Notes under the pieces: generated by a model | The model's database searches: none | Told to the model about the DNA's origin: nothing | Seen by the model: the letters and a program-made list of their open reading frames with translations, nothing else | Part shown: piece after piece, positions 1 to 64,000 of the stretch | Numbering within the stretch: the stretch's first letter is position 1 | Layout: the number at the start of each line of letters is the position of its first letter | From: Escherichia phage VpaE1_ev108 | Length of the DNA stretch: 64,000 nt | Sequence record: LR597658 | Reading direction: 5' to 3' (one strand) | Translations under genes and position numbers: made by a program

Positions 1-15
1 AACGACCACGCAGAA

Positions 16-2355
16 GTGATTAAGAGTTCAACTTCTTTAGAGACGTCTCAAGCAAAGATTACAATGACACCTGAAATGTTCAGCCTTTTGAGTTCTGGTG
101 TATACACATTTAAAGAAAGGGCAGTTATTCGTGAACTGTCATGTAACGCAGTAGATGCTCAGAAAGAAGCTGGAAAAGAGAACATCCCATTCCATGTGCA
201 TTTACCTACTCGTTTTGAGCCTTACTTTGAAGTTCGTGATTTTGGAACTGGATTAACTCATGACAAAGTTATGAGCTTGTACCTAAACTACGGGGCTTCT
301 ACAAAGAATGACTCCAATGACTACATTGGTGCAATGGGTATCGGCTCAAAGTCACCATTTGCAATTGCTCAGTCATTCACAGTATCTAGCTATGTTGATG
401 GTGTTGTTAATAAGTACTCTGTTTACCTTGAGAATGGTATCCCTCAAGTAACTAAGCTGACAACTAACCCAACAAAAGAACCTAATGGTTTAGCTGTACG
501 TGTGGCAGTTGCTGACCACCGTATCTCAAAGTTCTTTGAAGAAGCTGGTAATGTATACTCATACTTTGCTGTAAAACCAGAAAGTAATATTGTGTACGAC
601 GATGTATTAGCAGATATGAACGTCATTGCCCGTGAAGAGGGTGTTTATGATGCCATGATTCATAAGCAAAGTTGGCGTTCTAGTGGTAACAGGACAGAGT
701 TTAATGTGGTGATGGGTAACATTTCCTACCCTGTTAACATGGAAGCATTACTTGGTGATGACTTCTTCAAAGTATTGCCAGAATTTTTCCGTAGGAGCGT
801 AGACCTTGTAAACATCTACATGCCTATTGGTTCAGTTGCTATTGCAGCTTCTCGTGAAGCATTGCAGATGAATGACACGACAAAAAATGTTATCATTGAG
901 GCTACTAAAAAGATAACTGAAGCCATTACAAAGGATGTTATCAAGAAAGTTAATAGCCAACCTACACTCATGGATGCTGCACAGGCTTATGCTGAGTTAC
1001 GTTTGAACTCACGAGAGATGTTTAATGCTGTGTGTCCAAAGCTAGAGTGGGGAGGCGTTAAGCTTGATTCTCTGGAAGAAGAATTGCTAAACATTCGTCG
1101 TGGGATTATCTACGCAGAAGACGGCTCAGTCATTTATGAACGTGACGGTAAAGGTAATATTAAGGTTGACAGTAAAGGAAACAACATTCCTAAAGTGGAC
1201 TACCTATACAATCCAGTTGCTTATGTCAAGTTCAACTCTTTAGAGAGTAAGATTCGTGCAACAGCACTTTCCTACACTCAAGAGGCAAGTATGTTCAATA
1301 TCTTTGGTGCAATGCGTAAAAGCCAAATTGAACAGTTTTTGTTCGTGATTAATGACCGTCGCAATAAAAACGGAACTGAGAAGACTGTAGGACGCAATCA
1401 AATCTTGCGTGGTGCATGTCGAGACTACGCCAACGAGTCAAGTCTGTTTCACAGATACAATGGTATTGTGTTTGTATTCTCGACTGAAAAAGAGCTAGAT
1501 GACTTAATCAACCTACACAAACTTGATAAAAGCTTGTTAAAGATTGTGAAAATGTCTGATAAGGAGCACCATTACCAGCGCAAAGAAGCTGTAAGGGGTG
1601 TTGTAAAACTCTGGAAAGCTGTTCCAGCAGAAGGTGTAGCTTCCTATAAAGAGGTTTCAGAGGACTTTGATACAATTGAAGAACCTCAGCTTTACATTAA
1701 GGCAGTTGGTGACACAGTTGATGGCGAATGTTTTTGCTCATCTCCAGAAGATGTAGCTAAGTCAGTCGCTAATGTTCTAGGGAAGACAGTCTATGTTTTC
1801 CGAAAAGCAAATTGGAAAAAGATACCAGAAGACTGGATTGAAGTAGATGAGAAGCTCTTGAACGACAGCTTAACTGATGTTCACTGGATTAATCATAACA
1901 GGTATATGACACGTATCTATATGAATGGTGTTCTTGACCTTACAAGCAGTTGGATTATCGCCAGAAACTTTACATTCAATAACAGGAAGATTTCTCGTGG
2001 TTATTGCTATTCACGAGATACTAACAAAACTATCTTCCTAGAAGGCAATGAAGATGCTGTAGAGGCAATGTTCGGTAAAATCCAATACGTTGCTGCACCA
2101 TTTGCATACACTTATACTGTTAGTGTATTGAAAACTTTGAAAGACTGTCTTGACAATGATACAAAGCTTTACAAGAAAATTAAGAAAGCTGGTGACCGCA
2201 TGGTCATTAAGGTGACAAACTACCTTTCAAAAAGAAAACAAGAAAACTTCTTGCTTTCTCATTTAGATTGGAATAAAGTGTCGCCTATCGAAGTGAGTAA
2301 GTTCTTAGGCTTTGATGTGAAGTGTGTTCCAGAAGGGACTACAATTTACGATTAA
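16..2355 (+). CDS. rIIA: rIIA-like protein with N-terminal GHKL-type ATPase fold (frame is open to window start, may be 5'-truncated)
   Basis: 779 aa ORF; GHKL motifs ELSCNAVDA (N-box), RDFGTGL (G1), GAMGIGSKS (G2); followed by second large early ORF as in rIIA/rIIB pairs. Confidence 0.6.
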   Translation: MIKSSTSLETSQAKITMTPEMFSLLSSGVYTFKERAVIRELSCNAVDAQKEAGKENIPFHVHLPTRFEPYFEVRDFGTGLTHDKVMSLYLNYGASTKNDSNDYIGAMGIGSKSPFAIAQSFTVSSYVDGVVNKYSVYLENGIPQVTKLTTNPTKEPNGLAVRVAVADHRISKFFEEAGNVYSYFAVKPESNIVYDDVLADMNVIAREEGVYDAMIHKQSWRSSGNRTEFNVVMGNISYPVNMEALLGDDFFKVLPEFFRRSVDLVNIYMPIGSVAIAASREALQMNDTTKNVIIEATKKITEAITKDVIKKVNSQPTLMDAAQAYAELRLNSREMFNAVCPKLEWGGVKLDSLEEELLNIRRGIIYAEDGSVIYERDGKGNIKVDSKGNNIPKVDYLYNPVAYVKFNSLESKIRATALSYTQEASMFNIFGAMRKSQIEQFLFVINDRRNKNGTEKTVGRNQILRGACRDYANESSLFHRYNGIVFVFSTEKELDDLINLHKLDKSLLKIVKMSDKEHHYQRKEAVRGVVKLWKAVPAEGVASYKEVSEDFDTIEEPQLYIKAVGDTVDGECFCSSPEDVAKSVANVLGKTVYVFRKANWKKIPEDWIEVDEKLLNDSLTDVHWINHNRYMTRIYMNGVLDLTSSWIIARNFTFNNRKISRGYCYSRDTNKTIFLEGNEDAVEAMFGKIQYVAAPFAYTYTVSVLKTLKDCLDNDTKLYKKIKKAGDRMVIKVTNYLSKRKQENFLLSHLDWNKVSPIEVSKFLGFDVKCVPEGTTIYD

Positions 2356-2434
2356 AGTGTTTGACAAGGGGCTTTGAAGCCCCTTAGAATAGCATCACAA
2401 AATGATTTATTAACTAACAAGAGAGAGTAATAAG

Positions 2435-3544
2435 ATGACTACTAAAACTAAAGCACAGATTGACGCAGAAATTTACAAACTGGTTAAAGAAGGTAAGCTG
2501 ACTAAAACAGCTATTGCACAGAAATTTAATACTTCAACCCGTTCAGTTGGTCGTGCTGTAGAGCGTCATGAAGCAACTTTAAAAGGGGATAAGAAGGCAA
2601 CTTCTACACCAGCTACGAAGACTTTGAAGCAAGTTGCTAAGACATTTAAAAAGAAAGCTGACAAACCAGTTGAAAAGGTCGTTAAAGATGCTGTACAGAA
2701 AGCTCCAGTAAATAAACTGCATGAAGCTATGCAGAAAGATGACAAAATTGAGTACATGATTACTGGCGACTCTGTAATTATGACTTATGGTTCAGAATCT
2801 GAAATTGTTGAGTCTACTCATCCGAACTATCAAGAGATTGTAGTTCATGTTGTGAAAGGTGAGTTCAAGAAAGCCTTTGAACTGATGAATATTCGTAAGT
2901 CTATCGAAAACTTCACTCAGGGTGCTATCACAATCAAAGGTGACAAGCTATTCTACGGTGCTGTTGAGATGCGTTCTACTCTGGTTGACCGTATTCTTCA
3001 CATGATGAAGACTGGAGATAAAGGCTTTGAACGCCTTGTGATGTTCTTCGAAAAACTGATGGAAAACCCATCTAAAGACTCTGTAGAACAACTTTGGGGC
3101 TTTGTATCTCACCTTGATGTTGAAATTGATGAAGAAGGCTACATCATTGGTTGGAAGAAAGTATCTACTCGTGAAGGTAAGCTGGTTGACTCCCACACCT
3201 ACAAAGTTCCTAACGATTTGGGTAACATTGTAGAGATGCCACGTTGGATGGTTGATAATAACCGTAACGTGACTTGCTCTCAAGGTCTTCATGTTGGTGC
3301 TTGGGATTATGTTCGTAGCTTCTCAGGTGATACAATCCTGAAAGTTCGTGTCCACCCACGAGATGTTGTATCTGTTCCAACTGATTACAATGATATGAAA
3401 ATGCGTTCATCACGTTATGAAGTTGCAGCTATCGTTGATAGCCAGCGTAATGTTCTGAAAGCATGGGATGGCAAGACTGAAGCTCTACATGTTATCGTTG
3501 GTACTGCTGGCGAACTTATTTCTCAGCGTAAACGTGAAATCTAA
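2435..3544 (+). CDS. rIIB-like protein (putative), N-terminal HTH-like segment
   Basis: 369 aa ORF immediately downstream of rIIA-like gene; SD-like AGAGAG upstream; assignment by position/size only. Confidence 0.4.
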   Translation: MTTKTKAQIDAEIYKLVKEGKLTKTAIAQKFNTSTRSVGRAVERHEATLKGDKKATSTPATKTLKQVAKTFKKKADKPVEKVVKDAVQKAPVNKLHEAMQKDDKIEYMITGDSVIMTYGSESEIVESTHPNYQEIVVHVVKGEFKKAFELMNIRKSIENFTQGAITIKGDKLFYGAVEMRSTLVDRILHMMKTGDKGFERLVMFFEKLMENPSKDSVEQLWGFVSHLDVEIDEEGYIIGWKKVSTREGKLVDSHTYKVPNDLGNIVEMPRWMVDNNRNVTCSQGLHVGAWDYVRSFSGDTILKVRVHPRDVVSVPTDYNDMKMRSSRYEVAAIVDSQRNVLKAWDGKTEALHVIVGTAGELISQRKREI

Positions 3545-3560
3545 TAAGTAATTCTCTTAA

Positions 3561-3587
3561 AAGGCTGCTTCGGCGGCCTTTTTTATT
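3561..3587 (+). terminator. intrinsic terminator
   Basis: GGCTGC-ttcg-GCGGCC hairpin followed by TTTTTTATTT. Confidence 0.6.
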
Positions 3588-3645
3588 TGTATTTTGTGCA
3601 GAGTGCTGTATAATTGTTGTCACGATAAACTAAACAGGAGAACCA

Positions 3646-4194
3646 ATGAAGAAATTGATTCTAGGTTTGTGCTTAATGTTTACAGCACACTTATCTTATG
3701 CAGTTGACTGCCCAGAGCTATCAATTAGCCAAAAAGTGAACATGTTAAAAGCTTACCAGTATGGCGAGAATAACATGGGTAAAGGTTGGGGTATCACTCT
3801 AGCAGCTATAGCCTTACAAGAGTCAGAGTTAGGTCTGAAGGTAGAAAATAAAAAGACACATGATTATGGTATTTTCCAGAATCACTTGAAGACTGTTGTA
3901 AAGCGTAACAAAATTAGCCCTAATGTGGCTAAAAAGAAACTCTTAAGAGACTTTGATTATGCTGCGAAGGAAACTCACAAAGAGCTTGAGTTTTGGACAA
4001 AGGTGCATGGTCAGCCAAAGTCAAAGAAGACTTTACAAAAAGTTTTAGCATCATATAATGCTGGGTATTCGTACAGAATCCCTAAAGCTAAGAAGTATTC
4101 TCAAGATGTCTATAACAACATGAAAGTAATTGCTCAATGTGAATTTGCAACAAACATTTCTAAGGTAAATCATGAAAAAATTAAGAAAGTCTGA
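3646..4194 (+). CDS. secreted lytic transglycosylase-like protein (SLT motifs)
   Basis: signal-peptide-like N-terminus MKKLILGLCLMFTAHLSYA; SLT family-1 motifs ESELG, YGIFQ, SYNAGYS. Confidence 0.5.
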   Translation: MKKLILGLCLMFTAHLSYAVDCPELSISQKVNMLKAYQYGENNMGKGWGITLAAIALQESELGLKVENKKTHDYGIFQNHLKTVVKRNKISPNVAKKKLLRDFDYAAKETHKELEFWTKVHGQPKSKKTLQKVLASYNAGYSYRIPKAKKYSQDVYNNMKVIAQCEFATNISKVNHEKIKKV

Positions 4195-4867
4195 TGAAGT
4201 ACTGTGTCATGCTTATGACTTACATCCTCATGAGTTAGGTCTTGATTCCTGTGTATGGTCTCCAGAACAGTGTAGGGATTTTGAAGACACTGCAAGAGAA
4301 GTTGTATGTTCACTTGAAGAGTTCCACACATCAGAACCAATTGTGAACGTTGTGGACAAAGAGACTGGACAATCTATAGGAGTAAGTCGTGATAGCTTAG
4401 TCATAGTCAATAAAGACCTTGTAGAAAAAGGGAATCTCATCTTAGCAGATATTGATGGTGTTCTTACAAATTTTAATCACGAAGATTGTTCAACGGAATT
4501 GACTGATGGGTCATTCTCACAGTACACTAATCTTCTTGATTCTGTAAGAGCAAAACCAACGTATGTTTTTAGTATTATTGATGCAATTGCTAATCATGCT
4601 GCCATTGGACTCTTGACAGCGAGAGGTGAATCTCAGAGAATACCTACTGAGATGTTTTTAAGGCATAACATAGAGCATGACTACATGCTTTTTATGCGTG
4701 GTTTTGGAACTAACTCTATAAGTGCAGAAAGTTTGAAAGTGAGGATGATTCAGTCTTGCATCCTGCCTTACTTTAATATAGTATGTTTTATAGAAGACAC
4801 AGAGAAGAATGTGCAGAAGGTGAACAGAATCCTTCCACACATTAAAACCATGTTAGTTAAACATTGA
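4172..4867 (+). CDS. HAD-superfamily phosphatase-like protein
   Basis: motif I LILADIDGVL (DxDGx), candidate motif II LLTAR and motif IV FIEDTEKN; overlaps upstream gene by 23 nt. Confidence 0.4.
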   Translation: MKKLRKSDEVLCHAYDLHPHELGLDSCVWSPEQCRDFEDTAREVVCSLEEFHTSEPIVNVVDKETGQSIGVSRDSLVIVNKDLVEKGNLILADIDGVLTNFNHEDCSTELTDGSFSQYTNLLDSVRAKPTYVFSIIDAIANHAAIGLLTARGESQRIPTEMFLRHNIEHDYMLFMRGFGTNSISAESLKVRMIQSCILPYFNIVCFIEDTEKNVQKVNRILPHIKTMLVKH

Positions 4868-4877
4868 GAGAAAACTT

Positions 4878-5342
4878 ATGAACAATATCATTACGGTAGC
4901 ACTGGACGATACGGTAAACAAATCTGCAATAGTTCGTAAAATGATTCAAGGTAACTTTGAAGGTAAAATTTTTCGTGCTGTTAATGTAAAAGCTGATGGC
5001 AGCATTCGTGAATATCGTGCATTATTGAATGTTAAAAAACACGTAAAAGGTGCTGGTTCAACTACTGCACACAAAGAAAACCTGATGACTATCTATGATA
5101 TGGGCAAGGCTTCAGAGTTAGGTGCTGAAGGTATCGTTAAAGAAGGTGCTCCGTATCGCTCTTTCAATCTGGAAACTACTCTTATGCTTTCCTTTACAAG
5201 TGGTTCTAAAACAATCACTTATCTCTTTACTGATGCTGCAACGGTATCTGCTATTAAGGATAGCACTGTCAAAGCTGGCGTAGTTGCTGCTGCAAAAGCT
5301 TCTTCGATGGCTGCGAATATCCTTGCTAAAGTCCTCGGTTAA
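4878..5342 (+). CDS. hypothetical protein
   Basis: 154 aa ORF, GAGAG SD upstream, terminator downstream. Confidence 0.55.
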   Translation: MNNIITVALDDTVNKSAIVRKMIQGNFEGKIFRAVNVKADGSIREYRALLNVKKHVKGAGSTTAHKENLMTIYDMGKASELGAEGIVKEGAPYRSFNLETTLMLSFTSGSKTITYLFTDAATVSAIKDSTVKAGVVAAAKASSMAANILAKVLG

Positions 5343-5353
5343 GGTTAAGATAC

Positions 5354-5380
5354 AGGCTCCTTCGGGAGCCTTTTTCATTT
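5354..5380 (+). terminator. intrinsic terminator
   Basis: AGGCTCC-ttcg-GGAGCCT hairpin followed by TTTTTCATTTT. Confidence 0.65.
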
Positions 5381-5394
5381 TAGGAGATTGTTAA

Positions 5395-5742
5395 ATGACA
5401 TTTAAAGAGTTCTGTCAAGCTACTTTCATAATTGTTTTCTTAGTTGGTGCAGGTGTCTGGGGAGGATACTCTTACAGAGACTATCAAGTTGCTGAAACTG
5501 AGCTAAATAATGAGAAACTAATAAGTGTTGCTAAAGATGCTTATCAGGAAGGTTTAGCCACACTCAGCACCAATTACAAAAATGATTTGAAAGACGTGCT
5601 TGCTAAGAATAAGCACACAAAAGAGGTACTAACATATGAAAAGACTAAGCCAGAGTTTTATAATGTTTGTGTTACTGATAATTATGTCAGGGTGTTCAAC
5701 GAACAAAGTGAACAGTACATTCAAAAACTCCCAAGTAAGTGA
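5395..5742 (+). CDS. membrane protein with N-terminal TM helix (i-spanin-like architecture?)
   Basis: hydrophobic segment FIIVFLVGAGVWGG then charged helical region; GGAGA SD upstream. Confidence 0.45.
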   Translation: MTFKEFCQATFIIVFLVGAGVWGGYSYRDYQVAETELNNEKLISVAKDAYQEGLATLSTNYKNDLKDVLAKNKHTKEVLTYEKTKPEFYNVCVTDNYVRVFNEQSEQYIQKLPSK

Positions 5743-5905
5743 GAGTGACAAGTACACTCAAGAAGAGTCAAGATTCACTGTCAAAGGTAATACTGGTAGT
5801 GATGTGGCAGCAGCCCTTGAGTTTTATCGTGATGGTTTTTACCAGTGCACAATCAAAGCTAATAACCTTATTGATATGATTTTATTAGGAAACAAACAGC
5901 AATGA
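5636..5905 (+). CDS. small lipoprotein (o-spanin-like or exclusion lipoprotein?)
   Basis: lipobox-like signal MKRLSQSFIMFVLLIIMSGC; starts inside 3' end of preceding gene in another frame; AGAGG SD upstream. Confidence 0.45.
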   Translation: MKRLSQSFIMFVLLIIMSGCSTNKVNSTFKNSQVSESDKYTQEESRFTVKGNTGSDVAAALEFYRDGFYQCTIKANNLIDMILLGNKQQ

Positions 5906-6171
5906 CAGAGAATGAAGACACTTTCTATGTAGAAGGGTACTTACTACTACCACGACCAAAAGAAACTTATATGCGTGTTGATTTCTCACCAACCATTATG
6001 GACAACGTGATGTGTCATATCTTTATGCAAGGTGTCACAGCACAGCTTAAGCATGTTGGTAAAGAGTGCAAAATAAAGGTTGACACTCATCCAGAAATCA
6101 AAGAGAATCACTACACATGGTTCTTACCAGACTCTAAAGAAATCTTAGCAGTTCTTAAAACGAGGAAATGA
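5902..6171 (+). CDS. hypothetical protein
   Basis: 89 aa ORF, ATGA start/stop overlap with upstream gene. Confidence 0.5.
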   Translation: MTENEDTFYVEGYLLLPRPKETYMRVDFSPTIMDNVMCHIFMQGVTAQLKHVGKECKIKVDTHPEIKENHYTWFLPDSKEILAVLKTRK

Positions 6172-6482
6172 TTATGCAATTCCAGCCAACAAATCGTGGA
6201 TTTTCTTATGCAGAATTTAAAGATGCTAAAGGGGAAATTTGTACTTTACAAGAGAGTTCATCATATGAACCATGTATCTGGTTAGGTGCTAAAGAGGTCT
6301 CTGTTCAGTACCTAGATGGTGGCTGGAAAACACTTGATATCCCAGCATTAGTAGGCAAAGATTTTGTAGGTAACCAAAGAATGAAACTCAATCAAGAACA
6401 GGTAAAAGAACTGTTGCCGTACCTTCAATACTTTGCTGAAAATGGTGAATTACCAACAGAGGAACTTACAAATGCAGATTAA
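6168..6482 (+). CDS. hypothetical protein
   Basis: 104 aa ORF, GAGGA SD, coupled to upstream gene. Confidence 0.5.
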   Translation: MIMQFQPTNRGFSYAEFKDAKGEICTLQESSSYEPCIWLGAKEVSVQYLDGGWKTLDIPALVGKDFVGNQRMKLNQEQVKELLPYLQYFAENGELPTEELTNAD

Positions 6483-6798
6483 TGGAAGAGACTTTGTAGC
6501 CGTTTACTACGAGAAAGATAAAGAAGTTGGCGTAGCACAAGTAACTTATGGCAATGGTAAGTGGTTATATGGAACAATCGCAGTAGTAGGAACAAGAAGT
6601 GATACAAAAACTTTTAAAGATTGTGTTGACCTTCTTGAAGAATCCATACACAATCATTGGTGTCTGATATGGATGACTGATAACGAAGTGATGGAGCGTT
6701 TCAAAAAGATTGATATCAACATTGACAGTATTGAGCATGTTGATTTATATGAACTAACTGAGAAGGTAAACTATGAAAGTAATACTAGCCAGAGATAA
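6472..6798 (+). CDS. hypothetical protein
   Basis: ORF-track start 6433 overlaps upstream gene by 50 nt; in-frame ATG at 6472 has GAGGA SD 8 nt upstream. Confidence 0.45.
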   Translation: MQINGRDFVAVYYEKDKEVGVAQVTYGNGKWLYGTIAVVGTRSDTKTFKDCVDLLEESIHNHWCLIWMTDNEVMERFKKIDINIDSIEHVDLYELTEKVNYESNTSQR

Positions 6799-7000
6799 AA
6801 AGACACGAAAACTTATAAGGTCAGCAGTATTCATTGGACGAAATGAGGTCATCCCATTTACAGCAAATGATGTGATAGCTTACAGGAAGAACTTAGTATT
6901 CACTGACTGCTTACGTGGCTTCATCTCTGAACCATTGGAAGACTTTAAAAGTCGTTGTGGTAAAGGTATCATCATTCAAGAGGCAATTATTCATGGCTGA
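6773..7000 (+). CDS. hypothetical protein
   Basis: 75 aa ORF in co-directional block. Confidence 0.4.
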   Translation: MKVILARDKKTRKLIRSAVFIGRNEVIPFTANDVIAYRKNLVFTDCLRGFISEPLEDFKSRCGKGIIIQEAIIHG

Positions 7001-7193
7001 CTTCTGTAAAGACTGTTCTATCGAAATGTTCGGACGTGATACAGGTGACTTAAAAGGTCTTATCACTGAAGATGATTTTAAAGCTGGTTATGCAATGCCA
7101 GTAATCTGTGAAGGTTGTGGGTGCATCTGGGTAGACCATGAGGGGCAACGTGTAAAACCTTCAGAAGATAAAGAATCTTGGGAGAGATGCTAA
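6993..7193 (+). CDS. small Cys-rich zinc-ribbon-like protein
   Basis: in-frame ATG at 6993 overlapping upstream stop (ATGGCTGA); CKDC ... CEGCGC motifs. Confidence 0.4.
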   Translation: MADFCKDCSIEMFGRDTGDLKGLITEDDFKAGYAMPVICEGCGCIWVDHEGQRVKPSEDKESWERC

Positions 7194-7979
7194 ATGGGTA
7201 TTGTAAAAATCATCAATGGTGATATCTTTGCTGCATTTGATAAAGGTAAGTTTGACATCATTGGTCATGGTTGTAACTGCATGAACCTAATGGGCGCAGG
7301 TATCGCTGACAAGATTTCTAAACTTTACCCAAAAGCATATGAGACCGATACAGAAGTTTATCTCTATGCAGGTGGTATAGGTCACAAACCCTGTGAGAAT
7401 TTACTAGGTAATTTCTCTGTAGCACGCTTAAAACAAGGTCGTATAGCTAACCTTTACACTCAGCTTAAGACTGGTAAAGATGCCCGATACAGTGCTTTAG
7501 AGTCATCTTTGAAACAGCTTAACAGATACTGTGAAGTTAATCAGTTGAAGAAAGTTGGTTTACCTATGATTGGTGCAGGTATCGGTGGACTTGACCCTCA
7601 AGCCATCACAGTTATCATCAATCAGGTGATGAAGAGTGTAGATGTTTATCTGTATGTCTATGAAGGCGAGATGTACCACAAGTTACGCTCAGGTTGGAAG
7701 AACTACTGTGAACCAGAATACTTTGCAGGTGTAGCAGTGTTCACAGATAACGCAGTTACCCTCTTCAGACGAAGAAAAGGTAAGATACATCAAAGTAACC
7801 CTCCGGTTGAAAAGATGTCTCTAAGTAACGCTCTAGTTACCCACCTGTCAAAGAGCAATCACAGAATTGCTGTAACATTTGGTAGTGATGCAGAAGCTTA
7901 TATCTATGCAAGAACTGATGAGGATATCGAGGCAATCTTCTCTTCACCAGAGCTTACCTTCTTAGACGCAAAGAACTAA
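7194..7979 (+). CDS. Poa1p-like macro domain protein (ADP-ribose / ADP-ribose-1''-phosphate processing)
   Basis: INGDIF ... IIGHGCNCMNLMGAGIADKISKLYPKAYE closely matches the Poa1p-type macro signature (IHSCNC..GGGIA..YPKA); GGGAGAG SD. Confidence 0.7.
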   Translation: MGIVKIINGDIFAAFDKGKFDIIGHGCNCMNLMGAGIADKISKLYPKAYETDTEVYLYAGGIGHKPCENLLGNFSVARLKQGRIANLYTQLKTGKDARYSALESSLKQLNRYCEVNQLKKVGLPMIGAGIGGLDPQAITVIINQVMKSVDVYLYVYEGEMYHKLRSGWKNYCEPEYFAGVAVFTDNAVTLFRRRKGKIHQSNPPVEKMSLSNALVTHLSKSNHRIAVTFGSDAEAYIYARTDEDIEAIFSSPELTFLDAKN

Positions 7980-8048
7980 GAAACCTCGTAGTATATTCAC
8001 AATAGACTAAGCCTTTCTTATCTGGTAAATTTTTCAGGTAAGGAGGGC

Positions 8049-8231
8049 TTTTTCATTTCAGATTTGTGCAGGTAGAGTTCTGTAGAGAAATCTATAGAGA
8101 AAATTTTGAACTCCAAAGAGAAAATTCATTTTCAAACTGTGCAGGTAATCTCCAAAGAGCTTTTTCATTTTCAAAACGTGCAGACCCCGCTCAGGTCGGG
8201 CAAGAAAAATCATTTTAGAATTGTGCAGGTA
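8049..8231. repeat. four direct repeats of ~26 bp (TTCATTTTCAAANYGTGCAGGTA) in intergenic region
   Basis: copies at about 8050, 8121, 8161 and 8205; a related TTTTGTGCAG motif also lies upstream of the gene at 3646. Confidence 0.6.
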
Positions 8232-8246
8232 GGTTTTTATAGACAG

Positions 8247-8290
8247 CCAGCCCAACCCCTCTCCCCCTCTTACTCCCCCTCTCCCCAAAA
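8247..8290. repeat. polypyrimidine (C/T-rich) tract
   Basis: AGCCCAACCCCTCTCCCCCTCTTACTCCCCCTCTCCCC in an otherwise AT-rich genome. Confidence 0.6.
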
Positions 8291-8394
8291 GTCAAGAGAA
8301 AAATTTGTAGCGGATTGAAAAATAATTCTTGATTTGCGTTCTGTTTTGTGGTAGTCGTGCGCACCCGTTTCATTACAGTTTTGCCAAAAATATT

Positions 8395-8438
8395 TTTAAA
8401 ATTTTTATTGACTCTTTGAACGTGGTTATCTAATATTT
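8395..8438 (+). promoter_or_regulatory. sigma70-like promoter
   Basis: TTGACT - 17 nt - TAATAT preceded by AT-rich TTTTTAAAATTTTTA. Confidence 0.5.
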
Positions 8439-8440
8439 AC

Positions 8441-8499
8441 ATCAACGGGGAGGGAATGACCTTCCCCACTAAATAAAATCCTAAACTGGAGATTCAAAA
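8441..8499 (+). repeat. type-A hairpin-leader cassette (copy 1 of 7)
   Basis: CAACGGGGAGGGAATGACCTTCCCC hairpin + ACTAAATAAA(A/G)TCCT(T)AAACT(A)GGAGATTC(A/T)AAAATG leader. Confidence 0.7.
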
Positions 8500-8688
8500 A
8501 TGGCATCAAGAAAAATTAAAGTTGGCGATGAGGTTAACATTAAGCACGAATACTCTTACAAAATGCTAACTATACGCTCTTATAAGGTTTATCAGGTGGA
8601 AGCTATCCACAAAGATAATACTTTTTCCTTAAAAGGGTATAGCGAACGTTTCCCTGCTGAACTCTTTGAGAAATGGAGCGCGAAATAA
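8500..8688 (+). CDS. hypothetical small protein
   Basis: 62 aa ORF directly behind type-A cassette (GGAGA SD). Confidence 0.55.
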   Translation: MASRKIKVGDEVNIKHEYSYKMLTIRSYKVYQVEAIHKDNTFSLKGYSERFPAELFEKWSAK

Positions 8689-8894
8689 TGCTTTACAGTC
8701 GTGAATTGATGGTTACAACTAACGTTAACACAAAGGCAAAACGTTTTTACATGAAAATCTGTGGCGTATGGTCCAGAATATCAGAAGCCGACTATTGCAA
8801 CTATGTAGAAACAGCTATTAATTCTAATTGCTACCTTACAAGAAACACTAAGAAATTTACAAGGCAGGCAGCGATTTACTACTACGACAAATAA
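8688..8894 (+). CDS. hypothetical small protein
   Basis: ATG overlapping upstream stop (TAATG); 68 aa. Confidence 0.45.
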   Translation: MLYSRELMVTTNVNTKAKRFYMKICGVWSRISEADYCNYVETAINSNCYLTRNTKKFTRQAAIYYYDK

Positions 8895-8980
8895 AGTACT
8901 TTACAGGGGGCTTAAAAGCTGATATCTTAAGCCCCAGATAAAGAGCTTTACCACTAAATCCTAAATTGGAGAACTTAAAA
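8892..8980 (+). repeat. type-B hairpin-leader cassette (copy 1 of 6)
   Basis: TAAAGTACTTTACA-GGGGCTTA..TAAGCCCC hairpin-AGATAAAGAGCTTTACCACTAAATCCTAAATTGGAGA..AAAAATG. Confidence 0.7.
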
Positions 8981-9361
8981 ATGGCATACCGTGCACCTAA
9001 ATTCATCAACAAAGACAACTTTCGCAACGCACTGGAGAAGTCACTTGATGAAAATTTTAAAGGTAATGTTATTGTTGTTCACTCGTTTAATTTTAAGTAT
9101 GATGTAAACGGGAATAGAATCAACCATTACACGGCAACCATGTTAGATGGTACACTTTCAAGTGAAAAAGCCATTTTACATGCACTTGCAGGACGTGGTA
9201 AAAACCTGATAAGATGCGATAAGAGACGTTATCAGGGTGGCGCATATGGTTATGATGATGCTGTTTATCATCTTGAAAATATGGGCTATTCAGTGGAAAA
9301 AGCTGGAGTGTCTCAAATAATCGGCAGTGACGGCTATGTGACAATTTTCAAAATTAACTGA
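8981..9361 (+). CDS. hypothetical protein
   Basis: ATG at 8981 behind type-B cassette (ORF-track start 8966 is a TTG inside the repeat). Confidence 0.55.
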   Translation: MAYRAPKFINKDNFRNALEKSLDENFKGNVIVVHSFNFKYDVNGNRINHYTATMLDGTLSSEKAILHALAGRGKNLIRCDKRRYQGGAYGYDDAVYHLENMGYSVEKAGVSQIIGSDGYVTIFKIN

Positions 9362-9449
9362 TAAAGTACTTTACAAGGGGCTTATAGTTCGATAAAGTAA
9401 GCCCCAGATAAAGAGCTTTACCACTAAATCCTAAATTGGAGATTCAAAA
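9362..9449 (+). repeat. type-B hairpin-leader cassette (copy 2)
   Basis: near-identical to copies at 10786 and 11915. Confidence 0.7.
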
Positions 9450-9707
9450 ATGGCTATTATCAAAAACGTTGTAATTCCTGCAAAAACTCGTGATGACGCT
9501 CGCATCATGGCGAAAAAGTTAGGCGGGAAAGTGGTTGACAATGGAAAACAATCCGCTGTAAGGTGGAACGTGAAGTCGGATAAGCAATTAACCTTAAAAC
9601 GTAATTCAAACAACCTTTTTAAAGGTGTAAAATCACTCGGTAAAGTGAACGTGTTTACCAAAAAAGGCTATAAAATGCACTTATCATTAACTGGCAATTT
9701 AATCTGA
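9450..9707 (+). CDS. hypothetical basic small protein
   Basis: 85 aa ORF behind type-B cassette. Confidence 0.55.
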   Translation: MAIIKNVVIPAKTRDDARIMAKKLGGKVVDNGKQSAVRWNVKSDKQLTLKRNSNNLFKGVKSLGKVNVFTKKGYKMHLSLTGNLI

Positions 9708-9802
9708 TAAAGTACTTTACAGGGGGCTTAAAAGTTGGTATCTTAAGCCCCAGATAAAGAGCTTTACCACTAAATCAAGTCCTTAAACTAGGAGACTCAA
9801 AA
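9707..9802 (+). repeat. type-B hairpin-leader cassette (copy 3, variant loop)
   Basis: GGGGGCTTAAAAGTTGGTATCTTAAGCCCC hairpin + conserved leader. Confidence 0.7.
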
Positions 9803-10099
9803 ATGAAATTATCAAATAAAGTTAGGGAAAATCTAAGCAAGTTACTCAACAAAATTGATTTTATCGAGACCTCAAGAAATACTCATGAGGTTATGGAATG
9901 GTTACACGGCAAAATAAAAGGCCGTCGTGTAGTGATTTGCTTATGGAATAGTTGCAGGGAGTATAAAAAGCCTGTATTGCAAATTAATGTTTATGATGAT
10001 ACTTGTAAAAGTCCTGTTAAGTCTGAAAGTGATTTACTAGAGTCTTATGAGATAACTTTAAATGGCAAAGTATCACGTAAAGAGGAAGCACCATGTTAA
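9803..10099 (+). CDS. hypothetical protein
   Basis: 98 aa ORF behind type-B cassette. Confidence 0.55.
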   Translation: MKLSNKVRENLSKLLNKIDFIETSRNTHEVMEWLHGKIKGRRVVICLWNSCREYKKPVLQINVYDDTCKSPVKSESDLLESYEITLNGKVSRKEEAPC

Positions 10100-10425
10100 T
10101 GATGGGTATCACTGCAATCATTGCCATTATAGCACTGTACAAGGCTTATAGCGCATATAATTTGGCAAGTAAGGCAATCACGCAACAGGTTAATAATAGC
10201 CTTGTAATGAGCTTTCTGGAGCGTTTAAGTGATGAACAAATAAAACGGTTAGAAATGAGCTTCAGATTTCAATCAAAAACTTATCAAATCAGCGACATTT
10301 TCAAAGATAATTTTCAGCTTGTCGATGATTATAACTCTCTGATAAATGCTTTAAATATCAGTGACTTAAAAGACTATTACACTGTAATTGTCCAAGAACT
10401 GAACAAACGAAAAAATTTCTCTTGA
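10093..10425 (+). CDS. hypothetical membrane protein
   Basis: N-terminal hydrophobic helix MLMMGITAIIAIIALY; overlaps upstream stop. Confidence 0.5.
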   Translation: MLMMGITAIIAIIALYKAYSAYNLASKAITQQVNNSLVMSFLERLSDEQIKRLEMSFRFQSKTYQISDIFKDNFQLVDDYNSLINALNISDLKDYYTVIVQELNKRKNFS

Positions 10426-10450
10426 TTTTAGTTTTAAAAACAAGTAAATT

Positions 10451-10515
10451 ACTAATCAACGGGGAGGGAATGACCTTCCCCACTAAGTAAAGTCCTTAAA
10501 CTAGGAGATTCTAAA
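10451..10515 (+). repeat. type-A hairpin-leader cassette (copy 2)
   Basis: ACTAATCAACGGGGAGGGAATGACCTTCCCC + leader. Confidence 0.7.
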
Positions 10516-10788
10516 ATGTACACTACTAACAACGGTCGCACCTTAAACGTAACCCTACGCCACTATGTAAACGGTGTAATGCACTTCGAGGATTTACAAG
10601 CTGAACAGCACATTTTGGATTGGCAACTTGCAGGATTCCAAAAAACTGCTACCGGATACGGGAAAAAGATTCCAACTAGCTGGAAAGTATACTACGAAGG
10701 CCGTTTGCGTAGAATTTATCAAGATGTATGCGGCAATAGCGCATCAAGTTACATCATAGTAAAAGGCAAAAAGCTGCATTTAGCATAA
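10516..10788 (+). CDS. hypothetical protein
   Basis: 90 aa ORF behind type-A cassette. Confidence 0.55.
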   Translation: MYTTNNGRTLNVTLRHYVNGVMHFEDLQAEQHILDWQLAGFQKTATGYGKKIPTSWKVYYEGRLRRIYQDVCGNSASSYIIVKGKKLHLA

Positions 10789-10873
10789 AGTACTTTACAA
10801 GGGGCTTATAGTTCGATAAAGTAAGCCCCAGATAAAGAGCTTTACCACTAAATCCTAAATTGGAGATTCAAAA
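10786..10873 (+). repeat. type-B hairpin-leader cassette (copy 4)
   Basis: repeat begins at the upstream stop codon. Confidence 0.7.
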
Positions 10874-11278
10874 ATGGCTATTAATAATCGTGAGTTATCT
10901 ATCTTAAAAGCACGTTTGACCGTCAACCGGATTAATGTTATCACATCATCAGCACCAGATGAAACATTGCAAAACATTATTGGGAAGATTCAAAGTATTA
11001 TCTTAGACGTTGAAAGCGTAAAAAACTCATTGGCTGACGTTGCAGCCGGTATCACGCTAGACGGTGCACAACATGAAATGGCCGACATGTTAGGCAAATC
11101 AAAGGTAATGAATAAAGAGCTTGATTTAAAGATGTTCCGATTTGCTGTTAAAGTGTGGCTATCCGTCGAGTATGACGCTAATTTTGCAATCGCTGATTTC
11201 TTTGCCACTTGGTTACAACGTAACTTAACAAATCATGATTTCCGTGATGTCTGTGATGCAATCTACGCAGAACTTTAA
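10874..11278 (+). CDS. hypothetical protein
   Basis: 134 aa ORF behind type-B cassette. Confidence 0.55.
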   Translation: MAINNRELSILKARLTVNRINVITSSAPDETLQNIIGKIQSIILDVESVKNSLADVAAGITLDGAQHEMADMLGKSKVMNKELDLKMFRFAVKVWLSVEYDANFAIADFFATWLQRNLTNHDFRDVCDAIYAEL

Positions 11279-11316
11279 AAAGATGTTGACACTGATTTTT
11301 AGATAGATTAAATTAC
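11275..11316 (+). promoter_or_regulatory. sigma70-like promoter
   Basis: AAAAAGATG-TTGACA - 17 nt - TAAATT. Confidence 0.5.
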
Positions 11317-11378
11317 TCATCAACGGGGAGGCAATAACCTCCCTACTAAATAAAGTCCTTAAACTAGGAGATTCTAAA
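11314..11378 (+). repeat. type-A hairpin-leader cassette (copy 3, compensatory stem variant)
   Basis: GGGGAGGCAATAACCTCCCTAC: stem changed on both strands relative to other copies. Confidence 0.7.
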
Positions 11379-11576
11379 ATGGCTATTATTAACGGCTTAA
11401 CCATTGAAACAACACACATCAAAGATATCAAAGTTGGTGATGTAGTCCTTTCCCACGGCGTAGAAAAAACTGTCACTGCAAAGGATATCAAAGAGGATTC
11501 TTTCATGGGTAGAACTCTCTTCGGTGATTCTTATTGCTTAGGTTATCTTGCAGTTTTAAAAGTTGTCAAAAATTAA
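11379..11576 (+). CDS. hypothetical small protein
   Basis: 65 aa ORF behind type-A cassette. Confidence 0.5.
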   Translation: MAIINGLTIETTHIKDIKVGDVVLSHGVEKTVTAKDIKEDSFMGRTLFGDSYCLGYLAVLKVVKN

Positions 11577-11577
11577 G

Positions 11578-11669
11578 TAATAAAGTACTTTACAAGGGGC
11601 TTAAAAAGTTGGTATCTTAAGCCCCAGATAAAGAGCTTTACGCAGTCCTTAAACTAGGAGATTAAAAAA
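11578..11669 (+). repeat. type-B hairpin-leader cassette (copy 5)
   Basis: GGGGCTTAAAAAGTTGGTATCTTAAGCCCC + leader variant. Confidence 0.7.
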
Positions 11670-11915
11670 ATGATGAACTATTTCAATGTCCCTGATACCT
11701 GCCGACTATTGACACAAGAAGAAAACTTGGGTAAACCTTTTCTTTACCACATGCCAGACAACACCCCAAAAACTTATAGTTACAATGTCAACCGTTTTAC
11801 CGCATACGCTGCAAAGAACGGTTATAAGTTGGTCACTCAAAAAGTAATGCTGGTTACAACCGCTGACGAGATTCCTACAGTTGCAGTTAAACTAATTTTC
11901 TCAAAAAAAAGTTAA
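11670..11915 (+). CDS. hypothetical protein
   Basis: 81 aa ORF behind type-B cassette. Confidence 0.55.
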   Translation: MMNYFNVPDTCRLLTQEENLGKPFLYHMPDNTPKTYSYNVNRFTAYAAKNGYKLVTQKVMLVTTADEIPTVAVKLIFSKKS

Positions 11916-12004
11916 ATAAAGTACTTTACAAGGGGCTTATAGTTCGATAAAGTAAGCCCCAGATAAAGAGCTTTACCACTAAATCCTAAACTGGAGATTC
12001 AAAA
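11915..12004 (+). repeat. type-B hairpin-leader cassette (copy 6)
   Basis: near-identical to copies at 9362 and 10786. Confidence 0.7.
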
Positions 12005-12568
12005 ATGAAATGCTATCACGGAACTACCCTCAAAAACTTTGTAAACCTGCTGAATGGTGGCGACAAGCCGGAAGGAATCTGGAACTGCTCATACATGGAT
12101 GATTGTTTCTACGTTTACCCAATGAACAAGATTATCAAAACGGAATGTCTGGAAGATGAGGAAGATTCTTACATTCGTGAACGCTGCATTCAAAACGCTT
12201 TAGAATCTGGGCTTATTACGGCAGCTTTCCAAATGGAAACGCAGGACGTAATTGTCATTGAGATGGATATCCCAGAGGAAGAGCTAGAGGATGATTATTC
12301 TTGTGACAACATGAGCGATATCGCCAGCTTTACCGGACACTTTGATAAAAATTGGATTATTGGCCTTCACTCGACGAAATTTAGTGCGATGTATGCACCT
12401 TTCTTTGTACCAGATGCAACTAACCGCAATTTAGGCTATGTTGACGATGATTTGTTAAGTATGGCGAAAATTGTACAGAATAGCGGTGATAGTTCCGTGT
12501 TTTGTGACTTGCTGGATAAAATCACGGCAAACATCACAGAGCGCAATTTAAAAGACTTTTTAGGTTAA
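12005..12568 (+). CDS. hypothetical acidic protein
   Basis: 187 aa ORF behind type-B cassette. Confidence 0.55.
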   Translation: MKCYHGTTLKNFVNLLNGGDKPEGIWNCSYMDDCFYVYPMNKIIKTECLEDEEDSYIRERCIQNALESGLITAAFQMETQDVIVIEMDIPEEELEDDYSCDNMSDIASFTGHFDKNWIIGLHSTKFSAMYAPFFVPDATNRNLGYVDDDLLSMAKIVQNSGDSSVFCDLLDKITANITERNLKDFLG

Positions 12569-12631
12569 TCAGTACAAAGACACCAACTTCCAACTTAAGG
12601 CCCATACAGGGCCATTTAAAGGGCTTAAATC

Positions 12632-12865
12632 ATGCTTACAACCATTTATCTTATCCTTTCTATTTGTAATGGTCATTCATGTGATTTTAAAGGGCTTGAG
12701 GAGTTTACAGGGAGTAAAGAAAATGCTATTCAAGTTTGCCAGATAGCAAGACAAGACTATCCCGCCAGTGATGATATTCAATGCTACTTTAAGACAGAAG
12801 ATGAAGACGGCGTCTATTTTGACAGTGTCGATGGTCAATATGAAATTATCATTGAAAAAGACTAG
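12632..12865 (+). CDS. hypothetical small protein
   Basis: 77 aa ORF; preceded by a different hairpin (GGCCCATACAGGGCC). Confidence 0.45.
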   Translation: MLTTIYLILSICNGHSCDFKGLEEFTGSKENAIQVCQIARQDYPASDDIQCYFKTEDEDGVYFDSVDGQYEIIIEKD

Positions 12866-12890
12866 ACAAGCCTGATAAAAGTCTGTAAAT

Positions 12891-12956
12891 TGTCAATCAA
12901 CGGGGAGGGAATGACCTTCCCCACTAAATAAAGTCCTTAAACTAGGAGATTCTAAA
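12891..12956 (+). repeat. type-A hairpin-leader cassette (copy 4)
   Basis: TGTCAATCAACGGGGAGGGAATGACCTTCCCC + leader. Confidence 0.7.
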
Positions 12957-13298
12957 ATGGCTTATGTAACTGTAATTACCGATAAAGAAGATTCATCTTG
13001 GTCAACTCAAGTAAGTGATAAGATGTCACCTATGCAGTGCCTAAAATACTTTGAGCAGTGGAACAAAGGCGAGGATGTCAGCCCCTTTCAAGTGATGCAA
13101 ATTATCCATACAGATAACGAAGGGAACAAAACGACACTTAATAGCGAGTATTACGCAAATCGTTTTGAGAGTCGAGTTGAAACGATGAAGGGGCTGCGTG
13201 AGGCCGGATATGGGCACATTGCCGCCTTGTTATGGGATAGCCTACTAAAAAATCAGCGTATCAGCTATGTAAAACCTGAAAAAATATTCATCAGTTAA
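12957..13298 (+). CDS. hypothetical protein
   Basis: 113 aa ORF behind type-A cassette. Confidence 0.55.
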   Translation: MAYVTVITDKEDSSWSTQVSDKMSPMQCLKYFEQWNKGEDVSPFQVMQIIHTDNEGNKTTLNSEYYANRFESRVETMKGLREAGYGHIAALLWDSLLKNQRISYVKPEKIFIS

Positions 13299-13319
13299 TC
13301 AATAACTTACAAAAAACTT

Positions 13320-13360
13320 TTAAAAAGATGTTGACAATCCCTCTTGACATTGGTAACTTT
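13320..13360 (+). promoter_or_regulatory. sigma70-like promoter (tandem TTGACA boxes)
   Basis: TTAAAAAGATG-TTGACA - 17 nt - TAACTT. Confidence 0.45.
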
Positions 13361-13454
13361 GTTCGAGGGGGGTTTATCTAAAAGGGATTAACTTAAAAGA
13401 TTCTTTATAGATAGACTTAAAAAAATTGCTTGCAATCAGATATCAAAACAAGTA

Positions 13455-13522
13455 AATTACTCATCAACGGGGAGGCAATAACCTCCCTACTAAGTAAAGT
13501 CCTTAAACTAGGAGATTCTAAA
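13455..13522 (+). repeat. type-A hairpin-leader cassette (copy 5)
   Basis: same compensatory stem variant as copy 3. Confidence 0.7.
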
Positions 13523-14053
13523 ATGAACAAGTTCAAAGCTATCAACTATATTCGTTCAAATAATGTAATGTCTAAGCCCGTTAAAGATACCTATGAATTT
13601 CGTTGTAATGGGGTACACTTTGCAACCATTACCAAATCAGAAAACGGGGCTTATTACGTTCATCGTCGTAATGTTGCAACCGTTGTAGTCTCTCACTTTA
13701 TGCAAGCTGTCGCGGAATTATTACCGTTATTCTTAGAGATTTATCTAGATGAGTGTAAAAACGTTCACAATCACGTTAAAAACCTTTTAAATAGTTATAA
13801 AATGGCTTATGAACGTTCTATCAAGTCCTTAAACAAGTTTTACAACGCACCTAAAAATACTGTATCAATAGCCTATGCTGCAAATGGTGAGATGGTAAAC
13901 TTATCCAATGTGGAAGAAATCAAGCTGCATGATTTACGCCCTAGCGGTTACTCTAAGACTCTCGGTGAAGGTTTAACGTTCAATATCAAGAACTTAGAGA
14001 AAACTTTAAAAGATATTGAAAAAGATATTGACGAGACAATCAAAAATCTGTAA
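13523..14053 (+). CDS. hypothetical protein
   Basis: ATG at 13523 behind cassette; ORF-track start 13430 would translate through the repeat. Confidence 0.55.
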   Translation: MNKFKAINYIRSNNVMSKPVKDTYEFRCNGVHFATITKSENGAYYVHRRNVATVVVSHFMQAVAELLPLFLEIYLDECKNVHNHVKNLLNSYKMAYERSIKSLNKFYNAPKNTVSIAYAANGEMVNLSNVEEIKLHDLRPSGYSKTLGEGLTFNIKNLEKTLKDIEKDIDETIKNL

Positions 14054-14114
14054 ATTGTCAATCAACGGGGGATGACCTCCCCCACTAAATAAAATCCTAA
14101 ACTGGAGATTCAAA
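14051..14114 (+). repeat. type-A hairpin-leader cassette (copy 6, variant stem GGGGGA/TCCCCC)
   Basis: CAACGGGGGATGACCTCCCCCAC + leader. Confidence 0.7.
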
Positions 14115-14378
14115 ATGGAACACGTCGAACTGACCACACTTTTACAAATTGCAACCGACAAAGAGGATGTAGCACTATTCCATCGTATCGAGAGTGATTT
14201 GTTCAATGGTGAAATCATTAAAGAGTCTTACGAAGTTGTCGGATTCAAAGACGGTAAAGCGTTCGGATTCTTTGACCTCGACAAAGGCAAAGCGGTTACA
14301 AAATATGATGTTTTATCTTGTGAGATTCTGACAAAATACAACGAAAAAAGACTTGCAACATACGCCAACATGCAGTAA
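14115..14378 (+). CDS. hypothetical protein
   Basis: 87 aa ORF behind type-A cassette. Confidence 0.55.
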   Translation: MEHVELTTLLQIATDKEDVALFHRIESDLFNGEIIKESYEVVGFKDGKAFGFFDLDKGKAVTKYDVLSCEILTKYNEKRLATYANMQ

Positions 14379-14458
14379 ATTACTAATCAACGGGGAGGGA
14401 ATGACCTTCCCCACTAAATAAAGTCCTTAAACTACTTCCTAAACTGGAGATTCTAAAA
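14376..14458 (+). repeat. type-A hairpin-leader cassette (copy 7, leader partly duplicated)
   Basis: leader contains CCTTAAACTACTTCCTAAACTGGAGA duplication. Confidence 0.7.
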
Positions 14459-14707
14459 ATGGCAACTATCCGCGCTACTGTTAACGAGTTCGGTTTTTCC
14501 TCTCTGGATGTTAAATTTGACATTGCAGGCACTGATAACACCTTTGAAATGGTGAAAAGTCTTATCAGTCAGACCATCAAAGATTATAATCCTTCGGATG
14601 AGTTCTGGGAGGAAACAAAACAAGAAGTTCTCAAGGATGGTTATACTTATCACTATTGGGGAGAAAAAATCGTCTCCCTGTACTACAACAAACAAGATTA
14701 TAACTAA
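14459..14707 (+). CDS. hypothetical protein
   Basis: 82 aa ORF behind type-A cassette. Confidence 0.55.
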   Translation: MATIRATVNEFGFSSLDVKFDIAGTDNTFEMVKSLISQTIKDYNPSDEFWEETKQEVLKDGYTYHYWGEKIVSLYYNKQDYN

Positions 14708-14745
14708 TCGACGCAGCGGGGCTAAATAGCCCCAGATACCTCAAC

Positions 14746-14770
14746 AGCCCCTATTTAAAGGGGCTTTTTT
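14746..14770 (+). terminator. intrinsic terminator closing the small-ORF array
   Basis: GCCCCT-atttaa-AGGGGC hairpin followed by TTTTTT; preceded by a type-B-like hairpin GGGGCTAAATAGCCCC. Confidence 0.6.
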
Positions 14771-16341
14771 ACGTCTATCCAATCCTTATACAATCCCTTT
14801 CCAGAATCTTATCAGACCTTAAAAGCAATAACTCTATAGTCTACTCTATAACCTCTTATCAAATCAACTTAAATAAAAGCCAATAACCCCCAGAAAGGGG
14901 ATGGCCCATTTAAACGCTCTATAAAGCTCTATAACAGCCTTATCAACCTAACTTAAGGGATTGCATTAACCAACCTTAAAAAGCTCTTTACAGGGCTTTA
15001 TAGAGACTTAAAAGAATCTTATAAGGGTGTAAGCTTTATTATCTCATTAGTATTCTTGTGAATATCTAAACAACCCCTTGATAGTCACTAAAAAGTATGT
15101 TATAGGGGCTTTAAAGTTACTTTGAAGTAGCTTAAAAGTTACGTAAAAGAGGCTATAAAGTTACGTAAATGCTAGCCCCCTTAACATTTTCTTAACAATT
15201 TCTTAACAAACCCTACATAGTTATGCTTGTTAGCAACTTGTTAGCCCCTTGTTAAATCTCTGTTAATACCACGTAAAAGCTTTGTAAGAGTCTTTGACAT
15301 AGCCTTTAAAGCTTCTGTAAAGCCCTATAAAGAGCTTTCTTCATAGTTGGGGTGTAATTACTAGGAAGAGCCTTAAAAGAGCTTACAAGGAGCTATAGAG
15401 AGCTTTTAAGAGGGCTATTTAAAGAGTCACTAAGAGGGAAAGGGAACGATAAGAAAGAGATAGTGACCATGTTAATAGCTTGTTAAAAAGATTAAACACT
15501 TGTTAGAGACTTGTTAATTATCTTAACAAAATAACTCTTAACATTTAACTACTTAGCTCTTGTTAGTCATCTGTTAAGATTCTGTAAAGACTATTCAGCA
15601 CTTGTTAGAAAACTGTTACAACCTTGTTAGACTTGTTAAGAATCTGTTAAGACCTTTGAAGAGTTGTTAAGAAGATGTGAGAACTGTTAAGAGATTGTTA
15701 AGGATATTTTAAAATTTTGCAAAGGGGATGTTACAGGGATGTTAAGGGCTACCAAGCAGATATACATCTTCTACAGATATTTTTCAGTTCCTTCAAAGAC
15801 CCTAAAAAATGACTTGATAGTCCTATTTTATAAAAATTTTAAGATTCTGAATAATTACCTATACAGCCTTTTAAAAATACAGGTAATAACAGGCTTATAA
15901 GATACCTTGTTAGTACCGTGTTAGACCTTGTGAGATAAGGTCTGTAAAGATATTCCTGTTAAGTTTGTTAAAACAGTCTATATAGAGGCTTAGTAGCACC
16001 TAGTGAACACCTATAGAGAGTAACATAGCTGACATAGAGATTAAGAGGTGTATAGGAGCTTCTAAGAGGATGTAGAGAGATGGTTAAGGTGATTGTATAG
16101 GTTGTTTAGAAGGCTTGTTAGAGGGCTATTTAGAAGGGCTATACAGAGGGCTATTAAGACCACTAGATAGATACTAAGATACTATATAGTACTATATAAC
16201 TATATAGAGAGTAAGATTAAGAAGGTTGTTAAGAAGGATAGATATTTTATTCACATATGATGGTGACCCAGAGGTTGGGACAACCGATAAAATTTTATAA
16301 AAATTAAAAAGCCCCCGATTAAGGAGGCTCTTAAGATATTT
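14771..16341. promoter_or_regulatory. 1.6 kb ORF-free, motif-dense region between convergent gene blocks (candidate origin / regulatory hub)
   Basis: no ORF of 60 aa or more on either strand; more than 20 copies of YTGTTAAG/CTTGTTAG between about 15180 and 16240; tandem ~20 bp units of GCT(A/T)T(A/T)AAAG.. and palindromic CTTWWAAG 8-mers. Confidence 0.5.
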
Positions 16342-16890
16342 TTAAATCAGTGTTTCCAGAACTGTTTTTAGGGATGACTTAGTTGTCTGATAAAAATGAG
16401 TGAATCCATTGTTGTTATCAAATATCTGCATCATGATATCATCTCCCTTGATTGGGTACACTCGGATATCATAGTGAAAACCATTAAAGACACAAGAACC
16501 ACTATAGAATGCACTAAAGTCAGCCACTGAGATATACTCTTCATGACCTGAGATTTTTATACAGACACCCTTACTTGGTCTCTTAGGGTTGATATCTTCC
16601 ATCACAGACATACTCTGTCCACCAAGAGATACCATAGTGACCACTTTACGGTTCTTCTGTTTAAAGTACATCTTAACTTTCTGTAAAGTGTCTTCATAGA
16701 ACGGATAAGACCTTTCTACAAAGATTCCTTCAAGTGGCTCTTTACCATTTTCAACTTCTCGGTTATGCCGTACTGCAAAGATAATTTGTTCGAACCAGTC
16801 AAGATTTTCTTCGGAGAGTGCTTCCCGAACATCCTTCCAGTCAAGTACTAAGTAGTTACCTTCAACTTCTTTTAAGTTATCTTTTTCCAT
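16342..16890 (-). CDS. hypothetical protein
   Basis: start moved to in-frame ATG at 16890, 13 nt below upstream stop; ORF-track start 16965 would overlap by 62 nt. Confidence 0.45.
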   Translation of the reverse strand: MEKDNLKEVEGNYLVLDWKDVREALSEENLDWFEQIIFAVRHNREVENGKEPLEGIFVERSYPFYEDTLQKVKMYFKQKNRKVVTMVSLGGQSMSVMEDINPKRPSKGVCIKISGHEEYISVADFSAFYSGSCVFNGFHYDIRVYPIKGDDIMMQIFDNNNGFTHFYQTTKSSLKTVLETLI

Positions 16891-16903
16891 AGCTATCACA
16901 CCA

Positions 16904-17368
16904 TTATCGTAAAACTTGATATTCTGGTACTGCGAATTTATTACTATTGTTCTTGATGAGGTCATCCTCTGAAACTAAAAATGTAATACCACATAAGTGT
17001 CTGTAACGACTATCATACTCGAATATCTTAAACAGATATTTACCATCATGATAAACCTGTTGCACTTCACCTTCTGCAACAATCTCGCCTGTAATAAAAT
17101 TTTTTAGTTTATACACATTACCAACTTTAGGTACTGTTTTCATCTCAGGCTCTTTTAGTGCTACACCTATTTTTGCATCACCGAGTAAATGAGAACTCTC
17201 AAAAGCTACGTGTTTCATATAAGCTTCTGAGCATTCCCAGATAAAACAATGTACAAGAACCTTAGCAGCATGTCTTGAACAGTTCAACTTATCACAAATT
17301 TCTGTGTACATCTCATCTTTAGTAGAATTGTCAAGCATTGCTCTTTGCACTACTTCTTTAATTTTCAT
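16904..17368 (-). CDS. hypothetical protein
   Basis: 154 aa ORF in co-directional minus block. Confidence 0.5.
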   Translation of the reverse strand: MKIKEVVQRAMLDNSTKDEMYTEICDKLNCSRHAAKVLVHCFIWECSEAYMKHVAFESSHLLGDAKIGVALKEPEMKTVPKVGNVYKLKNFITGEIVAEGEVQQVYHDGKYLFKIFEYDSRYRHLCGITFLVSEDDLIKNNSNKFAVPEYQVLR

Positions 17369-17786
17369 AAGCTCTCCGAATAACCCTATTAAGCATCTCT
17401 AAAGTCAGCTTTCCAGATTCTAAATGCGGCATAACAAGCTTTAAAGCTTTTTCAACATCATGCACAACATCTATTATACCTTCTGCATAGGCTTCCACAA
17501 GGATATCTTTTACGTTTTGTGGATTACCTTTTTGTGGTATCACTAGGCACATATCAAACTCATTTGCTTGGGGATGGTTCTTACCACGCCAGAAACCGTC
17601 CTTATCAAAGCTTATAAAGTTATCCTCATTAAAATTAATACCACAAACCTCAAATTTGTCTAGCACTATGCAATTGAGAGGGTAAAAATCACTCATATCA
17701 CTAATTCCAAGAAACTTAACAGTAGCTATATACCTCTGTGTCTTTGCATCTACAATGTCAAGCTCTTTACCTACATGCTCTTTCAT
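17358..17786 (-). CDS. hypothetical protein
   Basis: 142 aa ORF. Confidence 0.5.
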   Translation of the reverse strand: MKEHVGKELDIVDAKTQRYIATVKFLGISDMSDFYPLNCIVLDKFEVCGINFNEDNFISFDKDGFWRGKNHPQANEFDMCLVIPQKGNPQNVKDILVEAYAEGIIDVVHDVEKALKLVMPHLESGKLTLEMLNRVIRRAYEN

Positions 17787-17838
17787 TTCGCTACCTTCTA
17801 AGTTTCTACAAAGGGGCTATCAAGTAACCCCTAAGTTA

Positions 17839-18063
17839 TTACTCAGACTTTTCAGTCTTCTTATCGGATTTCTTACTAGTCTTCTTCTCAGCTTTCTGTT
17901 CAGACTCCTTCTCAGGAGTTGCCTTGATAACCATATCAAGAAGCTCTGATAAGTCACTCTTCAGCAAAGTAACAGGCTGCTCGTTGTAGAAGTTTTTGTC
18001 AAGATAAACTTTAAACTCTTCTATAGAAGGAAATCCAAAAATTGGTACAGGTGTCTTAATCAT
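17839..18063 (-). CDS. hypothetical small protein with Lys/Glu-rich tail
   Basis: 74 aa ORF. Confidence 0.45.
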   Translation of the reverse strand: MIKTPVPIFGFPSIEEFKVYLDKNFYNEQPVTLLKSDLSELLDMVIKATPEKESEQKAEKKTSKKSDKKTEKSE

Positions 18064-18139
18064 TACTTAGTCTCTCCATAGGCATCTTTTAAGATTGCCT
18101 TGTTAATCATTTCAGCGATTGCAAAACGAACACATACAG

Positions 18140-18643
18140 CTATAATTGTAGGTTGCATTCTTTACTTACCTCTTCAAGTTTAATCTCCGAGTCCTTAAGT
18201 CGTTTCTTATGAACTCTGAATCTCATTAGTGCGATGATGATACCAACTAAAGGGACAGCATACAAGTACCAAACATCATATACCTTTGCAGTAATCTGTG
18301 TAATGGTTAAGTCTTGAGCTATGGAACTGATTGCTGATACTGCCAGTAATGTTGCTAGGAAAAATGCCAGTACCATTACCGTACTTAAACAACCTCTGGC
18401 ATGGTGTTCATGCTTAATGCACTTATTCTTTTCGTCAACAACCCTGTTGTAGTCATTTGTAAAGTCTCTGTAGAAAGCTTTCAAGTATTCTTGAGTGTAG
18501 CCTTCAAAGCAACCTGTACCATACCAATAATCACCACCAAAGTGTGCTATGATACCGGTATCCCCATTTGGTTTGGTTACTCTCAAAGAGGTGTGATGAC
18601 GAGTATCTTGATAGTCTATTTTGTATCTTTCTTCATAAATCAT
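18140..18643 (-). CDS. hypothetical membrane protein
   Basis: start at ATG 18643 (ATGA overlap with upstream stop, GAGGGA SD); hydrophobic segment VMVLAFFLATLLAVSAISSIA. Confidence 0.5.
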   Translation of the reverse strand: MIYEERYKIDYQDTRHHTSLRVTKPNGDTGIIAHFGGDYWYGTGCFEGYTQEYLKAFYRDFTNDYNRVVDEKNKCIKHEHHARGCLSTVMVLAFFLATLLAVSAISSIAQDLTITQITAKVYDVWYLYAVPLVGIIIALMRFRVHKKRLKDSEIKLEEVSKECNLQL

Positions 18644-18873
18644 TTTCCAATCCCTCTCAATCGTTTGTTCCACTCAAGGTCAACAAGTCTTTGCAGGACT
18701 TTCCCTCTAGGTGTTACACCTTTTAAATCTGCATCGTAGCAACGGTAAAAGTCACCTTCAGCGTGTTTACCATAGCATTTTCTGATATTCTGACTTCTAC
18801 GATATTGTTCTAATAGGGACAGCTTGTAGTAATCTTCAACTGTAGTTAGTTTTTTCATTCTTTCACCACGCAT
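18640..18873 (-). CDS. hypothetical small protein
   Basis: 77 aa ORF. Confidence 0.45.
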   Translation of the reverse strand: MRGERMKKLTTVEDYYKLSLLEQYRRSQNIRKCYGKHAEGDFYRCYDADLKGVTPRGKVLQRLVDLEWNKRLRGIGK

Positions 18874-18931
18874 CTTCTTAAGAAGCTAAAAAGGGAACTA
18901 CCTCTCAATAGCTCCCATTATAATCAATATT

Positions 18932-19522
18932 TTATACTCGGCAAGAGTACTTCTTAGGCATTAATGCGCTACGTTTGTTACTCTCTTCACTCAACAATGC
19001 GATAAAGTCATCACCTTTACCTTTCCACGGGCTGAATGAAGGGATATGCTCACGAATAGCCTCAATAACCGTCTTAAGTGCTGTATTTTTCATCCACCAA
19101 TCAGAATCTGCTGATGCCACTACGTAGTATCCACCTTCATCAGTCAGAATTGGCTCTGAGATACATGGTGAAATCAAAGTTGTGACGATTGAACCATTGT
19201 TCATGTAGTATGTACGCTTAATAACCTTTTCAAGAAGCTTGTGAAGGTCACCAAATAGTGTTACAAGTTCTTTGTGGTCGATGTCTTTTTCAAGGCTTGC
19301 TCGGTACTTCAATAGTGCAGCATCAACCTCTCTGTCATTAAACTTGAAATATTGAACTTCATCAACAAGGCAAACACTGATATTGTTCACATTCATAGTC
19401 AACTTACAAACTTTTGCAGGAGAGTTGATGCTTGGTTGAAAAAGTGCAACACACCCTTCAATGTTTCCAAAATGTTGGACTAGTGTTACTTGTGGAGTAA
19501 TATTCTGTTGCTCTTCGGACAT
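18932..19522 (-). CDS. hypothetical protein
   Basis: 196 aa ORF. Confidence 0.5.
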   Translation of the reverse strand: MSEEQQNITPQVTLVQHFGNIEGCVALFQPSINSPAKVCKLTMNVNNISVCLVDEVQYFKFNDREVDAALLKYRASLEKDIDHKELVTLFGDLHKLLEKVIKRTYYMNNGSIVTTLISPCISEPILTDEGGYYVVASADSDWWMKNTALKTVIEAIREHIPSFSPWKGKGDDFIALLSEESNKRSALMPKKYSCRV

Positions 19523-19866
19523 TACAGTTTCCTCATTAAATACTTTTTAAGTTGTGTGTTAGGTTTCTCAAAAACTTCTATAGAAGATATCTTGACAGAT
19601 TCACCACGCATACCTGTGTGTTTGAATATATAGTACTCTAACATCCCTATGTACTTTGCTGGTAAGTCATGCTTGACATATACCGTCACAGAATCTTCAA
19701 ACTCAACAACCTTTGTACCATCTTTGTAGTTAAACTCTTTAGGATGGTTGTAGTTGTCTATATCGTACATTAAGAAGAGTCTTTTACGTTGTAAGTCAAG
19801 CTTATTTGTTAAAGACTCTTTGATATCTGAGAAGTTTTTGTACACTGTGACATGGAGCTTACTCAT
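19522..19866 (-). CDS. hypothetical protein
   Basis: 114 aa ORF. Confidence 0.5.
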   Translation of the reverse strand: MSKLHVTVYKNFSDIKESLTNKLDLQRKRLFLMYDIDNYNHPKEFNYKDGTKVVEFEDSVTVYVKHDLPAKYIGMLEYYIFKHTGMRGESVKISSIEVFEKPNTQLKKYLMRKL

Positions 19867-20152
19867 CGTTAAACTCTCTGACGAAGAAATAGTTGACTTT
19901 GTTATTACCTACCATAAGGTCAAAGCAGGTATTCTCAAAAGGTTTGTTGTAGGCATCATATGAAACATATGGGTCAGCTACTTGCTTAGTAGTGAGCTTT
20001 TTACTTGATGGATTTAAGAGGCCACCATACAGTTTCTTGATAGCCTCTTCTACAACAGACCAGATGATTTCGTCAGTAATTTCTTCGTACAGGTCAAGTT
20101 CACGCTCTAGTGAGAAGTCACAAATAGGGAAAATAACCTGTACTTTACTCAT
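19859..20152 (-). CDS. hypothetical protein
   Basis: 97 aa ORF. Confidence 0.5.
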   Translation of the reverse strand: MSKVQVIFPICDFSLERELDLYEEITDEIIWSVVEEAIKKLYGGLLNPSSKKLTTKQVADPYVSYDAYNKPFENTCFDLMVGNNKVNYFFVREFNDE

Positions 20153-20550
20153 TAACGAATCACCTGTGAGACTTGAATTGCTTCAGTTACTGACAAGTCA
20201 CCTACTTTCTCTTCTTTGATAAAGGTGAAGGTAAGTTCAACAGGCTCTCGCTCTTCTTGCTCAACTGGAACACCATTAAGCTCATCAAAGATTGATTGTG
20301 TTGTCCAATCTTCACCACCATCTGGGTAGTGGATTGCGTAAAGAGGGAACTCCCTGTCAAACCAACCAAATACAGGACAACCATCTTCATCATCTCGTAC
20401 TCGATGAAGTGTGCTTCCAGACCCTGTAAACTGAAGGAATAAATCTCCGTTGCACTTGTATATTACTGCATCGGCAAAACCTATATCTTCTCGACCATCA
20501 TGGCCAAACGTGTCAACTTTTACTTGGATATCTCTAACATCTTTATTCAT
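20152..20550 (-). CDS. hypothetical acidic protein
   Basis: 132 aa ORF. Confidence 0.5.
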   Translation of the reverse strand: MNKDVRDIQVKVDTFGHDGREDIGFADAVIYKCNGDLFLQFTGSGSTLHRVRDDEDGCPVFGWFDREFPLYAIHYPDGGEDWTTQSIFDELNGVPVEQEEREPVELTFTFIKEEKVGDLSVTEAIQVSQVIR

Positions 20551-20941
20551 AAAAACCTCTCTCTGCTTGTTCGATTTTTGCTCTTAAAGTTTCGCAATGA
20601 TGTAGATGGTAGTTAGCTTCTTGTTCATGTGTTGCTAACTGCCTTTCCAGAACAGTTTTATAGTAACCTGCAAGTTGCTCTTTTGTCAATGGGTGCTCTG
20701 AAATAATATCAAGTCCACTTTCGCCAAGAGGGTTGAATTGTCCATGCTCATTGACATTGTAAGTCTCAAACTTGAACAGACCATTGTTCACAGACTCAAT
20801 AGGCGACAGCTCAACAAGCTCTACAGTAAACCGTGTATATACCTTGTCACCTCTTGAAACCACATTGTTTCCGACAATGCGTACAAGCGAGCCATTACGA
20901 GTGTACTTAAAAGTTCCAAAGTCACTAGCCCAAAGTTTCAT
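20543..20941 (-). CDS. hypothetical protein
   Basis: 132 aa ORF; AGGAG SD; follows terminator. Confidence 0.5.
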   Translation of the reverse strand: MKLWASDFGTFKYTRNGSLVRIVGNNVVSRGDKVYTRFTVELVELSPIESVNNGLFKFETYNVNEHGQFNPLGESGLDIISEHPLTKEQLAGYYKTVLERQLATHEQEANYHLHHCETLRAKIEQAERGFYE

Positions 20942-20956
20942 AGCTTTCTCCTTAGA

Positions 20957-20994
20957 AAATAAAAAAAAAAAAAAAAAGGCTCCCGAAGGAGCCT
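20957..20994 (-). terminator. intrinsic terminator with 17-nt homopolymer run
   Basis: on the minus strand AGGCTCC-ttcg-GGAGCCT hairpin followed by T17 (A17 at 20961-20977 on plus). Confidence 0.7.
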
Positions 20995-21003
20995 ATGAAG
21001 ATA

Positions 21004-21468
21004 TTATTTTGGATATACACTGTCAAGATAAATGTCAGCTTCCATTCTACGTCTGTTTTTCAGGCCGTTTGAAGTGACCTTCTTACCTTTTACTGTGACC
21101 TTGTTCCACCACTGCATAGCTTCTGCACAACCGACCTTATTACCAGCATTGTGGCGCTTGATAAATGTAGAGTCCTGCATAGCTGTGATACCAATGTTGT
21201 ATGTTTCACTTACAAGTGCATCAAACTCATTCTGAGAAGTTGGAACCTTGATGGCTTTGTTCACTGCTGCAACGAACTTTTCAACATCTGCAAGAAGATA
21301 CTGTTCAGCTTGTTCAGCGGTAATCTTCATACCCATCTTAACAGGCTTCCCACCAATACGAATTGTCCCATACCCAATTGTGGGGATTCCAGCAGAATCT
21401 TCGTAAGCCTCAAGCTTAAGACCTTCAAAGAACTTAATAGCTTCTAAACCTTTTCTTGAGAGTTGCAT
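21004..21468 (-). CDS. endolysin, T4-type lysozyme (GH24)
   Basis: LEAIKFFEGLKLEAYEDSAGIPTIGYGT matches the catalytic Glu/Asp/Thr region of T4 lysozyme-family proteins. Confidence 0.8.
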   Translation of the reverse strand: MQLSRKGLEAIKFFEGLKLEAYEDSAGIPTIGYGTIRIGGKPVKMGMKITAEQAEQYLLADVEKFVAAVNKAIKVPTSQNEFDALVSETYNIGITAMQDSTFIKRHNAGNKVGCAEAMQWWNKVTVKGKKVTSNGLKNRRRMEADIYLDSVYPK

Positions 21469-22352
21469 TATGCCTCCCCTGCTGGGTTAACAGTAACTGT
21501 TGCTGCATTAGATGTTACAGAGCCACCTGCACCAGTAACTACACAGGTGTAGCTTCCTGCATCAGCAGCGGTTGCACCTTCTTTGGTGTAAGTTGCAGCA
21601 GTTGCGTCTGGGATGACTTCCTCACCTTTCTTCCACTGATAACCTGTTGCACCTGTTGCCACAACATTCAACGTTAAGGTCTCACCTTCATTGATTTCTT
21701 GATTGGTTGGCTGTTGAGTGATGACAGGAAGTGCATTCACAGTCACTGTTGCTGCATCTGAGGTAACACTTGTTCCACCCTCTCCAGATACAACACAAGT
21801 GTATGAACCAGCGTCAGAAGGTGCTACTGACTGTTTTGTGTAAGTTGCAGAATTGGCACTAGGGATGTCCTCACCATCCTTCTTCCACTGATATCCAGTG
21901 GCGTTAGTTGCTAGAATGCTTAGAGTAAGTGTGCCACCCTCATTGACTGTTTGACCTGTTGGTTGCTGAGTAATTGCTGGTGGCTTAATAGCATCCTTCA
22001 ACTTAGCATTCAACATTGAGAACGGCTTAACTCTTGCCAACCATTCACAGTAAATTGTGTCAACATCTTTACCATTGATGATTGCATACTGCAAATCCAT
22101 GAAGAAATCAGCAGTTCTCATCTGTGCACCAACACTGTAAAGCAATTCATCACTAAATGGAACTTTGTAGTCTGGTTTGTAGTCAAACTTCTTAACTTCT
22201 GCAATATCAGCTTCAGGCCAATACGAACTATAGGTAAGTGGTAAAATAGCCTCTTGATATGTTCTAAAATCATATCTCTTACCAGCCTTTACGTTCGCAA
22301 CGAAGCCCTTCACAAACTCTTTGAAGTCTGGGTAAGTCTTTGCTTTAATCAT
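21468..22352 (-). CDS. hypothetical protein with two C-terminal Ig-like repeats
   Basis: two ~85 aa repeats (..TGYQWKK.GE.IP.A..ATYTK......DAGSYTCVV.G.GG); N-terminal ~125 aa paralogous to next gene. Confidence 0.5.
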   Translation of the reverse strand: MIKAKTYPDFKEFVKGFVANVKAGKRYDFRTYQEAILPLTYSSYWPEADIAEVKKFDYKPDYKVPFSDELLYSVGAQMRTADFFMDLQYAIINGKDVDTIYCEWLARVKPFSMLNAKLKDAIKPPAITQQPTGQTVNEGGTLTLSILATNATGYQWKKDGEDIPSANSATYTKQSVAPSDAGSYTCVVSGEGGTSVTSDAATVTVNALPVITQQPTNQEINEGETLTLNVVATGATGYQWKKGEEVIPDATAATYTKEGATAADAGSYTCVVTGAGGSVTSNAATVTVNPAGEA

Positions 22353-22720
22353 TTCTTTTTAGCCTCTAAATGTGCGTTTAGTCTAAAATAACCTTTGTGA
22401 TGCGGAGATACATCACCAACAACAATACCTTTAACCTTATAGCCTTTACCAATTACATACTGGATATCCATAAGGAATCTTCCAAGACCAACAATATGGA
22501 ACATTGGATATAATAGATTCTCAGAATCTGGAATATTGATTTCAGGTTTGTAGGTGCGTTGTTCGCTTGTTGGTGTAATATCTTCTTCAGGCCATTTACT
22601 GAGTCTCCATGTCAAAGGTGTTGGGATAACATCATTAAGGTTGTACCTTTCACCATTTTGCACGGAATTGATATAGGATTGTAGGAAGCAATAAAAGTCT
22701 TTTGCACTCTTAGCTTTCAT
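22349..22720 (-). CDS. hypothetical protein, paralog of N-terminal domain of 21468-22352
   Basis: shared pattern MKAK..F..F......V..G.RY .. YKP .. LLY .. MDLQY.I..GK .. LNA.L. Confidence 0.5.
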   Translation of the reverse strand: MKAKSAKDFYCFLQSYINSVQNGERYNLNDVIPTPLTWRLSKWPEEDITPTSEQRTYKPEINIPDSENLLYPMFHIVGLGRFLMDIQYVIGKGYKVKGIVVGDVSPHHKGYFRLNAHLEAKKK

Positions 22721-22767
22721 TAAATATCCTTATAAATAGTTAAAGGGGCATCAGCCCCTATTCACAC

Positions 22768-23358
22768 TTAAGCTTTGGTCTTAAGTAGGTTCTTAAGTTT
22801 TTTAAGATTCATACTCTCATCAAACTTAAAACCAAATCCATTGACATAATCAATGAACTCGGATTTCTTACTGAGTGACAATGCGTAACTCATATCAAAG
22901 TTCTTACTTGTTTCTGCGTCTGGACTAGAGTTCACATCAAATGAAATTTCTGTAGGCTCTTGCTTACTTTTCCTCATATTATCAACCAACAAACATGTAT
23001 AGTTTGCTGGATAGAAGTTTACACTACCATCAACGTAGCTGTACTTATTATTATGGATAAGGTTGGAAAATACCTTAAGGAATGTTTCTGAGTCGTGGCA
23101 AACAAGTTTGAATTGGCTGCTCTCTCCAAGCGCAACTAATGAGTACGGACTTTCACTATCAAAGTCATAATTTGGATTCGATGCCGTCACTGTTACACGC
23201 ATCAAGTTATTAGCAATAGTCTTCTGTTTAAAAGAATTTTGAACATAGTGAAGACCTCTATCACACTGATTGACTAGCTCTTTAAGCAGGTCATTTGCAT
23301 ATGGTGAATTAATTGATACAGAGCCATCACTATTGTAATTAAAACTTACTGTTAACAT
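22768..23358 (-). CDS. hypothetical protein
   Basis: 196 aa ORF. Confidence 0.5.
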   Translation of the reverse strand: MLTVSFNYNSDGSVSINSPYANDLLKELVNQCDRGLHYVQNSFKQKTIANNLMRVTVTASNPNYDFDSESPYSLVALGESSQFKLVCHDSETFLKVFSNLIHNNKYSYVDGSVNFYPANYTCLLVDNMRKSKQEPTEISFDVNSSPDAETSKNFDMSYALSLSKKSEFIDYVNGFGFKFDESMNLKKLKNLLKTKA

Positions 23359-23585
23359 TTTTCAGTTCTCCTGCGGTTTATAATTTTGCTGCAATAGAGA
23401 AACGAAGTAAACTCACTGGAAGAAACCATTAAGTGTTGTTCACTAGATTGAGCCATTGCCCTGAAATACATTCCAGTCAAAGCATCATAGTGACTATTCT
23501 TTCCAATTGAGGTTATATAGCCATGACTCTTTGCAGTTTGATATAAATCTATAATATCTGCGATTTCTAATTGGGAACTACACAT
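23352..23585 (-). CDS. hypothetical small protein
   Basis: 77 aa ORF. Confidence 0.4.
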   Translation of the reverse strand: MCSSQLEIADIIDLYQTAKSHGYITSIGKNSHYDALTGMYFRAMAQSSEQHLMVSSSEFTSFLYCSKIINRRRTEKC

Positions 23586-23749
23586 AGATAATCCTCTTGT
23601 CTTCTGTAATTTTGAAAGAACAGGTACAGACCAATTTCAGAGGACGAATAGTAGATTAATTCTACCCTTTTTGATTCCTTACAGTGATTGGTATTCTTAC
23701 CTTTCTTCGGTTTATTTGATTTTCTCATTAAGTCTCCTTTGTAGAACAA
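23567..23749 (-). CDS. hypothetical small basic protein
   Basis: 60 aa ORF, first gene of the minus block. Confidence 0.35.
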   Translation of the reverse strand: MFYKGDLMRKSNKPKKGKNTNHCKESKRVELIYYSSSEIGLYLFFQNYRRQEDYLCVVPN

Positions 23750-23821
23750 GGCAGACCTACAGCTTTAAGTAAGATGGTACAGTAATCCATACAACAAGTC
23801 AAGAACTATTGCAAGTTAAAA

Positions 23822-23870
23822 AAGTTGTTGACAAAGTACTTGACAAGGTGTAGGCTTATAAATACTTAGA
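23822..23870 (+). promoter_or_regulatory. tandem sigma70-like promoters in divergent intergenic region
   Basis: AAAAAGTTG-TTGACA..TTGACA followed by TAGGCT / TACTTA at 17-nt spacing. Confidence 0.4.
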
Positions 23871-23977
23871 AGATAACTTAAAAGGTTCCTCTAAAAAGGC
23901 TATTTAAACAGATATCTTTCTGGATATCTATCTTTTATCTTAAAAGCCTTTTAAGAGGTCTTATAAGAGGCATACCA

Positions 23978-24349
23978 ATGAAAAACAGAACAAACAAAGG
24001 CCAGTTTAAAAAAGGCCAGTCTGGAAACCCATCTGGAAGACCAAAAGGCTCTCGTAACAAAAGCTCACTTGTAAAAGCTCAACTGACCATTGATAATTCT
24101 GCTGAGTTTGCTGCAAAGTTGTTTGAGGCGATTGTTACAAGGGACGCTGCTAAGCTTGCAGAGTTCGGGTTAAACACAGACGACGTAACCATCAAGAGCA
24201 TGATTGAGGTAGGTAAAACTATCTTTACTCACTCAGCAGGTGAGATGAAAGCACTTGCAGCAGACACTAAGAAGACTCCTGATAATGGTGGTCAACAACA
24301 GACAGATAACAAACCAACGTTCTCTGCTGTTGCAACCCTCAAAAAATAA
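23978..24349 (+). CDS. hypothetical protein with GNPSGRPKG motif
   Basis: 123 aa ORF, AGAGG SD; basic Gly/Pro N-terminus. Confidence 0.5.
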   Translation: MKNRTNKGQFKKGQSGNPSGRPKGSRNKSSLVKAQLTIDNSAEFAAKLFEAIVTRDAAKLAEFGLNTDDVTIKSMIEVGKTIFTHSAGEMKALAADTKKTPDNGGQQQTDNKPTFSAVATLKK

Positions 24350-24392
24350 TTTTAAAAGGTGTTGACAGACTCTACAAAGTTGCTCTAAAGTC
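24345..24392 (+). promoter_or_regulatory. sigma70-like promoter
   Basis: TTTTAAAAGGTG-TTGACA - 18 nt - TAAAGT. Confidence 0.45.
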
Positions 24393-24430
24393 TGTCACAT
24401 CAACAAACAAAATGAGAGAAGAGAGTAAAT

Positions 24431-25846
24431 ATGAGCGAATTATTTAAACATGCGCACCTTCATGCAGGTCGAACTGAAAATGGTGCTATAAACCATACTT
24501 CATCAATGTCTGCTCTTGTAGACTTTTACAAAGCTGCGGGTTCTAGCCGTAGCAATGTAGAAATCTTACCAGACCTGTTCTACAAAGCTTTGCGTGAGGA
24601 TGTTGATGTTGCAGTTCGTATTTTGCTTCATATGCGAGATGTACGAGAGGGTATGGGTGAGCGTAAAGCTTTCCGAACCGTTTTGCTTCAAGCAATTGAA
24701 GATAAAGTTTTAGAGCCTACACAGGTTCTTCGCATTATGGATAAGATTGCAGAACTTGGTCGTTTTGATGACTTCAAAATCTTCGTAGGTACTCGTTTCG
24801 AGACAGATGCCTTCAAACATTTAGAAGCAGCATTACTAGACCCTGCAACAGCAGGTTTGGCAGCTAAGTGGTTACCACGAGTAAAACCACGTCATAAGCA
24901 GTTTGTAAAACGTTTCTGCAAGTTTGCCAACTTGAGTGAGAAAGAGTACCGCACACTGTTGTCTGCACTATCTGATACAGTTGAGCAAAAAATCTCTGCT
25001 AATGAGTTTGGTAAGATTGACTACAGTAAGATTCCTTCTCTTGCTGCTGCACGTTACCAAAAGCTGTTTAACCGTAAAGATGGAGAGCGTTACAAAGCTT
25101 ACATCGAGTCCTTATCAAAAGGTGAGACTAAGATTAACGCTGGTGCTGTTTACCCATACGATGTGATTAAATCTGTTAAGTATGGTAATGCAGATGTTGC
25201 TAATGAGCAGTGGAAAGCACTACCAAACTGGATGGCAGAAGGTGAAAACATCTTGTGTATGTCTGATGTATCAAGTTCAATGTCTTGGGTGAATTTTGGC
25301 TCCATTACTGCTCTGGATATTGGTGTATCACTTGCCTTGTATGTAGCAGAACGCAATACAGGTTGCTTTAAGAATGAGTTAATGGTTTATTCAACAAACC
25401 CTCACTTCATCGAACTGAGTGGTGATTTACGAAACCGTCATCGTCAGGTGATGCGACACGTTGAATATGGCTCAACTAACTTACAAGCAGCTTTTGACCG
25501 CATTCTTGAAACAGGTAAAAGAAACAACTTGACTCAGAAAGATATGCCAAGTAAGCTTATCATCTTCTCCGATATGGAGTTCAATCAGGTTGATGGAGCT
25601 AACGGTCGTACAAACTTTGAAGCAATTCAGAGTAAGTACAAAAAAGCTGGATATGAGATGCCACAACTGGTATTCTGGTACTTAGCAAACCGTAATGGTA
25701 CTTGCGAAGTATCTGTTAAGGATAACGGTGTAGCAATGGTATCAGGGTTCTCTCCAGCCACTTTAAAAGCTCTGCTTGGTGGTGAGAAGTTTGACCCAAT
25801 CAGCGTAATGCTCAAAGCAGTAATGATTGACCGTTATATCTGGTAA
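24431..25846 (+). CDS. Ro60/TROVE-like protein with C-terminal vWA domain (MIDAS motif)
   Basis: GENILCMSDVSSSMSW (DxSxS MIDAS, cf. Ro60 ..DVSASM as recalled), GSTNLQAAF, LIIFSDMEFN vWA motifs; ~270 aa helical N-terminal region; GAGAG SD. Confidence 0.6.
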   Translation: MSELFKHAHLHAGRTENGAINHTSSMSALVDFYKAAGSSRSNVEILPDLFYKALREDVDVAVRILLHMRDVREGMGERKAFRTVLLQAIEDKVLEPTQVLRIMDKIAELGRFDDFKIFVGTRFETDAFKHLEAALLDPATAGLAAKWLPRVKPRHKQFVKRFCKFANLSEKEYRTLLSALSDTVEQKISANEFGKIDYSKIPSLAAARYQKLFNRKDGERYKAYIESLSKGETKINAGAVYPYDVIKSVKYGNADVANEQWKALPNWMAEGENILCMSDVSSSMSWVNFGSITALDIGVSLALYVAERNTGCFKNELMVYSTNPHFIELSGDLRNRHRQVMRHVEYGSTNLQAAFDRILETGKRNNLTQKDMPSKLIIFSDMEFNQVDGANGRTNFEAIQSKYKKAGYEMPQLVFWYLANRNGTCEVSVKDNGVAMVSGFSPATLKALLGGEKFDPISVMLKAVMIDRYIW

Positions 25847-25849
25847 AAA

Positions 25850-25895
25850 GTTTTAAAAAGGGTATTGACAATGTGTTTAATACCCTTTAATATGT
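25850..25895 (+). promoter_or_regulatory. sigma70-like promoter upstream of tRNA island
   Basis: TTTTAAAAAGGGTA-TTGACA - 17 nt - TAATAT. Confidence 0.55.
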
Positions 25896-25949
25896 TCTAC
25901 ATAGAAACGAAATGAGAGCTTTTCTAAGATACTGAAAAATATTTTAAAA

Positions 25950-25990
25950 AAGTTCTTGACAATCACTAAAAAATAATGTTAAAGTGGTTA
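25950..25990 (+). promoter_or_regulatory. sigma70-like promoter upstream of tRNA island
   Basis: TTTTAAAAAAGTTC-TTGACA - 18 nt - TAAAGT. Confidence 0.45.
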
Positions 25991-26011
25991 CATAGAGTTT
26001 GAAAAGTTTAT

Positions 26012-26088
26012 CTCTGTTTAGCTCAGCTTGGTAGAGCGTTCCGTTTGGGGCGGTAAGGCCGGAGGTTCAAGTCCTCCAACAGAGACCA
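26012..26088 (+). tRNA. tRNA-Pro (anticodon UGG)
   Basis: acceptor CTCTGTT/AACAGAG, T-arm GGAGG-TTCAAGT-CCTCC, loop ttTGGgg, encoded CCA. Confidence 0.6.
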
Positions 26089-26095
26089 AATTAAT

Positions 26096-26173
26096 GTTCC
26101 AGTAGACAAAATGGTAAAGTCACCACTCTTTCAAAGTGGATATCTGAGGGTTCAAATCCCTTCTGGAACGCCA
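26096..26173 (+). tRNA. tRNA-Glu (anticodon UUC)
   Basis: acceptor GTTCCAG/CTGGAAC, T-loop TTCAAAT, anticodon stem CCACT/AGTGG, loop ctTTCaa, CCA. Confidence 0.65.
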
Positions 26174-26178
26174 GTTTT

Positions 26179-26256
26179 GACAGAAGACCAATTACAGCAA
26201 ACTTAATCTTATTCATCTGAAGGTAAATCGGACAAAGAAGAGATTTGGTCTGGTCA
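26179..26256 (+). repeat. E1: conserved bulged-stem element (CAGAAGACCAA ... TTGGTCTGG)
   Basis: 5' block CAGAAGACCAATTACAGCAA and 3' block TTGGTCTGG form a 7 bp helix enclosing ~52 nt. Confidence 0.5.
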
Positions 26257-26264
26257 TTAAGAAT

Positions 26265-26341
26265 TGCGGGTATAGAGAAAGGGCGTCTCACATGTCTCAT
26301 TAGCATGGTATCGGCAGGTTCGACTCCTGCACCCGCCTCCA
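26265..26341 (+). tRNA. tRNA with CAU anticodon (Met, fMet or Ile-lysidine type)
   Basis: T-arm GCAGG-TTCGACT-CCTGC, acceptor with mismatch at pair 1-72, loop ctCATta, CCA. Confidence 0.5.
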
Positions 26342-26345
26342 AATT

Positions 26346-26415
26346 TACAGAAGACCGTTTACAGCAATATTTATTAAATTTTTAGCGGAAAAAATTGAAA
26401 GATACGGTCTGGTAA
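26346..26415 (+). repeat. E2: conserved bulged-stem element (CAGAAGACCGT ... ACGGTCTGG)
   Basis: same flanks as E1 with compensatory AA/TT to GT/AC change in the helix. Confidence 0.5.
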
Positions 26416-26425
26416 TACTAAACAT

Positions 26426-26502
26426 GGTTAGGAAGCACATAAGGTATGTGCGGTCGCCTGTTAAGCGAATGGCACAGGGTTCGAATCCCTGACTAACCGC
26501 CA
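26426..26502 (+). tRNA. tRNA-Asn (anticodon GUU)
   Basis: T-arm CAGGG-TTCGAAT-CCCTG, loop ctGTTaa, CCA. Confidence 0.65.
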
Positions 26503-26571
26503 AATTTAGGAGAGAAGCGATTGCTCACCGATTTGTAAGGTGCAAGTCCTTAGCCTGAATAGAAATTAAAT

Positions 26572-26659
26572 GTGTCGTTATCCCGTAGATGGTAGCGGTG
26601 GGGACTGTAAATCCCTTGTCATTGAGACTCGGTAGGTTCGACTCCTACACGGCACACCA
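26572..26659 (+). tRNA. tRNA-Tyr (anticodon GUA), long variable arm
   Basis: 88 nt; acceptor GTGTCGT/ACGGCAC, anticodon stem GGGGA/TCCCT, loop ctGTAaa, T-loop TTCGACT, CCA. Confidence 0.65.
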
Positions 26660-26664
26660 ATAAA

Positions 26665-26742
26665 GGTTATGTAGTTTAATTTGGTTAAAATACTCCCCTG
26701 TCACGGGAGATGATGAGGGTTCAAATCCCTTCGTAACCGCCA
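26665..26742 (+). tRNA. tRNA-Asp (anticodon GUC)
   Basis: anticodon stem CTCCC/GGGAG, loop ctGTCac, T-loop TTCAAAT, CCA. Confidence 0.7.
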
Positions 26743-26801
26743 ATTTTGAGAGGGCTATTTAGCCCCTCCCTTAAAGGGTTCTTACGAGTATTCTTTAAAG
26801 G

Positions 26802-26880
26802 AGCAGAAGACCAAATTCAGCAAGTTACTTAAAATTTCAAGCCAATTTAATTTTGAAAAATTTAAAACTTGGTCTGGCTC
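26802..26880 (+). repeat. E3: conserved bulged-stem element (CAGAAGACCAA ... TTGGTCTGG)
   Basis: same conserved flanks, ~54 nt AT-rich insert. Confidence 0.5.
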
Positions 26881-26888
26881 AACAAATT

Positions 26889-27024
26889 TACAGAAGACCG
26901 TTTACAGCAAAACTTAACAATCTATTTCTCCGGTAAAGAAAAGGCGAAGGTTCGATTCCTTCACTCGGCAGATGTCGAGTTGGTGTAATGGTAGTACTTA
27001 AGATGATAAACAACGGTCTGGTAA
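26889..27024 (+). ncRNA. E4: candidate structured RNA, bulged stem enclosing a tRNA-like T-arm (Y-RNA-like?)
   Basis: CAGAAGACCGT ... ACGGTCTGG helix; interior has perfect T-arm GAAGG-TTCGATT-CCTTC, a second hairpin ACTCG..CGAGT and D-loop-like AGTTGGTGTAATGGTAG, but no acceptor stem. Confidence 0.35.
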
Positions 27025-27170
27025 TTATCTTTGTAGATAAGTTATTAAGCTTACCTGTGAGTATGCGACCACAAAGGGTGAAAGGGTAAATTCTAGATTT
27101 AAACCCAAAAAGGCACATCGCTACAGACCTTAAGCAAGTCTGGGTAGCTTATCTACAAAGATAATTTAAT

Positions 27171-27246
27171 GGAAGTGTAGCAGAATGGTGATGCGGCAGA
27201 CTTTTAATCTGACAGGCGATGGGTTCGAATCCCTCCACTTCTACCA
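27171..27246 (+). tRNA. tRNA-Lys (anticodon UUU)
   Basis: acceptor GGAAGTG/CACTTCT, loop ctTTTaa, T-loop TTCGAAT, CCA. Confidence 0.6.
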
Positions 27247-27250
27247 ATAT

Positions 27251-27327
27251 GGTTCAGTCGCAGATAAGGTAATGCAAGGGTCTCATAAGCCCTATGAATG
27301 TGGGTTCGATTCCCATCTGAACCTCCA
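27251..27327 (+). tRNA. tRNA-Met (anticodon CAU; GGG/CCC anticodon stem)
   Basis: acceptor GGTTCAG/CTGAACC, loop ctCATaa, T-arm GTGGG-TTCGATT-CCCAT, CCA. Confidence 0.65.
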
Positions 27328-27328
27328 A

Positions 27329-27404
27329 GCTGGTATAGTTAAGAAGGTTATAACACTCCCCTGATAAGGGAACATCGGTGGTTCGATTCCACCTACCAGT
27401 ACCA
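27329..27404 (+). tRNA. tRNA-Ile (anticodon GAU)
   Basis: loop ctGATaa, T-arm GGTGG-TTCGATT-CCACC, CCA. Confidence 0.65.
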
Positions 27405-27411
27405 ATTTCAA

Positions 27412-27450
27412 TAAAGTTGTTGACATTGAGATGTGACTACTTTATAGTAA
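27412..27450 (+). promoter_or_regulatory. sigma70-like promoter internal to tRNA island
   Basis: AAAGTTG-TTGACA - 17 nt - TATAGT. Confidence 0.55.
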
Positions 27451-27651
27451 CCTTAGTTTTCGTTGCGTAGCGTCTATTTTGCAAATTTAAAATAAATGCA
27501 AACGACAATGTTTTTCTGGCAGTAGCTTGATAGGCTAAACACCAGTGAGGTCTTCCAATCCCTCATCAAAGAATTTGGCGTACTCGCCCACGGTATGATT
27601 AATAAGGTGGGCATCTTTAAGGGCTTTCTAAGAGAGTCTTTAAAGATTAAT

Positions 27652-27728
27652 GCACCCTTAGTTCAACTGGACAGAGCAAATGACTTCTAATCATTGAGTT
27701 ACAGGTTCGAATCCTGTAGGGTGTGCCA
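27652..27728 (+). tRNA. tRNA-Arg (anticodon UCU)
   Basis: acceptor GCACCCT/AGGGTGT, anticodon stem AATGA/TCATT, loop ctTCTaa, T-arm ACAGG-TTCGAAT-CCTGT, CCA. Confidence 0.7.
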
Positions 27729-27870
27729 ATTAGTTAGCAGATTACTTAGACGACCTAAGCGGGTCTTCCTGTAGGGAGGTGGTCTGTATCTCATGTTTTC
27801 CAGAACATGTAAATAATCTGAGAAGGGGCTTTACAGTGTTGAGATAATACGGTAAGCTTCGAATTATAGT

Positions 27871-27953
27871 ATGGGACGATGTTAAGACTCTAAGGCATGA
27901 GCAACGGCTTCCAACACCGTTTCAAAGGGGTTCAACTCCTCCGTCCCATGCCA
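27871..27953 (+). tRNA. tRNA-Trp-like (anticodon CCA), atypical 83 nt with enlarged D region
   Basis: perfect acceptor ATGGGAC/GTCCCAT, T-loop TTCAACT, loop ttCCAac, CCA; D-arm cannot be folded canonically. Confidence 0.4.
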
Positions 27954-27966
27954 AAATCTTATTAGG

Positions 27967-28054
27967 GGTAGGTAGCGGCTAATGGTAGCCAAACTGTCTT
28001 GAAAACAGTTGCCACTGTAGAGATACGGTGAGGGTTCGACTCCTTTACTTACCG
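27967..28054 (+). tRNA. tRNA-Ser (anticodon UGA), long variable arm, no encoded CCA
   Basis: 88 nt; anticodon stem ACTGT/ACAGT, loop ctTGAaa, 3-bp D stem, T-loop TTCGACT. Confidence 0.6.
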
Positions 28055-28210
28055 CCTAATAAGATTTAAAGCCAAGCTTCATTCGGATGTTGCTTTGGTA
28101 TCCCGCGTGTATTGTTGTACACACTGATAAAGCACCTAGTAGGTGTCACGGAGAAGAGATAATATCAAGCTCTCCAAAGGTTCTAGTCACCGGATTAAAC
28201 AAGACTATGC

Positions 28211-28233
28211 AAAGACCTTTTTAGGTCTTTTTA
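28211..28233 (+). terminator. hairpin plus T-run inside tRNA island
   Basis: AAGACC-ttttta-GGTCTT followed by TTTTAG; stem uses the same AGACC/GGTCT motif as the E elements. Confidence 0.35.
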
Positions 28234-28311
28234 GAGGGCTTCTAAGGTTATTACAGCTTGTTGTGGAACCTTGTTGCTTAGGTTCTTAGAAGTTCTCTAA
28301 AAAGATTTAAT

Positions 28312-28389
28312 GGGAGATTGACGGTAATTGGTAAACCTATCTCGCTTAGAACGAGATGTTTGAGGGTTCGAATCCCTTGTCTCCTACCA
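28312..28389 (+). tRNA. tRNA with UAG anticodon (Leu by anticodon; class-I length)
   Basis: acceptor GGGAGAT/GTCTCCT, anticodon stem TCTCG/CGAGA, loop ctTAGaa, T-arm GAGGG-TTCGAAT-CCCTT, CCA; short variable arm. Confidence 0.5.
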
Positions 28390-28396
28390 AATTAAT

Positions 28397-28472
28397 GCAG
28401 GTGTAGCAAAATGGTTATGCGGCTGACTCTTAATCAGTAAGACGATGGGTTCAATTCCCTCCACCTGTACCA
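28397..28472 (+). tRNA. tRNA-Lys (anticodon CUU)
   Basis: acceptor GCAGGTG/CACCTGT, loop ctCTTaa, T-loop TTCAATT, CCA. Confidence 0.55.
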
Positions 28473-28477
28473 AAAAT

Positions 28478-28553
28478 GGGGTCATAGTTTATATGGTTAA
28501 AATTCGAGTTTTGCAAACTTGGGAACTGAGTTCAATTCTCAGTGACTCCACCA
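28478..28553 (+). tRNA. tRNA-Ala (anticodon UGC)
   Basis: G3:U70 pair in acceptor stem, loop ttTGCaa, T-arm CTGAG-TTCAATT-CTCAG, CCA. Confidence 0.7.
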
Positions 28554-28559
28554 ATTAGT

Positions 28560-28634
28560 GCATCCATAGTTTAAACGGGAAAATTACAGTCTTCCAAACT
28601 GAGGTTGAGGGTTCGATTCCCTCTGGATGCTCCA
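28560..28634 (+). tRNA. tRNA-Gly (anticodon UCC)
   Basis: perfect acceptor GCATCCA/TGGATGC, loop ctTCCaa, T-loop TTCGATT, CCA. Confidence 0.7.
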
Positions 28635-28641
28635 AATTAAT

Positions 28642-28717
28642 GCTTCTATCGTATAATTGGCTATTACGGTTGCCTTGTAAGTAACTTATCAGGGTTCGAA
28701 TCCTTGTGGGAGCACCA
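28642..28717 (+). tRNA. tRNA-Thr (anticodon UGU)
   Basis: anticodon stem GTTGC/GTAAC, loop ctTGTaa, T-arm CAGGG-TTCGAAT-CCTTG, CCA. Confidence 0.65.
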
Positions 28718-28814
28718 ATTTAGAGGTCAAGTGAAAGACCGCTTTGAGTCAACTGAAGACCGTAACAAATTCCACGGAGTTGAGTTAGCGGCACAACTCC
28801 AGACCTCTTCTCAC

Positions 28815-28889
28815 ACTCGCTTAGTTTATATGGTAAAACACCACCCTTACAAGATGAAGAAAAAGGTTCAAGTCCTTTAGTGAGTACCA
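28815..28889 (+). tRNA. tRNA-Val-like (anticodon UAC), weak anticodon stem, possible pseudo-tRNA
   Basis: acceptor ACTCGCT/AGTGAGT, D-arm GTTT..AAAC, loop ctTACaa, T-arm AAAGG-TTCAAGT-CCTTT, CCA; anticodon stem pairs only 3 of 5. Confidence 0.4.
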
Positions 28890-28890
28890 T

Positions 28891-28968
28891 GTTCCAGTAT
28901 CCCAATTGGCAGAGGATGCAAGCTCAAACCTTGTACTAGTGACGGTTCGAATCCGTCTTGGAACACCA
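28891..28968 (+). tRNA. tRNA with CAA anticodon (Leu by anticodon; class-I length)
   Basis: acceptor GTTCCAG/TTGGAAC, anticodon stem GCAAG/CTTGT, loop ctCAAac, T-arm GACGG-TTCGAAT-CCGTC, CCA. Confidence 0.5.
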
Positions 28969-28973
28969 ATTTT

Positions 28974-29049
28974 GCAGGATTAGTTCAAATGGATAGAGCA
29001 ACAGTCTACGAAGCTGTTAATAGGGGTTCGAATCCCTTATCCTGCGCCA
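28974..29049 (+). tRNA. tRNA-Arg (anticodon ACG)
   Basis: perfect acceptor GCAGGAT/ATCCTGC, D-arm GTTC..GAGC, loop ctACGaa, T-loop TTCGAAT, CCA. Confidence 0.7.
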
Positions 29050-29068
29050 ATTTAAAGAGGCTATTTAG

Positions 29069-29626
29069 ATGAGATATTTGAAGTATGCTTCATGGATTTT
29101 CTTAGCTTTGTTAGAACCATTTGCAGCAATCTTAGCAGTTATCTTAGCACCTTTTGTAGTTCCATTCTACAGTGAGAAGAAAGGACACTTACCTTTCGGG
29201 TTCAGATGGATGGAGACATATGACAACCCAATTGATGGTGATGAAGGTCACGTTAAAAGATGGGCTAATATTAGATGGATTGGTAAACTAGGTGTCTACA
29301 TGCAAAGAGTCGGATGGCTCTGGAGAAACAAAGCTTATAACTTCTCTTACCATGTGTTAGGAAGAGATGTAAAAGATGTTACTAAGTGGAAAGGTAATAT
29401 CAACGTAAGTTCTAACCCTGAAGATAATCAGACAGGTTATCTCCTAATGTGGAACAGTAATGCTTGGGGATTATTCGCTTTTACCCCATCAATTAAAATC
29501 TTTGGTAAACAGTTTTACTGGAGAATTTATATTGGGTGGAAGCTAAAAAGTGTTGTCCCAGAAGAAAGAGCATTCTCAAGGGAAAGAGTTATGTTGGCAT
29601 TCTTTATTCATCCACTAAGAAAGTAA
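29069..29626 (+). CDS. hypothetical Trp-rich membrane protein embedded in tRNA island
   Basis: 185 aa ORF; N-terminal hydrophobic segment WIFLALLEPFAAILAVILAPFVV; AAGAGG SD; TTA/AGA-rich codon usage unlike structural genes. Confidence 0.55.
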   Translation: MRYLKYASWIFLALLEPFAAILAVILAPFVVPFYSEKKGHLPFGFRWMETYDNPIDGDEGHVKRWANIRWIGKLGVYMQRVGWLWRNKAYNFSYHVLGRDVKDVTKWKGNINVSSNPEDNQTGYLLMWNSNAWGLFAFTPSIKIFGKQFYWRIYIGWKLKSVVPEERAFSRERVMLAFFIHPLRK

Positions 29627-29634
29627 AGATTTAA

Positions 29635-29710
29635 AGGGGATTAGTTTACAAGGTTAAAACCTCGGTCTTTGAAATCGAAGAAGTTGGTTCAATTCCAACA
29701 TCCCCCGCCA
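29635..29710 (+). tRNA. tRNA-Gln (anticodon UUG)
   Basis: anticodon stem TCGGT/ATCGA, loop ctTTGaa, T-arm GTTGG-TTCAATT-CCAAC, CCA. Confidence 0.55.
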
Positions 29711-29712
29711 AT

Positions 29713-29791
29713 GCTCCATTACTCCAATTGGCAGAGAGGCCAGACTTAAAATCTGTGTTATGTATCGGTTCGAATCCGATATGGAGTACCA
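29713..29791 (+). tRNA. tRNA with UAA anticodon (Leu by anticodon; class-I length)
   Basis: acceptor GCTCCAT/ATGGAGT, loop ctTAAaa, T-arm ATCGG-TTCGAAT-CCGAT, CCA; variable region about 8 nt. Confidence 0.45.
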
Positions 29792-29796
29792 AATTT

Positions 29797-29872
29797 AGCG
29801 GTATAGCATAACTGGCAATGCAGCAGCCTCTGAAGCTGTCCTATTAAGGTTCAAATCCTTATGCCGCTGCCA
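29797..29872 (+). tRNA. tRNA-Gln (anticodon CUG)
   Basis: anticodon stem GCAGC/GCTGT, loop ctCTGaa, T-arm TAAGG-TTCAAAT-CCTTA, CCA. Confidence 0.6.
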
Positions 29873-29903
29873 CTTCTAAGGATTCTTGCGAGAGTCCTTA
29901 AAT

Positions 29904-29979
29904 GTGGCCTTATCATAAACGGTAATGACCCATGCTGTGAACATGGTCTATACGGGTTCAAATCCCGTAGGTCACCCCA
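29904..29979 (+). tRNA. tRNA-His (anticodon GUG)
   Basis: anticodon stem CCATG/CATGG, loop ctGTGaa, T-arm ACGGG-TTCAAAT-CCCGT, CCA. Confidence 0.65.
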
Positions 29980-29984
29980 ATTTA

Positions 29985-30061
29985 TAGTCCAAGTAGCTTA
30001 TATGGTTAAAGCGCGTGTCTGAAAAACATGAGAAGAGGGTTCAAATCCCACTGGACTACCA
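29985..30061 (+). tRNA. tRNA-Phe (anticodon GAA)
   Basis: perfect acceptor TAGTCCA/TGGACTA, loop ctGAAaa, T-loop TTCAAAT. Confidence 0.6.
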
Positions 30062-30077
30062 ATTTCAAAGGTGCTTA

Positions 30078-30812
30078 ATGAAAGAGATGACAGAACAAGG
30101 TAAGGAGATTTTTAATCTCTTAAAAACCGGTAAAGGGTTCTCTAACCCACTTATTACTGGTGCAGCAGTTCTCGGTGGAACCGTAGCTGCTTCTACATCA
30201 CTTGTAAGCTCTATTAGTTCTGTAACAGACCCTACAATGAAGGAGAAACTTGTTGCTGCTGGACTTACAACAGTCCTTCTAAACAGCTTTACAACAAGCC
30301 TTACAAGCACTACAGCAACTACTAAAACTCTGACAGACTACGGTCAAAAGTCTATTGATGAGTTTTCATCACGTATGCAGGTAGCAAAGGGGTATTCCAA
30401 TGTTATGGGTGCAGCAGGAGAACAAGTTGGTTGTACACCATTCAGTGGTATCATGGGTGTTGCTACAGAGTATGGTCAAAAAGCTATTGACATGATGAAC
30501 AGTACACTAGATAGTGTTAATGGTGTGTTAAGTGACTTGCAAGATGCTATTGATAAGGGTCTTGATACTGTTTCTGATTTAGCTAATCAGGCTGTTAGTA
30601 AGATTAATGAAGGTATTTCAAAGATTACAGCTTATGCAGATGAAGTTGTGCAGATGATTGAAGAAGAAGCTGCCCTTATTGCAGAGTACCTTAAAACGAA
30701 TATCAATGGGTTCTTAGCAGGTATCTTACCAGACTGGTTTGATGATGCCTGTAAAACTGGTGTAATTGACACTATTGCAACACCAGAAATGAAGAGCGCA
30801 TTACAGAAATAA
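30078..30812 (+). CDS. hypothetical Ser/Thr-rich coiled-coil protein
   Basis: start moved to ATG 30078 because ORF-track start 30015 lies inside tRNA-Phe; 244 aa. Confidence 0.5.
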   Translation: MKEMTEQGKEIFNLLKTGKGFSNPLITGAAVLGGTVAASTSLVSSISSVTDPTMKEKLVAAGLTTVLLNSFTTSLTSTTATTKTLTDYGQKSIDEFSSRMQVAKGYSNVMGAAGEQVGCTPFSGIMGVATEYGQKAIDMMNSTLDSVNGVLSDLQDAIDKGLDTVSDLANQAVSKINEGISKITAYADEVVQMIEEEAALIAEYLKTNINGFLAGILPDWFDDACKTGVIDTIATPEMKSALQK

Positions 30813-30813
30813 T

Positions 30814-30906
30814 GGAAGATTAACCCTAAAAGGTAAGGGAGCAGTTTGCTAAACTGCCAGTAGCTGAGAAATCGGTGTACCAGTTCAAGTCTGGTATCTT
30901 CCTCCA
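30814..30906 (+). tRNA. tRNA-Ser (anticodon GCU), long variable arm
   Basis: 93 nt; acceptor GGAAGAT/ATCTTCC, anticodon stem GCAGT/ACTGC, loop ttGCTaa, T-arm ACCAG-TTCAAGT-CTGGT, CCA. Confidence 0.65.
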
Positions 30907-30910
30907 ATTT

Positions 30911-30986
30911 GAATCCGTGACAGAAATGGCTATGTGCCTGTCTGCAAAACAGGTTTATAAGGGTTCGAGTCCCTTCGGATTCTCCA
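30911..30986 (+). tRNA. tRNA-Cys (anticodon GCA)
   Basis: perfect acceptor GAATCCG/CGGATTC, anticodon stem CCTGT/ACAGG, loop ctGCAaa, T-loop TTCGAGT, CCA. Confidence 0.7.
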
Positions 30987-31023
30987 AGTTATTTTACTCT
31001 CTCTCAATTAAAATAATAATAAT

Positions 31024-31084
31024 GCCCTGCTATAAGTATTCTTCCTTTCGCTACCGAAGAGTATTTTTAGACAGGGCTTTTTTA
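31024..31084 (+). terminator. compound hairpin terminator after tRNA island
   Basis: GCCCTG ... CAGGGC outer stem with inner TATTCTTC/GAAGAGTA hairpin, followed by TTTTTTT. Confidence 0.5.
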
Positions 31085-31148
31085 CAGAGTTATACTTTAT
31101 AAGAAGGCTTATACAGTATGTCTCTGACGTACATTGTGGTTTCTCCTT

Positions 31149-31172
31149 GACGGTCTCTGTGCCGTCTTTTTT
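31149..31172 (+). terminator. intrinsic terminator
   Basis: GACGG-tctctgtg-CCGTC followed by TTTTTT. Confidence 0.6.
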
Positions 31173-31208
31173 AAGGAGAAACATGGTTAATTATTTGGAG
31201 AAAACATA

Positions 31209-31409
31209 ATGAGTGAGACCGTTTATAAAGAACTTTATGAAGCTAACAAAAAGCTAGAATTTATGCAGAATACTATCATGGCAATTGCAGACAGACTGTC
31301 TGTAGCAACAGGTATTGATATTAAAGAAGCATCTATGGATGCACTTCTTGATGCCGTTGATGCAAAGTTCGAAGTTAAGAAAGAAGAGACTGCTACAGAC
31401 TCTGAATAA
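31209..31409 (+). CDS. hypothetical small acidic protein upstream of terminase
   Basis: 66 aa ORF, GGAGA SD. Confidence 0.5.
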   Translation: MSETVYKELYEANKKLEFMQNTIMAIADRLSVATGIDIKEASMDALLDAVDAKFEVKKEETATDSE

Positions 31410-31430
31410 TTCTATTTGCGGAGGTGCTTA

Positions 31431-33032
31431 ATGGACTTAAATGCTGTTAAGCAGAAGCGAGTGGAAGATGTTAGGAAAGTCCTAGCTGGAGAGTTGGGGC
31501 TTTCTGATGAAGTAAAAGAAATTATCAAATCATTCGGTAAAGACCCCTCTAAATTCCTTCCAACTCAAATTCTGACTTTATTAAGATACACACCAGACCA
31601 AGTTCGCCTTATCTTTAAATTGATGACTGATAAGAACTATGTAGCCCCTCAGCCGGGTTCTCAAGAGGTCTTTTTAAATACTAATGCTGACTTGGTTCTC
31701 TATGGTGGTGCTGCGGGTGCTGGTAAGACTGCTGCATTGTTAATGGACTCTTTAAGGTTTATTGACGACCCTAACTATAATGCTGTATATTTCCGTCGAA
31801 ATACAACACAGTTACAAGGTGGTTTATGGCCTGCTGCAAAGAAACTATTTGGTAAGTTTGGTGGGGTTCCTCACGAGCAGAAGATGACTATCACATTCCC
31901 TTCTGGGGCAACTATCAAGTTTACTTATTTAGAACTTGAAAAACACGCTGAAGGTCATCAGGGTATTGAATACTCAGCTATTTACTTTGACGAAGGTACA
32001 CACTTCTCTGCTTCACAGATTTCATACCTACAAACCCGTCTACGTTCTGGTGCTGAAGGTGATTCATACATGAAGATTTCTATGAACCCAGACAGAGACC
32101 ACTTTATTTACGATTGGGTAGAACCTTTCTTAGATGAAGAAGGTTATCCAGACCCTGAAAAGTGTGGTCGTATTCGTTGGTATGTAATGAATGATGGTGT
32201 GATGGTTTCTGATTGGGAGAGAGACAAGATTCTTGAAATGTTCCCTCTTGAGATTCCTCAAACATACACCTTTATCTCTGGTACGATTGATGATAACCCA
32301 ATCCTTGACTTCTTAGAACCTAAGTACCGTGGTAAGTTGGAAAACAACACCCCTGTAAACGTTGCAAGACTTCGTTTCGGTAACTGGAAGGCTCGTGCAG
32401 AAGGTTCAAACTACTGGCAAAGACAATGGTGTGAGATTGTTGATTCACTCCCAGAAGATGTATTTGATGTTAGAGCATGGGACTTAGCAGCAACTTTACC
32501 ATCTGAGATTAACCCTAATCCAGACTGGACAGCAGGTGTTAAGATGGGTAAATCTAAAAAAGACGGTTGCTATTATATCATTGATGTAGTAAGATTTAGA
32601 GATAGACCCTCTGGAGTCGAAACACAAATTAATTTGACTGCTGAAAGTGACGGTAAGCGAACTGGTATTTTTATCCCTCAAGACCCAGGCGCTGCTGGTA
32701 AATCCTACGCAACATCCCTCATCAGGAAACTTGCCGAGAAAGGTTATCGAGCAAGAGCTAAACCAACAAATAAAGATAAAGTTACCCGATTTGCGGGGTT
32801 TTCTGCTGCTTCTGAAGCTGGACTTGTAAAAGTCTTGAGAGGTAGTTGGAATGAAGCTTACTTCCAAGAACTTGAAGGCTTTTGTGGTGATGGTAAAACT
32901 AAAGATGACCAAGTGGATGCTACCAGTGATGCTTTCAACAGTCTTAACGAAGTTAAATTATTCAAGCCACCATCAATGGGTGCTCACACAGACTTAGTGA
33001 GAGGAAACCCATATGAGGGGCTTAGACGTTGA
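31431..33032 (+). CDS. terminase large subunit
   Basis: Walker A LYGGAAGAGKT, ATPase then nuclease-sized C-terminal region; ATG 31431 with GGAGG SD (ORF-track start 31416 is TTG). Confidence 0.8.
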   Translation: MDLNAVKQKRVEDVRKVLAGELGLSDEVKEIIKSFGKDPSKFLPTQILTLLRYTPDQVRLIFKLMTDKNYVAPQPGSQEVFLNTNADLVLYGGAAGAGKTAALLMDSLRFIDDPNYNAVYFRRNTTQLQGGLWPAAKKLFGKFGGVPHEQKMTITFPSGATIKFTYLELEKHAEGHQGIEYSAIYFDEGTHFSASQISYLQTRLRSGAEGDSYMKISMNPDRDHFIYDWVEPFLDEEGYPDPEKCGRIRWYVMNDGVMVSDWERDKILEMFPLEIPQTYTFISGTIDDNPILDFLEPKYRGKLENNTPVNVARLRFGNWKARAEGSNYWQRQWCEIVDSLPEDVFDVRAWDLAATLPSEINPNPDWTAGVKMGKSKKDGCYYIIDVVRFRDRPSGVETQINLTAESDGKRTGIFIPQDPGAAGKSYATSLIRKLAEKGYRARAKPTNKDKVTRFAGFSAASEAGLVKVLRGSWNEAYFQELEGFCGDGKTKDDQVDATSDAFNSLNEVKLFKPPSMGAHTDLVRGNPYEGLRR

Positions 33033-33048
33033 TAGCTAGGTGAGAAGA

Positions 33049-34515
33049 ATGGCAGAAATTACAGAAACACAAGAAAGCTTACCACCATTTAGAATGGGTG
33101 AAGTAGGTTCTTTGGGTCTGAAGGTTAAGAATGGAAGAATCTATGAAGAACCTCGTCAGGCACTAAGGTTCCCTGAAAGTATTAAAACTTTCCAATTAAT
33201 GATGCGTGACCCTGCTGTAGCAGCATCTGTGAATATTATTAAGATGTTTGTCAGAAAAGTCAACTGGAGATTCGTACCTCCAAAGGGAAAAGAGCAAGAC
33301 CCTAAAATGCTTGAAAGAGCAGACTTCTTTAATTCTTTAATGGATGACATGGAGCATGATTGGGCAGATTTTATTAACTCTGTAATGTCATTCTGCACTT
33401 ATGGGTTCTGTGTTAACGAAAAGGTTTATAAGAAACGTCAGGGTAAAAAAGGAAAGTACCAGTCAAAATTTGATGATGGTCTAATTGGGTGGGCTAAATT
33501 ACCAATCAGAAACCAGTCAACACTTGATAAGTGGTATTTTGACGAAGACTTTAGGAAAGTTACTGGTGTTAGACAGAATCTGAGAAATGTTTCACATATT
33601 GCTGGAGCAATTAATCTTGGAGAAAGACCTCTAACAAGAAAACTTCCACGAGCTAAATTCATGCTGTTTAAGTATGACGATGAATATGGAAATCCAGAAG
33701 GTCGTTCACCACTACTTAATGCTTATGTACCGTGGAAATATAAAGTACAGATTGAAGAGTATGAGGCTGTTGGCGTTTCAAGAGACTTAGTAGGTATGCC
33801 AAAGATTGGTTTACCACCAGACTATCTAGATGAAAATGCAGAACCTGAAAAGAAAGCTTTCGTACAATACTGCAAAACTGTTGTTAACGATATGATTGCT
33901 AATGATAGAGCAGGTTTAATCTGGCCTAGATATATCGACCCAGATACTAAAGAGGATATCTTTGAGTTCTCATTAGTTTCTAGACAGGGTGCTAAAGCAT
34001 ATGATACAGGTTCTATCATTGACAGATATTCCAAGCAAATCATGATGGCATTTATGTCGGATGTTCTTGCTATGGGTCAGTCAAAATATGGTTCATTCTC
34101 TCTTGCAGATTCTAAGACAAGCCTGTTAGCAATGTCAGTAGATATTCTGCTGAAGCAAATTAAGAACGTAATTAACCGTGATTTAGTTGCACAGACTTAT
34201 GCTCTTAATATGTGGGATGATGAAGAACATGTACAAATCACATATGATGATATCGAAACTCCAGACCTTGAAGCAATTGGTTCTTATATTCAGAAGACTG
34301 TTGCAGTAGGTGCTTTGGAAGTTGACAAAGAGCTATCTAACAAACTTAGAGAGCATATTGGTCTCCCTCCTGCTGATGAGTCTCAGCCAGTATCTGAAAA
34401 GCTTTCTCCAAATAGCCAAAGCCGCTCAGGAGATGGTTATAAGACCGCTGGAGAAGGTACTGCAAAGACACCTTCAGCGAAAGACCCAAGCACAGCAAAT
34501 AAGGCAAATAAATAA
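33049..34515 (+). CDS. portal protein
   Basis: ~490 aa ORF immediately after terminase, followed by protease/scaffold and capsid genes. Confidence 0.65.
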   Translation: MAEITETQESLPPFRMGEVGSLGLKVKNGRIYEEPRQALRFPESIKTFQLMMRDPAVAASVNIIKMFVRKVNWRFVPPKGKEQDPKMLERADFFNSLMDDMEHDWADFINSVMSFCTYGFCVNEKVYKKRQGKKGKYQSKFDDGLIGWAKLPIRNQSTLDKWYFDEDFRKVTGVRQNLRNVSHIAGAINLGERPLTRKLPRAKFMLFKYDDEYGNPEGRSPLLNAYVPWKYKVQIEEYEAVGVSRDLVGMPKIGLPPDYLDENAEPEKKAFVQYCKTVVNDMIANDRAGLIWPRYIDPDTKEDIFEFSLVSRQGAKAYDTGSIIDRYSKQIMMAFMSDVLAMGQSKYGSFSLADSKTSLLAMSVDILLKQIKNVINRDLVAQTYALNMWDDEEHVQITYDDIETPDLEAIGSYIQKTVAVGALEVDKELSNKLREHIGLPPADESQPVSEKLSPNSQSRSGDGYKTAGEGTAKTPSAKDPSTANKANK

Positions 34516-35015
34516 TGGCTGAAGTTATCTCTATTTCAAATGCTACACGAGTGCATTCGTATAGAGGTGTTCTTATTATCACTGACAAATTATCTGTAGA
34601 GGCTGGCTCAAGGGTCAGCCTTTCAGGTTATGTAAGTGATGGTGGAACCTCTGACGTTTTCACTATTTGCAGGTTACTTGATGCACCAATGAGTGGAAAA
34701 CCGTTTATTTTAGGAAATTGTAGTGAAATTGTTAAAATTCCATTTGACAGTTCATGCCTTTTGGGTGTAAAGTTATATAACTGCGAGAATAAACGTATCA
34801 ATGTTAATAGCATTGAAGCCGCTTTCATTACCCTCGACACTGCATTTCAATCTCCAATGACAGTTAATAAAGAAACAAACAGACTTGAGTACATTTTTTC
34901 ACAAAATGATTACAAAGTACTTGTCAAAGGTAAAGTATATGATATGATTGTAAATGTGGTAGATGAATCTGGTAACCATTCAACAGTCCTTAAACAAAAA
35001 GTAAGGTTTAATTAA
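34515..35015 (+). CDS. hypothetical head-module protein
   Basis: 166 aa ORF coupled to portal stop. Confidence 0.5.
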   Translation: MAEVISISNATRVHSYRGVLIITDKLSVEAGSRVSLSGYVSDGGTSDVFTICRLLDAPMSGKPFILGNCSEIVKIPFDSSCLLGVKLYNCENKRINVNSIEAAFITLDTAFQSPMTVNKETNRLEYIFSQNDYKVLVKGKVYDMIVNVVDESGNHSTVLKQKVRFN

Positions 35016-35347
35016 TGGGAACATTAACTATTGATGGTAAGAATAAAATCCTCGCCACGCTAACCCCAACGACTATTATTTTACACAATGTAGACCCAAC
35101 GGCAGACCCTACAGCAAATAAGGTTACTCAGCCAGTGGCTATTTATTTTTCTGAACCGGATAATGGCTTAATTGCCTCAGAAGATACAGTTAATATTACT
35201 GTTCCAGCTTCTGCAACGGTCTCACACTATAGCTTGTGGGATGCTAACGATAAATGCGTGGCAACTGGTGCTCTTAGCAAACCTCAATTCTTTGCTGAAG
35301 AAGGTATCTATGTTATCTCTTCAGTCTCTGTAGATTTAAACAAATAG
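35015..35347 (+). CDS. hypothetical head-module protein
   Basis: 110 aa ORF. Confidence 0.5.
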   Translation: MGTLTIDGKNKILATLTPTTIILHNVDPTADPTANKVTQPVAIYFSEPDNGLIASEDTVNITVPASATVSHYSLWDANDKCVATGALSKPQFFAEEGIYVISSVSVDLNK

Positions 35348-35358
35348 GGTGAGTAAAA

Positions 35359-36705
35359 ATGAGTTCGAATATCTTCAGACTTGCTGATAGATTATTCAAC
35401 CAACCTTTACTAGCCACTGAATCATTAGCTCACTCAGCAGCAACTTATGTGAATAACAGATTGCTGGGTGATGTCCAAGCAGCAGTAAACTTTGATAAAC
35501 CCAAAGGTGAAGCAAGAAGTCTTTTAAAAGTAAAAGATGACATTGCTATTATCCCTATTATGGGTGGTTTAACCCATCGTATGACATTCATTGATGCAAT
35601 GTGTACAGGTGGATTAAGCTCTTATGAAGGTTTGCGTAGAGGCTTTGACGAAGCTTTAGCAGATGAGTCAATCAAGACTATTGTTCTGCACATCGATTCT
35701 GGTGGTGGTGAAGCTTCAGGTTGCTTTGAATTAGCACGTCACATCATGGCTTCAAGAGGCCAAAAGAAAATTATTGCTTATGTAGATGAGTTCGCTTGTT
35801 CCGCTGCATATGCTCTTGCATCTTCTGCTGAAGAAATTATTGCATCACCAGATGCAGATGTTGGTTCTATTGGTGTAATCATGGTTCATCAGGAATTAAC
35901 TAAGGCATTTGAAAAGAATGGCGTAACAATTAACGTCATCAAAGCTGGTGAGTTTAAAGGTATGGGTTCACCATTCCAAGCACTTTCAGAAGAAAGCAAA
36001 GAAAGACTTCAAAAGAGAATTAATGATACCTACGCAACCTTTACAGGTTTTGTAGCTGAAGCTCGTAATCTCTCTGAAGAAGCTGTAAAGAATACTGAGG
36101 CGAATGTTTATTCTGCTCAGGAAGCTCTTGAACTTGGTTTAATTAACTCAATCATGTCTCAAGATGATTTCTTAAATTACTTACAAGGTTCTGAAGAGGC
36201 TCCTGTAAGTTTAAACGTTAACAATTCAGGTGAAGAAATGACTGAACAAGAAAAGCAAGAACTAGAAGCTTTGCGTCTTCAGGTTGCTCAAATGAAAGCT
36301 AAAGAACAGGAAGCTGCTTTGTCAGATTTGACTAATAAGATTTCTGCTTCTGCTGAAGCTTTTGGATTTGATGCAAAAGAAGCTGCAACGACTATTTTAG
36401 GTGCTGGTCTTGATAACCCTCTGAGTGTTCTGTTTATGAATGCTATGGAAGGTGCTAACCAGAAACTTAATGAAACTATCGCGTCCCATGCTTCTGCAAT
36501 GGAAGAAAAAGAATCAGAAATTACCAAGCTGAAAGAAACTGCTGGTGCTGTTCTTGAACATTCTAATGCTATGGAAGAAATGGGTAATGACGGCGAAGCT
36601 GATTTGGTTGAAGAAGAAAAAGAACCAGCTAAGAATGCTTCCGAAGACACCGCTGAACAACGCAAACTGGCTCTCCAGAATGCTCTAAAATCTCTTATCA
36701 AATAA
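35359..36705 (+). CDS. prohead protease (S49/ClpP-like) fused to scaffold-like coiled-coil domain
   Basis: IIPIMGGL ... LHIDSGGGE ... SAAYALASSAEEIIASP resembles S49 peptidase core; C-terminal 150 aa Glu/Ala/Lys-rich coiled coil. Confidence 0.65.
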   Translation: MSSNIFRLADRLFNQPLLATESLAHSAATYVNNRLLGDVQAAVNFDKPKGEARSLLKVKDDIAIIPIMGGLTHRMTFIDAMCTGGLSSYEGLRRGFDEALADESIKTIVLHIDSGGGEASGCFELARHIMASRGQKKIIAYVDEFACSAAYALASSAEEIIASPDADVGSIGVIMVHQELTKAFEKNGVTINVIKAGEFKGMGSPFQALSEESKERLQKRINDTYATFTGFVAEARNLSEEAVKNTEANVYSAQEALELGLINSIMSQDDFLNYLQGSEEAPVSLNVNNSGEEMTEQEKQELEALRLQVAQMKAKEQEAALSDLTNKISASAEAFGFDAKEAATTILGAGLDNPLSVLFMNAMEGANQKLNETIASHASAMEEKESEITKLKETAGAVLEHSNAMEEMGNDGEADLVEEEKEPAKNASEDTAEQRKLALQNALKSLIK

Positions 36706-36716
36706 GGAACACAATA

Positions 36717-37094
36717 ATGGCATATCAAGGTTTTACTAAGTTAGGTAACAGAGAACCTCTGAATGATATCATTCTTTGGGAACAGATTACCCCAACAGGC
36801 CACTCTCGTAAAGAGTACACTCCACAGGCATCTACAGAGTATCGTGTAGGTGAAGTTCTGAAAGCAGATGGTACTAAGGTACAAGCTGGAGAAGAAGCCC
36901 AAGCAGACTCTGTATGTATCGTTAATTTCTACGCAGACCTGCAACTGTCTTATCATGGTCAGTTGAAAGTAGTAGGTATCCACCGTGATGCAGAACTGAA
37001 AGACCTGCTAACTCTTGAATCAAGCGTTGATGCTACTGAAGTCAAGAAAGCTCTGGCTGCTAAAGGTATTGATTTCGTACCAACTGGCCTGTAA
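36717..37094 (+). CDS. hypothetical capsid-associated protein (decoration?)
   Basis: 125 aa ORF between protease and capsid genes, codon usage of highly expressed genes. Confidence 0.45.
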   Translation: MAYQGFTKLGNREPLNDIILWEQITPTGHSRKEYTPQASTEYRVGEVLKADGTKVQAGEEAQADSVCIVNFYADLQLSYHGQLKVVGIHRDAELKDLLTLESSVDATEVKKALAAKGIDFVPTGL

Positions 37095-37127
37095 TAACAA
37101 TAATAAGACATTCTGGAGAATTTTACA

Positions 37128-38234
37128 ATGTTGACTAATTCTGAAAAAAGCAGATTTTTCCTTGCTGACCTGACTGGTGAAGTCCAGTCTATCCCAAATA
37201 CTTATGGGTATATTTCCAACTTAGGTCTGTTCCGTTCAGCACCAATCACCCAAACTACTTTCCTTATGGACTTGACTGATTGGGATGTTAGCTTGCTTGA
37301 TGCGGTAGACCGTGATAGCCGTAAAGCAGAGACTAGCGCACCTGAGCGTGTTCGTCAAATCAGCTTCCCAATGATGTACTTCAAAGAAGTTGAAAGCATC
37401 ACTCCTGATGAAATTCAGGGTGTACGTCAGCCAGGCACTGCAAACGAACTGACTACTGAAGCTGTAGTACGTGCTAAGAAGCTGATGAAGATTCGTACCA
37501 AGTTCGATATTACTCGTGAGTTCCTGTTTATGCAAGCTCTGAAGGGTAAAGTTGTTGATGCTCGTGGTACTCTGTACGCTGACCTGTACAAGCAGTTCGA
37601 CGTTGAGAAGAAGACTATTTACTTTGACCTTGACAATCCTAATGCTGATATCGACGCTTCTATTGAAGAACTGCGTATGCACATGGAAGATGAAGCTAAG
37701 ACTGGCACTGTAATCAACGGTGAAGAGATTCACGTAGTTGTTGACCGTGTATTCTTCAGCAAACTGGTTAAGCATCCTAAGATTCGTGATGCTTATCTTG
37801 CACAGCAGACTCCACTGGCTTGGCAACAGATTACTGGTTCTCTGAGAACTGGTGGTGCTGACGGCGTTCAGGCTCATATGAATACTTTCTACTACGGTGG
37901 TGTTAAGTTTGTCCAGTACAACGGTAAGTTCAAAGACAAGCGTGGTAAGGTTCACACTCTGGTTAGCATTGACAGCGTAGCAGACACTGTTGGTGTTGGT
38001 CATGCTTTCCCTAACGTAGCTATGCTGGGTGAAGCTAACAACATCTTCGAAGTTGCATATGGTCCATGTCCTAAGATGGGTTACGCAAATACACTTGGTC
38101 AGGAACTGTACGTATTCGAATACGAAAAAGACCGTGACGAAGGTATTGACTTCGAAGCTCACTCTTACATGCTGCCATACTGTACTCGTCCTCAGTTGCT
38201 GGTAGATGTTCGCGCTGACGCTAAAGGCGAATGA
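37128..38234 (+). CDS. major capsid protein (putative)
   Basis: 368 aa ORF at canonical position after protease/scaffold; high-expression codon bias. Confidence 0.6.
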   Translation: MLTNSEKSRFFLADLTGEVQSIPNTYGYISNLGLFRSAPITQTTFLMDLTDWDVSLLDAVDRDSRKAETSAPERVRQISFPMMYFKEVESITPDEIQGVRQPGTANELTTEAVVRAKKLMKIRTKFDITREFLFMQALKGKVVDARGTLYADLYKQFDVEKKTIYFDLDNPNADIDASIEELRMHMEDEAKTGTVINGEEIHVVVDRVFFSKLVKHPKIRDAYLAQQTPLAWQQITGSLRTGGADGVQAHMNTFYYGGVKFVQYNGKFKDKRGKVHTLVSIDSVADTVGVGHAFPNVAMLGEANNIFEVAYGPCPKMGYANTLGQELYVFEYEKDRDEGIDFEAHSYMLPYCTRPQLLVDVRADAKGE

Positions 38235-38255
38235 TATTCTTAAGGAGGGTTATGA

Positions 38256-38705
38256 ATGTGTTATACAGGCGACCCAGCCAATAACCCTCTTGATAGAGTA
38301 AGAATCCTCTGCACAGACACCAATAATGATGAAATTCTTATTGAACAGTCTGTGCTAGAGTGGTTCTATCTAGAATCTGGAAAGGATGAAAAGAAAGCAG
38401 CCATCAAAGCTCTTAAATATTTACTCTTTCAAGTAGCCAAGATGGGAGATGAGAAGGTTGGTGGTGTTTATTTACGTAACTCTTCCAGATTCAAATCTCT
38501 GAAAGCTGTTTATGACGACCTTGTTAAAAGCTCTGTTTCAGGACTACCCTATGCAGGTGGTATTAATCAGTGTGATATTGACATGCGTCGTCAGAATCCT
38601 TGCTCTGTCAAGAAATACACAGAATATGGTGATGCTGCCAGATACGAAGGCAGAGATTACTGCAACCGTGTTAATGGCGTATTTATTATCGAGCGAGATG
38701 AATAA
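38256..38705 (+). CDS. hypothetical head-tail joining protein
   Basis: 149 aa ORF, AAGGAGGG SD. Confidence 0.45.
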   Translation: MCYTGDPANNPLDRVRILCTDTNNDEILIEQSVLEWFYLESGKDEKKAAIKALKYLLFQVAKMGDEKVGGVYLRNSSRFKSLKAVYDDLVKSSVSGLPYAGGINQCDIDMRRQNPCSVKKYTEYGDAARYEGRDYCNRVNGVFIIERDE

Positions 38706-39187
38706 TGGTTAAAAGGGTTATTCACCCCGCTAGAGCAAAATTAGTCGGGGCTATGAAGAACTTGCAAACGGCTAATGCTCAAGTTGGGTATTTTCAAGAA
38801 CAAGGTCAACATAGCTCTGGTTTTTCTTATCCTGCTTTAATGTATTTGCAAGAAGTTATTGGGGTTCCTTCAGCTTCTGGTAAAGTATATCGTAGGTTGT
38901 TTGAAATCACTATGATGCTAAACAAACAGACCTTGTTAGAGCAGACTAAGAAGAATCTATATAAGCAACTTAGCAGTCTCAACACAGACCCTTCAAATAC
39001 CTTAGAAGCATTTGCAAAGAATGCTCAAAAGGCAATTAAAAGGGGTTTTGGTAATTCTGCTATCCTCCCTCCTAACGCACCTTCCACAGTCAAGAAAAAA
39101 GGCTTTAACGCACCTCTTGTTGAGACAGGTGACTTAAGGGATAACCTTGCTTATAAAATTTCTACTAAGAAGGGTATTAAAAAATGA
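38705..39187 (+). CDS. hypothetical head-tail joining protein
   Basis: 160 aa ORF. Confidence 0.45.
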   Translation: MVKRVIHPARAKLVGAMKNLQTANAQVGYFQEQGQHSSGFSYPALMYLQEVIGVPSASGKVYRRLFEITMMLNKQTLLEQTKKNLYKQLSSLNTDPSNTLEAFAKNAQKAIKRGFGNSAILPPNAPSTVKKKGFNAPLVETGDLRDNLAYKISTKKGIKK

Positions 39188-39585
39188 GACTCTTAAACAG
39201 ACACAGCTTTGTAGTAAAGCGTAAAGTCTCTGAAGACGGTTATTATAATGATGATGGTGATTGGGTAGCTTCACAAGATATTGTAGAGGTTAACTGTAAA
39301 GGTAATATCCAGCCATATATCAAAGGTTCTGTAAAGAATGGTACACAGATTGCTTTACCGGAAGGTATTAGACTAACCGATACAAGAATCCTGTATACTA
39401 CATATAAACTTAGAACTTCAGATGATGTAGAGTGGAATGAGTCTGATATTGTTATGATTGATGGTCATGAGTATGAAGTATTTATGACTATGGATTGGTC
39501 ACAGCAATTAGCCCATACATCCCATTATGAATATATCATTATTAGAAGGGATAAAATGAATGCAGTTAGAAACAGCAGAACTTGA
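39184..39585 (+). CDS. hypothetical head-tail joining protein
   Basis: 133 aa ORF. Confidence 0.45.
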   Translation: MRLLNRHSFVVKRKVSEDGYYNDDGDWVASQDIVEVNCKGNIQPYIKGSVKNGTQIALPEGIRLTDTRILYTTYKLRTSDDVEWNESDIVMIDGHEYEVFMTMDWSQQLAHTSHYEYIIIRRDKMNAVRNSRT

Positions 39586-40159
39586 AAAAGGTCTAGTTAG
39601 AACCTTAGTGGATGTTATTGGTCACAGATTAGCTCGTGATAAAAATAATAGACCAAACGTAATTAGAGCTTACCCTTCTGATAACTCAAATGACAAAGGT
39701 TTAAAACCTGACCAGCCATTTATTACCGTATATTGTCAAGATGCTGCAACACCTTATGGTTGGGTTCTTGATAAGTTTGTTGAAGATGATGTAGTTTGTT
39801 ACAGAATCGCTTTTCAGATTCCTGTATTGATTACGGTAAATGGTAAAGGTGCTCACAGTATTATGCTTGAGCTTAAACAAAGATTAGAGATGAGTTCAGT
39901 CAGAGATTTAATCCTTGAAGAAACAGGAGCTACAGTATTAGACACTGGAGCAATCCCTAACGATTACACTTATCTCAATACAGATTTCGAAAATTCTGCG
40001 CCTCTTGTTGTAACTCTTGTAAAAAACTCAGTCCTGAAAGATGAACGTGGAAGTATTATTGAGCGTGTCATTGTTGATGGTGAGTTGGTTTATGAAGAAG
40101 GGCAAGAGCCACCAGAATATACTATCCATCTAGATGTAGACTCCAAAGGGGTAAAATAA
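39560..40159 (+). CDS. hypothetical tail completion protein
   Basis: 199 aa ORF. Confidence 0.45.
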   Translation: MQLETAELEKGLVRTLVDVIGHRLARDKNNRPNVIRAYPSDNSNDKGLKPDQPFITVYCQDAATPYGWVLDKFVEDDVVCYRIAFQIPVLITVNGKGAHSIMLELKQRLEMSSVRDLILEETGATVLDTGAIPNDYTYLNTDFENSAPLVVTLVKNSVLKDERGSIIERVIVDGELVYEEGQEPPEYTIHLDVDSKGVK

Positions 40160-41512
40160 ATGTGGAATCCAATTGTTAATGTAGATATTACATTGAACAC
40201 CGCAGGAACTACAAGAGAAGGTTTTGGTTTGCCACTATTCTTAGCTTCAACAGATAACTTTGAAGAAAGAGTGCGTGGTTACACTTCCTTAACTGAAGTT
40301 GCTGAAGATTTCGATGAGAATACTGCTGCATATAAGGCTGCTAAACAACTTTGGAGTCAGACTCCTAAAGTAACTCAGCTTTATATTGGTAGACGCGCTA
40401 TGCAGTACACTGTATCAATTCCTGATGAGGTTACTGAGAGCACGGACTACTCAATTACTGTAGCTGTCGGTGGGGGAATGTCACAACCATTCCAGTACAC
40501 CTCACAAGGTGAAGATACTGCCGAGAATGTATTACAACAGTTTAAAACACAGATTGAAGCTGACCAATCAATTAAAGATAAAGTTTCAGTCAATGTTACT
40601 GGTAGCAACGGTTCTGCCACAATGGTCATCTCCAAAGCTGGTGACAATGATTTCGTGAAGGTAACCACTACAGCACAAACTGTGTCTATTGCAAGCACAA
40701 CTGCTGATACAGCGTCAACTGCTCTGGCAGCTATTGAAGCTTATTCTACCGACTGGTATTTCATTGCAGCAGAAGACAGAACTCAACAGTTTGTCTTAGC
40801 AATGGCTTCTGAGATTCAGGCTCGTAAGAAAATCTTCTTCACAGCTAACTCTGATGTAGCAGCACTACAAGGTACAGAATTAAACAGTGCAAATGATGTT
40901 CCAGCACAGCTTGCTAAGAGTATGTATACTCGCACAGTTTGCTTGTGGCATCACACAGCGGCAGAAGATTATCCAGAGATGGCATATATTGCTTATGGTG
41001 CTCCATACGATGCAGGGTCAATTGCTTGGGGTAATGCTCAGTTGACTGGTGTAGCTGCTTCTTTACAGCCAGCTAATAAGAGACCTCTGACAAGCATTCA
41101 GAAGTCAGCTTTAGATGCACGTCACTGTAACTTTATCGACCTTGATGGTGGTGTTCCAGTGGTTCGTAGAGGGATTACTTCTGGTGGGGAATGGATTGAT
41201 ATCGTCCGTGGTGTTGACTGGTTAGAATCAGACCTGAAAACTTCTCTGAGAGACTTGCTAATTAACCAGAAGGGTGGTAAGATTACTTATGATGATACTG
41301 GTATTACCCGTATTCGTCAAGTCATTGAAACCTCTCTACAAAGAGCAGTCAACAGAAACTTCCTGTCATCTTACACAGTTAATGTTCCTAAAGCCTCTCA
41401 AGTTGCTTTGGCAGACAAGAAAGCTCGTATCCTGAAAGATGTTACCTTCGCAGGTATCTTAGCAGGGGCTATCTTGGATGTTGACTTGAAAGGTACAGTG
41501 GCTTACGAATAA
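40160..41512 (+). CDS. tail sheath protein (putative)
   Basis: 450 aa ORF immediately upstream of a 148 aa tube-sized gene and chaperone/tape-measure genes. Confidence 0.5.
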   Translation: MWNPIVNVDITLNTAGTTREGFGLPLFLASTDNFEERVRGYTSLTEVAEDFDENTAAYKAAKQLWSQTPKVTQLYIGRRAMQYTVSIPDEVTESTDYSITVAVGGGMSQPFQYTSQGEDTAENVLQQFKTQIEADQSIKDKVSVNVTGSNGSATMVISKAGDNDFVKVTTTAQTVSIASTTADTASTALAAIEAYSTDWYFIAAEDRTQQFVLAMASEIQARKKIFFTANSDVAALQGTELNSANDVPAQLAKSMYTRTVCLWHHTAAEDYPEMAYIAYGAPYDAGSIAWGNAQLTGVAASLQPANKRPLTSIQKSALDARHCNFIDLDGGVPVVRRGITSGGEWIDIVRGVDWLESDLKTSLRDLLINQKGGKITYDDTGITRIRQVIETSLQRAVNRNFLSSYTVNVPKASQVALADKKARILKDVTFAGILAGAILDVDLKGTVAYE

Positions 41513-41527
41513 TAGAGGTAAATTGGA

Positions 41528-41974
41528 ATGGCTATGTATCAGCAATATTCCCCTAAAGACGTTGTATGTAGCTGGAATGGTATTGCCATTGAAGGCTTTG
41601 CCCCAGACTCATTTTTACGTCTACAGAGAACATCACCACTTATCACACCAGTTGTAGGTGCAGGTGGTCAGGTTGCTCTGACAAGAAATGCAGACAAGAC
41701 AGGTACTATTGAGATTGAGCTAATGCAGACTTCTCTCTCTAACCAGATGCTTTCTGCAATTCAAGCTAAACAAGACAACATGGAACTTGAAGAAGATATC
41801 TCTTCTAACTTCGTAATCTACGACCCATCAGGCTCTGTTCTGGCAACTGGTATTAATGCTTGGTTGCAGGAATTACCACAGATTGAACTTGGGCGTGACC
41901 AGAACTCTAAAACTTGGATTTTTGGTTGTGAGAAGCTAGACTACACTTCTACAATTCCAGCGTCAAGTGTTTAA
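41528..41974 (+). CDS. tail tube protein (putative)
   Basis: 148 aa ORF followed by strong terminator. Confidence 0.5.
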   Translation: MAMYQQYSPKDVVCSWNGIAIEGFAPDSFLRLQRTSPLITPVVGAGGQVALTRNADKTGTIEIELMQTSLSNQMLSAIQAKQDNMELEEDISSNFVIYDPSGSVLATGINAWLQELPQIELGRDQNSKTWIFGCEKLDYTSTIPASSV

Positions 41975-41986
41975 TAAATCCTATAA

Positions 41987-42019
41987 GGGGGAGACTTTAA
42001 AAGGTCTTCCCCTTTTTTG
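41987..42019 (+). terminator. intrinsic terminator
   Basis: GGGGGAGAC-tttaaaag-GTCTTCCCC followed by TTTTTT. Confidence 0.7.
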
Positions 42020-42047
42020 TTTCTTTTAAAAGTATTAAGGAATCACA

Positions 42048-42446
42048 ATGAAAACAGAATCTAAAGTAATTAATGGTAAGAAAGTAAATATCGTTCTGCT
42101 TGGGGCAAGAGATGGTATTAAGATGTCTATGAAGTTGGGTAAAATTGTTGTTCCAACCTTTGCACAGATGCTATCAAGTCTGACTGATAAAGATAAGAAA
42201 GAGGCTCCAATGGTTCCATTTAAAGAACTTGTTGAAGCTTGTTTTGACAGAATTGAAGAAATTAACCTTGAAGAAATGGCTACCCTGTTATTTCAAGGGG
42301 CAACTGTTGATGACTTCCCACTCAATATTGATACATACTTCCAAGCAAACTACGGTGAGTTTATTGATTACTTAGCATTTGCGCTGGAGGCAAACTTCGG
42401 AAGTTTTTTCGAAGCAAGCATTTTCAAAAGCCTAACTTCTCAGTAA
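42048..42446 (+). CDS. tail assembly chaperone (putative)
   Basis: 132 aa ORF between tube and tape measure. Confidence 0.45.
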   Translation: MKTESKVINGKKVNIVLLGARDGIKMSMKLGKIVVPTFAQMLSSLTDKDKKEAPMVPFKELVEACFDRIEEINLEEMATLLFQGATVDDFPLNIDTYFQANYGEFIDYLAFALEANFGSFFEASIFKSLTSQ

Positions 42447-42448
42447 AC

Positions 42449-42687
42449 ATGGGTAATACTCTACAGACACCACTAACTGATGCTGCTGTAGAGGCAACCT
42501 ATGAAGAAGCAGACGAGATGAAATTTGTGCTTGCTATTTATGGTATGGAAGGGTGTAAAGAAACACTTGACCAACTCTTTGCTATGACATTCTCTGATTT
42601 ATTATCATTGAGACAATTTCTTGAAATTCAGAGGTCGTATAAAGAGGAAATTGCTTACAACGAACTTAGAAGAGCAGGAAAAATGTA

Positions 42688-42688
<1 letters not shown>
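42449..42688 (+). CDS. tail assembly chaperone, second ORF (putative)
   Basis: 79 aa ORF starting 2 nt after upstream stop. Confidence 0.4.
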
Positions 42689-50707
<8,019 letters not shown>

Positions 50708-50709
50708 TA

Positions 50710-51882
50710 ATGGCAGTAGGTGAAATTCAAATTAGTGCCTTGCCTCAAGCATCCTTACCAATTGACCTTAGTGATATCTTCCATCTTAAGCAGGGTATTG
50801 AGGATAAGAGGTGTACTCTTGAGCAATTACTTGCTCCACACGCAAGCCTAAGAAATAACCCTCATGGTGTTACTAAAACACAAATTGGTTTAGATAATGT
50901 TATTAATGCTCTTCAGTTAGTCGCTGCAAATAACTTATCAGATATTGTTAATGTAGCTGAGGCAAGAGCAAATCTACAGATTATGTCTTCAGAAGAGGTT
51001 AATAACCTTGTCCAGCAACATATCAAGGACAAGAGTAACCCACACAATACAACTAAGGCACAGGTTGGTTTAAGTAATGTTCAGAACTGGACAACATCTA
51101 ATCTGTATAACGAAGATGCAGATAAGTATGCTACAGCAAGAGCAGTAAATAACTTGTACAAGGCTGTTCAGGCTTCTTATCCAGTAGGTACTATCCATCT
51201 TTCTATGAACTCTGCAAACCCTTCCACATACTTAATTTGTGGAGGTACTTGGGAGTTAGTTTCAAAAGGCAGGGCATTGGTTGGCTATGACTCTGATACA
51301 AGACCAGCAGGTTCTGTATTTGGCGCTTCAACTGTCACTTTGTCAGTTAATAACATGCCTCAGCACTCCCACTCTGTGTCTCTTAGCGGTGGTGGTCACA
51401 CTCATAATGCAACTGTGTCAATTTCAGCTTTTGATTATGGGACTAAGACTACAAACTCTTTTGACTATGGGACAAAAGCTACTAACACAACTGGTAACCA
51501 TACACACAGTGTGTCAGGTAACACTAGCACCAATGGTACTCACAACCATGATGTGTATCCTAGAGAAAATGATGGCACTGGTAATGCTGTGGCTGACTCT
51601 AATGGTGGTGGTGCAAGAAGGACATCAAGGACTTCTAGTGATGGTGCGCACTCACACAGCTTTAACGTCACATCTGGTGCATCAGGTGACCACAGCCACA
51701 CGGTTGGTATTGGTGCTCACAGTCATACAGTTGGTATTGGTTCACATACGCATAGTGGCACTGTAACAGTTTCTTCTTCTGAACATACACATAGTGGCAA
51801 TACAAATAGTGTTGGTGGAGGTCAGGCAGTTAATATTGAACAGCCATCCTTCGTACTGTATGTATGGCAGAGAACAGCTTAA
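50710..51882 (+). CDS. tail fibre protein with C-terminal His-x-His repeat array
   Basis: C-terminal third has at least 8 HxH units (GGGHTHNATVS, GNHTHSVSG, GAHSHSFNV, GDHSHTVGIGAHSHTVGIGSHTHSG, EHTHSG). Confidence 0.65.
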   Translation: MAVGEIQISALPQASLPIDLSDIFHLKQGIEDKRCTLEQLLAPHASLRNNPHGVTKTQIGLDNVINALQLVAANNLSDIVNVAEARANLQIMSSEEVNNLVQQHIKDKSNPHNTTKAQVGLSNVQNWTTSNLYNEDADKYATARAVNNLYKAVQASYPVGTIHLSMNSANPSTYLICGGTWELVSKGRALVGYDSDTRPAGSVFGASTVTLSVNNMPQHSHSVSLSGGGHTHNATVSISAFDYGTKTTNSFDYGTKATNTTGNHTHSVSGNTSTNGTHNHDVYPRENDGTGNAVADSNGGGARRTSRTSSDGAHSHSFNVTSGASGDHSHTVGIGAHSHTVGIGSHTHSGTVTVSSSEHTHSGNTNSVGGGQAVNIEQPSFVLYVWQRTA

Positions 51883-51891
51883 TTTCTTTAC

Positions 51892-51913
51892 AGGGGCTTT
51901 ATAGCCCCTTTTA
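51892..51913 (+). terminator. hairpin, weak terminator
   Basis: AGGGGCT-tta-TAGCCCCT followed by TTTTAAG. Confidence 0.35.
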
Positions 51914-51928
51914 AGAGGAAAATTTATA

Positions 51929-54280
51929 ATGGCAGATTACAAATTGAGTGAGCTAAACTCAATCGACACAATCCGTTCAGATGACCTTCTTCATGTCAGA
52001 GTTAAAAAGAGACCTGAAATGCTGGGTGATGAAGACCGTCGAATGACCTATCAAGATTTCTTAACATCTTTTAAGCTTGAAAGATTTGTTCAGATTGCTG
52101 GTAGCACTATGACGGGTGACTTAGGAATTGTTAAGCTACTTTACGGTGGCAAGGCTGTATTCGACCCCACAGGCTCTTCTGAGATTACTGTTGGTGATGT
52201 TTTAAAGACTTTTAAAATCAACGCAAACGGCCTTAAACTAACTATTGCAGACGCTTCAAGGTCGGCAACTGTTTATCATACTTTGAATAAGCCAAGCCCT
52301 AATGAACTTGGGATGAGAACTAATGAAGAGAATGACGCAAGGTATGCAAGACTAGCCGTGAATAATACCTTTAGAGGTACTCAAGCTATCCTCTCTGACA
52401 ATGAAGCGCTCATTATTAAAAATATCACTCAAGGTGCTCCACTCTATCTTCGTGGTCAAGATGCAGATGGTACTAACAGATGGTATCTAGGTAATGATAA
52501 TAGGGGTACAAATAATCTTGTATTGAAGAATGTAAAGTCTGACGTTTCAATTGCTATTTTAGAGAATTTGGTGACAGTCAACAGAACTCTTCAAATTGCT
52601 GGCCAAGTTCAGCCTTCAAGTTTTGCTAACTTAGATGCTAGGTATTTTACCCAGACAGCAGCTAATCAGAGATTTGCGCAGTTAGCTGGCAATAATACAT
52701 TTAGTGGTTCTAATATTTTCACTAATTTTGTTATTAAGAAGAATGCTAATGCTATTACTATTCAAAATGTAGATACAACTGCGGCTTTGTATATCCAAGC
52801 AAGGAAATCAGATGGAACTAATAAGTGGTACATTGGTAATGATGGTGATGAAAACATTGTAAACATCTATAACTATTTAGCAAAAACACAAATCTCATTA
52901 GGTAACACCATTACCATGAGCAGAACAGTCCAAATTGGTGGTCAAGTACAACCTTCTGATTGGACTAACATTGATTCTAGATATATTCCGGCAGCCACTT
53001 TGAGTAATCTCCCTAAACTTAATGTGTCTAATACTTTTACAAATGTGCAAACTATTGTATCTAACAACGAGGGTTTGGTATTAAGGAACTTGACACAGGG
53101 GCAGCCACTATATATCCGTGGTGTTGATACTGAGAATGTTTCTAGATGGTGGTTAGGTGTAGGTGGTCCAAACTCTAATGTGGTAACACTTAACAACAAC
53201 TATTCTGACACTAAAATCTCACTTGGTGGCTCATCAGTAATGACTAATAAGAGCTTAGCTATTACTGGTCAAGTACAACCTTCTGACTTCTCTAACTTAG
53301 ATGCTAGATACTATACCCAATCTGCCGCAAACGCAAGGTATATGCTTGCAAGTATCACTGGTACAGCTTCTGAAAAGGATGGTGATGGTGTTGCATGGGA
53401 TGCAAAAACAGGTCTTTATAAGGTTACTAACACCACTGGACAGTCTTCTTCACTTGTATATCACATGTTTTTAGGGACTAGTTCTACACCATCTGCACAA
53501 TTAAAGTTTTCGTTTAAAAATGGTGGGATGTGGTATAGAACATCAAGAGATGCCTATGGCTTCGAAGTTAATTGGTCTAAAGTTTACACGGAAGCACAAA
53601 AACCAACCCCTTCAGAGATTGGTGCATACACTAAAGCTGAAACTGACCAGAAAATTGCAACAGCAATTAGTGACTCTACAGACCTTAACAAAATCTATCC
53701 AGTTGGTATTGTAACGTGGTTTAACAGTAATGTTAACCCTAATACAGCACTCCCTGGTCTAACTTGGACGTACCTGAATAATGGTGTTGGTAGAACTATC
53801 AGAATCGCAGCAGCAAACGGTTCAGATGTTGCTACAACTGGTGGTTCAGATTCTGTGACATTAGCTGTTGGTAACTTACCATCACACACTCACAGTTTCT
53901 CTGCTACCACTTCATCTTTTGATTATGGTACGAAGAACACTAACAGTACTGGTGCACATACCCATTCAGTTAGTGGTACTGCTGCATCTGCTGGGCAACA
54001 CGCACACAGAATTTCACAGGGTGACAACGCTAACGTTTCATCAGGTAGAGTCGCATCTTCAAACTCTGCTCAGACCCATGTTGGTTGGACTGAAAATGAT
54101 GGTGTTCACACCCACTCAGTTAGTGGTACTGCTGCATCTGCTGGTGGACATGCTCACTCTGTAGGTATTGGTGCTCACAGCCACACAGTTAGTGGTAACA
54201 CTGGTGGTACAGGTTCTGGTTCAGCATTTAGTGTTACTAACCAGTTCTACAAGTTAATGGCTTGGGTAAGAACTGCTTAA
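51929..54280 (+). CDS. long tail fibre protein with internal repeats and C-terminal HxH array
   Basis: 783 aa; repeated blocks (..LYLRGQDADGTNRWYLGND.. / ..LYIQARKSDGTNKWYIGND.. / ..LYIRGVDTENVSRWWLGVG..); C-terminal HTHSFS, GAHTHSVSG, HAHSVGIGAHSHTVSG. Confidence 0.65.
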   Translation: MADYKLSELNSIDTIRSDDLLHVRVKKRPEMLGDEDRRMTYQDFLTSFKLERFVQIAGSTMTGDLGIVKLLYGGKAVFDPTGSSEITVGDVLKTFKINANGLKLTIADASRSATVYHTLNKPSPNELGMRTNEENDARYARLAVNNTFRGTQAILSDNEALIIKNITQGAPLYLRGQDADGTNRWYLGNDNRGTNNLVLKNVKSDVSIAILENLVTVNRTLQIAGQVQPSSFANLDARYFTQTAANQRFAQLAGNNTFSGSNIFTNFVIKKNANAITIQNVDTTAALYIQARKSDGTNKWYIGNDGDENIVNIYNYLAKTQISLGNTITMSRTVQIGGQVQPSDWTNIDSRYIPAATLSNLPKLNVSNTFTNVQTIVSNNEGLVLRNLTQGQPLYIRGVDTENVSRWWLGVGGPNSNVVTLNNNYSDTKISLGGSSVMTNKSLAITGQVQPSDFSNLDARYYTQSAANARYMLASITGTASEKDGDGVAWDAKTGLYKVTNTTGQSSSLVYHMFLGTSSTPSAQLKFSFKNGGMWYRTSRDAYGFEVNWSKVYTEAQKPTPSEIGAYTKAETDQKIATAISDSTDLNKIYPVGIVTWFNSNVNPNTALPGLTWTYLNNGVGRTIRIAAANGSDVATTGGSDSVTLAVGNLPSHTHSFSATTSSFDYGTKNTNSTGAHTHSVSGTAASAGQHAHRISQGDNANVSSGRVASSNSAQTHVGWTENDGVHTHSVSGTAASAGGHAHSVGIGAHSHTVSGNTGGTGSGSAFSVTNQFYKLMAWVRTA

Positions 54281-54359
54281 TCCCTTGTTGACTGATTGTT
54301 AAGATGGTGTTAATATTCTTTATGGGTATTCTCACCATCTTGGCTGATGAGGTGATTAA

Positions 54360-54554
54360 ATGCCTACAATCCTAGCAATTCTTCTAAAAAATCTAGGTAG
54401 CTTCTTCTGGAAACTCATTTTATCCCTCCTAAGTGAATACATGATTGAGAAAGTGTTCTTTAAGCTTGCAAGATACCTTGCGAGTAAAACAGACACACCT
54501 ATTGATGATGAGTTCGTAGATAACTTAGAAAAAGCTTTTAAGGGGGAGAAATAA
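54360..54554 (+). CDS. small membrane protein (holin-like?)
   Basis: 64 aa, hydrophobic N-terminus ILAILLKNLGSFFWKLILSLL, GAGGTG SD. Confidence 0.4.
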   Translation: MPTILAILLKNLGSFFWKLILSLLSEYMIEKVFFKLARYLASKTDTPIDDEFVDNLEKAFKGEK

Positions 54555-54926
54555 ATGAAGTGGCTAGAGGAAGCTTTTAAAAATAATATTGGTGCAATTG
54601 TAGTTGGTATTTTTAGTGTTATTGGGATGTATACCACTATGCAAGTTTCAAGTGGTAAACAAGAAGTGTCTGTCACAACAAAGTTACAGCAGCTAGATAA
54701 TTATTCCAAAAGTAACTATTCAGCTATTCGTGATTTACAGTCTGACATGAGACTGATTCAGCTAGGGATGGAGAACCAGAAAGTTCAGTTAGAGAATGTT
54801 AAGGGTGAAAACGCAAAACTTACCAAAACTCTTGATAAATTCTCTGACAGTGTGAATAATCTGGCTCAATCAGTATCAGCCCTCCAAGCTATTACTGAGA
54901 AGAACACAAAGAATACTGAAAAATAA
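54555..54926 (+). CDS. membrane-anchored coiled-coil protein
   Basis: N-terminal TM segment IGAIVVGIFSVIGMY followed by coiled coil; 123 aa. Confidence 0.45.
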   Translation: MKWLEEAFKNNIGAIVVGIFSVIGMYTTMQVSSGKQEVSVTTKLQQLDNYSKSNYSAIRDLQSDMRLIQLGMENQKVQLENVKGENAKLTKTLDKFSDSVNNLAQSVSALQAITEKNTKNTEK

Positions 54927-54931
54927 AATTT

Positions 54932-54960
54932 AAGGCTCCTTTTTACGGGAGCCTTTTTTG
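54932..54960. terminator. terminator hairpin between convergent blocks
   Basis: AGGCTCC-tttttacg-GGAGCCT followed by TTTTTTGTTTT on plus; AT-rich run on the other side. Confidence 0.6.
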
Positions 54961-54962
54961 TT

Positions 54963-55862
54963 TTACTTACCTACTGACAGAGGTGCTTCAATCTTCCCTG
55001 CATGTTGGTAGTTGTTAATGCCACCAATAAAATCACTTGCAGTAAGATGTTTTAAGTCACTTAAAGTGTTAAGTGGTAGCCCAATCTCAAAAGTAGGTGC
55101 ATGGAACTCTTCATTGTTCATCAGTTCATAAACCTGCTTCATATGGTTATGATAAATCTGAGTATCTCCAAAGACACCTATCAAGTATCGTGGAGTGTAT
55201 CCAGTCATCTTACAAAGAACTTCTAAGATGAAGCCATAAGACGCAATATTAAACGGAAGTCCTAAAAAGGTGTCTACAGAACGCTGATACCATTGTAAGT
55301 CAACTTCACCTTCATTAGTGATATAAATCTGAAACAGAACATGGCAAGGTGCTAAAGCCATCGAGTTAGCTGAAATATCTGCTGCATTCCAAGCATTAAC
55401 AAGCATGTAACGGTCTGTGATATCACCTTTCATCTTCGTTACTAAGGTTTCTAACTGGTCTACAACACAACCATTATGACCCTCAAAGTTTCTCCACTGA
55501 ACCCCGTAGATTCTACCACCTGCATCCTCTAACCAGTCTTGTTCAGAGGAATAATTAGAGCTTAACCAGCGTTTAAAATCATCTGACCAGATAGTCCAGC
55601 GTTCCCCATCATTTTCACCCCAAGTACGGTAACGAAGTTCACCAAGCTTATTCTCACCGTTCAGGAACCATAAAGCTTCCCCAATAACTTGCCGTGTAAA
55701 CACCTGTTTAGATGTTAAGAGTGGAAAACCAGTACGCATATCAAAGCGAAACTGTGGTGGAGCAAATGCAGAGATAACATCTCCAGTTCTTGTAGTACGC
55801 AGTTCACCAACGGATAAAACATGGTTCAGGATATTTTTGTAACTTGTATCTGCTTGTGACAT
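54963..55862 (-). CDS. thyA: thymidylate synthase
   Basis: 299 aa; conserved motifs EALWFLNGE, catalytic ALAPCHVLFQ, no interruption. Confidence 0.85.
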   Translation of the reverse strand: MSQADTSYKNILNHVLSVGELRTTRTGDVISAFAPPQFRFDMRTGFPLLTSKQVFTRQVIGEALWFLNGENKLGELRYRTWGENDGERWTIWSDDFKRWLSSNYSSEQDWLEDAGGRIYGVQWRNFEGHNGCVVDQLETLVTKMKGDITDRYMLVNAWNAADISANSMALAPCHVLFQIYITNEGEVDLQWYQRSVDTFLGLPFNIASYGFILEVLCKMTGYTPRYLIGVFGDTQIYHNHMKQVYELMNNEEFHAPTFEIGLPLNTLSDLKHLTASDFIGGINNYQHAGKIEAPLSVGK

Positions 55863-55863
55863 A

Positions 55864-56409
55864 TCAAAAGTGTCCTTTTACTTGTGGAACATAAATTTCA
55901 AAGGTTGCTTTACCATCCTCTGATGGTTTTGACTGTACCTTTGTAAATACACGGTTATCATACAGCTTCTCAAAGAAGTTTTCAAAAGGTAAATACACAG
56001 TGGCCTCTTCAGTAACTTTATGGAAAACTGTATGGAAAACTACACCAGCATATGGTAAAGCATTGACAAGGACACCTGCACCACCAATTACAAAGATATC
56101 TTCATCAATAGAGCTATCGAGATACTTCAAAAATGCTCCAAAGGATTCTTTGCTGGCCTTAGCATACATTACCTCATCTTTGCCAAAGTCTATGCCTAAG
56201 TATGGTACAGAGTTTGTTAAGATGAGGTTTGCACGTTCTGGTAAAGGTTTACTACCCAGAGTCTTGAAAGTCTCATTCCCCATTACTACTAAGTTGTTTT
56301 TAGTGAGTCTCTTAAACTCTTGCATATCCTGTTTATGTCGAGGCCACGGCATACCAGTTGGAGTACCAAACTCCCCATTTTCACCACTTGCAAAGATTAA
56401 TTTAATCAT
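55864..56409 (-). CDS. frd: dihydrofolate reductase
   Basis: 181 aa; MIKLIFASGENGEFG..GMPWPRHKQDMQEFKRLT..VVMGNETF; stop abuts thyA start. Confidence 0.8.
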   Translation of the reverse strand: MIKLIFASGENGEFGTPTGMPWPRHKQDMQEFKRLTKNNLVVMGNETFKTLGSKPLPERANLILTNSVPYLGIDFGKDEVMYAKASKESFGAFLKYLDSSIDEDIFVIGGAGVLVNALPYAGVVFHTVFHKVTEEATVYLPFENFFEKLYDNRVFTKVQSKPSEDGKATFEIYVPQVKGHF

Positions 56410-56666
56410 TTTGTAAATCCTTTCTTAATGAACCAGTTGATAACATTCTTCACAGCTTTATTGCTATGGTAGATTAAGTGTGGTGTAGGTTGGTATGAAC
56501 CATAAGCCCAGAAAGCAATGATTTCATTACATCCTGTACACCTTGTACTCTCTTCAGCAATATGACCGTTGACTATTTCACTTACCTCGCCTTGTAAGTC
56601 TGTACACCCACAATGTGGGCATCGGATAGGTGTTCCATCAGACTCATAGCAGTGTTCAATTTTCAT
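56406..56666 (-). CDS. small Cys-rich zinc-binding protein
   Basis: 86 aa; CPHCGC ... CTGC motifs. Confidence 0.45.
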   Translation of the reverse strand: MKIEHCYESDGTPIRCPHCGCTDLQGEVSEIVNGHIAEESTRCTGCNEIIAFWAYGSYQPTPHLIYHSNKAVKNVINWFIKKGFTK

Positions 56667-57182
56667 CTATTTAACCTCAAAAACTGGCTCAAGAACCAAT
56701 ATAAAGTCTACACAGTCATCTTCTTCATCCAGAATACCATCAAAGTTCTTAGGAACGAAGTCGAAGAGGCTCATCACAAAGCAGTCAGAAGTGACCTTGA
56801 TAGTTCCTCCCATGTTCTCTACAGTTAACACTGTACGACTTTCTTTTACCTCCCTCAGAAGATTACCCACAAAGTCATCTAAGAAGTACTTCATTAGTGA
56901 CTTAAAACCTTTAGGATAATCTGTACCAGAGTATGTTTCAATCTGAGGCACAAGCTTAACATTTATACTAGTCTTTGTTAAGAACGTGTTAGAGAACATA
57001 CTATCAGGTAACTTACAAACACTCTTTCCAGTACCTTCATGTTCAATCTCAACAAAACCAGCTTCGTCGCCACATGTAACTATTTTAAAAGATGCTTCAT
57101 TCTCATACTGTGAAGCCATAAACTTTTTAAGCATCTCTTTAAGGAAATCTGCATGAGCATCTTGTAAGTAGATATCAATCAT
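56667..57182 (-). CDS. hypothetical protein
   Basis: 171 aa ORF. Confidence 0.5.
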   Translation of the reverse strand: MIDIYLQDAHADFLKEMLKKFMASQYENEASFKIVTCGDEAGFVEIEHEGTGKSVCKLPDSMFSNTFLTKTSINVKLVPQIETYSGTDYPKGFKSLMKYFLDDFVGNLLREVKESRTVLTVENMGGTIKVTSDCFVMSLFDFVPKNFDGILDEEDDCVDFILVLEPVFEVK

Positions 57183-57195
57183 AGTTAATCACCTA

Positions 57196-57555
57196 TTATG
57201 GGAACAAACACTTAATGTCATCGTTTTTGAAAACGAAACTTGTGTAGTTATGACCATCAACATCCAACCAAACAGCCTGAACATCTACACCATCAAGATT
57301 CTGGTAAAGCTCTTTGATGAAGTGGTCTTTCACAATCTGGCTACTAGTGGTTTCCAGCTTGATGTTTGAGATTGCTGAACCTACAGCCATATAGCCCATG
57401 ACACGTTTCTTCTCAGTGTGCTTAATCTTACCATCTTTGTAAGCCATAATGAGATTGGAGAGAATCTTCACACCATAATACTTTTCAAGGTGAGTTGGTA
57501 CGCCATAAAAGCCTAATGCGAAGTTTTCAGAGTGGATAATGTTTTCACGTTTCAT
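57196..57555 (-). CDS. hypothetical protein
   Basis: 119 aa ORF. Confidence 0.5.
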   Translation of the reverse strand: MKRENIIHSENFALGFYGVPTHLEKYYGVKILSNLIMAYKDGKIKHTEKKRVMGYMAVGSAISNIKLETTSSQIVKDHFIKELYQNLDGVDVQAVWLDVDGHNYTSFVFKNDDIKCLFP

Positions 57556-57556
57556 A

Positions 57557-57856
57557 TTAATCTGCCAACCTTAAATTGAAATTAACACCAAATTTTTCAC
57601 ATACTTCCAACATATACTCAAGGGAGACGTTACCAGTGAGATGGATTATGTTGGATACACGAGCCTGAGAGATACCACAAATTTTAGCAACTTGCTCTTG
57701 AGAAAGACCTCTGGATTTAATCTCTCTCTTAAAACGATGTGCAACGAAGTCTCTCATTTCGTCTACATCCATTGGACAAATATAACTCTCCATTTCAGCC
57801 TCTCTATCAGCCTCCCAATCATCTTGTGGGGCATAAGGGTCAAAAACCTCATTCAT
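57557..57856 (-). CDS. XRE-type helix-turn-helix DNA-binding protein
   Basis: LSQEQVAKICGISQARVSNI HTH; start set to ATG 57856 (GGAAG SD) 2 nt after upstream stop. Confidence 0.55.
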   Translation of the reverse strand: MNEVFDPYAPQDDWEADREAEMESYICPMDVDEMRDFVAHRFKREIKSRGLSQEQVAKICGISQARVSNIIHLTGNVSLEYMLEVCEKFGVNFNLRLAD

Positions 57857-58061
57857 CTTTCTTCTTCCGTTTGCGTGAAGTGTCAATCAATGAATCTATG
57901 TTTGTAGCCCTAACCTTTTCACGTTCATCATTAAGATAATCATCAAGAGCCTTTTCAATCTGTGAATCATCTTGACAGATAACTGTAAAGACTGTAAATC
58001 CGTCTGTATCGTCAATTATCTTACCATAACCGCTTCTGGGATGTAACTTTTTAAGAGCCAT
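57849..58061 (-). CDS. hypothetical small protein coupled to HTH gene
   Basis: 70 aa ORF, Lys-rich C-terminus. Confidence 0.4.
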   Translation of the reverse strand: MALKKLHPRSGYGKIIDDTDGFTVFTVICQDDSQIEKALDDYLNDEREKVRATNIDSLIDTSRKRKKKDE

Positions 58062-58062
58062 A

Positions 58063-58446
58063 TCAAATACCTGTGCAGCTTCTATTTTCTAAGAAATACT
58101 CCACACCATACATAGCTTTTTGCATCAAATCTTCTTTAAACTGAATACGATGATTGAGCATAGTCTGTACATCAATATCGTCATGGTGTTTCTCTTTAAT
58201 ACTTGCAGATTGCAGGAAATACTCTGCAAGAACACGATACTGGTAGTCAGTCACCTTATCGGTCATCTCTGTCAAAGACTCTTCAGAGATTGGTTTAAGT
58301 AGCTCACCATTAGCTAGGGCAACACCTTTTACAATCTGGCAAGTGTCTTCTGGAACACCTGATAAGTCCACATTTGGAAGTTCTGTTGCATTGACTGGTA
58401 AATTCATTGCCATAACCATTGCAGCAGCTAATAAAATCTTTTTCAT
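58063..58446 (-). CDS. secreted/periplasmic protein
   Basis: signal peptide MKKILLAAAMVMAMNLPVNA; 127 aa. Confidence 0.5.
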   Translation of the reverse strand: MKKILLAAAMVMAMNLPVNATELPNVDLSGVPEDTCQIVKGVALANGELLKPISEESLTEMTDKVTDYQYRVLAEYFLQSASIKEKHHDDIDVQTMLNHRIQFKEDLMQKAMYGVEYFLENRSCTGI

Positions 58447-58555
58447 AATGACCTCAAAGTTATATTAAATTTTGTATTACATTGAGTATAAAAATAAGCT
58501 ATAACACCTGACTTGTCAACAGATTTTATAGCTTATTTGGCAGATTTTTTATAAG

Positions 58556-58800
58556 GCTACTGCCATCCTTCCATACATTACCTTACCACACCTAACCATA
58601 CCTAACCAAACTACACCATACAATACCTTGTTAAAAGACCCTTTTAAAGACCTTTTAAAAAGGTAAGTCTCATTTTAATGTAGCTGAGACTAACTACCCA
58701 CACCAGACCCTACCTTACCACACCAGACCTCACCCTACCCCACCATACCGTATACTACCTCATTAAAAGACCCTGTTTAAAGACCTTTTAAAAAGGAGCC
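58556..58800. repeat. long direct repeat LR1 (~250 bp) with 70 bp core shared with LR2
   Basis: core 58631-58700 near-identical to 60023-60093; core motif AAGACCCTNTTTAAAGACCTTTTAAAAAGG present twice in LR1; CA-rich degenerate flanks. Confidence 0.7.
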
Positions 58801-58815
58801 TCCGAAGAGGCTGCC
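58790..58815 (-). terminator. intrinsic terminator (minus strand)
   Basis: minus-strand GCAGCCTC-ttcg-GAGGCTCC hairpin followed by TTTTTAAAAGG. Confidence 0.5.
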
Positions 58816-58823
58816 TAGTCAAC

Positions 58824-59264
58824 TTAGAAAGGTTTTCTACGTTGCTTGTTAATGTTAGCTTTCATAGCAGCTAAATGGTTTTGCTGTTCAATCAGTCGTG
58901 AACGTTCTTGATGACTAAGTGCCATAGTGTTCACATTCTCAATTGCTTGAGTGGCTTGCTTTAAAGCACGACCAATCTTACCAGACATTTTGCGTTTTGC
59001 AATAGTTGCTTGATGCTTAGGTTCAACCAAACGATAACCAACACCCATTGAAGCAACCAGATAAATCTTCTCTTCTTTAAGAAGTTTCTCAATAAACTTC
59101 TCAAGTCGGTTTAGACGTGTAAGTGCATAAGCCTTCATTTCATCTTCGTACTTAACAATGTCACCTTGATAAGTTGGCTTCACAATACCTAAGAAGGTGT
59201 CCATCTCGGAATGTGATACAGTGTCACCGTAACTAAACTTTGCTGCTAATGCTTTTGTATTCAT
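58824..59264 (-). CDS. hypothetical protein with basic C-terminus
   Basis: 146 aa ORF bracketed by LR1/LR2. Confidence 0.5.
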   Translation of the reverse strand: MNTKALAAKFSYGDTVSHSEMDTFLGIVKPTYQGDIVKYEDEMKAYALTRLNRLEKFIEKLLKEEKIYLVASMGVGYRLVEPKHQATIAKRKMSGKIGRALKQATQAIENVNTMALSHQERSRLIEQQNHLAAMKANINKQRRKPF

Positions 59265-59266
59265 AA

Positions 59267-59872
<606 letters not shown>

Positions 59873-59946
59873 TTAGTTGATTGTTAAGTTGTTTGTAAAG
59901 AACCCTCAACAGAAGACTCTTTAGAAACTTGGTAGATTTTTAACGT

Positions 59947-60185
59947 GGCTACTACCATCCACCCATACTTTACCTAACCAAGCCGAACATCACACAACCA
60001 GACCGAGCCGCACCCCGCCTTATTAAAAGACCCTCTTTAAAGACCTTTTAAAAAGGTAAGTCTCATTTTAATGTAGCTGAGACTAACTACCCATACCCTA
60101 CTTTACCTTACCGTACAGTACTTTACCCGACCACACCGGACAATACTTAACCCTACCTCACCCGACCGGACATCACTTAAAAACC
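59947..60185. repeat. long direct repeat LR2
   Basis: GGCTACTACCATCC ... core 60023-60093 matching LR1; CA/CG-rich degenerate flanks. Confidence 0.7.
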
Positions 60186-60423
60186 CTTTTCAAAGACTCT
60201 TAAGTGATGCTGGTGAGTACCCGTTGGTTTATGATGCTCAGTATACTCACCAAATTTTCTATGTCAACAACTTTTATAAAAAAGTTCTGATAGCTATATG
60301 CGTCACGAAACAAAAGATTGTAAACAAGACACCCATTGCAAAAGATGTGTCCAAAAGCTTACTTGCAACGTATGACAATACAAAGACAACCAGTATAAAT
60401 AGAATGACTGTACTGAACATAGT

Positions 60424-61524
60424 TTACTCATAATCCCTAATAACTAGCCCTACAGGAAACTGTAAAGAACCTTTACGAGTCATCTTCTGGAACTGAACAG
60501 TTAAAGGTTTCCCGATAAACTCTTCAGGATGTTCAGCAAGATACTGTTTCTTCTCGTGTGTAGTTTTCCATGAAACATCTACAAAGACGTTAGGAAGAGT
60601 CTCTACAACGAACTTGCCATGACCACGCTTATCGGTCTTTACACCAGTCACTTTAAACTCTTCAGTGTGCATCTTCTTGTGCTTAATCAAGAAGTATGAA
60701 CGGTGACAACACTCATAGAAGGAGTCTTCAGAGATTGAACGGTACATTGCACCTTCAAACTTAGCTTCAACCCACTTATCATGAGCTTCATCAAACTCTT
60801 CCCAAGAATTTACACGGATAGTCTGTACAGGAACCACTCTACAGGTATCCCCAATCTCAACAATGGGTGAGTTATCAATAACTTCACGACGCTCAGGCCA
60901 AGATTTTGAATTGTCACAGATATCATACCAGTAGAATTTAAGAAGGTGACGGTCTGGATTGTCAGCATTCTTAATCATAGAGACAATATCTTCTAAGTCC
61001 CAACCATGAGCATAAATCTCACCATCAAAGTCTTCAACTTGTGGATGTAATTTAAGCAACAAAAGCAAATCTGGAATTAGTTCTGCTGGAACGTTGTAAA
61101 CAGTATTCTCACGAGAATAAGCTGTGAAGCTAACTGAATCAGCATCTCTTGAAATTCTACAACGAACACCATCAAGTTTTGGTTGAGCATCAGCAGGAAA
61201 TTTCAAATACTTTGCATGACTAACCTTTGCAGCATCATGAGCAAGCTGTACACCTACCTTCTCAGTATTCTGTGCAGACTCTTTTGTGTAAGCATAACCT
61301 TTACGGTCAACTTGCTTTTTATACTTAGCAGCAACTTCAAAGAGGGCTTGCTGTTCAGCATTACGCTCATTCTTTTTACCGATGTTTTTAGGCTCTGCTG
61401 TATACTCTTCAAACATCATCTTGCCATTTTCTTTACCGTAGGTTGTAATAACTTTGTCACCTACAGCAACGCATGACCAGACGTTGAAAGAGCCATCTTT
61501 ATTTTGTTTGTACAGAATTGTCAT
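60424..61524 (-). CDS. ATP-dependent DNA ligase
   Basis: 366 aa; adenylation motif I KLDGVRC, FDGEIYAHG (motif III/IV-like), size like T7-type ligases. Confidence 0.75.
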   Translation of the reverse strand: MTILYKQNKDGSFNVWSCVAVGDKVITTYGKENGKMMFEEYTAEPKNIGKKNERNAEQQALFEVAAKYKKQVDRKGYAYTKESAQNTEKVGVQLAHDAAKVSHAKYLKFPADAQPKLDGVRCRISRDADSVSFTAYSRENTVYNVPAELIPDLLLLLKLHPQVEDFDGEIYAHGWDLEDIVSMIKNADNPDRHLLKFYWYDICDNSKSWPERREVIDNSPIVEIGDTCRVVPVQTIRVNSWEEFDEAHDKWVEAKFEGAMYRSISEDSFYECCHRSYFLIKHKKMHTEEFKVTGVKTDKRGHGKFVVETLPNVFVDVSWKTTHEKKQYLAEHPEEFIGKPLTVQFQKMTRKGSLQFPVGLVIRDYE

Positions 61525-61727
61525 TTTCTCTTACCACCAATCTCTACGTCGATAACTTGAACATCGCCAGCAACATCAAACTTATGTATGATGCTTTCCA
61601 CAGTATAAGTCCAACCATCAATGCGAACCATCTCACCTTCTCGTGGAACTATTGGATTACGTTGAGCTACAGTTGTAGTGGAGTGAACAACATCATAACG
61701 ATAGATATAGTTTACTAATACTTCCAT
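61521..61727 (-). CDS. hypothetical small protein
   Basis: start moved to ATG 61727 (GAGGT SD), just below upstream stop; ORF-track start 61826 overlaps lipoprotein gene by 89 nt. Confidence 0.45.
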   Translation of the reverse strand: MEVLVNYIYRYDVVHSTTTVAQRNPIVPREGEMVRIDGWTYTVESIIHKFDVAGDVQVIDVEIGGKRK

Positions 61728-61737
61728 CGTTAAAACC

Positions 61738-61995
61738 TCACTCAATAACCGTAGTATGTGATTGACCATTTTTGCCATAGCTATAAGATGTTGTTGTTTG
61801 AGAGTTTGGGCATCTGACAACAACAATATCTCTGCTTATAGCATCACCATTGAGTTTGTAGATTTTGCAGTCTTGCATCTCTGGAGGGAGGCTGTAAGAA
61901 GCATCTTTGTTTTCATAAGATGGGTTGCAGCCAGCCAGAAAAATTACTCCAAGTGCAACCATTGCTTTCACACAACTCTTAACCTTATTGTTCAC
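61738..61995 (-). CDS. small lipoprotein
   Basis: lipobox MVALGVIFLAGC; 85 aa. Confidence 0.55.
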   Translation of the reverse strand: MNNKVKSCVKAMVALGVIFLAGCNPSYENKDASYSLPPEMQDCKIYKLNGDAISRDIVVVRCPNSQTTTSYSYGKNGQSHTTVIE

Positions 61996-62127
61996 GATAG
62001 TCTACCTCTCTGTATGTTTTTAAATAGTGAGTGATGAGTTCTGGTAATTCACTACGTTTAACGTTTGAACGAAGAAGTGTCCAGTCAAAACCTTTACCAA
62101 CCCTTCCCCAGAGACTGTACATTTTCT

Positions 62128-62361
62128 TCATAGCAACTCCAGAATATCAATACGTTCGCCTTTGAGTACTCCAGTACGGTCTTTTGCAATCTTACCGTCA
62201 ACGATAAGGATGTGTGTAGACCTTAAAGCATCGTTGTTAAAGGTTTTTACGAACTTGCTAGGCATGACTACAATGGACATCTCCTGAATTAACTCTGGAG
62301 TGTAGCAGTTATCATGAAGTTGCTGAATAACGTCTGCAAGTGTCATTTTTGATGTCTCCAA
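62128..62361 (-). CDS. hypothetical small protein
   Basis: 77 aa ORF. Confidence 0.45.
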   Translation of the reverse strand: METSKMTLADVIQQLHDNCYTPELIQEMSIVVMPSKFVKTFNNDALRSTHILIVDGKIAKDRTGVLKGERIDILELL

Positions 62362-62552
62362 TACTCAATGTCAATAAGTTCTTGTGCAATGCTTTTAAGG
62401 TTACCTTTCAAGAAAACCTTCTCAGAACCTGAAAGAGATGAATTGTCAATTAACCTGTTCATTCTCTCAAACAACTTCTGCTTACGATTTTTGATAGTCT
62501 CCTTTGAAGCACCTTTCATCATTGCTGCATGGGTTCTTCCACGATGGCTCAT
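62343..62552 (-). CDS. hypothetical small basic protein
   Basis: 69 aa ORF. Confidence 0.4.
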   Translation of the reverse strand: MSHRGRTHAAMMKGASKETIKNRKQKLFERMNRLIDNSSLSGSEKVFLKGNLKSIAQELIDIEYWRHQK

Positions 62553-62603
62553 AATCCCTCCTATACAAGATGTAGTATAAGGTACTCTTCCCTGAGCACC
62601 TTG

Positions 62604-63119
62604 TCAACTTAGTTTTGCAAACTCTCCGTGGAGTTTAATAGCAGCTTCACAGTAAGCTTTATGGGCTTCTTCTTCTGTTGTGTATGTTCCTATATGTATG
62701 GTCTTGCCATTATGGTTAATCTGGGCTATCCACTTACCAGACTTGCTTCTACTTGTGCCTTTTAAGTTTTTTGATGTTCTAGGTTGTCTCCTATTAGACA
62801 TGTTCTGCTCTTTTGTGGCCTCTCTTAGATTGTCCCAAGCGTTATTCAAACCATCTCCATCTTTGTGGTCAATGTGTTTATCAGGCCACTTACCTGTCAT
62901 CCAGAACCAAGCAATTCGGTGATTGCCTGTCCTGTATCCTAAAATCTGTGTGTGCATATACACACCAGACCTTGTGCGCTTAATTGCTCCGGCTTGGCTT
63001 CCAATAACCACCCTACTACTATGTGGAGGTCTGCCAATCCATGTTAAGACCCCTGTTTCGGGGTCATAATCTAACCAAGACTTTAACTGTTCATGTGTGA
63101 ATCCACAATCTCTCATCAA
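62604..63119 (-). CDS. HNH homing endonuclease with C-terminal AP2-like DNA-binding domain
   Basis: HNH motif HIDHKDGDGLNNAWDNLR; AP2-like GKWIAQINHNGKTIHIGTYTTEEEAHKAY; start overlaps DNA polymerase stop (ATGA). Confidence 0.75.
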   Translation of the reverse strand: MMRDCGFTHEQLKSWLDYDPETGVLTWIGRPPHSSRVVIGSQAGAIKRTRSGVYMHTQILGYRTGNHRIAWFWMTGKWPDKHIDHKDGDGLNNAWDNLREATKEQNMSNRRQPRTSKNLKGTSRSKSGKWIAQINHNGKTIHIGTYTTEEEAHKAYCEAAIKLHGEFAKLS

Positions 63120-64000
63120 TGCACCTCATACCAGCTCTTACCAACCTTACCTGTGCCAGTTACAAGCGTCTCACTCTTCAAACCTAAATTCTTAGATGCC
63201 TGACCATACATCCAGTCAGTTATGGCTTTAACTTCTTGAGTCATACTTTCTGGGCATTCCCAACTGTTTTCATCGTGGTATGCCAGCAAAAGCCTAGCAC
63301 CGATTGCTGGTTTTCGTCCATTTAATTTTGTCAACCCTTCTTCACATGCTCTTCTACAAGCAAGGTTAATTGCCTCATTTTGAATCTGAGCCTCCGAACC
63401 CATAAGCAAATAATTCAATAACTTATGTGGAGATTTACACCACAACCAAGCTCCAGCAACCTTTACGAAGCCCCCTTTAGAGATTGCAGCGGTCTTACCA
63501 AACACCTCTTCAAGTGCCTTTTTAGTTGCTTTGTAGTCAGCTTCCAAGTCATCTAGCAGCTTCTTAATTTTAGGCAAACGAATAAAGTAAGTCTGTTTAG
63601 TCAGTGCACCTTCCTGAGTAGTTGCAGCTTTAATCGTCTTAGCAAACTTCTCATCACCTGCACCGAACAGCAGTGCATAGATACCATTCTTAGCTTTCTT
63701 ACGGCCTTTGCTAATCTCATGGAGAAGGTTCTCATCCTGAGTAGCTCGACAAGTCAAGATATCCTGCTCATCATTCAAGCTAAAGTAAATACTGTTCAAT
63801 GTATGTGCATCAGTCCCTGAATAGACAACGTACAGGTCATTCTCAGAGTCATAGCGAAGGTACTTATCAATCTCTGGGTTCAGGTACTCATCAAAATGTT
63901 TGCAGTAATAGCGTCCATCTTCTTGACGAATGAACTCAATTTCTTCTTTACCTTGCGTTACCGCTTTGGTGAAGTCTTTATCACCCATAAAGTTACAAAG
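63116..64000 (-). CDS. family-A DNA polymerase, C-terminal part (gene continues beyond window end)
   Basis: palm motifs KNGIYALLFGAG (motif B-like) and LLAYHDE (motif C); ends ..GKSWYEVH; upstream portion lies beyond 64000. Confidence 0.7.
   Translation of the reverse strand, partial: LCNFMGDKDFTKAVTQGKEEIEFIRQEDGRYYCKHFDEYLNPEIDKYLRYDSENDLYVVYSGTDAHTLNSIYFSLNDEQDILTCRATQDENLLHEISKGRKKAKNGIYALLFGAGDEKFAKTIKAATTQEGALTKQTYFIRLPKIKKLLDDLEADYKATKKALEEVFGKTAAISKGGFVKVAGAWLWCKSPHKLLNYLLMGSEAQIQNEAINLACRRACEEGLTKLNGRKPAIGARLLLAYHDENSWECPESMTQEVKAITDWMYGQASKNLGLKSETLVTGTGKVGKSWYEVH

Follow-up and report, generated by a model that had tools for sequence, protein, structure and literature searches.

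The window analyzed here, a stretch of 64,000 nucleotides, comes from a phage of the Felixounavirus group (Felix O1-like myophages). Its plus strand harbors two overlapping genes that code for a small membrane protein and a small lipoprotein. We call them i-spanin gene and o-spanin gene, the labels that are used in the GenBank records of relatives such as momo, JN01, Mushroom, Moogle and others; many records of the genus keep one or both genes as hypothetical or call an o-spanin of 73 aa.

The i-spanin gene (5395-5742) is an ATG-initiated open reading frame for a protein of 115 aa. It is preceded by a Shine-Dalgarno sequence, AGGAG (5382-5386, plus strand), with a spacing of 8 nt to the start codon. 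This site was read from the sequence, is conserved in relatives and is the same as the one listed for the Felix01 i-spanin in SpaninDB. The protein starts with a membrane helix, which is followed by an 88-residue domain assigned to the periplasm. A transmembrane scan placed the hydrophobic segment at residues ~6-27 and found it to be the sole segment of this kind in the protein, and the alignment of homologues reveals the same plan with a single N-terminal helix. A type II orientation (N-in/C-out) is therefore suggested by this layout. The C-terminal motif KPxFxNxCxxDxYVRxFNE is conserved, and the one periplasmic cysteine, C92, is invariant across four aligned lineages. A single-sequence AF2 model is all-helical, at a mean pLDDT of only 48.7; for the Felix01 i-spanin, 58 out of 88 residues were predicted to be helical and no coiled coil was predicted (Kongari 2018 tables, PMC6139136).

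The o-spanin gene (5636-5905, plus strand) starts with ATG and encodes a precursor of 89 aa, as supported by a lipobox scan, PHROG matches and the selection analysis described below. Its own Shine-Dalgarno sequence, GAGGT, was read from the sequence at 5623-5627, inside the i-spanin coding sequence and again 8 nt upstream of the start codon. The longer string AAGAGGT is invariant in all 32 related loci. The N-terminus, MKRLSQSFIMFVLLIIMSG followed by CST, contains a basic n-region, a hydrophobic core and the lipobox LIIMSG-C with the lipobox cysteine at position 20. A signal for signal peptidase II is thus present, and the serine at position +2 (there is no aspartate) fits sorting to the outer membrane. 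The lipobox is kept in 32/32 close relatives and also in distant ones. The mature protein would comprise 70 aa and contains zero prolines. Cys71 is nearly invariant in the family alignments and sits in a predicted C-terminal helix, the AF2 secondary structure being of low confidence (pLDDT 60.6). A periplasmic cysteine was found in 507 of 528 two-component spanins (Kongari 2018, PMC6139136), and both proteins conform to this with C92 in the i-spanin and C71 in the mature o-spanin. The sequence-only reading had described a gene for a transmembrane protein that is overlapped in another frame by a lipoprotein gene with its own Shine-Dalgarno sequence, and both reading frames are confirmed as described.

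Upstream of the pair, a consensus scan detected a terminator-like hairpin, AGGCTCC-TTCG-GGAGCCT with a T-run (5354-5379, plus strand), which lies after a 154 aa gene and before the ribosome-binding site of the i-spanin. Its stem is conserved in 30 of the 32 related loci, and in phage AYO145A it is annotated as a terminator. If the hairpin does terminate transcription, the pair would have to be expressed by read-through. The neighbors are rIIA/B, polynucleotide kinase and small hypothetical genes, and the pair is located in what looks like an early run of small plus-strand genes. A literature search for Felixounavirus transcriptome data on expression timing found none.

Purifying selection in both reading frames

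The two genes share 107 nt (5636-5742, plus strand), which hold i-spanin codons 81-115 plus the stop codon and, in the +1 frame relative to the i-spanin gene, o-spanin codons 1-36. Selection was analyzed in 32 related loci (30 distinct sequences) reaching down to ~76% protein identity. Without exception, the two reading frames measure 115 and 89 aa in these loci and share exactly 107 nt. The pN/pS ratio is 0.149 in the part coding only for the i-spanin and 0.107 in the part coding only for the o-spanin, compared to 0.9-2.1 in off-frame controls. In the i-spanin-only part 60 of 80 third positions are variable in its own frame. For the 163 nt that code only for the o-spanin, variability in its own frame is found at 46/55 third positions versus 16/54 first and 8/54 second positions, and the other two frames yield pN/pS values of about 2.1. 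In the overlap itself the nucleotide diversity is 0.050, compared to values of 0.111 and 0.147 for the single-coded parts on either side, a third-position bias is absent in either frame, and pS falls to 0.09 and 0.06. Both reading frames are under purifying selection as proteins.

These data bear directly on the idea that the lipoprotein frame is a chance open frame within and past the 115 aa gene that is not translated. Several database records do lack an o-spanin coding sequence or hold the 73 aa version, gene callers often skipping or shortening such genes, and for one phage a comparative Felixounavirus paper enters the o-spanin as "not found". However, a chance frame would not be expected to show the codon-position pattern of the o-spanin-only part, nor to keep its length, lipobox and GAGGT site in 32/32 loci, and signal, lipobox and conserved cysteine are still present in homologues with as little as ~30% identity. 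We regard the chance of an untranslated frame, an outcome the sequence-only reading had named as fatal to the spanin assignment, as practically negligible; the frame is clearly selected as a protein, which favors a spanin. The selection signal in both frames together with the conserved GAGGT site also supports the start of the 89 aa o-spanin.

Homologues in lysis cassettes and a scattered set of lysis genes

The i-spanin belongs to PHROG 1152, labeled "Rz-like spanin" (E 8e-42), and the same family is matched by its homologues from a P2/HP1-like phage, a Klebsiella phage, a Kuravirus and Wc4. The o-spanin matches PHROG 4180 (E 9e-51), PHROG 2425 (E 1.9e-9) and, at E 6e-5, PHROG 456, the family of P2 LysC; PHROG 4180 and PHROG 2425 bear no functional label. 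Pfam searches with the i-spanin and the o-spanin returned sub-threshold noise only, searches of NCBIfam and PADLOC gave no meaningful match, and no relatives were found among PDB sequences.

Distant homologues of both proteins always occur as a pair; in temperate P2/HP1-like phages and in prophages, this pair comes after holin and endolysin within lysis cassettes of the classical type. In phage SI7 the order is holin, endolysin, i-spanin and overlapped o-spanin, while prophage contigs carry Phage_holin_3_2, Peptidase_M15_4, i-spanin and o-spanin, and Salmonella prophage contigs Peptidase_M15_4, DUF2644 and then the pair. In Klebsiella phage phi_270 a GH108 endolysin is located upstream of the pair. 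Within the Ounavirinae, phage Wc4 carries an endolysin homologous to that of the window (44% identity, E 8e-35 by tblastn), directly followed by i-spanin and o-spanin. The overlap of the two genes is also present in distant lineages. One homologue (P0045) sits in a rearranged fragment of a P2-like prophage, where the context is uninformative.

Linkage to holin and endolysin, as seen for several of these homologues, is not found in the genome analyzed here. The endolysin, a soluble lysozyme, is encoded on the minus strand at 21004-21468, 15.1 kb from the pair, and is 99% identical (tblastn) to the annotated VpaE1 endolysin. A putative class III holin gene (29069-29626, plus strand) is located 23 kb from the pair within the tRNA cluster; it encodes 185 aa with one N-terminal transmembrane helix according to a transmembrane scan. 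In phage Mushroom, a gene that matches it in size and position carries a holin annotation. The putative assignment stems from topology and from this annotation in a relative, whose gene is presumably equivalent given its size and position, and the corresponding family, PHROG 2143, has no assigned function. The sequence-only reading had taken the 15 kb between pair and endolysin as a reason for doubt. The distance is true, but it is usual in Felix O1-like phages: the Moogle genome paper describes the lysis genes as "scattered around the genome", and genome papers of the group describe them as scattered and T4-like. The functional T4 spanin genes pseT.3/pseT.2 likewise lie well away from t (holin) and e (endolysin), and this precedent means that spanins do not require linkage to a lysis cassette.

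The lipobox scan of all six frames yielded only two credible lipoprotein reading frames in the 64 kb, that of the o-spanin and one at 61738-61995. The latter had been noticed before as a gene with lipobox FLAGC, and it is real, with the correction that it lies on the minus strand. It starts with GTG and encodes 85 aa with the lipobox FLAG-C and two further cysteines. It matches PHROG 902, a family with no assigned function (E 4.5e-18), and has homologues in 591 phage records that keep the lipobox and both cysteines. No gene for a transmembrane partner is adjacent to it, and VpaE1 lacks the gene at the syntenic position. A u-spanin reading of this protein was rejected, the C-terminal transmembrane domain being absent. 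The second lipoprotein is unrelated to the pair and stands outside the spanin system; that it acts as an exclusion factor is a guess.

For the o-spanin itself an exclusion function had been put forward as the alternative to a spanin: the 89 aa lipoprotein would be a superinfection-exclusion factor of the T5 Llp/Cor type, made early and blocking the receptor or DNA entry, and the membrane protein would be unrelated or accessory. Like these exclusion proteins the o-spanin is a small, phage-encoded lipoprotein expected to be made during infection; it sits in an early-looking gene run far from the endolysin, lacks a proline-rich region and falls into a family without a functional label. T5 llp and cor are stand-alone genes beside genes for receptor-binding proteins or tail and tail-fibre genes. 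In contrast, the window lipoprotein is coupled to a PHROG 1152 membrane partner in every lineage examined, and its nearest neighbors include no receptor-binding or tail-fibre gene. Its distant homologues reside in holin-endolysin cassettes or, in Wc4, directly after the endolysin, and no match to the lipoprotein was obtained in PADLOC, NCBIfam or PDB sequences. Moreover, the functional T4 spanins are placed just as early. The exclusion reading therefore finds no support for this pair, and we consider it most improbable.

Comparison with known spanins and proposed role

The overlapping genes most closely resemble a pair that is already described. The Felix O1 p014/o-spanin pair was reportedly first catalogued by Summer et al. 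in 2007. It is the same pair, with 115 and 89 aa, an overlap of 107 nt, the same Shine-Dalgarno context and the same placement after rIIA, rIIB and polynucleotide kinase; p014 differs from the window i-spanin in two residues, and the pair otherwise shows only substitutions at strain level. SpaninDB lists Felix01 p014 and its 89 aa o-spanin in class "ovl" by bioinformatic assignment, with the same overlap of 107 nt given for Felix01 and wV8 (Kongari 2018, PMC6139136). The overlapped i-spanin/o-spanin architecture that the sequence-only reading had recognized is thus supported and equals the published annotation for Felix O1-like phages; the finding is real but ordinary. What we add is the purifying selection in both frames across 32 loci, the match to PHROG 1152, the lysis-cassette context of the distant homologues and the arrangement in Wc4.

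The two-component logic of the pair is that of lambda Rz/Rz1: a type II inner-membrane protein is combined with a lipoprotein of the outer membrane, both are read from the same DNA in two frames, and periplasmic cysteines are present. However, the lambda architecture is embedded while the pair described here is overlapped, the lambda genes belong to the S-R-Rz cassette, and no sequence similarity was found. Lambda Rz has two coiled-coil helices, whereas none is predicted for the Felix01 i-spanin (Kongari 2018). Lambda Rz1 is proline-rich with a central penta-proline and unstructured, whereas the window o-spanin has no proline. The missing proline-rich character had been held against a spanin function. 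The observation is correct, but such a region typifies the lambda Rz1 family, not o-spanins as a whole; the absence of prolines excludes membership in that family and does not exclude the spanin class.

P2 LysB/LysC are arranged like the window pair in that they are overlapped and that the o-spanin gene begins inside and ends past the i-spanin gene. LysC is similar to the window o-spanin in layout, with a lipobox, a linker and a conserved Cys-containing C-terminal part. The sequence similarity is marginal (hhalign E 0.005, probability 6.7%), and LysC itself scores 1.7e-31 to PHROG 456. LysB belongs to PHROG 89, another i-spanin family, and homology of the i-spanin to LysB was rejected as no similarity was detected. 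Unlike the window pair, the P2 genes are part of a holin-endolysin cassette.

A parallel in placement is provided by T4 PseT.3/PseT.2, which were shown experimentally to be functional, since they complemented lambda Rz-am Rz1-am. Their precursors have 117 and 99 aa compared to 115 and 89 aa here, and a C-terminal helix is predicted for the T4 o-spanin as well, which likewise has no proline-rich region. In T4, too, the genes adjoin that for polynucleotide kinase, within a region of early type far from holin and endolysin, although the gene order relative to the kinase gene is reversed. There are further differences. The T4 genes are scored as "separated" (Kongari 2018, PMC6139136) and lack the 107-nt overlap, the T4 i-spanin has no cysteine and the o-spanin two, where the window proteins have one each, and the T4 proteins fall into PHROGs 739 and 812. 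Homology to PseT.3/PseT.2, an idea arising from the shared polynucleotide kinase neighborhood, was rejected on the basis of sequence (BLASTP E 18 and E 8.3).

Taken together, we interpret the overlapping genes as encoding a two-component spanin in a Felix O1-like phage and put the probability of this at roughly 0.88. Most likely the pair serves the last step of lysis, the breakage of the host outer membrane, an assignment of function that rests on architecture, homology and context. The 115 aa i-spanin would insert its N-terminal helix into the inner membrane (N-in, C-out) and expose the 88-residue domain, predicted to be largely helical, to the periplasm. The 89 aa o-spanin would be exported, lipidated at Cys20 and cut by signal peptidase II, and the serine at +2 is proposed to direct it by Lol sorting to the outer membrane's inner leaflet. 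The C-terminal parts of both proteins may then bind to each other and form complexes that cross the periplasm through the peptidoglycan mesh, probably stabilized by intermolecular disulfides of C92 and C71. Since intact peptidoglycan would hold them back, such complexes may build up harmlessly from early infection. Release of the endolysin by the candidate holin and degradation of the wall would set the complexes free to move and change shape, and they would fuse or disrupt the outer membrane and thereby complete lysis. The topology, complex formation, disulfides, peptidoglycan restraint and membrane fusion of this scheme are drawn from the lambda and T4 paradigms.

It might also be that the pair is derived from a spanin and now forms an envelope complex with another main job, such as envelope remodeling or early exclusion, while a different factor disrupts the outer membrane. 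In line with this, the genes appear to have left an endolysin-adjacent site, the one they occupy in Wc4, for the rII/polynucleotide kinase region, a conserved terminator-like hairpin precedes them, the o-spanin has lost all prolines and there is divergence in its family (PHROG 4180 versus 2425). However, both subunits retain their conserved C-terminal motifs and cysteines, and T4 illustrates that spanins encoded at such a place can work normally. Furthermore, a second spanin-like pair, whose discovery would have spoken against the assignment in the sequence-only reading, was found neither in the window nor at VpaE1 positions 1-30,000 and 60,000-88,403. A phage with a repurposed pair and no other spanin candidate would lack the function that disrupts the outer membrane. 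We judge a repurposed pair to be very unlikely. A further scenario keeps the pair as a spanin, in the form of a relocated proline-free variant that is expressed early via read-through of the hairpin and maybe has a role before lysis (exclusion or envelope remodeling), or whose helical o-spanin disrupts the outer membrane by another route than lambda-type fusion; separately, the widespread lipoprotein family PHROG 902 could be a new exclusion factor. This scenario we likewise regard as very unlikely.

The main value of the analysis is a clean confirmation of the spanin pair and the removal of the doubts that had been raised about it, and it offers little for discovery. In evolutionary terms, the gene order in Wc4 connects lysis genes of the cassette type with scattered ones in a simple way, inside a single subfamily. 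Felix O1-like phages serve in the biocontrol of Salmonella and E. coli, and hence it is useful to know their full set of lysis genes. In the literature searched no experimental report on the spanin family composed of PHROG 1152 with PHROG 4180/2425 was found, and an experimental test of this proline-free family would widen the view of the spanin mechanism past lambda and T4.

The overlapped gene pair and its prior record

Two overlapping genes on the plus strand of VpaE1_ev108, at 5395-5742 (115 aa) and 5636-5905 (89 aa), are supported as an i-spanin and o-spanin pair. Inspection of the raw sequence and the list of ORFs bears out both reading frames, the lipobox and the separate Shine-Dalgarno (SD) sequence of the second gene that the sequence-only reading had described, and its observation is confirmed. 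The i-spanin starts with MTFKEFCQATFIIVFLVGAGVWGGYSY, is preceded by AGGAG 8 nt 5' of its start codon and has one hydrophobic segment, located in the N-terminal region. The o-spanin gene overlaps it by 107 nt in the +1 frame and has GAGGT 8 nt 5' of its start codon. Its product begins with MKRLSQSFIMFVLLIIMSG/CST, which has Cys20 followed by Ser at +2 and is a textbook signal for a lipoprotein. When all six frames of the 64-kb window were scanned for lipoboxes, only two credible lipoproteins emerged, this one and 61738-61995.

The pair is a rediscovery of a catalogued feature, since it is listed in SpaninDB and annotated in relatives. Many Felixounavirus (Felix O1-like myophage) genomes share 97-98% identity with the region, which matches 257 phage records; in several of these records the first gene is labelled i-spanin and the second o-spanin. 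The SpaninDB supplementary tables hold an entry 'Felix01, ovl' with p014 as i-spanin (Kongari et al. 2018, PMC6139136). Felix01 p014 is likewise 115 aa long and differs at two residues, and the Felix01 o-spanin has the same length (89 aa), overlap (107 nt) and SD context as in the window (PMC6139136). The Felix O1-like lysis system has been called 'T4-like' (PMC4392139).

Directly before the i-spanin SD lies a GC-rich, terminator-like hairpin (5354-5379, +) with a T-run. It ends about 15 nt 5' of the start codon, and 30 of the 32 related loci carry an identical stem. This arrangement suggests that the spanins may be expressed by read-through. If the hairpin terminates, the spanins and the coupled small genes downstream would need read-through or processing; these small genes (5902-6171, 6168-6482 and onward) form a translationally coupled string.

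Selection on both reading frames and lysis context of homologues

We compared 32 related loci (30 distinct DNA sequences, down to ~76% protein identity), all of which keep the 115 aa and 89 aa lengths, the 107-nt overlap and the o-spanin SD AAGAGGT. In the part occupied by the i-spanin only, read in its frame, variable sites fall on 60 of 80 third, 22 of 81 first and 14 of 80 second positions (nucleotide diversity 0.111), and pN/pS is 0.149 (pS 0.355), with off-frame controls at 0.92 and 1.58. The o-spanin-only part gives 46/55, 16/54 and 8/54 for third, first and second positions in the o frame (diversity 0.147) and a pN/pS of 0.107 (pS 0.554; off-frame controls 2.08 and 2.11). Within the overlap the diversity is 0.050, codon-position bias is seen in neither frame (variable sites 9/35, 7/36 and 10/36), and pN/pS is 0.494 (pS 0.091) in the i frame and 0.822 (pS 0.062) in the o frame. 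Purifying selection acts on both frames. The sequence-only reading had allowed for a lipoprotein ORF that is not translated, and selection on the o-spanin frame across the 32 loci is evidence of the opposite kind. The dual-frame selection evidence for a Felix O1-type spanin pair and the support for the 89 aa start of the o-spanin are new here.

Family searches place the i-spanin in PHROG 1152, 'Rz-like spanin' (E 8e-42). The o-spanin matches PHROG 4180 (9e-51) and PHROG 2425 (1.9e-9), both without a functional label, and PHROG 456 (6e-5); a score of 1.7e-31 for LysC itself identifies PHROG 456 as the P2 LysC family. With tblastn the two proteins match 405 and 337 phage records, and those outside Felixounavirus include other Ounavirinae (phages of Erwinia, Hafnia and Pectobacterium), Kuravirus podophages, a Salmonella phage of P2/HP1-like type and a Klebsiella phage. 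In all cases examined, a PHROG 1152 gene occurs together with a PHROG 2425 or 4180 lipoprotein gene that starts within it. In the alignments each protein has a conserved C-terminal motif with a conserved cysteine: KPxFxNxCxxDxYVRxFNE in the i-spanin, where C92 is invariant, and G-TG-D...Y...Y..C...N-L in the o-spanin, where C71 is nearly so.

The most informative new evidence is the lysis-gene context of the homologues. Salmonella phage SI7 (Peduoviridae) has a holin, an endolysin, the i-spanin and an overlapped lipoprotein (locus positions 3468-3764). Prophage contigs encoding the homologues P0008 or P0027 show Phage_holin_3_2, Peptidase_M15_4, i-spanin and lipoprotein, and Salmonella prophage contigs encoding the homologue P0001 show Peptidase_M15_4, DUF2644 and the spanin pair. 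In Klebsiella phage phi_270 the pair comes after a GH108/PG_binding_3 endolysin and a membrane protein of 80 aa (o-spanin at locus positions 3501-3749). In Pectobacterium phage Wc4 (Ounavirinae; locus 1794-2752) the endolysin is followed directly by the pair, with a 119 aa i-spanin and an o-spanin lipobox LSISA/C. The Wc4 endolysin is 44% identical to that of the window (E 8e-35), and the genes 5' of it match genes beside the window's endolysin. Thus, one member of the subfamily has side by side the same endolysin and spanin pair that Felix O1-like phages carry 15 kb apart, a link that is new here. The overlapping o-spanin gene is unannotated in the GenBank records of Wc4, SI7 and phi_270.

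In Kuraviruses the pair likewise lies away from the endolysin. Kuravirus IMEP8 has it simply overlapped. Three Kuravirus-like metagenome contigs carry the same pair with an HNH_3/AP2 homing-endonuclease gene separating the i-spanin from the o-spanin (2075-3112 in L048; 2134-3174 in L050 and L051). There, a second copy of i-spanin C-terminal residues 95-116 follows the insertion, and the i-spanin gene still holds a remnant of the N-terminus of the o-spanin. It looks like the insertion turned an overlapped pair into a separated one.

Comparison with T4 and the exclusion alternative

The sequence-only reading had hesitated over two points, both of them factually correct: the endolysin (21004-21468, -) is 15.1 kb away, and the lipoprotein is not Pro-rich, its mature form having no proline at all. 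Neither counts against a spanin pair. The T4 pair pseT.3/pseT.2 complements lambda Rz-am Rz1-am (Kongari 2018, PMC6139136), and these functional spanin genes are also far from t and e. Proline richness marks the lambda Rz1 family rather than o-spanins as a whole. A low-confidence AF2 model of the o-spanin predicts a disordered linker (21-44) and a C-terminal helix (54-85) with C71, a layout that appears closer to the T4 description than to lambda. The gene order in the window is rIIA, rIIB, a 182 aa gene, polynucleotide kinase, a 154 aa gene, i-spanin, o-spanin; in T4 (2503-4282 of the locus compared) it is alc, pseT.3, pseT.2, pseT.1, pseT (polynucleotide kinase). In both phages the pair is within one gene of the kinase gene in an rII/early-type region (window 4172-5905), but the order is reversed, and sequence comparison detected no similarity between the spanins of the window and those of T4. 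The common kinase neighbourhood may be a matter of chance or may go back to an ancient shared arrangement.

The 182 aa gene (3646-4194, +; PHROG 600, without assigned function) lies 1.2 kb upstream of the spanins and has a signal-peptide-like N-terminus (MKKLILGLCLMFTAHLSYA). Its Pfam SLT transglycosylase match is sub-threshold (E 1.2e-3), and public labels conflict: 'putative lysin' (momo, Zyzzx), 'endoribonuclease, T4 RegB-like' (Mushroom) and 'hypothetical' (others).

The sequence-only reading had named a superinfection-exclusion lipoprotein as the alternative for the pair. This alternative is not supported, and we found no positive evidence for it: the lipoprotein never stands alone, a receptor-binding gene is not adjacent, and PADLOC, NCBIfam and PDB searches gave no match. 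A separate canonical spanin pair elsewhere would have spoken against the spanin assignment, but no other spanin-like pair, nor any further lipoprotein besides 61738-61995, turned up across the window or, for the related phage VpaE1, at positions 1-30,000 and 60,000-88,403; the scanned window also covers the region homologous to VpaE1 30,000-60,000.

The second lipoprotein gene (61738-61995; 85 aa, lipobox FLAG/C; PHROG 902, without assigned function) proved to be a real ORF with a lipobox, as proposed, and is here additionally placed on the minus strand. It is not a spanin, because it has neither an adjacent membrane partner nor a C-terminal TM domain. An exclusion role is possible. The 591 phage records with homologues include ~300 Vibrio phages, Acinetobacter phages, rV5-like phages and a jumbo phage; the homologues retain the lipobox and two cysteines and sit amid small genes in early-type regions. 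The syntenic site of VpaE1 lacks the gene. In Acinetobacter phage QH4 the homologue lies ~400 bp upstream of a gene carrying the label 'immunity protein imm'.

Proposed role in lysis

Targeting signals, overlap, two-frame selection, family membership and lysis context were shown here; the steps of the mechanism are inferred by extending to this pair the established spanin model (work of the Young laboratory on lambda and T4, summarised in PMC6139136). By analogy, the inner membrane would anchor the i-spanin and the outer membrane the lipidated o-spanin, and the C-terminal regions of the two proteins would bind across the periplasm, with disulfides via the conserved cysteines stabilising the complex. 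The peptidoglycan mesh would restrain these complexes until a holin releases the endolysin (21004-21468); once freed, they would fuse or disrupt the outer membrane. A candidate holin, with one N-terminal TM helix, is the 185 aa product of 29069-29626 (+), a gene within the tRNA cluster. The protein falls in PHROG 2143 (without assigned function) and has no NCBIfam match, and a gene of the same size and position is annotated 'holin' in phage Mushroom; that class III holin annotation apparently derives from topology alone. Early or constitutive expression of the spanins would be harmless, because an intact cell wall would keep them inactive, and the objection to their location in the early region would therefore be removed.

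Follow-up and report, generated by a model that had tools for sequence, protein, structure and literature searches.

What role do four copies of a short repeat play in a gene-free stretch of a Felix O1-like phage genome? We address this question for the window, that is, the whole 64,000-nucleotide stretch of Escherichia phage VpaE1_ev108 (record LR597658) that was analyzed. The window is the genome of a Felixounavirus (Felix O1-like; subfamily Ounavirinae). A megablast search with positions 7000-10000 matched 252 phage records, nearly all from Felixounavirus, with LF82P1, ekra, and XTG1 as the closest matches (94-97% identity). The Felix O1 record, which was opened upstream of rIIA (PMC3185647), is collinear with the window. 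The repeats are housed in an untranslated gap of 520 bp (7980-8499), with the macro-domain gene that closes the rIIA-rIIB-lysin-kinase-spanin operon upstream and a long row of small open reading frames (ORFs) downstream. Within the gap, the array follows the terminator of this operon and precedes the sigma-70 promoter that comes first in the terminal block of small early genes. The flanking features are as follows:

7194-7979: gene of the macro-domain protein, 261 amino acids (Pfam Macro; 'putative phosphatase' in other records)
8009..8050, + strand: intrinsic terminator of the rIIA-to-macro-domain operon, a 17-pair stem followed by a T-run (terminator scan)
8500..8688, + strand: first small ORF of the terminal early-gene block, 62 amino acids without a Pfam domain (ORF list; PHROG 15633)

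The T-tail of the operon terminator continues into the first repeat. The same arrangement is found in the Erwinia phage phiEa21-4, and the annotation of XTG1 places a Rho-independent terminator at the corresponding site.

Each repeat is a two-part motif of 22 bases, W5-TCATTTY-N5-YGTGCA(GGTA), in which an A/T run is followed by TCATTTY, five free bases, and YGTGCA. The pattern TCATTTYNRANNYGTGCAG has four matches in 64 kb against 0.02 expected, and none of 100 shuffles reaches four, confirming the four copies that had been noticed in an earlier reading of this DNA (hereafter the original prediction). The copies and their companion elements are:

8053-8074 (8048..8074 with the A/T run), + strand: copy 1, TTTTT TCATTTC AGATT TGTGCA GGTA, matrix score 44.1
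8126-8147 (8121..8147 with the A/T run), + strand: copy 2, AAAAT TCATTTT CAAAC TGTGCA GGTA, matrix score 41.3
8165-8186 (8160..8186 with the A/T run), + strand: copy 3, CTTTT TCATTTT CAAAA CGTGCA GACC, matrix score 37.0
8210-8231 (8205..8231 with the A/T run), + strand: copy 4, AAAAA TCATTTT AGAAT TGTGCA GGTA, matrix score 37.0
8111..8120, + strand: exact copy of the element CTCCAAAGAG, ahead of copy 2
8150..8159, + strand: exact copy of the element CTCCAAAGAG, ahead of copy 3

All four copies run in the same direction. Their starts are 73, 39, and 45 bp apart, with gaps of 51, 17, and 23 bp between them, and the deviant 3' end of copy 3 (GACC) is preserved in relatives. A matrix built from 20 copies recognizes only these four sites in the window (scores of 37-44; the runner-up reaches 12.5). 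A scan with this matrix found no array copy in positions 60000-86155 of Felix O1 (AF320576), the part of the genome beyond the window. The original prediction was right about the repeats, the C-rich tract that follows them, and the promoter, but several details of its description do not hold. It had called the repeats tandem, with a 26-bp unit. There is no 26-bp period: Tandem Repeats Finder gives no array of the unit and locally reports only a 12-bp doublet (8079-8102), and the gaps are unequal, so that a tandem or CRISPR-like array is rejected. Its own repeat consensus fits only three of the copies within three mismatches, and the CTCCAAAGAG companion, exact before copies 2 and 3, does not accompany each copy as had been claimed.

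The array is present in five lineages: Felixounavirus, Mooglevirus, Suspvirus, Kolesnikvirus (Erwinia phages), and the divergent relative L053. Conservation in related genomes had been proposed as a check, and the array passes it, with three to five copies per genome that always lie directly after the macro-domain gene. A common order (macro gene, terminator, four same-direction copies, C-rich stretch, about 180-200 bp, sigma-70 promoter) is seen in Felixounavirus, in Moogle (Mooglevirus) and SUSP1 (Suspvirus), and in phiEa21-4 and Coenus (Kolesnikvirus). The distances between starts, 73/39/45 in the window, are 75/41/45 in Moogle and SUSP1 and 37/37/39 in the Erwinia phages. Within a lineage they are nearly invariant (73-77/39-41/45 or 37/37/39), and helical phase varies between lineages. 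A few genomes have three copies, among them VpaE1, L017, and L038, from which copy 2 is absent. The genome of L053 (88 kb) carries five copies right behind a macro gene whose product has 148 amino acids. The macro segments align with about 46-47% identity; upstream, the gene order matches that of the window, with protein identities of about 40-60%.

Searches of sequence collections gave the same distribution. By BLAST, positions 8125-8227 match Erwinia phages at 73% identity, copy 4 being the window copy closest to the Erwinia phage version, and the array spacer matches 288 phage records. All Ounavirinae records that we inspected have the array. Scanning IMG/VR with the pattern yielded 28 additional loci, and more loci of Ounavirinae type came from a scan for two copies. 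Across the IMG/VR, metagenome, and genome scans, the array occurred only in Ounavirinae-type contigs, the other matches being unrelated coding or satellite repeats.

Conservation is also selective within the locus. Averaged over 26 distinct Felix-, Moogle-, and Susp-type sequences, column identity is 96.8% in the half-sites TCATTT and GTGCA, compared with 85.7% in the seven bases between the half-sites and 86.1% in the spacers between copies. The same measure gives 67.6% for the C-rich tract (8246-8287) and 95.5% for an A+T-rich block (8287-8336). Half-sites that are better conserved than their middles and spacers make a footprint typical of a protein-binding site. Furthermore, the 3' end of the site is shared by all copies of a lineage, reading GTGCAGGTA in the enterobacterial phages versus GTGCATAG in the Erwinia phages, which fits co-evolution with a phage protein.

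We therefore infer that the repeats are bound by protein, and we infer likewise the nature of the binder and the role in replication that are developed below. The four repeats are probably a cis-acting array of protein-binding sites on DNA, to judge from the two-part conserved motif, the single orientation, the near-fixed spacing, the uniqueness of the locus, the shared 3' variant, and the lack of a coding or RNA signal. The putative binder is more likely to be encoded by the phage than by the host. The binding-site reading of the original prediction is thus supported by unique, same-direction, two-part sites whose half-sites are conserved in five Ounavirinae lineages; the regulatory role that it attached to them, in early transcription, is weakened, as set out below.

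Downstream of the array, the gap contains four further features:

8246..8287, + strand: C-rich pyrimidine tract, 42 nt (C 27, T 8, A 5, G 2)
8287..8336, no strand assigned: conserved A+T-rich block, AAAAGTCAAGAGAAAAATTTGTAGCGGATTGAAAAATAATTCTTGA, the best-conserved part of the spacer
8380-8419, + strand: easily melted A+T-rich stretch with a stability of -44.0 kcal/mol for the 40-bp duplex, at the window's 99th percentile
8408-8436, + strand: first sigma-70 promoter of the small early-gene block, TTGACT-17-TAATAT (promoter scan)

The tract is the window's most C-rich 45-mer. On the - strand, positions 8256-8286 read GGGG AGA GGGGG AGTAAGA GGGGG AGA GGGG, which by sequence alone is a G-quadruplex motif (four runs of at least three G, with loops of 1-7 nt) and the sole one on either strand of the 64 kb (0.06 expected). 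Among the 26 distinct relatives, however, two tract alleles of equal length occur: a C-rich type A in 14 and a type B, unrelated in sequence and not C-rich, in 11. Bas63 carries type B, and the G-quadruplex motif is not kept in type B genomes. Given this replacement by an unrelated sequence of equal length in 11 of 26 distinct relatives, the tract is, as far as these alignments go, a variable cassette and not an obligatory partner of the repeats. It resembles rut sites in being C-rich, G-poor, and unstructured on the transcribed strand, and G-quadruplex or i-motif elements in having at least four G-runs on the other strand, but its replacement in the type B relatives sets it apart from both. 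The original prediction had a pyrimidine tract follow the copies, as it does in the window; in the type B relatives it is missing, and it is no fixed part of the arrangement. The promoter that was said to come next is present as well, but 120 bp past the tract rather than directly after it.

The conspicuous C-rich tract is less conserved than the 50-bp block beside it. This block has imperfect inverted arms (TCAAGAGAA / TTCTTGA) and includes a degenerate fifth half-copy, GAAAAATAATTCTTGATTTG, at 8317-8336, with 80% identity to copy 4. The 40-mer of lowest stability (8380-8419), which like the block is a candidate for the A+T-rich unwinding region that adjoins iterons at an origin, doubles as the upstream element of the promoter, the -35 and -10 of which are conserved in relatives.

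What might a protein do at these sites? We tentatively favor an iteron-like array for one sequence-specific DNA-binding protein, an origin-type site at which phage replication would be initiated; this is a possibility somewhat short of probable. The putative protein would assemble on the four sites right behind the operon terminator into a larger protein-DNA complex, which might then cooperate with the conserved A+T-rich block and with the easily melted, strongly transcribed promoter 150-180 bp away. The array would thereby initiate phage DNA replication, and it could be dispensable in the laboratory because other initiation routes would be available. Both T4 and T7 tolerate the loss of individual origins. 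The origin reading is the best single fit to a unique locus in an untranslated gap of this size, with a conserved A+T-rich block, an easily melted stretch, and a strong promoter. According to the record annotation, the DNA polymerase, primase/helicase, and exonuclease resemble those of the T7/T3 type. Helicases of this type need a pre-opened site to load, and we count the resemblance in favor of an origin for this reason.

Iteron arrays are a familiar class that includes the lambda origin with its four O-protein sites, P1 oriR, the iterons of F, R6K, and pSC101, T4 oriE, and the origins of the lactococcal phages c2 and sk1. Classical iterons are spaced by about 22 bp, and individual origins of lytic phages are often dispensable. 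The array shares with iteron origins several same-direction copies of about 20 bp, uniqueness, a place in or near early genes, and a position beside an A+T-rich stretch and a promoter. Iterons come as at least three same-orientation copies of 17-25 bp that are unique in the replicon, and this is what the window together with AF320576 60000-86155 contains. In contrast, the close, regular spacing of iterons (about two helical turns, in conserved phase) is not found here, where starts are 37-45 (and 73) bp apart. Initiators are usually encoded next to their iterons, but no initiator gene is recognizable near the array: a Pfam-level search of the ten small proteins encoded downstream and of the upstream proteins found no DNA-binding Pfam domain (the flanking small proteins have no Pfam domain at all), and the sole recognizable helix-turn-helix regulator of the phage is encoded 50 kb from the array. 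A further difference is the G-quadruplex-prone C tract, which adjoins the array in many genomes but not in all.

The wide, lineage-variable spacing of the sites (37-45 bp) and the lack of a recognizable initiator encoded nearby weaken the case for an origin, as do neutral insertions in the array of Bas63. In the PhageMaP preprint, barcode insertions in Bas63 'gene 96' have fitness values of 0.24 to 0.93 in three data sheets and are neutral or positive; they resemble those of neighboring non-essential genes and are given without exact insertion points (10.1101/2024.10.10.617714). We take 'gene 96' to be bas63_0096 (64142-64297), directly behind gene 95 ('putative phosphatase'). This ORF lies wholly within the array, its ends falling inside copy 1 and at the start of copy 4. 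The insertions therefore indicate that the phage can grow in laboratory E. coli when the array is interrupted. Bas63 'gene 97', which covers the tract and the conserved block, has no row in the PhageMaP data (10.1101/2024.10.10.617714). The origin reading is further weakened by a second repeat-rich, C-rich intergenic region (58447-58823), which is at least an equally good candidate and lies inside the replication and nucleotide-metabolism module. GC skew follows the direction of transcription and gives no origin signal, and no data mapping replication initiation to the array were found in the literature searched.

The array is a previously undescribed, subfamily-wide member of the class of iteron-like site arrays. 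We found no description of it in the Felix O1, UAB_Phi87, Pr103Blw, and Danish coliphage papers or in the other literature searched. Few phages of E. coli and Salmonella are isolated as often, or used as much for therapy and typing, as those of the Felix O1 type. Temporal control of transcription in Felix O1 is an open question according to its genome paper (PMC3185647). If the array is an origin or a boundary element, it offers a direct handle on the replication origin or on this temporal control, and its locus is a place to avoid or to exploit in phage engineering.

The main rival to an origin is a transcriptional boundary, which we consider unlikely but worth weighing. A protein on the four sites would act as a roadblock or silencer against read-through, or would use looping to silence the first early promoter. 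In combination with the intrinsic terminator, and with a Rho loading site in the genomes that have the C tract, the array would shield the immediate-early block from the middle-time operon. The position suits this role, with the array starting in the T-tail of the operon terminator, between units of different timing. By reverse transcription PCR, Felix O1 genes 13, 16, and 20-22 peak at 5 min and genes 1, 3, 4, 6, 10, and 14 at 25 min (PMC3185647). The + strand RNA of the array is predicted to be unstructured (z +1.4), and dispensability in the laboratory is compatible with an insulator. Rho loading sites are C-rich and G-poor, and so are the 78 nt past copy 4 in the window (C/G of 2.9). The ratio is 1.6-2.9 in Moogle, SUSP1, SUSP2, the Erwinia phage sequences, and two related contigs; in type B Felixounaviruses, however, it is 0.6-0.7, so that the Rho-site part is not general. 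Moreover, the other C-rich tract, near 58.7 kb, likewise has its cytosines on the + strand even though the genes there lie on the - strand, which argues for an asymmetry at the level of DNA rather than of the transcript.

Promoter control from these sites meets further difficulties. Like the operator arrays of phage regulators, the array consists of multiple copies of a short motif in non-coding DNA upstream of a promoter. Unlike them, its sites are asymmetric, lack dyad symmetry, run in one direction, and precede the -35 by 177-355 bp, the end of the last copy being at 8231 and the first base of the -35 at 8408. No other early promoter has such a site: none of the promoter-like sites ahead of the small ORFs at 8900-14600 carries an array copy. 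On these grounds the array does not qualify as a general operator motif. A general phage promoter motif is rejected as well, since the motif occurs at the array locus only and no -10-like hexamer is seen at a fixed distance from the copies. The proposed regulator of early transcription suffers from the same facts. Only the first early promoter has the array ahead of it, with 177 bp between the last site and the -35; the further promoter-like sites ahead of small early ORFs have no copy, and neither the window nor AF320576 60000-86155 holds another. It is thus unlikely that the array is a regulator site of early transcription in general.

Position also suggests a role in DNA entry. The array is not a genome terminus or packaging site: the true physical left end corresponds to window position 15175. 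The short terminal repeat annotated in Pr103Blw is placed at exactly this point, and several other records, including ones ordered by terminus analysis, begin here. Direct terminal repeats in this group are short, with published lengths of 581 bp and, from nuclease treatment and run-off sequencing, 608 bp (PMC8303462; PMC4837284). The array lies about 6.9-7.1 kb inside the right terminal repeat and about 7.5 kb (about 8%) from the right end. Two records break near the array, of which KhF1 was merely opened at the terminator and Andreotti ends in an inverted-copy assembly artifact.

In a checkpoint like that of T5, the right-hand ~7.5 kb would enter first, and entry would pause at the repeats until early proteins have been made. 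The array would be the right-end landmark that holds back the genome until these proteins release it, through its four sites, which resemble DnaA boxes in the Erwinia phages, aided in many genomes by the quadruplex-prone tract. We consider this improbable. In its favor, the array lies at the inner edge of the right-end block of small early genes, which are transcribed toward that end. The T5 stop signal is similar: large, untranslated, and rich in repeats, it lies at 7.9% of the genome on the inner edge of the small very early genes and contains DnaA boxes (10.1101/866236). DnaA-box-like words occur in some lineages of the array only. With one mismatch allowed, TTWTNCACA is matched by all four copies in each of the Erwinia phages phiEa21-4 and Coenus and by one of five in L053, but by none in Moogle and none of the four in the window. 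In T5, however, the signal is part of a terminal repeat of about 10 kb; the repeat here is about 0.6 kb, and the array is outside it. Insertions in the Bas63 array are neutral, the argument for a checkpoint is one of position, and we found no report of two-step entry in this phage group in the literature searched. If true, two-step injection would extend to a second phage group, one that is unrelated and very common, and the terminal ~7.5 kb with its small host-takeover genes would enter and be expressed first.

The same words raise the question of host DnaA itself, for which the repeats might be a cluster of boxes that fires a DnaA-dependent origin or titrates DnaA. In our reading of the consensus, the invariant TGTGCA equals positions 4-9 of a DnaA box on the other strand. 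Besides the copies of phiEa21-4 and Coenus, one copy in L053 reads cGTGGATAg. However, a DnaA box leaves the equally conserved TCATTTY half unexplained. To our knowledge, DnaA specificity is common to all these hosts, so that drift of a DnaA site would not be expected in the phages that infect E. coli or Salmonella. As the copies of the window and Moogle fail the match, host DnaA is not a general explanation, and we think it very improbable.

There is a similarly slight chance that the array is a DNA decoy or anti-defense element that titrates a host or prophage protein. A precedent is aba, a DNA-based self-immunity element with required direct repeats that acts against BstA (PMC8585504). The array is non-essential in laboratory strains yet kept throughout the Ounavirinae records inspected, and it is a DNA-level element adjoining anti-host early genes. 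Against this, no partner is known, and 'gene 96' is unchanged in the data sheet for the TerY-P defense (10.1101/2024.10.10.617714). Bacterial genomes scanned for a similar array had none: among 185,579 species representatives and over the scanned spacing range, no Enterobacterales genome held a two-copy array, which excludes an array of host-type sites. By eye, nothing convincing was seen for CRP, Fur, IHF, Fis, sigma-54, sigma-E, OmpR, or TorR consensus sites. The macro-domain protein was rejected as the binder: conservation between the Felix-type and the Erwinia phages does not extend to its C-terminal half, and in L053 the protein is short.

Current annotations mask the array under spurious small ORFs, such as Felix O1 ORF31-34, bas63_0096 and bas63_0097, and Moogle gene 115. 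We give almost no credence to the view that the repeats are repeated peptide units of small proteins encoded here. Open frames of 51 and 52 amino acids do exist on the - strand, and spacings of 39 and 45 bp are multiples of three, but spacings of 37, 41, and 73 bp break the frame. The ORFs fuse, split, or vanish among genomes, no overlapping ORF shows a codon periodicity of substitutions (variable sites per codon position are 28/30/31 and 25/27/30, without a third-position excess), the best-conserved stretch is invariant in DNA and not in protein, and no Shine-Dalgarno sequence is seen ahead of the ATG at 8373. A protein-coding region is therefore rejected, and so is a structured RNA: no Rfam family reaches threshold, and both strands fold more weakly than shuffles (z +0.8 to +1.9).

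Equally remote is a functionless relic that arose when the terminator tail was duplicated repeatedly. Both copy 1 and copy 3 open with CTTTTTCATTTT, the T-tail of the local terminator and also of the terminator at 5354-5381, but the array is retained with near-fixed spacing within lineages and conserved half-sites across lineages whose neighboring proteins are at 40-60% identity, and neutral repeats would have decayed over such divergence; the pattern of conservation largely refutes this reading.

One resemblance was noted outside the gap. The motif TTTTGTGCAG, reported as a relative of the repeats at another promoter, does exist near position 3592, just past a terminator T-tail and in the -35/spacer region upstream of a TATAAT at 3609. 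It is the runner-up that scores 12.5 against the 37-44 of the true copies, and its weak resemblance to the array motif is probably due to chance.

The most conserved part of the intergenic spacer is an A+T-rich 50-bp block (8287-8336) with imperfect inverted arms, which lies between the fourth copy of the repeat array and the early promoter and is 95.5% conserved, above both the repeat spacers and the promoter itself. By contrast, the sequence directly after copy 4 (8232-8287) exists as two unrelated alleles of equal length, one in our window and the other in Bas63, L014 and others. The type A allele is C-rich, whereas type B reads GGTGGGTGCAGGTGGGGATGTCGCC... and carries one further GTGCAGGT half-site.

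A hairpin and two further terminators lie outside the array:

8446-8466, GC-rich hairpin GGGGAGGGAATGACCTTCCCC, in the first small ORF's leader, just 3' of the early promoter
5354-5381, further intrinsic terminator of the operon that runs from rIIA to the macro-domain gene
3559-3592, further intrinsic terminator of the same operon

VpaE1 has the leader hairpin too, but it is missing from Felix O1, Bas63, Moogle and SUSP1; the annotations of XTG1 and KhF1 list it as a terminator on the minus strand. Both operon terminators have the tail CTTTTT(C/T)ATTT in common with the start of repeat copies 1 and 3.

Downstream, the small-ORF block (8900-14600) consists of promoter/leader modules that occur again and again (TTTACA-17-TAAAGT or TATCTT, followed by a leader sequence in common). 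They match the repeats of 57 and 39 bp that have been reported in Felix O1. Because the modules recur across the block, parts of the query 7980-8500 match 3-10 places per genome. As a separate observation, 24 tRNA genes are clustered on the + strand at 26012-30983.

Repeats and related words also occur away from the array, in the following regions:

58447-58823, second repeat-rich intergenic region, between minus-strand genes
15175-15755 (wider region 14800-16250), physical left end and direct terminal repeat of ~0.6 kb
15180-15254 and 15572-15702, TRF arrays in the terminal-repeat region

The first of these is a candidate alternative origin. It contains the second most C-rich 45-mer in the window, on the + strand; the 8.25-kb tract is C-rich on that strand too, although the genes around this second region point the opposite way. 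Its repeats are ACCTAACCA-type, CCACACCAGACC... (twice) and AAAGACC(C)TTTT...AAAGACCTTTTAAAAAGG (twice), and an HTH_3 (XRE-type) regulator is encoded close by (57557-57886). The terminal-repeat region is dense in TTAACA and TGTTAAG words in both orientations, phased at roughly 11 bp; L053, a divergent 88-kb relative, has a run of ~11 phased TTAACA words directly 3' of its five-copy array.

Small ORFs annotated across the array in several public records (8058-8373, minus strand, in our window; ORF31-34 in Felix O1; bas63_0096/0097; CPT_Moogle115) are most likely not genes. In the 83,391-bp record of phage Andreotti (MN850610.1, record positions 3267-3289), the sequence around copy 3 is repeated in inverted form at the end of the record, with the break at the expected start of the C tract; the G/C-rich tract probably caused an assembly artefact here. 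Felix O1-like DNA also occurs in the 147-kb record of 'Staphylococcus phage SA1' (GU169904.1, 127707-130278; 92% identity across this region), and one or two Campylobacter-named records likewise match the array region, which suggests mixed or mislabelled assemblies.

Follow-up and report, generated by a model that had tools for sequence, protein, structure and literature searches.

Our analysis suggests, with a probability of roughly 70%, that the array of small genes in this Felixounavirus (Felix O1-like) phage consists of successive self-contained modules for early-gene expression, of the PeSL (promoter-early stem-loop) type, each read by the host sigma70 RNA polymerase. Each module would comprise, in order, a host-type promoter (preceded in type A by an A-tract), a G-run/C-run stem-loop, an unstructured leader with GGAG, and either a single small gene or a translationally coupled pair. 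The evidence consists of the array anatomy, the conservation pattern, covariation and recombination junctions, all of which we observed directly. "Window" refers to the whole 64-kb stretch analyzed.

Thirteen repeat units head the small genes

The array contains 16 small ORFs, named A to P in array order (8500..14707, + strand), and 13 repeat units, seven of type A and six of type B, each heading one of 13 of these ORFs (Table 1). These counts and the places of all 13 units agree with the original prediction, but the array does not start at 8441 as proposed there: the units begin earlier, the first at the -35 box at 8408. No further units were found elsewhere in the window, where the motifs CAACGGGG, AGATAAAGAGCTTTAC and TAAAYT(N)GGAGA were confined to 8408-14458; none of the three occurred in the last 42 kb of one related genome. 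Repeats of 84-99 nt with 60-100% identity cannot have arisen by chance.

Table 1 Coordinates of the genes, cassettes and boundary elements of the array
Feature	Position	Strand	Gene headed (ATG)	-35	-10	Hairpin (P3 in type B)	Remarks
Left array boundary	8009..8050	+					Canonical intrinsic terminator, Felix O1 t13; closes upstream operon
Type-A cassette 1 (A1)	8408..8499	+	A (8500)	TTGACT 8408-8413	TAATAT 8431-8436	8447-8467	GGAG in leader
Gene A	8500-8688	+
Gene B	8688-8894	+
Type-B cassette 1 (B1)	8891..8980	+	C (8981)	TTTACA 8900-8905	TATCTT 8923-8928	8907-8935	AGATAAAGAGCTTTAC 8936-8951, then leader
Gene C	8981-9361	+
Type-B cassette 2 (B2)	9361..9449	+	D (9450)	9370-9375	TAAAGT 9393-9398	9377-9405
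Gene D	9450-9707	+
Type-B cassette 3 (B3)	9707..9802	+	E (9803)	9716-9721	TATCTT 9739-9744	9723-9751
Gene E	9803-10099	+
Gene F	10093-10425	+
Type-A cassette 2 (A2)	10422..10515	+	G (10516)	TTGATT 10422-10427	TAAATT 10445-10450	10461-10481
Gene G	10516-10788	+
Type-B cassette 4 (B4)	10785..10873	+	H (10874)	10794-10799	TAAAGT 10817-10822	10801-10829
Gene H	10874-11278	+
Type-A cassette 3 (A3)	11286..11378	+	I (11379)	TTGACA 11286-11291	TAAATT 11309-11314	11325-11344	GGGGAGG/CCTCCCT variant
Gene I	11379-11576	+
Type-B cassette 5 (B5)	11580..11669	+	J (11670)	11589-11594	TATCTT 11613-11618	11596-11625	18-nt spacer
Gene J	11670-11915	+
Type-B cassette 6 (B6)	11916..12004	+	K (12005)	11925-11930	TAAAGT 11948-11953	11932-11960
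Gene K	12005-12568	+
Gene L	12632-12865	+
Type-A cassette 4 (A4)	12863..12956	+	M (12957)	TAGACA 12863-12868	TAAATT 12886-12891	12902-12922
Gene M	12957-13298	+
Isolated promoter-like site	13331..13359	+					TTGACA-N17-TAACTT; no hairpin, leader or ORF behind
Type-A cassette 5 (A5)	13430..13522	+	N (13523)	TTGCAA 13430-13435	TAAATT 13453-13458	13469-13488
Gene N	13523-14053	+
Type-A cassette 6 (A6)	14028..14114	+	O (14115)	TTGACG 14028-14033	TAAATT 14051-14056	14067-14083	GGGGGA/TCCCCC variant
Gene O	14115-14378	+
Type-A cassette 7 (A7)	14353..14458	+	P (14459)	TTGCAA 14353-14358	TAAATT 14376-14381	14392-14412
Gene P	14459-14707	+
Hairpin-only half-unit	14718..14733	+				GGGGCTA-AA-TAGCCCC	Then AGATACC; after last gene, just before true terminator
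Right array boundary	14746..14765	+					Canonical intrinsic terminator, Felix O1 t23: AGCCCC..GGGGCT + T6 run

Only the two flanking terminators passed our terminator scan, which found no canonical terminator inside the array before 14746. The half-unit after the last gene has neither -35 nor -10 and is kept in Felix O1, AYO145A and others. The isolated promoter-like site may be a decayed half-cassette; relatives carry small extra ORFs at its position, and AYO145A has an annotated promoter at the homologous site.

All units share a leader, with GGAG ~8 nt ahead of the ATG in its standard form. It had been described as the same throughout, but it takes two main forms, CCTTAAACTAGGAGA and CCTAAA(C/T)TGGAGA, unit B5 lacks ACTAAAT, and unit A7 has the leader core duplicated in tandem. 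Type-B units had likewise been said to start exactly at the upstream stop codon. This is so in two of the six, where the TAA forms the first bases of TAAAG (in B1 the unit start is the TAA stop at 8892-8894); two others have a TGA followed immediately by the TAA of the unit, and two have a gap of 1 or 5 nt.

ORFs B and F show translational coupling to the preceding gene, and L has a different small hairpin of its own. As anticipated, the proteins have no recognizable function: a Pfam search with all 16 matched no family, and each has a match to one PHROG family, all of these without known function (E 1e-31 to 1e-93). A part in host takeover or anti-defense, as originally proposed for the array, is a tentative suggestion. 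In Felix O1, RT-PCR of ORFs 16, 20, 21 and 22 peaked 5 min after infection, and the array genes ORFs 17, 19 and 23 are listed in a later class (PMC3185647). The promoter type and the 5-min RT-PCR peaks weakly back early expression of the array.

Both cassette types carry predicted sigma70-type promoters

The original prediction took the units for hairpin-plus-leader RNA elements. Its two types and shared leader stand, but it missed that both types appear to be, first of all, sigma70-type promoters; its observation is confirmed and its interpretation partly supported. A -35/-10 pair lies in one fixed register in 13/13 units, with the consensus TTGnnn/TAGACA-N17-TAAATT/TAATAT in type A and TTTACA-N17/18-TAnnnT in type B. 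The -35 boxes occur in at least six different upstream contexts, two of them coding sequences (genes N and O), and stop codons of array genes coincide with promoter hexamers in several units: the -35 of A2 includes the TGA of gene F, the TAG in the -35 of A4 is the stop of gene L, and in A6 and A7, whose -35 boxes lie within N and O respectively, the TAA of the -10 is the stop of that same gene. A5-7 tracts precede the -35 box in all seven type-A units, and the A3 promoter is also annotated in AYO145A. Counting relatives, TAnnnT is present in 114/125 type-A units, with TTGnnn/TAGACA exactly 17 nt upstream in 111/125. Three type-A promoters match the consensus at 8/12 positions overall, and several -10 hexamers at only 4/6.

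In type B, the hairpin loop and 3' arm contain the -10, and a lower helix that pairs with +4..+15 contains the -35. Among variants from relatives, TAnnnT lies 17-18 nt past TTTACA in 56 of 57, and a TGn extended -10 is present in 57/97. Across ~100 such variants, -12T and -11A are fixed in an otherwise variable loop (~1.75 bits, versus 0.2-0.5 bits at the next three positions), and positions -10 to -8 vary freely, giving 12 different hexamers. The T at -7 doubles as stem base, and part of its conservation may come from structure rather than from the promoter. We found no mapped transcription start or RNA end in the literature on Felix O1-like phages; promoter use, exact start sites and the geometry of +1, then 3 nt, then hairpin are predictions. 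Since both cassettes read as promoters, the hairpins would not be free-standing RNA elements within one long transcript.

The hairpins are maintained by selection

Type-A hairpins are G-rich, begin ~3 nt past the predicted start site and fold at -10 to -14 kcal/mol (7 units); type-B hairpins fold at about -12 to -13 kcal/mol (6 units), with AGATAAAGAGCTTTAC after each. As the type-B hairpin sits within the promoter spacer, it would exist only in RNA reading through from upstream. When folded, such read-through RNA reaches -24 kcal/mol (z = -3.2), the extended fold having a 1x1 mismatch between P1 (6 bp) and P2 (5 bp) and a 3x3 internal loop between P2 and P3 (8-9 bp). In RNA begun at the type-B promoter, the leader is essentially without structure (z = -1.05).

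We picked 127 units by promoter and leader only and folded their first 36 nt: 122 folded at -4 kcal/mol or better, with a mean of -12.5 versus -3.9 kcal/mol in shuffles. Exactly three unpaired nt precede the stem in 103 of them, and stem pairs 4-6 alternate GC/AU/CG/GU. Of the cells in 90 distinct type-B variants, 97.2% are paired, versus 30-57% with the partner slid. Pair 6-56 occurs as GC in 70 variants and as UA in 13. The variants share ancestry, and perhaps 2-4 independent changes per helix account for the covariation. Their U.G wobbles (position 21-41 in 39 variants, 7-55 in 82) point to sense-strand RNA. A phiEa21-4 unit has GGUG/CACC where others have GGGG/CCCC, and the stem variants GGGAGG/CCTCCC and GGGGGA/TCCCCC reported for the array are indeed present. 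Such compensatory and wobble changes, in this phage as in its relatives, bear out the proposal that the hairpins are under selection.

The hairpins also lack U-tracts, as previously noted, unlike the true terminators flanking the array: the 8 nt 3' of each stem contain 0-1 U (AGAUAAAG, ACUAAAUA). We therefore infer a role in RNA stability, processing or insulation. Some relatives have promoter and leader with a 4-bp hairpin or none, and in phiEa21-4 the G-rich hairpin encloses the -10 rather than trailing the start, so that 5'-end stabilization cannot be their universal role.

Whole modules are exchanged among relatives

Nine complete arrays are collinear, sharing one gene order and differing by indels of whole single modules; a tandem duplication of gene D is the one duplication among them. 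Genes C, J, K and M have a type-A head in some phages and a type-B head in others, and chimeric units place the crossover in the shared leader. Cassette B3 is itself a chimera, its left part being the relatives' unit before gene Q and its leader that of the unit before E; it is the junction at which gene Q is missing. The same architecture is retained with diverged sequence in Felixounavirus, Mooglevirus, Suspvirus and Kolesnikvirus, and in Erwinia phage phiEa21-4. The suggestion that a modular organization supports gene shuffling thus finds support.

Model and alternative explanations

A hairpin right at the mRNA 5' end protects E. coli mRNAs from 5'-end-dependent decay. Our model proposes that in type A transcription starts 7-8 nt past TAAATT, so that the mRNA opens 5'-AAC and passes directly into the 6-8 bp hairpin that would form its 5' end. 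In type B, RNA begun at its own promoter (around AGAUAAAG...) would carry an open leader and no hairpin, and in RNA from upstream promoters the whole 62-nt unit would fold into three helices directly after the preceding stop codon. At the RNA level, the hairpins would serve as intercistronic stabilizers, sites of processing or insulators, and would not terminate transcription efficiently. The common 3' leader and the promoter and hairpin shared within each type would allow homologous recombination between modules, deleting, inserting, duplicating and re-heading genes and generating the variable Ounavirinae arrays. A portable promoter, RNA hairpin and ribosome-binding leader would explain gene gain, loss and duplication in relatives.

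One could instead envisage, in line with the original prediction, a single long early transcript without internal promoters, in which the units act only at the RNA level, in processing, stability or translational control. Hairpin conservation through sense-strand wobble and compensatory changes, the missing U-tracts, and a first unit behind a strong promoter at 8408 with no terminator before 14746 all fit this picture, but it is quite improbable, as it leaves unexplained the invariant TA at -12/-11 in a variable loop, the fixed 17-18 nt distance to TTTACA/TTGnnn, the TGn extended -10, the A-tracts, and TTGACG/TTGCAA exactly 17 nt before TAAATT in the coding sequence of genes N and O. Attenuation is the crux of another reading, in which the hairpins are PeSL-like terminators or attenuators that insulate modules from upstream transcription and prevent promoter occlusion. 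A PeSL stem-loop lowered lacZ expression to roughly the same extent as rrnB T1 (PMC2839356), a hairpin-only half-unit follows the last gene, and the hairpin's position relative to the promoter differs by unit type and genus, which fits action on incoming, not outgoing, RNA. Nevertheless, we regard this as unlikely, given the near absence of U after each stem, the canonical U6 terminators at operon ends in the same genome, and the promoterless genes B, F and L, which, with no canonical terminator inside the array, argue for normal read-through.

The flanks of the type-B hairpin invite two further interpretations. RNase III processing sites occur between T7 early genes, and the extended fold, an irregular helix of 19-20 bp interrupted by an internal loop, could be a similar putative site, at which read-through RNA is cut into monocistronic pieces with a 3' hairpin left on the upstream piece. 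The P1/P2 helices joining the two flanks are kept (97% paired), with a GC pair replaced by UA, and cross-pairing is preserved better than the self-palindromy of the upstream site; yet the invariance of P2 here is partly ascertainment, the helix length is near the lower limit for RNase III, and type A offers only a weak equivalent (-35 pairing with an ATCAAC/GTCAAT segment), making such cleavage rather unlikely. Alternatively, the same flanks could be candidate operators at which a dimeric repressor silences the array once the early phase is over. Both TAAAGTACTTTA, which lies over the -35, and TAAAGAGCTTTA, at ~+5 to +16, are (near-)palindromes of 12 bp placed where classic operators sit, the 16-mer downstream hardly varies, and an annotated transcriptional regulator is encoded elsewhere in the genome. 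This is improbable: upstream-site symmetry falls to 75% in diverged units, compared with 94% for cross-pairing, the changes seen preserve pairing between the two sites, type-A units lack such palindromes, and the candidate operators have no known binding protein. Finally, the repeats could be no more than scars of recombination or short selfish repeats, without any regulatory role. They do serve as recombination substrates, and there are decayed half-units at 13331-13359 and 14718-14733, but an architecture kept through sequence divergence in four genera, with conservation falling exactly at promoter and stem positions, makes this barely credible.

Relation to known systems

The Felix O1 repeats were already printed in 2010, and the leader was remarked on in phage Mordin in 2015; we found no paper reading these repeats as promoter-hairpin cassettes. 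The expression modules proposed here have their closest known kind in the PeSLs of T4-like phages, for which promoter and terminator/attenuator activity and mini-circle formation have been shown experimentally (PMC2839356; PMC4122927). PeSL stem-loops are reported to terminate transcription in a reporter assay, whereas the hairpins here read as poor terminators; the parts of the two are the same.

Array anatomy and genome setting

A sequence search with the 6.5-kb array as query matched ~250 phage records, whose hosts are nearly all Escherichia, Salmonella, Shigella or Citrobacter, and every match examined is affiliated with the Ounavirinae. The best matches are Felixounavirus genomes, at 94-96% identity, covering only 50-80% of the query and in several pieces. 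The left end of the window lies near the conventional genome start (rIIA), and the array is the counterpart of Felix O1 ORFs 15-23, between the Felix O1 terminators t13 and t23.

Sixteen + strand ORFs of 62-187 aa, named A to P, make up the array. Sequence reading and a repeat finder recovered the seven type-A and six type-B units of the original prediction, all on the + strand, and 13 of the 16 ORFs lie behind a unit, as it had stated. B and F are translationally coupled to the preceding gene, and L has a different small hairpin (GGCCC-ATACA-GGGCC), without a promoter-like site, ahead of it. Because K and L co-occur in all nine arrays compared, they are probably one transcription unit.

Two details required adjustment. 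The units had been said to end in the same leader; a leader with GGAG ~8 nt before the ATG does close each of the 13, but it comes in two forms. Type-B units had been said to start exactly at the upstream stop codon, which is the case in two of the six, the upstream stops of the type lying at the edge or at most 5 nt away. Among the type-A units, four stops fall inside promoter hexamers and one lies 8 nt upstream of the -35, while two units stand behind longer intergenic stretches. When the 64-kb window was scanned, the unit-diagnostic motifs were confined to the array region: 13 unit copies fall within 6 kb and zero elsewhere in the window, and none of the motifs occurs in the remaining 42 kb of a related genome.

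Coordinates of the features (window positions unless another genome is named)
Feature	Genome	Position
Gene just upstream of the array	window	7194-7979
Terminator, upstream border (Felix O1 t13)	window	8009-8050
TCATTT(T)CAnAnTGTGCAGGTA repeats and C-rich tract	window	8053-8290
C-rich tract	window	8255-8290
Unit-diagnostic motifs	window	8408-14458
Hairpin before gene L	window	12596-12631
Terminator, downstream border (Felix O1 t23)	window	14746-14765
ORF-free stretch	window	14780-16340
Inverted TTAACA cluster	window	15180-15222
[CT]TGTTA[AG] repeats	window	15225-15261, 15470-15712, 15905-15930
ORF19 as annotated	Felix O1	2984-3301
Terminator hairpin and promoter before gp29	phiEa21-4	~15165-15274

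None of the 16 array proteins has a match in Pfam, and each matches one PHROGs family of unknown function. Homologues of gene K are confined to the Ounavirinae. The gene just upstream of the array, called ‘phosphatase’ in relatives, encodes a Macro (ADP-ribose-binding/hydrolase) domain (Pfam PF01661, E = 3.9e-7). Between the upstream terminator and the first early promoter stand four copies of TCATTT(T)CAnAnTGTGCAGGTA and, after them, a C-rich tract. Felix O1 and AYO145A have nearly the same repeats, but other sequence takes the place of the C-tract in AYO145A. On the other side of the array, an ORF-free stretch of ~1.5 kb, unannotated in AYO145A too, carries [CT]TGTTA[AG] repeats at 10-11 nt spacing and an inverted TTAACA cluster. 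This resembles an iteron-type origin or an array of protein-binding sites.

Both unit types carry predicted sigma70-like promoters

The units had been read as a hairpin plus a leader. That observation is real and well described, but it missed the promoters, and this changes the interpretation substantially: both unit types are predicted promoter cassettes. In type A, TTGnnn (once TAGACA) and, after 17 nt, TAAATT or TAATAT precede every hairpin, with exactly 10 nt between the end of the -10 and the stem. Every type-B unit has TTTACA and, 17 or 18 nt further on, TAAAGT or TATCTT, the -10 occupying loop bases of the hairpin plus the first of its 3′ arm. At the sequence level, a sigma70-like -35/-10 pair is present in 13 of 13 units. 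An A5-7 tract lies within 15 nt upstream of the -35 in all seven type-A units, and AATAAAGTAC precedes type B. A generic promoter scan returned 32 promoter-like sites vs 21.5 +/- 5.3 in shuffles.

Since a match to the consensus is weak evidence by itself, we collected relatives by an exact-match scan of IMG/VR, using as query the 16-mer that follows the type-B hairpin. The matches included ~45 Ounavirinae loci; many unrelated contigs also matched, within coding sequence and without the hairpin, and were left out. TAnnnT lies 17-18 nt from TTTACA in 56 of 57 distinct type-B cores (155 instances), its three middle bases taking 12 different forms. The information content of the loop is ~1.75 bits at -12 and -11 vs 0.2-0.5 bits at -10 to -8, and the other loop positions are variable. 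The invariance of TTTACA and AGATAAA in type B proves nothing, because both were search anchors; the TA in the loop was not an anchor. An extended -10 (TGn) is found in 57 of 97 type-B variants, none of the 57 belonging to the TAAAGT class.

In the type-A units of relatives, TAnnnT is present in 114 of 125 and TTGnnn or TAGACA at 17-nt spacing in 111 of 125. The type-A -35 boxes of the window occur in at least six unrelated upstream contexts. Where cassettes overlap genes N and O, the -35 and the spacer belong to the coding sequence, and TAAATT supplies the stop codon with its TAA. Likewise, the stop of gene L (TAG) provides the first bases of TAGACA, and that of gene F (TGA) lies inside TTGATT. 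Such a conservation pattern is what a working sigma70 promoter would predict, and it is hard to explain otherwise.

The type-A hairpin lies at the predicted 5′ end

Within the window, the hairpins of both unit types have folding energies of -10 to -14 kcal/mol. To avoid selection on the hairpin, the type-A test set took in every non-B unit as defined by promoter and leader only. In 122 of 127 such units the first 36 nt of the predicted RNA reach -4 kcal/mol or better, and the mean fold is -12.5 vs -3.9 kcal/mol for shuffles. If +1 is placed at the 8th nt downstream of the -10, which is a predicted start, the stem is preceded by exactly 3 unpaired nt in 103 of the 122 and by 4 in 12. Stem positions 4-6 vary (GC/AU/CG/GU), the stem variants including GGGGAGGG/CCUUCCCC, GGGAGG/CCUCCC, GGGGC/GCCCC, GGGC/GCCC and GGGA/UCCC. 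The type-A mRNA would begin with 5′-AAC followed by the hairpin, the geometry that protects E. coli mRNAs from 5′-end-dependent decay.

The annotated start codon of Felix O1 ORF19 falls within the loop of a type-A hairpin (GGGAATG); the ATG behind the standard leader is the real start, and the protein then has 90 aa, as in relatives.

The type-B unit folds as three helices in read-through RNA

In read-through RNA, the 62-nt type-B unit folds into three helices (-24 kcal/mol, z = -3.2). P1 joins the stop-codon region, UAAAGU, with GCUUUA; P2 joins the -35 bases, CUUUA, with UAAAG; and P3 is the main stem. The result is an irregular helix of 19-20 bp in total with a 3x3 internal loop. RNA initiated at the unit’s own predicted promoter has an essentially unstructured leader (z = -1.05).

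Across 90 distinct type-B variants, 97.2% of the cells are paired vs 30-57% with the partner slid. Pair 6-56 (positions in the unit) is GC in 70 variants and UA in 13, and U.G wobbles number 39 at pair 21-41 and 82 at pair 7-55, all in variants related by descent, with independent compensatory events only a few per helix. Because these wobbles are mismatches on the opposite strand, the structure belongs to the sense-strand RNA. One subclass has a shifted P3, GGGGUUAU/AUAGCCCC or GGGGCUA/UAGCCCC. Compensatory and wobble changes in type A, type B and Erwinia phage phiEa21-4 uphold the proposal that the hairpins are under selection.

We tentatively propose, at a probability of about 0.3, that the type-B unit, conserved across the Ounavirinae, is of dual use, as a promoter in DNA and a processing or stability signal in RNA. 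As DNA it would be a sigma70 promoter; as incoming RNA it would form the three-helix structure, pairing the -35 and the start region and presenting the -10 in the loop, and so direct processing or 3′-end protection of the upstream cistron. RNase III, which in T7 early mRNA cleaves irregular helices of ~20 bp with an internal loop, might process the irregular helix of 19-20 bp, or the structure might block 3′ exonucleases after cleavage in the A-rich tail. If this proposal is right, one portable, recombination-prone module would physically couple the making of an RNA 3′ end on one gene to re-initiation on the following gene, in a dual-use geometry unlike that of classical terminators and of promoter-coupled terminators.

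Alternative roles for the hairpins

As originally described, the hairpins lack a U-tract and do not resemble terminators: the 8 nt after each stem hold 0-1 U, the tails being AGAUAAAG and ACUAAAUA. The GC-rich hairpin of an intrinsic terminator is present and its U-rich tract is absent, which makes strong termination doubtful. In a terminator scan, the sole operon-end terminators, with U6 runs, were those at the two array borders. The missing U-tract points to roles in RNA stability, processing or insulation and not to efficient termination. Moreover, the position of the hairpin relative to the promoter differs among units, so a role confined to the unit’s own transcript cannot be general. The type-B flanks might alternatively be two palindromic operators bound by protein, and in diverged units the upstream site is still self-symmetric at 75%; cross-pairing between the flanks, however, stands at 94% in the same units. 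As cross-pairing outlasts self-symmetry, RNA pairing is mildly favoured and the operators are a minor alternative.

Other known elements were compared with the units. An Rfam search (evalue mode) of 7900-15300 gave no match. GGGGCTTA is similar to the MotA box of T4 middle promoters (TGCTTtA ~12 nt before the -10), but its spacing of 8 nt is wrong; proteins retargeting the host polymerase are reported to be absent from these phages (PMC3185647). N4-type hairpin promoters and single-strand (Frpo-like) promoters do not fit either, the units having ordinary duplex -35/-10 elements, with the -10 in the loop and not rebuilt in the stem. As for lambda nut-like boxA/boxB, GAGCTTTA agrees at only 6 of 8 boxA positions, and the hairpin loops vary freely; this reading gains no support.

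The cassettes are conserved and shuffled among relatives

The composite element reaches beyond Felixounavirus. Diverged type-B variants belong to Mooglevirus (Citrobacter phage Michonne), and phiSUSP1 (Suspvirus) also matches. In phiEa21-4 (Kolesnikvirus) the same logic appears in different sequence: TTTACA-N17-TAGTAT/TAATCT, a P3 of GGUGUUUAU/AUAAGCACC (a G-C to U-A swap), TAAAGAGCTTTA on both flanks, and a standard leader of its own, CCCTTATAAAGGAATCAAAACATG. Further phiEa21-4 units have the -10 in the loop or the 3′ arm of a G-rich hairpin. The persistence of this logic in diverged sequence across genera indicates that the element is old within the Ounavirinae.

We compared nine complete arrays, namely the window, AYO145A and seven IMG/VR contigs including Michonne. 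The idea of gene shuffling gained support from this comparison, since the arrays vary by single-module indels and one duplication. They have the gene order C D Q E F G H I J K L M N O P in common, where Q is a gene missing from the window, and differ in which single modules they contain (A, B, Q, I, J, O and others vary); in Michonne, gene D is duplicated in tandem. Ahead of genes C, J, K and M, the cassette is type A in some phages but type B in others. The Felix O1 array has nine genes and seven cassettes. In the window, which lacks Q, the unit before E matches the AYO145A unit before Q exactly on its left (up to ACTAAAT) and the leader before E exactly on its right. Similarly, in L064, a locus from a relative, the unit before K has its left part from the unit before I, joined to K. 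These chimeric units place the crossovers within the common leader, where homologous recombination between modules would be expected to put them.

In Michonne, a leader and its ATG are fused directly to another type-B unit (CTTTACATGGGG... immediately after the ATG). This fusion probably arose by recombination via the CTTTACA common to the start of gene B (ATGCTTTACAG).

Implications

Classic as Salmonella typing phages, the Felix O1-like phages are common candidates for biocontrol and therapy, and their transcription programme is essentially unmapped; our literature search found no transcription-start or transcriptome study of Felixounavirus. A sequence-string search of the literature located the repeat in a single publication, that on the Felix O1 genome; it gives 57-bp and 39-bp direct repeats without comment and found no promoters there (PMC3185647). 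Reading the units as promoter, hairpin and leader would supply 13 predicted early start sites per genome, and reading them as modules would explain the strong left-arm differences in accessory genes between otherwise similar phages. The array is a place to search for host-takeover or anti-defence functions, and an extension of the PeSL principle to these phages would suggest that portable expression cassettes are a general route by which lytic phages try small host-directed genes. With its predicted activities, each unit also packs a promoter, a 5′ hairpin and a strong RBS into ~90 nt, a compact natural part that could be used in engineering.

Comparison with known systems

The T7 phi10 promoter and gene 10 leader combine a promoter, a G-rich hairpin at the 5′ end, an AU-rich spacer and a strong SD. 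Type A mirrors this arrangement, except that its promoter is of the host sigma70 type and not of the phage RNA polymerase type. The predicted type-A hairpin, ~3-4 nt from the predicted 5′ end, would also resemble the 5′-terminal stem-loops that stabilise the ompA and papA mRNAs, among others, of E. coli (Emory, Bouvet and Belasco 1992, cited through PMC3997798); there, a hairpin within ~4 unpaired nt of the mRNA 5′ end blocks 5′-end-dependent decay.

The Mordin genome note recorded the leader, at 26 bp, and drew a parallel with the start-associated sequences (SAS) of cluster K mycobacteriophages (PMC4611695). SAS is a conserved sequence just before the start codons of a gene subset, often with ESAS, an inverted repeat with variable spacer, ahead of it; the latter was judged not to form mRNA hairpins, since departures were uncompensated (Pope et al. 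2011, PMC3203893). A conserved leader directly before start codons is common to both systems. The inverted repeats here, in contrast, show compensatory and wobble changes, SAS are not described as promoters, and the sequences and hosts are unrelated. The units therefore fall outside SAS/ESAS, whose inverted repeats are uncompensated.

In the promoter-coupled terminators of bacteria, the -35 comes from the stem-loop and the spacer from the T-tract, with the -10 just beyond (Fletcher et al. 2026 preprint, 10.64898/2026.08.19.745784). There as here, a single DNA stretch serves two neighbours, encoding an RNA stem-loop of the unit upstream together with promoter elements of the unit downstream. 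The type-B geometry is different, however: the stem-loop fills the spacer, with the -35 upstream of the main stem, the -10 in the loop and no T-tract, which places it outside that class. The exact promoter-coupled geometry does occur in phiEa21-4 before gp29, where a terminator hairpin with a T-run, GGGGGC-TTTACA-GCCCC, has the -35 hexamer in its loop and TATACT follows 17 nt downstream.

Of the known kinds, the PeSL comes closest. It joins a sigma70-like early promoter, in most cases behind an AT-rich stretch, to a GN-loop-CN stem-loop and was described in the T4-like phages RB49/phi1, T4/PST and KVP40/nt-1 (Arbiol et al. 2010, PMC2839356; Comeau et al. 2014, PMC4122927). PeSLs form five subclasses by stem-loop position (between -35 and -10, over the -10, or just downstream), span the distance from stop codon to SD/ATG, and cluster before ORFans in hyperplastic regions. 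They mediate modular shuffling and mini-circles, and promoter and terminator activities were shown in reporters (PMC2839356; PMC4122927). Our units differ in several respects. They belong to Ounavirinae of ~88 kb, not T4-like phages, and no obvious sequence relationship was seen; two tightly conserved types stand in a single array, as opposed to ~50 dispersed PeSL units; one long leader is common to all units; the hairpins lack U-tracts; and the extended three-helix fold of type B pairs the -35 itself. The likenesses are nevertheless extensive. Each unit has a promoter, with the stem-loop adjoining it (type A) or in the spacer and over the -10 (type B), and AT-rich sequence upstream, including the A5-7 tracts before type-A -35 boxes. 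The units fill the space between the stop codon of one gene and the SD/ATG of its successor, and many copies cluster in a variable region of small genes without assigned function. Indels and replacements between relatives are bounded by units, as the nine arrays and their chimeric junctions illustrate, and decayed half-units occur. Since every PeSL feature that can be assessed from sequence is present, the array is best viewed as a putative PeSL-kind system of unusually regular design in the Ounavirinae, which would carry the PeSL principle beyond T4-like phages into a myovirus subfamily unrelated to them.

Follow-up and report, generated by a model that had tools for sequence, protein, structure and literature searches.

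A lattice of TGTTA motifs in the terminal repeat at the probable concatemer junction of a Felix O1-type phage

Why should a Felix O1-type phage keep 1.6 kb of DNA free of genes at a point where two gene blocks converge, and why is this DNA so dense in short repeated motifs? The stretch in question occupies positions 14771-16341 of a 64-kb window, the whole stretch of DNA that was analyzed here. The window is a Felixounavirus genome (Felix O1-type) opened at rIIA and collinear with ASO1A and Felix O1, whose records are likewise opened at rIIA, and about one quarter of the genome lies outside it. An original prediction made from the sequence had described the stretch as devoid of ORFs of 60 aa or more, and had offered three readings of it: an iteron-type replication origin, a packaging site or an array of binding sites for a DNA-binding protein. 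A genome terminus as such was absent from that reading. The absence of ORFs was confirmed, the longest within 14771-16341 being 53, 33 and 31 aa. Terminators bracket the gene-free region on both sides. Two hairpins recovered in a terminator scan (14716-14770, plus strand), the second of them (14746-14765) followed by a T run, close the plus-strand gene block at a site where ASO1A also has an annotated terminator, and a further hairpin (16307-16332, minus strand), found by the same scan and likewise annotated as a terminator in ASO1A, closes the minus-strand block. Searches of sequence records found 14771-16341 to be conserved in 255 phage records, with 85-94% identity to more than 180 Felix O1-like records (Felixounavirus) and weaker matches in Mooglevirus.

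Relatives with annotated chromosome ends place a direct terminal repeat (DTR) of 579 bp inside this stretch, at 15175-15753 (plus strand), where it is present as a single collapsed copy. When aligned to the window, the independently annotated DTRs of Pr103Blw (581 bp) and of Mooglevirus HP1 (570 bp) both span exactly 15175-15753. The Pr103Blw record carries the annotation "short direct terminal repeat" at 1-581 and again at 87841-88421, in line with the 581-bp DTR reported for this phage by PhageTerm (PMC8303462), and the HP1 record has 570-bp repeats annotated at both ends; within each of these two records the two DTR copies are identical to each other. In UAB_69 a DTR is annotated at the same place, at most 2 nt off on each side. 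For UAB_Phi87, a DTR of 608 bp was measured by Bal31 digestion, the loss of two restriction fragments and sequencing run-off (PMC4837284), as compared with 614 bp between the same boundary sequences of its genome. Homology to a repeat shown at both virion ends therefore places the left end of the virion DNA at 15174/15175 and the right end at 15753/15754, with boundaries that agree to the base with Pr103Blw and HP1 and within 2-6 bp with UAB_69 and UAB_Phi87.

The way in which other genomes were deposited points to the same boundaries. Many records start exactly at the counterpart of window position 15175 and have a second copy of about 580 bp at the other end, and at least five further records (ZX4221, I14.1, SPJ41, E9 and NBEco005) start or end at a DTR boundary. 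The more distant Kolesnikvirus vEam_W_25 has an exact terminal repeat of 401 bp, and the last nine bases of its record are an Illumina adapter remnant that sits right after the right terminus, which indicates a physical DNA end there. DTR 16-mers were sought elsewhere in the window and none were found; since the window holds one copy of the DTR, the assembly must have collapsed the repeat.

With the DTR mapped inside it, 14771-16341 is, on the strength of these homologies, very probably the junction between genome units in the concatemer of a Felix O1-type phage, and both ends of the linear virion DNA would lie there. From left to right, the junction would consist of 404 bp of unique non-coding sequence beside the right chromosome end, the 579-bp repeat, and 588 bp of unique non-coding sequence beside the left chromosome end. 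The gene blocks that converge here are those closest to the ends of the chromosome, and transcription of each runs toward its own end and stops at a terminator. Of the readings offered originally, the packaging site finds support in kind, as chromosome ends and a 579-bp DTR lie inside the region. A headful (pac) or cos packaging site was considered and rejected, the relatives having fixed ends and an exact repeat; the restriction pattern of UAB_Phi87 was unchanged by heating (PMC4837284), which means that cos ends are absent there.

The sequence around the right cut site is strongly conserved. The DTR begins GCCCCCTTAACA and finishes ATGTTAAGGGCTACC, after which the concatemer continues AAGCAGATATACA, and the right cut-site block ATGTTAAGGGCTACC/AAGCAGATATACA (15739-15766, plus strand) stands out by conservation of the junction: in IMG/VR, approximately 33 Ounavirinae loci share TGTTAAGGGCTACC/AAGCAGATATACA, and the only departures are two changes of a single base. 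The right half of the junction is also kept in Kolesnikvirus vEam_W_25, where AAGYAGATATACA again follows the right terminus. One further IMG/VR locus (L073), which its size had suggested to be a distant relative, was discarded as a chance match inside a coding region. When E. coli genomes and plasmids were searched with the junction sequence, the plasmids gave no match and the genomes a single marginal one, in a prophage spacer of strain 40EC, so that nothing in these searches points to satellites with the same packaging site.

As the terminal-repeat region of Felix O1-like phages is already known, the identity of the region is not new. The DTRs of UAB_Phi87, Pr103Blw, UAB_69 and HP1 are homologous to the one described here, have identical boundaries and occupy the same site between convergent gene blocks, and the 579-bp repeat shows no difference of substance from these Felixounavirus and Mooglevirus DTRs. 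The papers and records consulted on the repeats in those relatives give length and position, without the internal TGTTA lattice or the flanking motif sets, and our literature search returned no description of TGTTA motif arrays in these phages. What we did not find described before is thus a helically spaced TGTTA lattice with mirror-image flanks, conserved above the level of the neighboring genes, and the match of this lattice to the architecture of sites for the phosphorylated host regulator ArcA (ArcA-P).

YTGTTAR occurs at 94 sites in the 64-kb window, against 70 +/- 8 expected from shuffled sequence, and 24 of the 94 fall within 14771-16341, which makes up 2.5% of the sequence; 21 of these 24 are on the plus strand. 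The count agrees with the more than 20 TGTTA-type copies originally claimed for the region, and the zone then singled out as densest (15460-15710) corresponds well to the densest part found here (15469-15745). Enrichment over the rest of the window reaches 213-fold for CTTGTTAG. Tandem Repeats Finder recovered numerous short arrays, whose periods are 10-12 and 22 bp, among them a 22-bp unit present 2.9 times at 15107-15169 with the core GCTWWAAAG. Tandem units of about 20 bp had been predicted and are real, but the pattern proposed for them, GCTWTWAAAG, is one base too long: it has no exact match in the region and one elsewhere in the window (25761, minus strand). The palindromic 8-mer CTTWWAAG is found 39 times in the window, against 10.8 expected, with nine copies in the region, four at 23877-23967 and others near tRNAs (26793 and 27638). 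Its recurrence in the divergent region and near the tRNAs had been noted before and is borne out; the same is not true of YTGTTAR, which has no site at 23750-23977.

Inside the DTR, 24 units match [ACT]TGT[TAG][AG]. Successive units are 11, 22, 33, 20 or 9 bp apart, save for two longer gaps of 49 and 154 bp, and pairwise distances between cores peak at 11, 20/22, 31/33 and 42/44 bp. Twelve pairs of cores are exactly 11 bp apart, and the longest runs comprise four consecutive units. With a spacing that follows the helical repeat, the TGTTA(R) lattice is phased to the DNA helix. The three units closest to the left terminus are inverted, such that the sites read toward both ends.

The elements of the junction are arranged as follows. 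The unique sequence beside the right chromosome end (14771-15174) holds four copies of CTCTATA (14832-14933), a palindrome block with CTTATAAG that lies in a fully conserved stretch (15008-15027), and the 22-bp unit in three copies (15107-15169). Just inside the repeat, three consensus TGTTAAGAAAW units on the minus strand are exactly 11 bp apart (15181-15209; block conservation 0.94, scores of 22.7 and 22.5 bits with the ArcA-box matrix discussed below); all three face the left terminus, and the core of the outermost ends 6 bp from it. They are followed by four YTGTTAR units with 11-bp spacing, located by motif scan (15227-15266, plus strand), by five GAGCTWWWAAG units, also with 11-bp spacing, read from the sequence in the middle of the DTR (15366-15422, plus strand), and by the main array (15469-15745, plus strand). 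The latter comprises 18 units that match [ACT]TGT[TAG][AG], mostly TGTTAR, at spacings of 9, 11, 20, 33 or 49 bp, and extends to the right terminus. Beyond it, the unique sequence beside the left chromosome end (15754-16341) has a second CTTATAAG palindrome (15894), TGTTAR pairs (15907-15971), four copies of (T/C)ATAGAG (15981-16209) and three to four GGGCTAT units with a period of 12 (16105-16159).

Outside the DTR, the four CTCTATA copies on the left are thus mirrored by the four (T/C)ATAGAG copies on the right, and the CTTATAAG palindromes, which are 157 bp beyond the left boundary and 141 bp beyond the right one, both fall within the two most conserved blocks of the region. Through these inverted motif sets (CTCTATA/TATAGAG and CTTATAAG), the two cut sites may be laid out as mirror images of each other. 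The flank pattern is clear in Felixounavirus and Mooglevirus only, and since Kolesnikvirus does not share the left boundary sequence, the idea of mirror-image cut sites is limited to the former two.

Comparison with relatives suggests that much of this non-coding DNA is under selection. Identity to Mooglevirus HP1 is 81-83% for the three non-coding parts (83% for 14771-15174 and 81% for 15754-16341), as against 60-73% at the DNA level for five flanking genes. Across 18 aligned relatives, the positions of the TGTTA core are 95-99% conserved and the next base 92%, compared with 72-81% for the spacers (p = 3e-13). Kolesnikvirus (Erwinia) and an unclassified phage of Pectobacterium, Wc4-1, have the lattice too, with other flanking motifs, and it recurs in four Ounavirinae lineages in all. 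Among relatives the DTR measures between 569 and 614 bp, and its lengths differ by increments close to 10-11 bp, which suggests the gain and loss of repeat units. Conserved cores of 5-6 bp, drifting spacers and helical phasing are together what one would expect to see if a sequence-specific protein bound the DNA along one side of the helix. Along with the ArcA-P matrix match presented below, this lends indirect support to the binding-site array among the original readings.

How such a junction may work can be outlined by analogy with T7-type phages, from which the mechanism is assumed. The terminase, whose large subunit is encoded at 31416-33032, would recognize the junction in replicated concatemers during packaging and cut at 15174/15175 and 15753/15754, and the repeat would be duplicated such that each chromosome receives a copy at both ends. 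The large terminases of UAB_Phi87 and Felix O1 have been grouped with those of DTR-type phages (PMC4837284). The TGTTA(R) cores, as putative protein-binding sites, could be occupied by a protein that assembles cooperatively on one side of the repeat, with sites that read toward both termini. By marking or shaping the ends, such an assembly would help them to be recognized, cut, paired or protected.

Known systems offer partial parallels. The ends of T7 and T3, as Dunn and Studier in 1983 and Chung and Hinkle in 1990 are said to have described, have a 160-bp terminal repeat with arrays of CCTAAAG-type heptamers in and beside it, and are packaged from concatemers. Like the junction described here, they have a short terminal repeat that is exact, flanks without genes and a short motif repeated many times around the junction, and cutting with duplication is the presumed mechanism in both. 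In contrast, the two kinds of end are unrelated in phage family, terminase lineage, motif sequence and repeat length, and here the spacing is strictly helical (11, 22 and 33 bp) and the core matches the site of a host regulator. Host proteins take part at comparable sites elsewhere: IHF assists at lambda cosB, and ArcA together with PepA assists Xer recombination at the psi site of pSC101. The role of ArcA at psi is also stated in the abstract of a bioRxiv preprint. The idea shared with cosB and psi is that of a host DNA binder shaping a site that is cut by a phage or plasmid enzyme, whereas here such binding is predicted. As for IHF itself, a consensus scan revealed no enrichment, with only one match in the region (15071-15083).

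Which protein might occupy the array? It is quite plausible, though we hold it at somewhat less than even confidence, that the arrays are bound by a phage protein, for example an unrecognized small terminase subunit that would mark the repeat for the large terminase. As a rule, the small subunit binds to repeated sequences in the packaging signal. No small terminase has been identified in this phage family (PMC4837284), so either an unassigned gene must act as one or the job is done differently; nor was a small subunit recognized among the phage proteins we examined. One candidate is a DUF5681 protein (23978-24346) with a basic N-terminal arm (KGQSGNPSGRPKG) and two predicted long helices, which is conserved wherever the arrays were found (60% identity in Kolesnikvirus and 49% in Wc4-1). 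A second is a 66-aa ORF immediately upstream of the large terminase gene. However, neither has a family, structure or name that would back a terminase or DNA-binding role: the DUF5681 protein had no PHROG function, NCBIfam match or PDB relative, and its structure model, a helical hairpin predicted from the single sequence, is of low confidence (pLDDT 67), while the 66-aa ORF matched no family with a function. A Pfam scan of 68 early or unassigned ORFs yielded, as DNA-binding families, one Cro/C1-type HTH protein and one HNH/AP2 endonuclease-type match, in addition to a Macro domain and the DUF5681 protein. The Cro/C1-type protein is the only recognized DNA binder in the window, and proteins of this type usually read inverted rather than direct repeats.

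A second way of naming the binder, nested within the terminal-repeat explanation, is that the arrays are sites for the host regulator ArcA-P; this we consider possible but, on balance, unlikely. ArcA-P recognizes 10-bp direct-repeat elements with a TGTTA core and a centre-to-centre distance of 11 bp, and its sites comprise two to five such elements, some 22 bp apart, that are bound cooperatively (PMC3798270, PMC4173790). The DTR lattice of TGTTA direct repeats with 11- and 22-bp spacing fits this published rule. We rebuilt the 18-bp ArcA box matrix from 115 of the 128 boxes in the published Table S3 (r = 0.99 against the published scores) and applied it to the window. In the 579-bp DTR, 18 hits scored at least 9 bits, as compared with 1.1 +/- 1.1 in dinucleotide shuffles, and 8 scored at least 15 bits, as compared with 0.04; these 8 are two thirds of the 12 hits at or above 15 bits in the entire 64 kb. 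The two top hits (22.5-22.7 bits) adjoin the left terminus and exceed the best of the 115 readable boxes (21.4). An ArcA-P site is expected to have two or more TGTTA direct repeats 11 bp apart, and an 18-bp box that scores no lower than the weakest box validated by ChIP (9.1 bits); the repeat agrees with both expectations. ArcA-box densities were alike in the DTRs of three genera (Pr103Blw, UAB_69, Felix O1, HP1 and vEam_W_25), and ten control segments of the window were unlike them.

Several features of the conservation pattern also agree with ArcA. The positions under selection are exactly TGTTA plus one base, and the degenerate units TGTAA, TGTGA and TGTTG in the arrays have counterparts among ArcA boxes. 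That the TGTTA core is constant across lineages while the flanking motifs differ (Felixounavirus versus Kolesnikvirus) would fit a conserved host factor, and a phmmer search of all six-frame ORFs returned no ArcA-like protein in the window (best E = 1.3). Multi-repeat ArcA-P sites of E. coli (icdA, astC and acs) share the TGTTA core, the direct orientation and the 11- or 22-bp spacing with the phage array, whose scores are within or above the range of ChIP-validated sites. However, the chromosomal sites have two to five repeats and lie at promoters, whereas the phage DTR has approximately 24 in 579 bp, at a chromosome end and without a promoter. The base after TGTTA is also often G in the phage array, unlike in ArcA-P sites; TGTTAG accounts for 6 of the 16 forward cores in the DTR, whereas ArcA boxes seldom have a G there.

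A match to a matrix is not binding, and ArcA is mostly unphosphorylated in aerated cultures, in which Felix O1-type phages grow well. A phage protein with a similar preference could produce the same pattern, given that most phage genes have no known function and that part of the genome lies outside the window, with the DUF5681 protein again as a candidate. Our literature search returned no paper that links ArcA to these phages. Other regulators of 11-bp direct repeats, PhoP and DeoR, were considered as binders and rejected on the basis of their known sites. PhoP sites need TGTTTA, which was not seen in the DTR by eye, and DeoR (TGTTAGAA/TTCTAACA) needs a palindrome, whereas the units here are direct.

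If ArcA is the binder, the repeat would attract or sequester it. ArcA could then help to shape the chromosome ends, in the manner of IHF at lambda cos or of ArcA at psi, or the sites could be a decoy that alters host metabolism in low-oxygen habitats. That the Ounavirinae subfamily has built its terminal repeat from about 20 consensus-grade ArcA-P sites, with ArcA either a structural part of the ends or titrated by them, is a proposal we regard as doubtful. Were it true, a host regulator that senses oxygen would take part in recognition for packaging, or would protect or pair the ends; or else the repeat, at hundreds of copies in each infected cell, would act by titrating ArcA, with host metabolism rewired in the low-oxygen gut as a result.

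An iteron-type replication origin, with the direct repeats as initiator sites and an AT-rich patch as the place of melting, was the first of the original readings and appears improbable. Phased direct repeats and short AT-rich patches (for example at 15700-15725) are present, and the region is strongly conserved. Yet the arrays coincide exactly with the terminal repeat, and their unit is 11 bp with a core of 5-6 bp, whereas iteron units are typically 17-22 bp. The region has one DnaA box, with no enrichment of such boxes in the window, and no initiator-like gene was recognized among the neighboring genes, which include ones for proteins of unknown function, so that the expected combination of an adjacent initiator gene with DnaA boxes or an unwinding element was not found. 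The turn in GC skew is explained by the change in gene direction, with which it coincides, and gives no separate information on an origin. The origin reading is consequently left without specific support, although one site could serve as both origin and terminus, which tempers the case against it.

Least probable is a neutral spacer between two terminators, with repeats born of replication slippage, or a non-coding RNA gene: the position between convergent terminators and the stepwise variation in DTR length would suit a spacer, but the stretch is more conserved than its flanking genes and its cores are conserved where its spacers are not, while for an RNA gene Rfam searches at gathering and permissive thresholds returned only tRNAs and two chance-level matches, and a sigma-70 promoter scan found no excess of promoter-like sites (8, versus 7.3 in shuffles).

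The terminal-repeat reading has practical consequences for this group of phages. Genomes of the family that are deposited opened at rIIA hide the true ends, and annotation of the 1.6-kb stretch should mark it as the terminus and note that the 579-bp repeat in it is collapsed. Those who engineer these phages, Felix O1 and Bas63-type therapy and typing phages among them, should leave the region intact. The involvement of a host redox regulator is a cheap and testable hypothesis and not a result. The non-coding ends outconserve the adjacent genes and carry a helical TGTTA lattice in four lineages of a family for which no small terminase is known, and their sequence is thereby a handle on how these phages recognize their ends.

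The left terminus is spanned by an imperfect inverted repeat whose 35-nt arms (14980-15014 and 15304-15338) are 86% complementary and whose centre lies near 15159, approximately 16 bp from the cut site. Just one site fits the IHF consensus, TATCAAGGGGTTG on the minus strand (15071-15083), roughly 100 bp outside this terminus; the IHF consensus was not enriched across the 64-kb window. Beyond the terminus region, strong but isolated ArcA-box matches lie at 54285-54313 and 34718 on the plus strand and at 34898 on the minus strand; one of them, TTGTTGACTGATTGTTAAGATGGTGTTAA, comprises three repeats and is located close to the end of the tail-fibre gene (15-17 bits).

Related motifs were also observed elsewhere in the window. 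Two near-identical intergenic modules, ctttacagggggCTTAAAAG...aagccccagataaagagctttaccactaaat (8890-8965 and 9706-9781), are the counterparts of the 57-bp direct repeats described in Felix O1, and each contains a hairpin. These modules and the terminus region have in common both CTTAAAAG and a CTTTAC vocabulary. The divergent promoter region (23830-23970) carries GGCTATTTAAAC, reminiscent of motifs in the terminus region, together with four CTTWWAAG 8-mers within 90 bp; this 8-mer is enriched throughout the window (39 occurrences against 10.8 expected). Tandem TTGACA hexamers are found at 23828-23846 in the same promoter region.

Immediately rightward of the divergent promoter region, the gene at 23978-24346 (plus strand) specifies a DUF5681 protein of 123 aa that has a basic arm, KGQSGNPSGRPKG. 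A structure model built from the sequence of this protein alone predicted a disordered N-terminus followed by two long helices (pLDDT 67), and homologs were 60% identical in Kolesnikvirus and 49% identical in Pectobacterium phage Wc4-1. The DUF5681 protein is a possible candidate for a DNA binder or a small terminase. No small terminase is annotated in the phage family to which VpaE1_ev108 belongs. An acidic 66-aa ORF (31209-31409, plus strand), which immediately precedes the large terminase gene (31416-33032), matched PHROG 4397, a group without an assigned function. Separately, among the 35 ORFs scanned in window positions 1-19522, which comprise early and end-proximal genes, one contained a Macro domain (Pfam E = 3.9e-7).

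A marginal match to the portion of the terminus region around the right boundary was recovered from the chromosome of E. coli 40EC (NZ_CP070920.1, 1958382-1958531; 71% identity over 148 nt, E = 3e-6). It lies within a prophage-like island, where genes for a serine recombinase and a DNA adenine methylase flank an unannotated spacer that contains it, and is probably due to chance. At 135349-137137, a record labelled 'Staphylococcus phage SA1' (GU169904.1) showed 90% identity to the Felix O1-type terminus region of VpaE1_ev108, and this record probably represents a chimeric or contaminated assembly. In Pectobacterium phage Wc4-1, a distant and unclassified member of the Ounavirinae, the circularised record closes with a gene-free stretch (MN270892.1, about 90900-92039) containing TGTTA, TGTTG and TGTGA units in an 11-bp-phased run as well as TTAACA pairs, and the termini of this phage probably also fall within that stretch. 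In the record of the Kolesnikvirus vEam_W_25 (PP079183.1), the last 9 bases, AGATCGGAA, directly follow the right genome terminus and are a remnant of an Illumina adapter. While a contaminant of the deposited sequence, AGATCGGAA marks the physical end of the vEam_W_25 genome.
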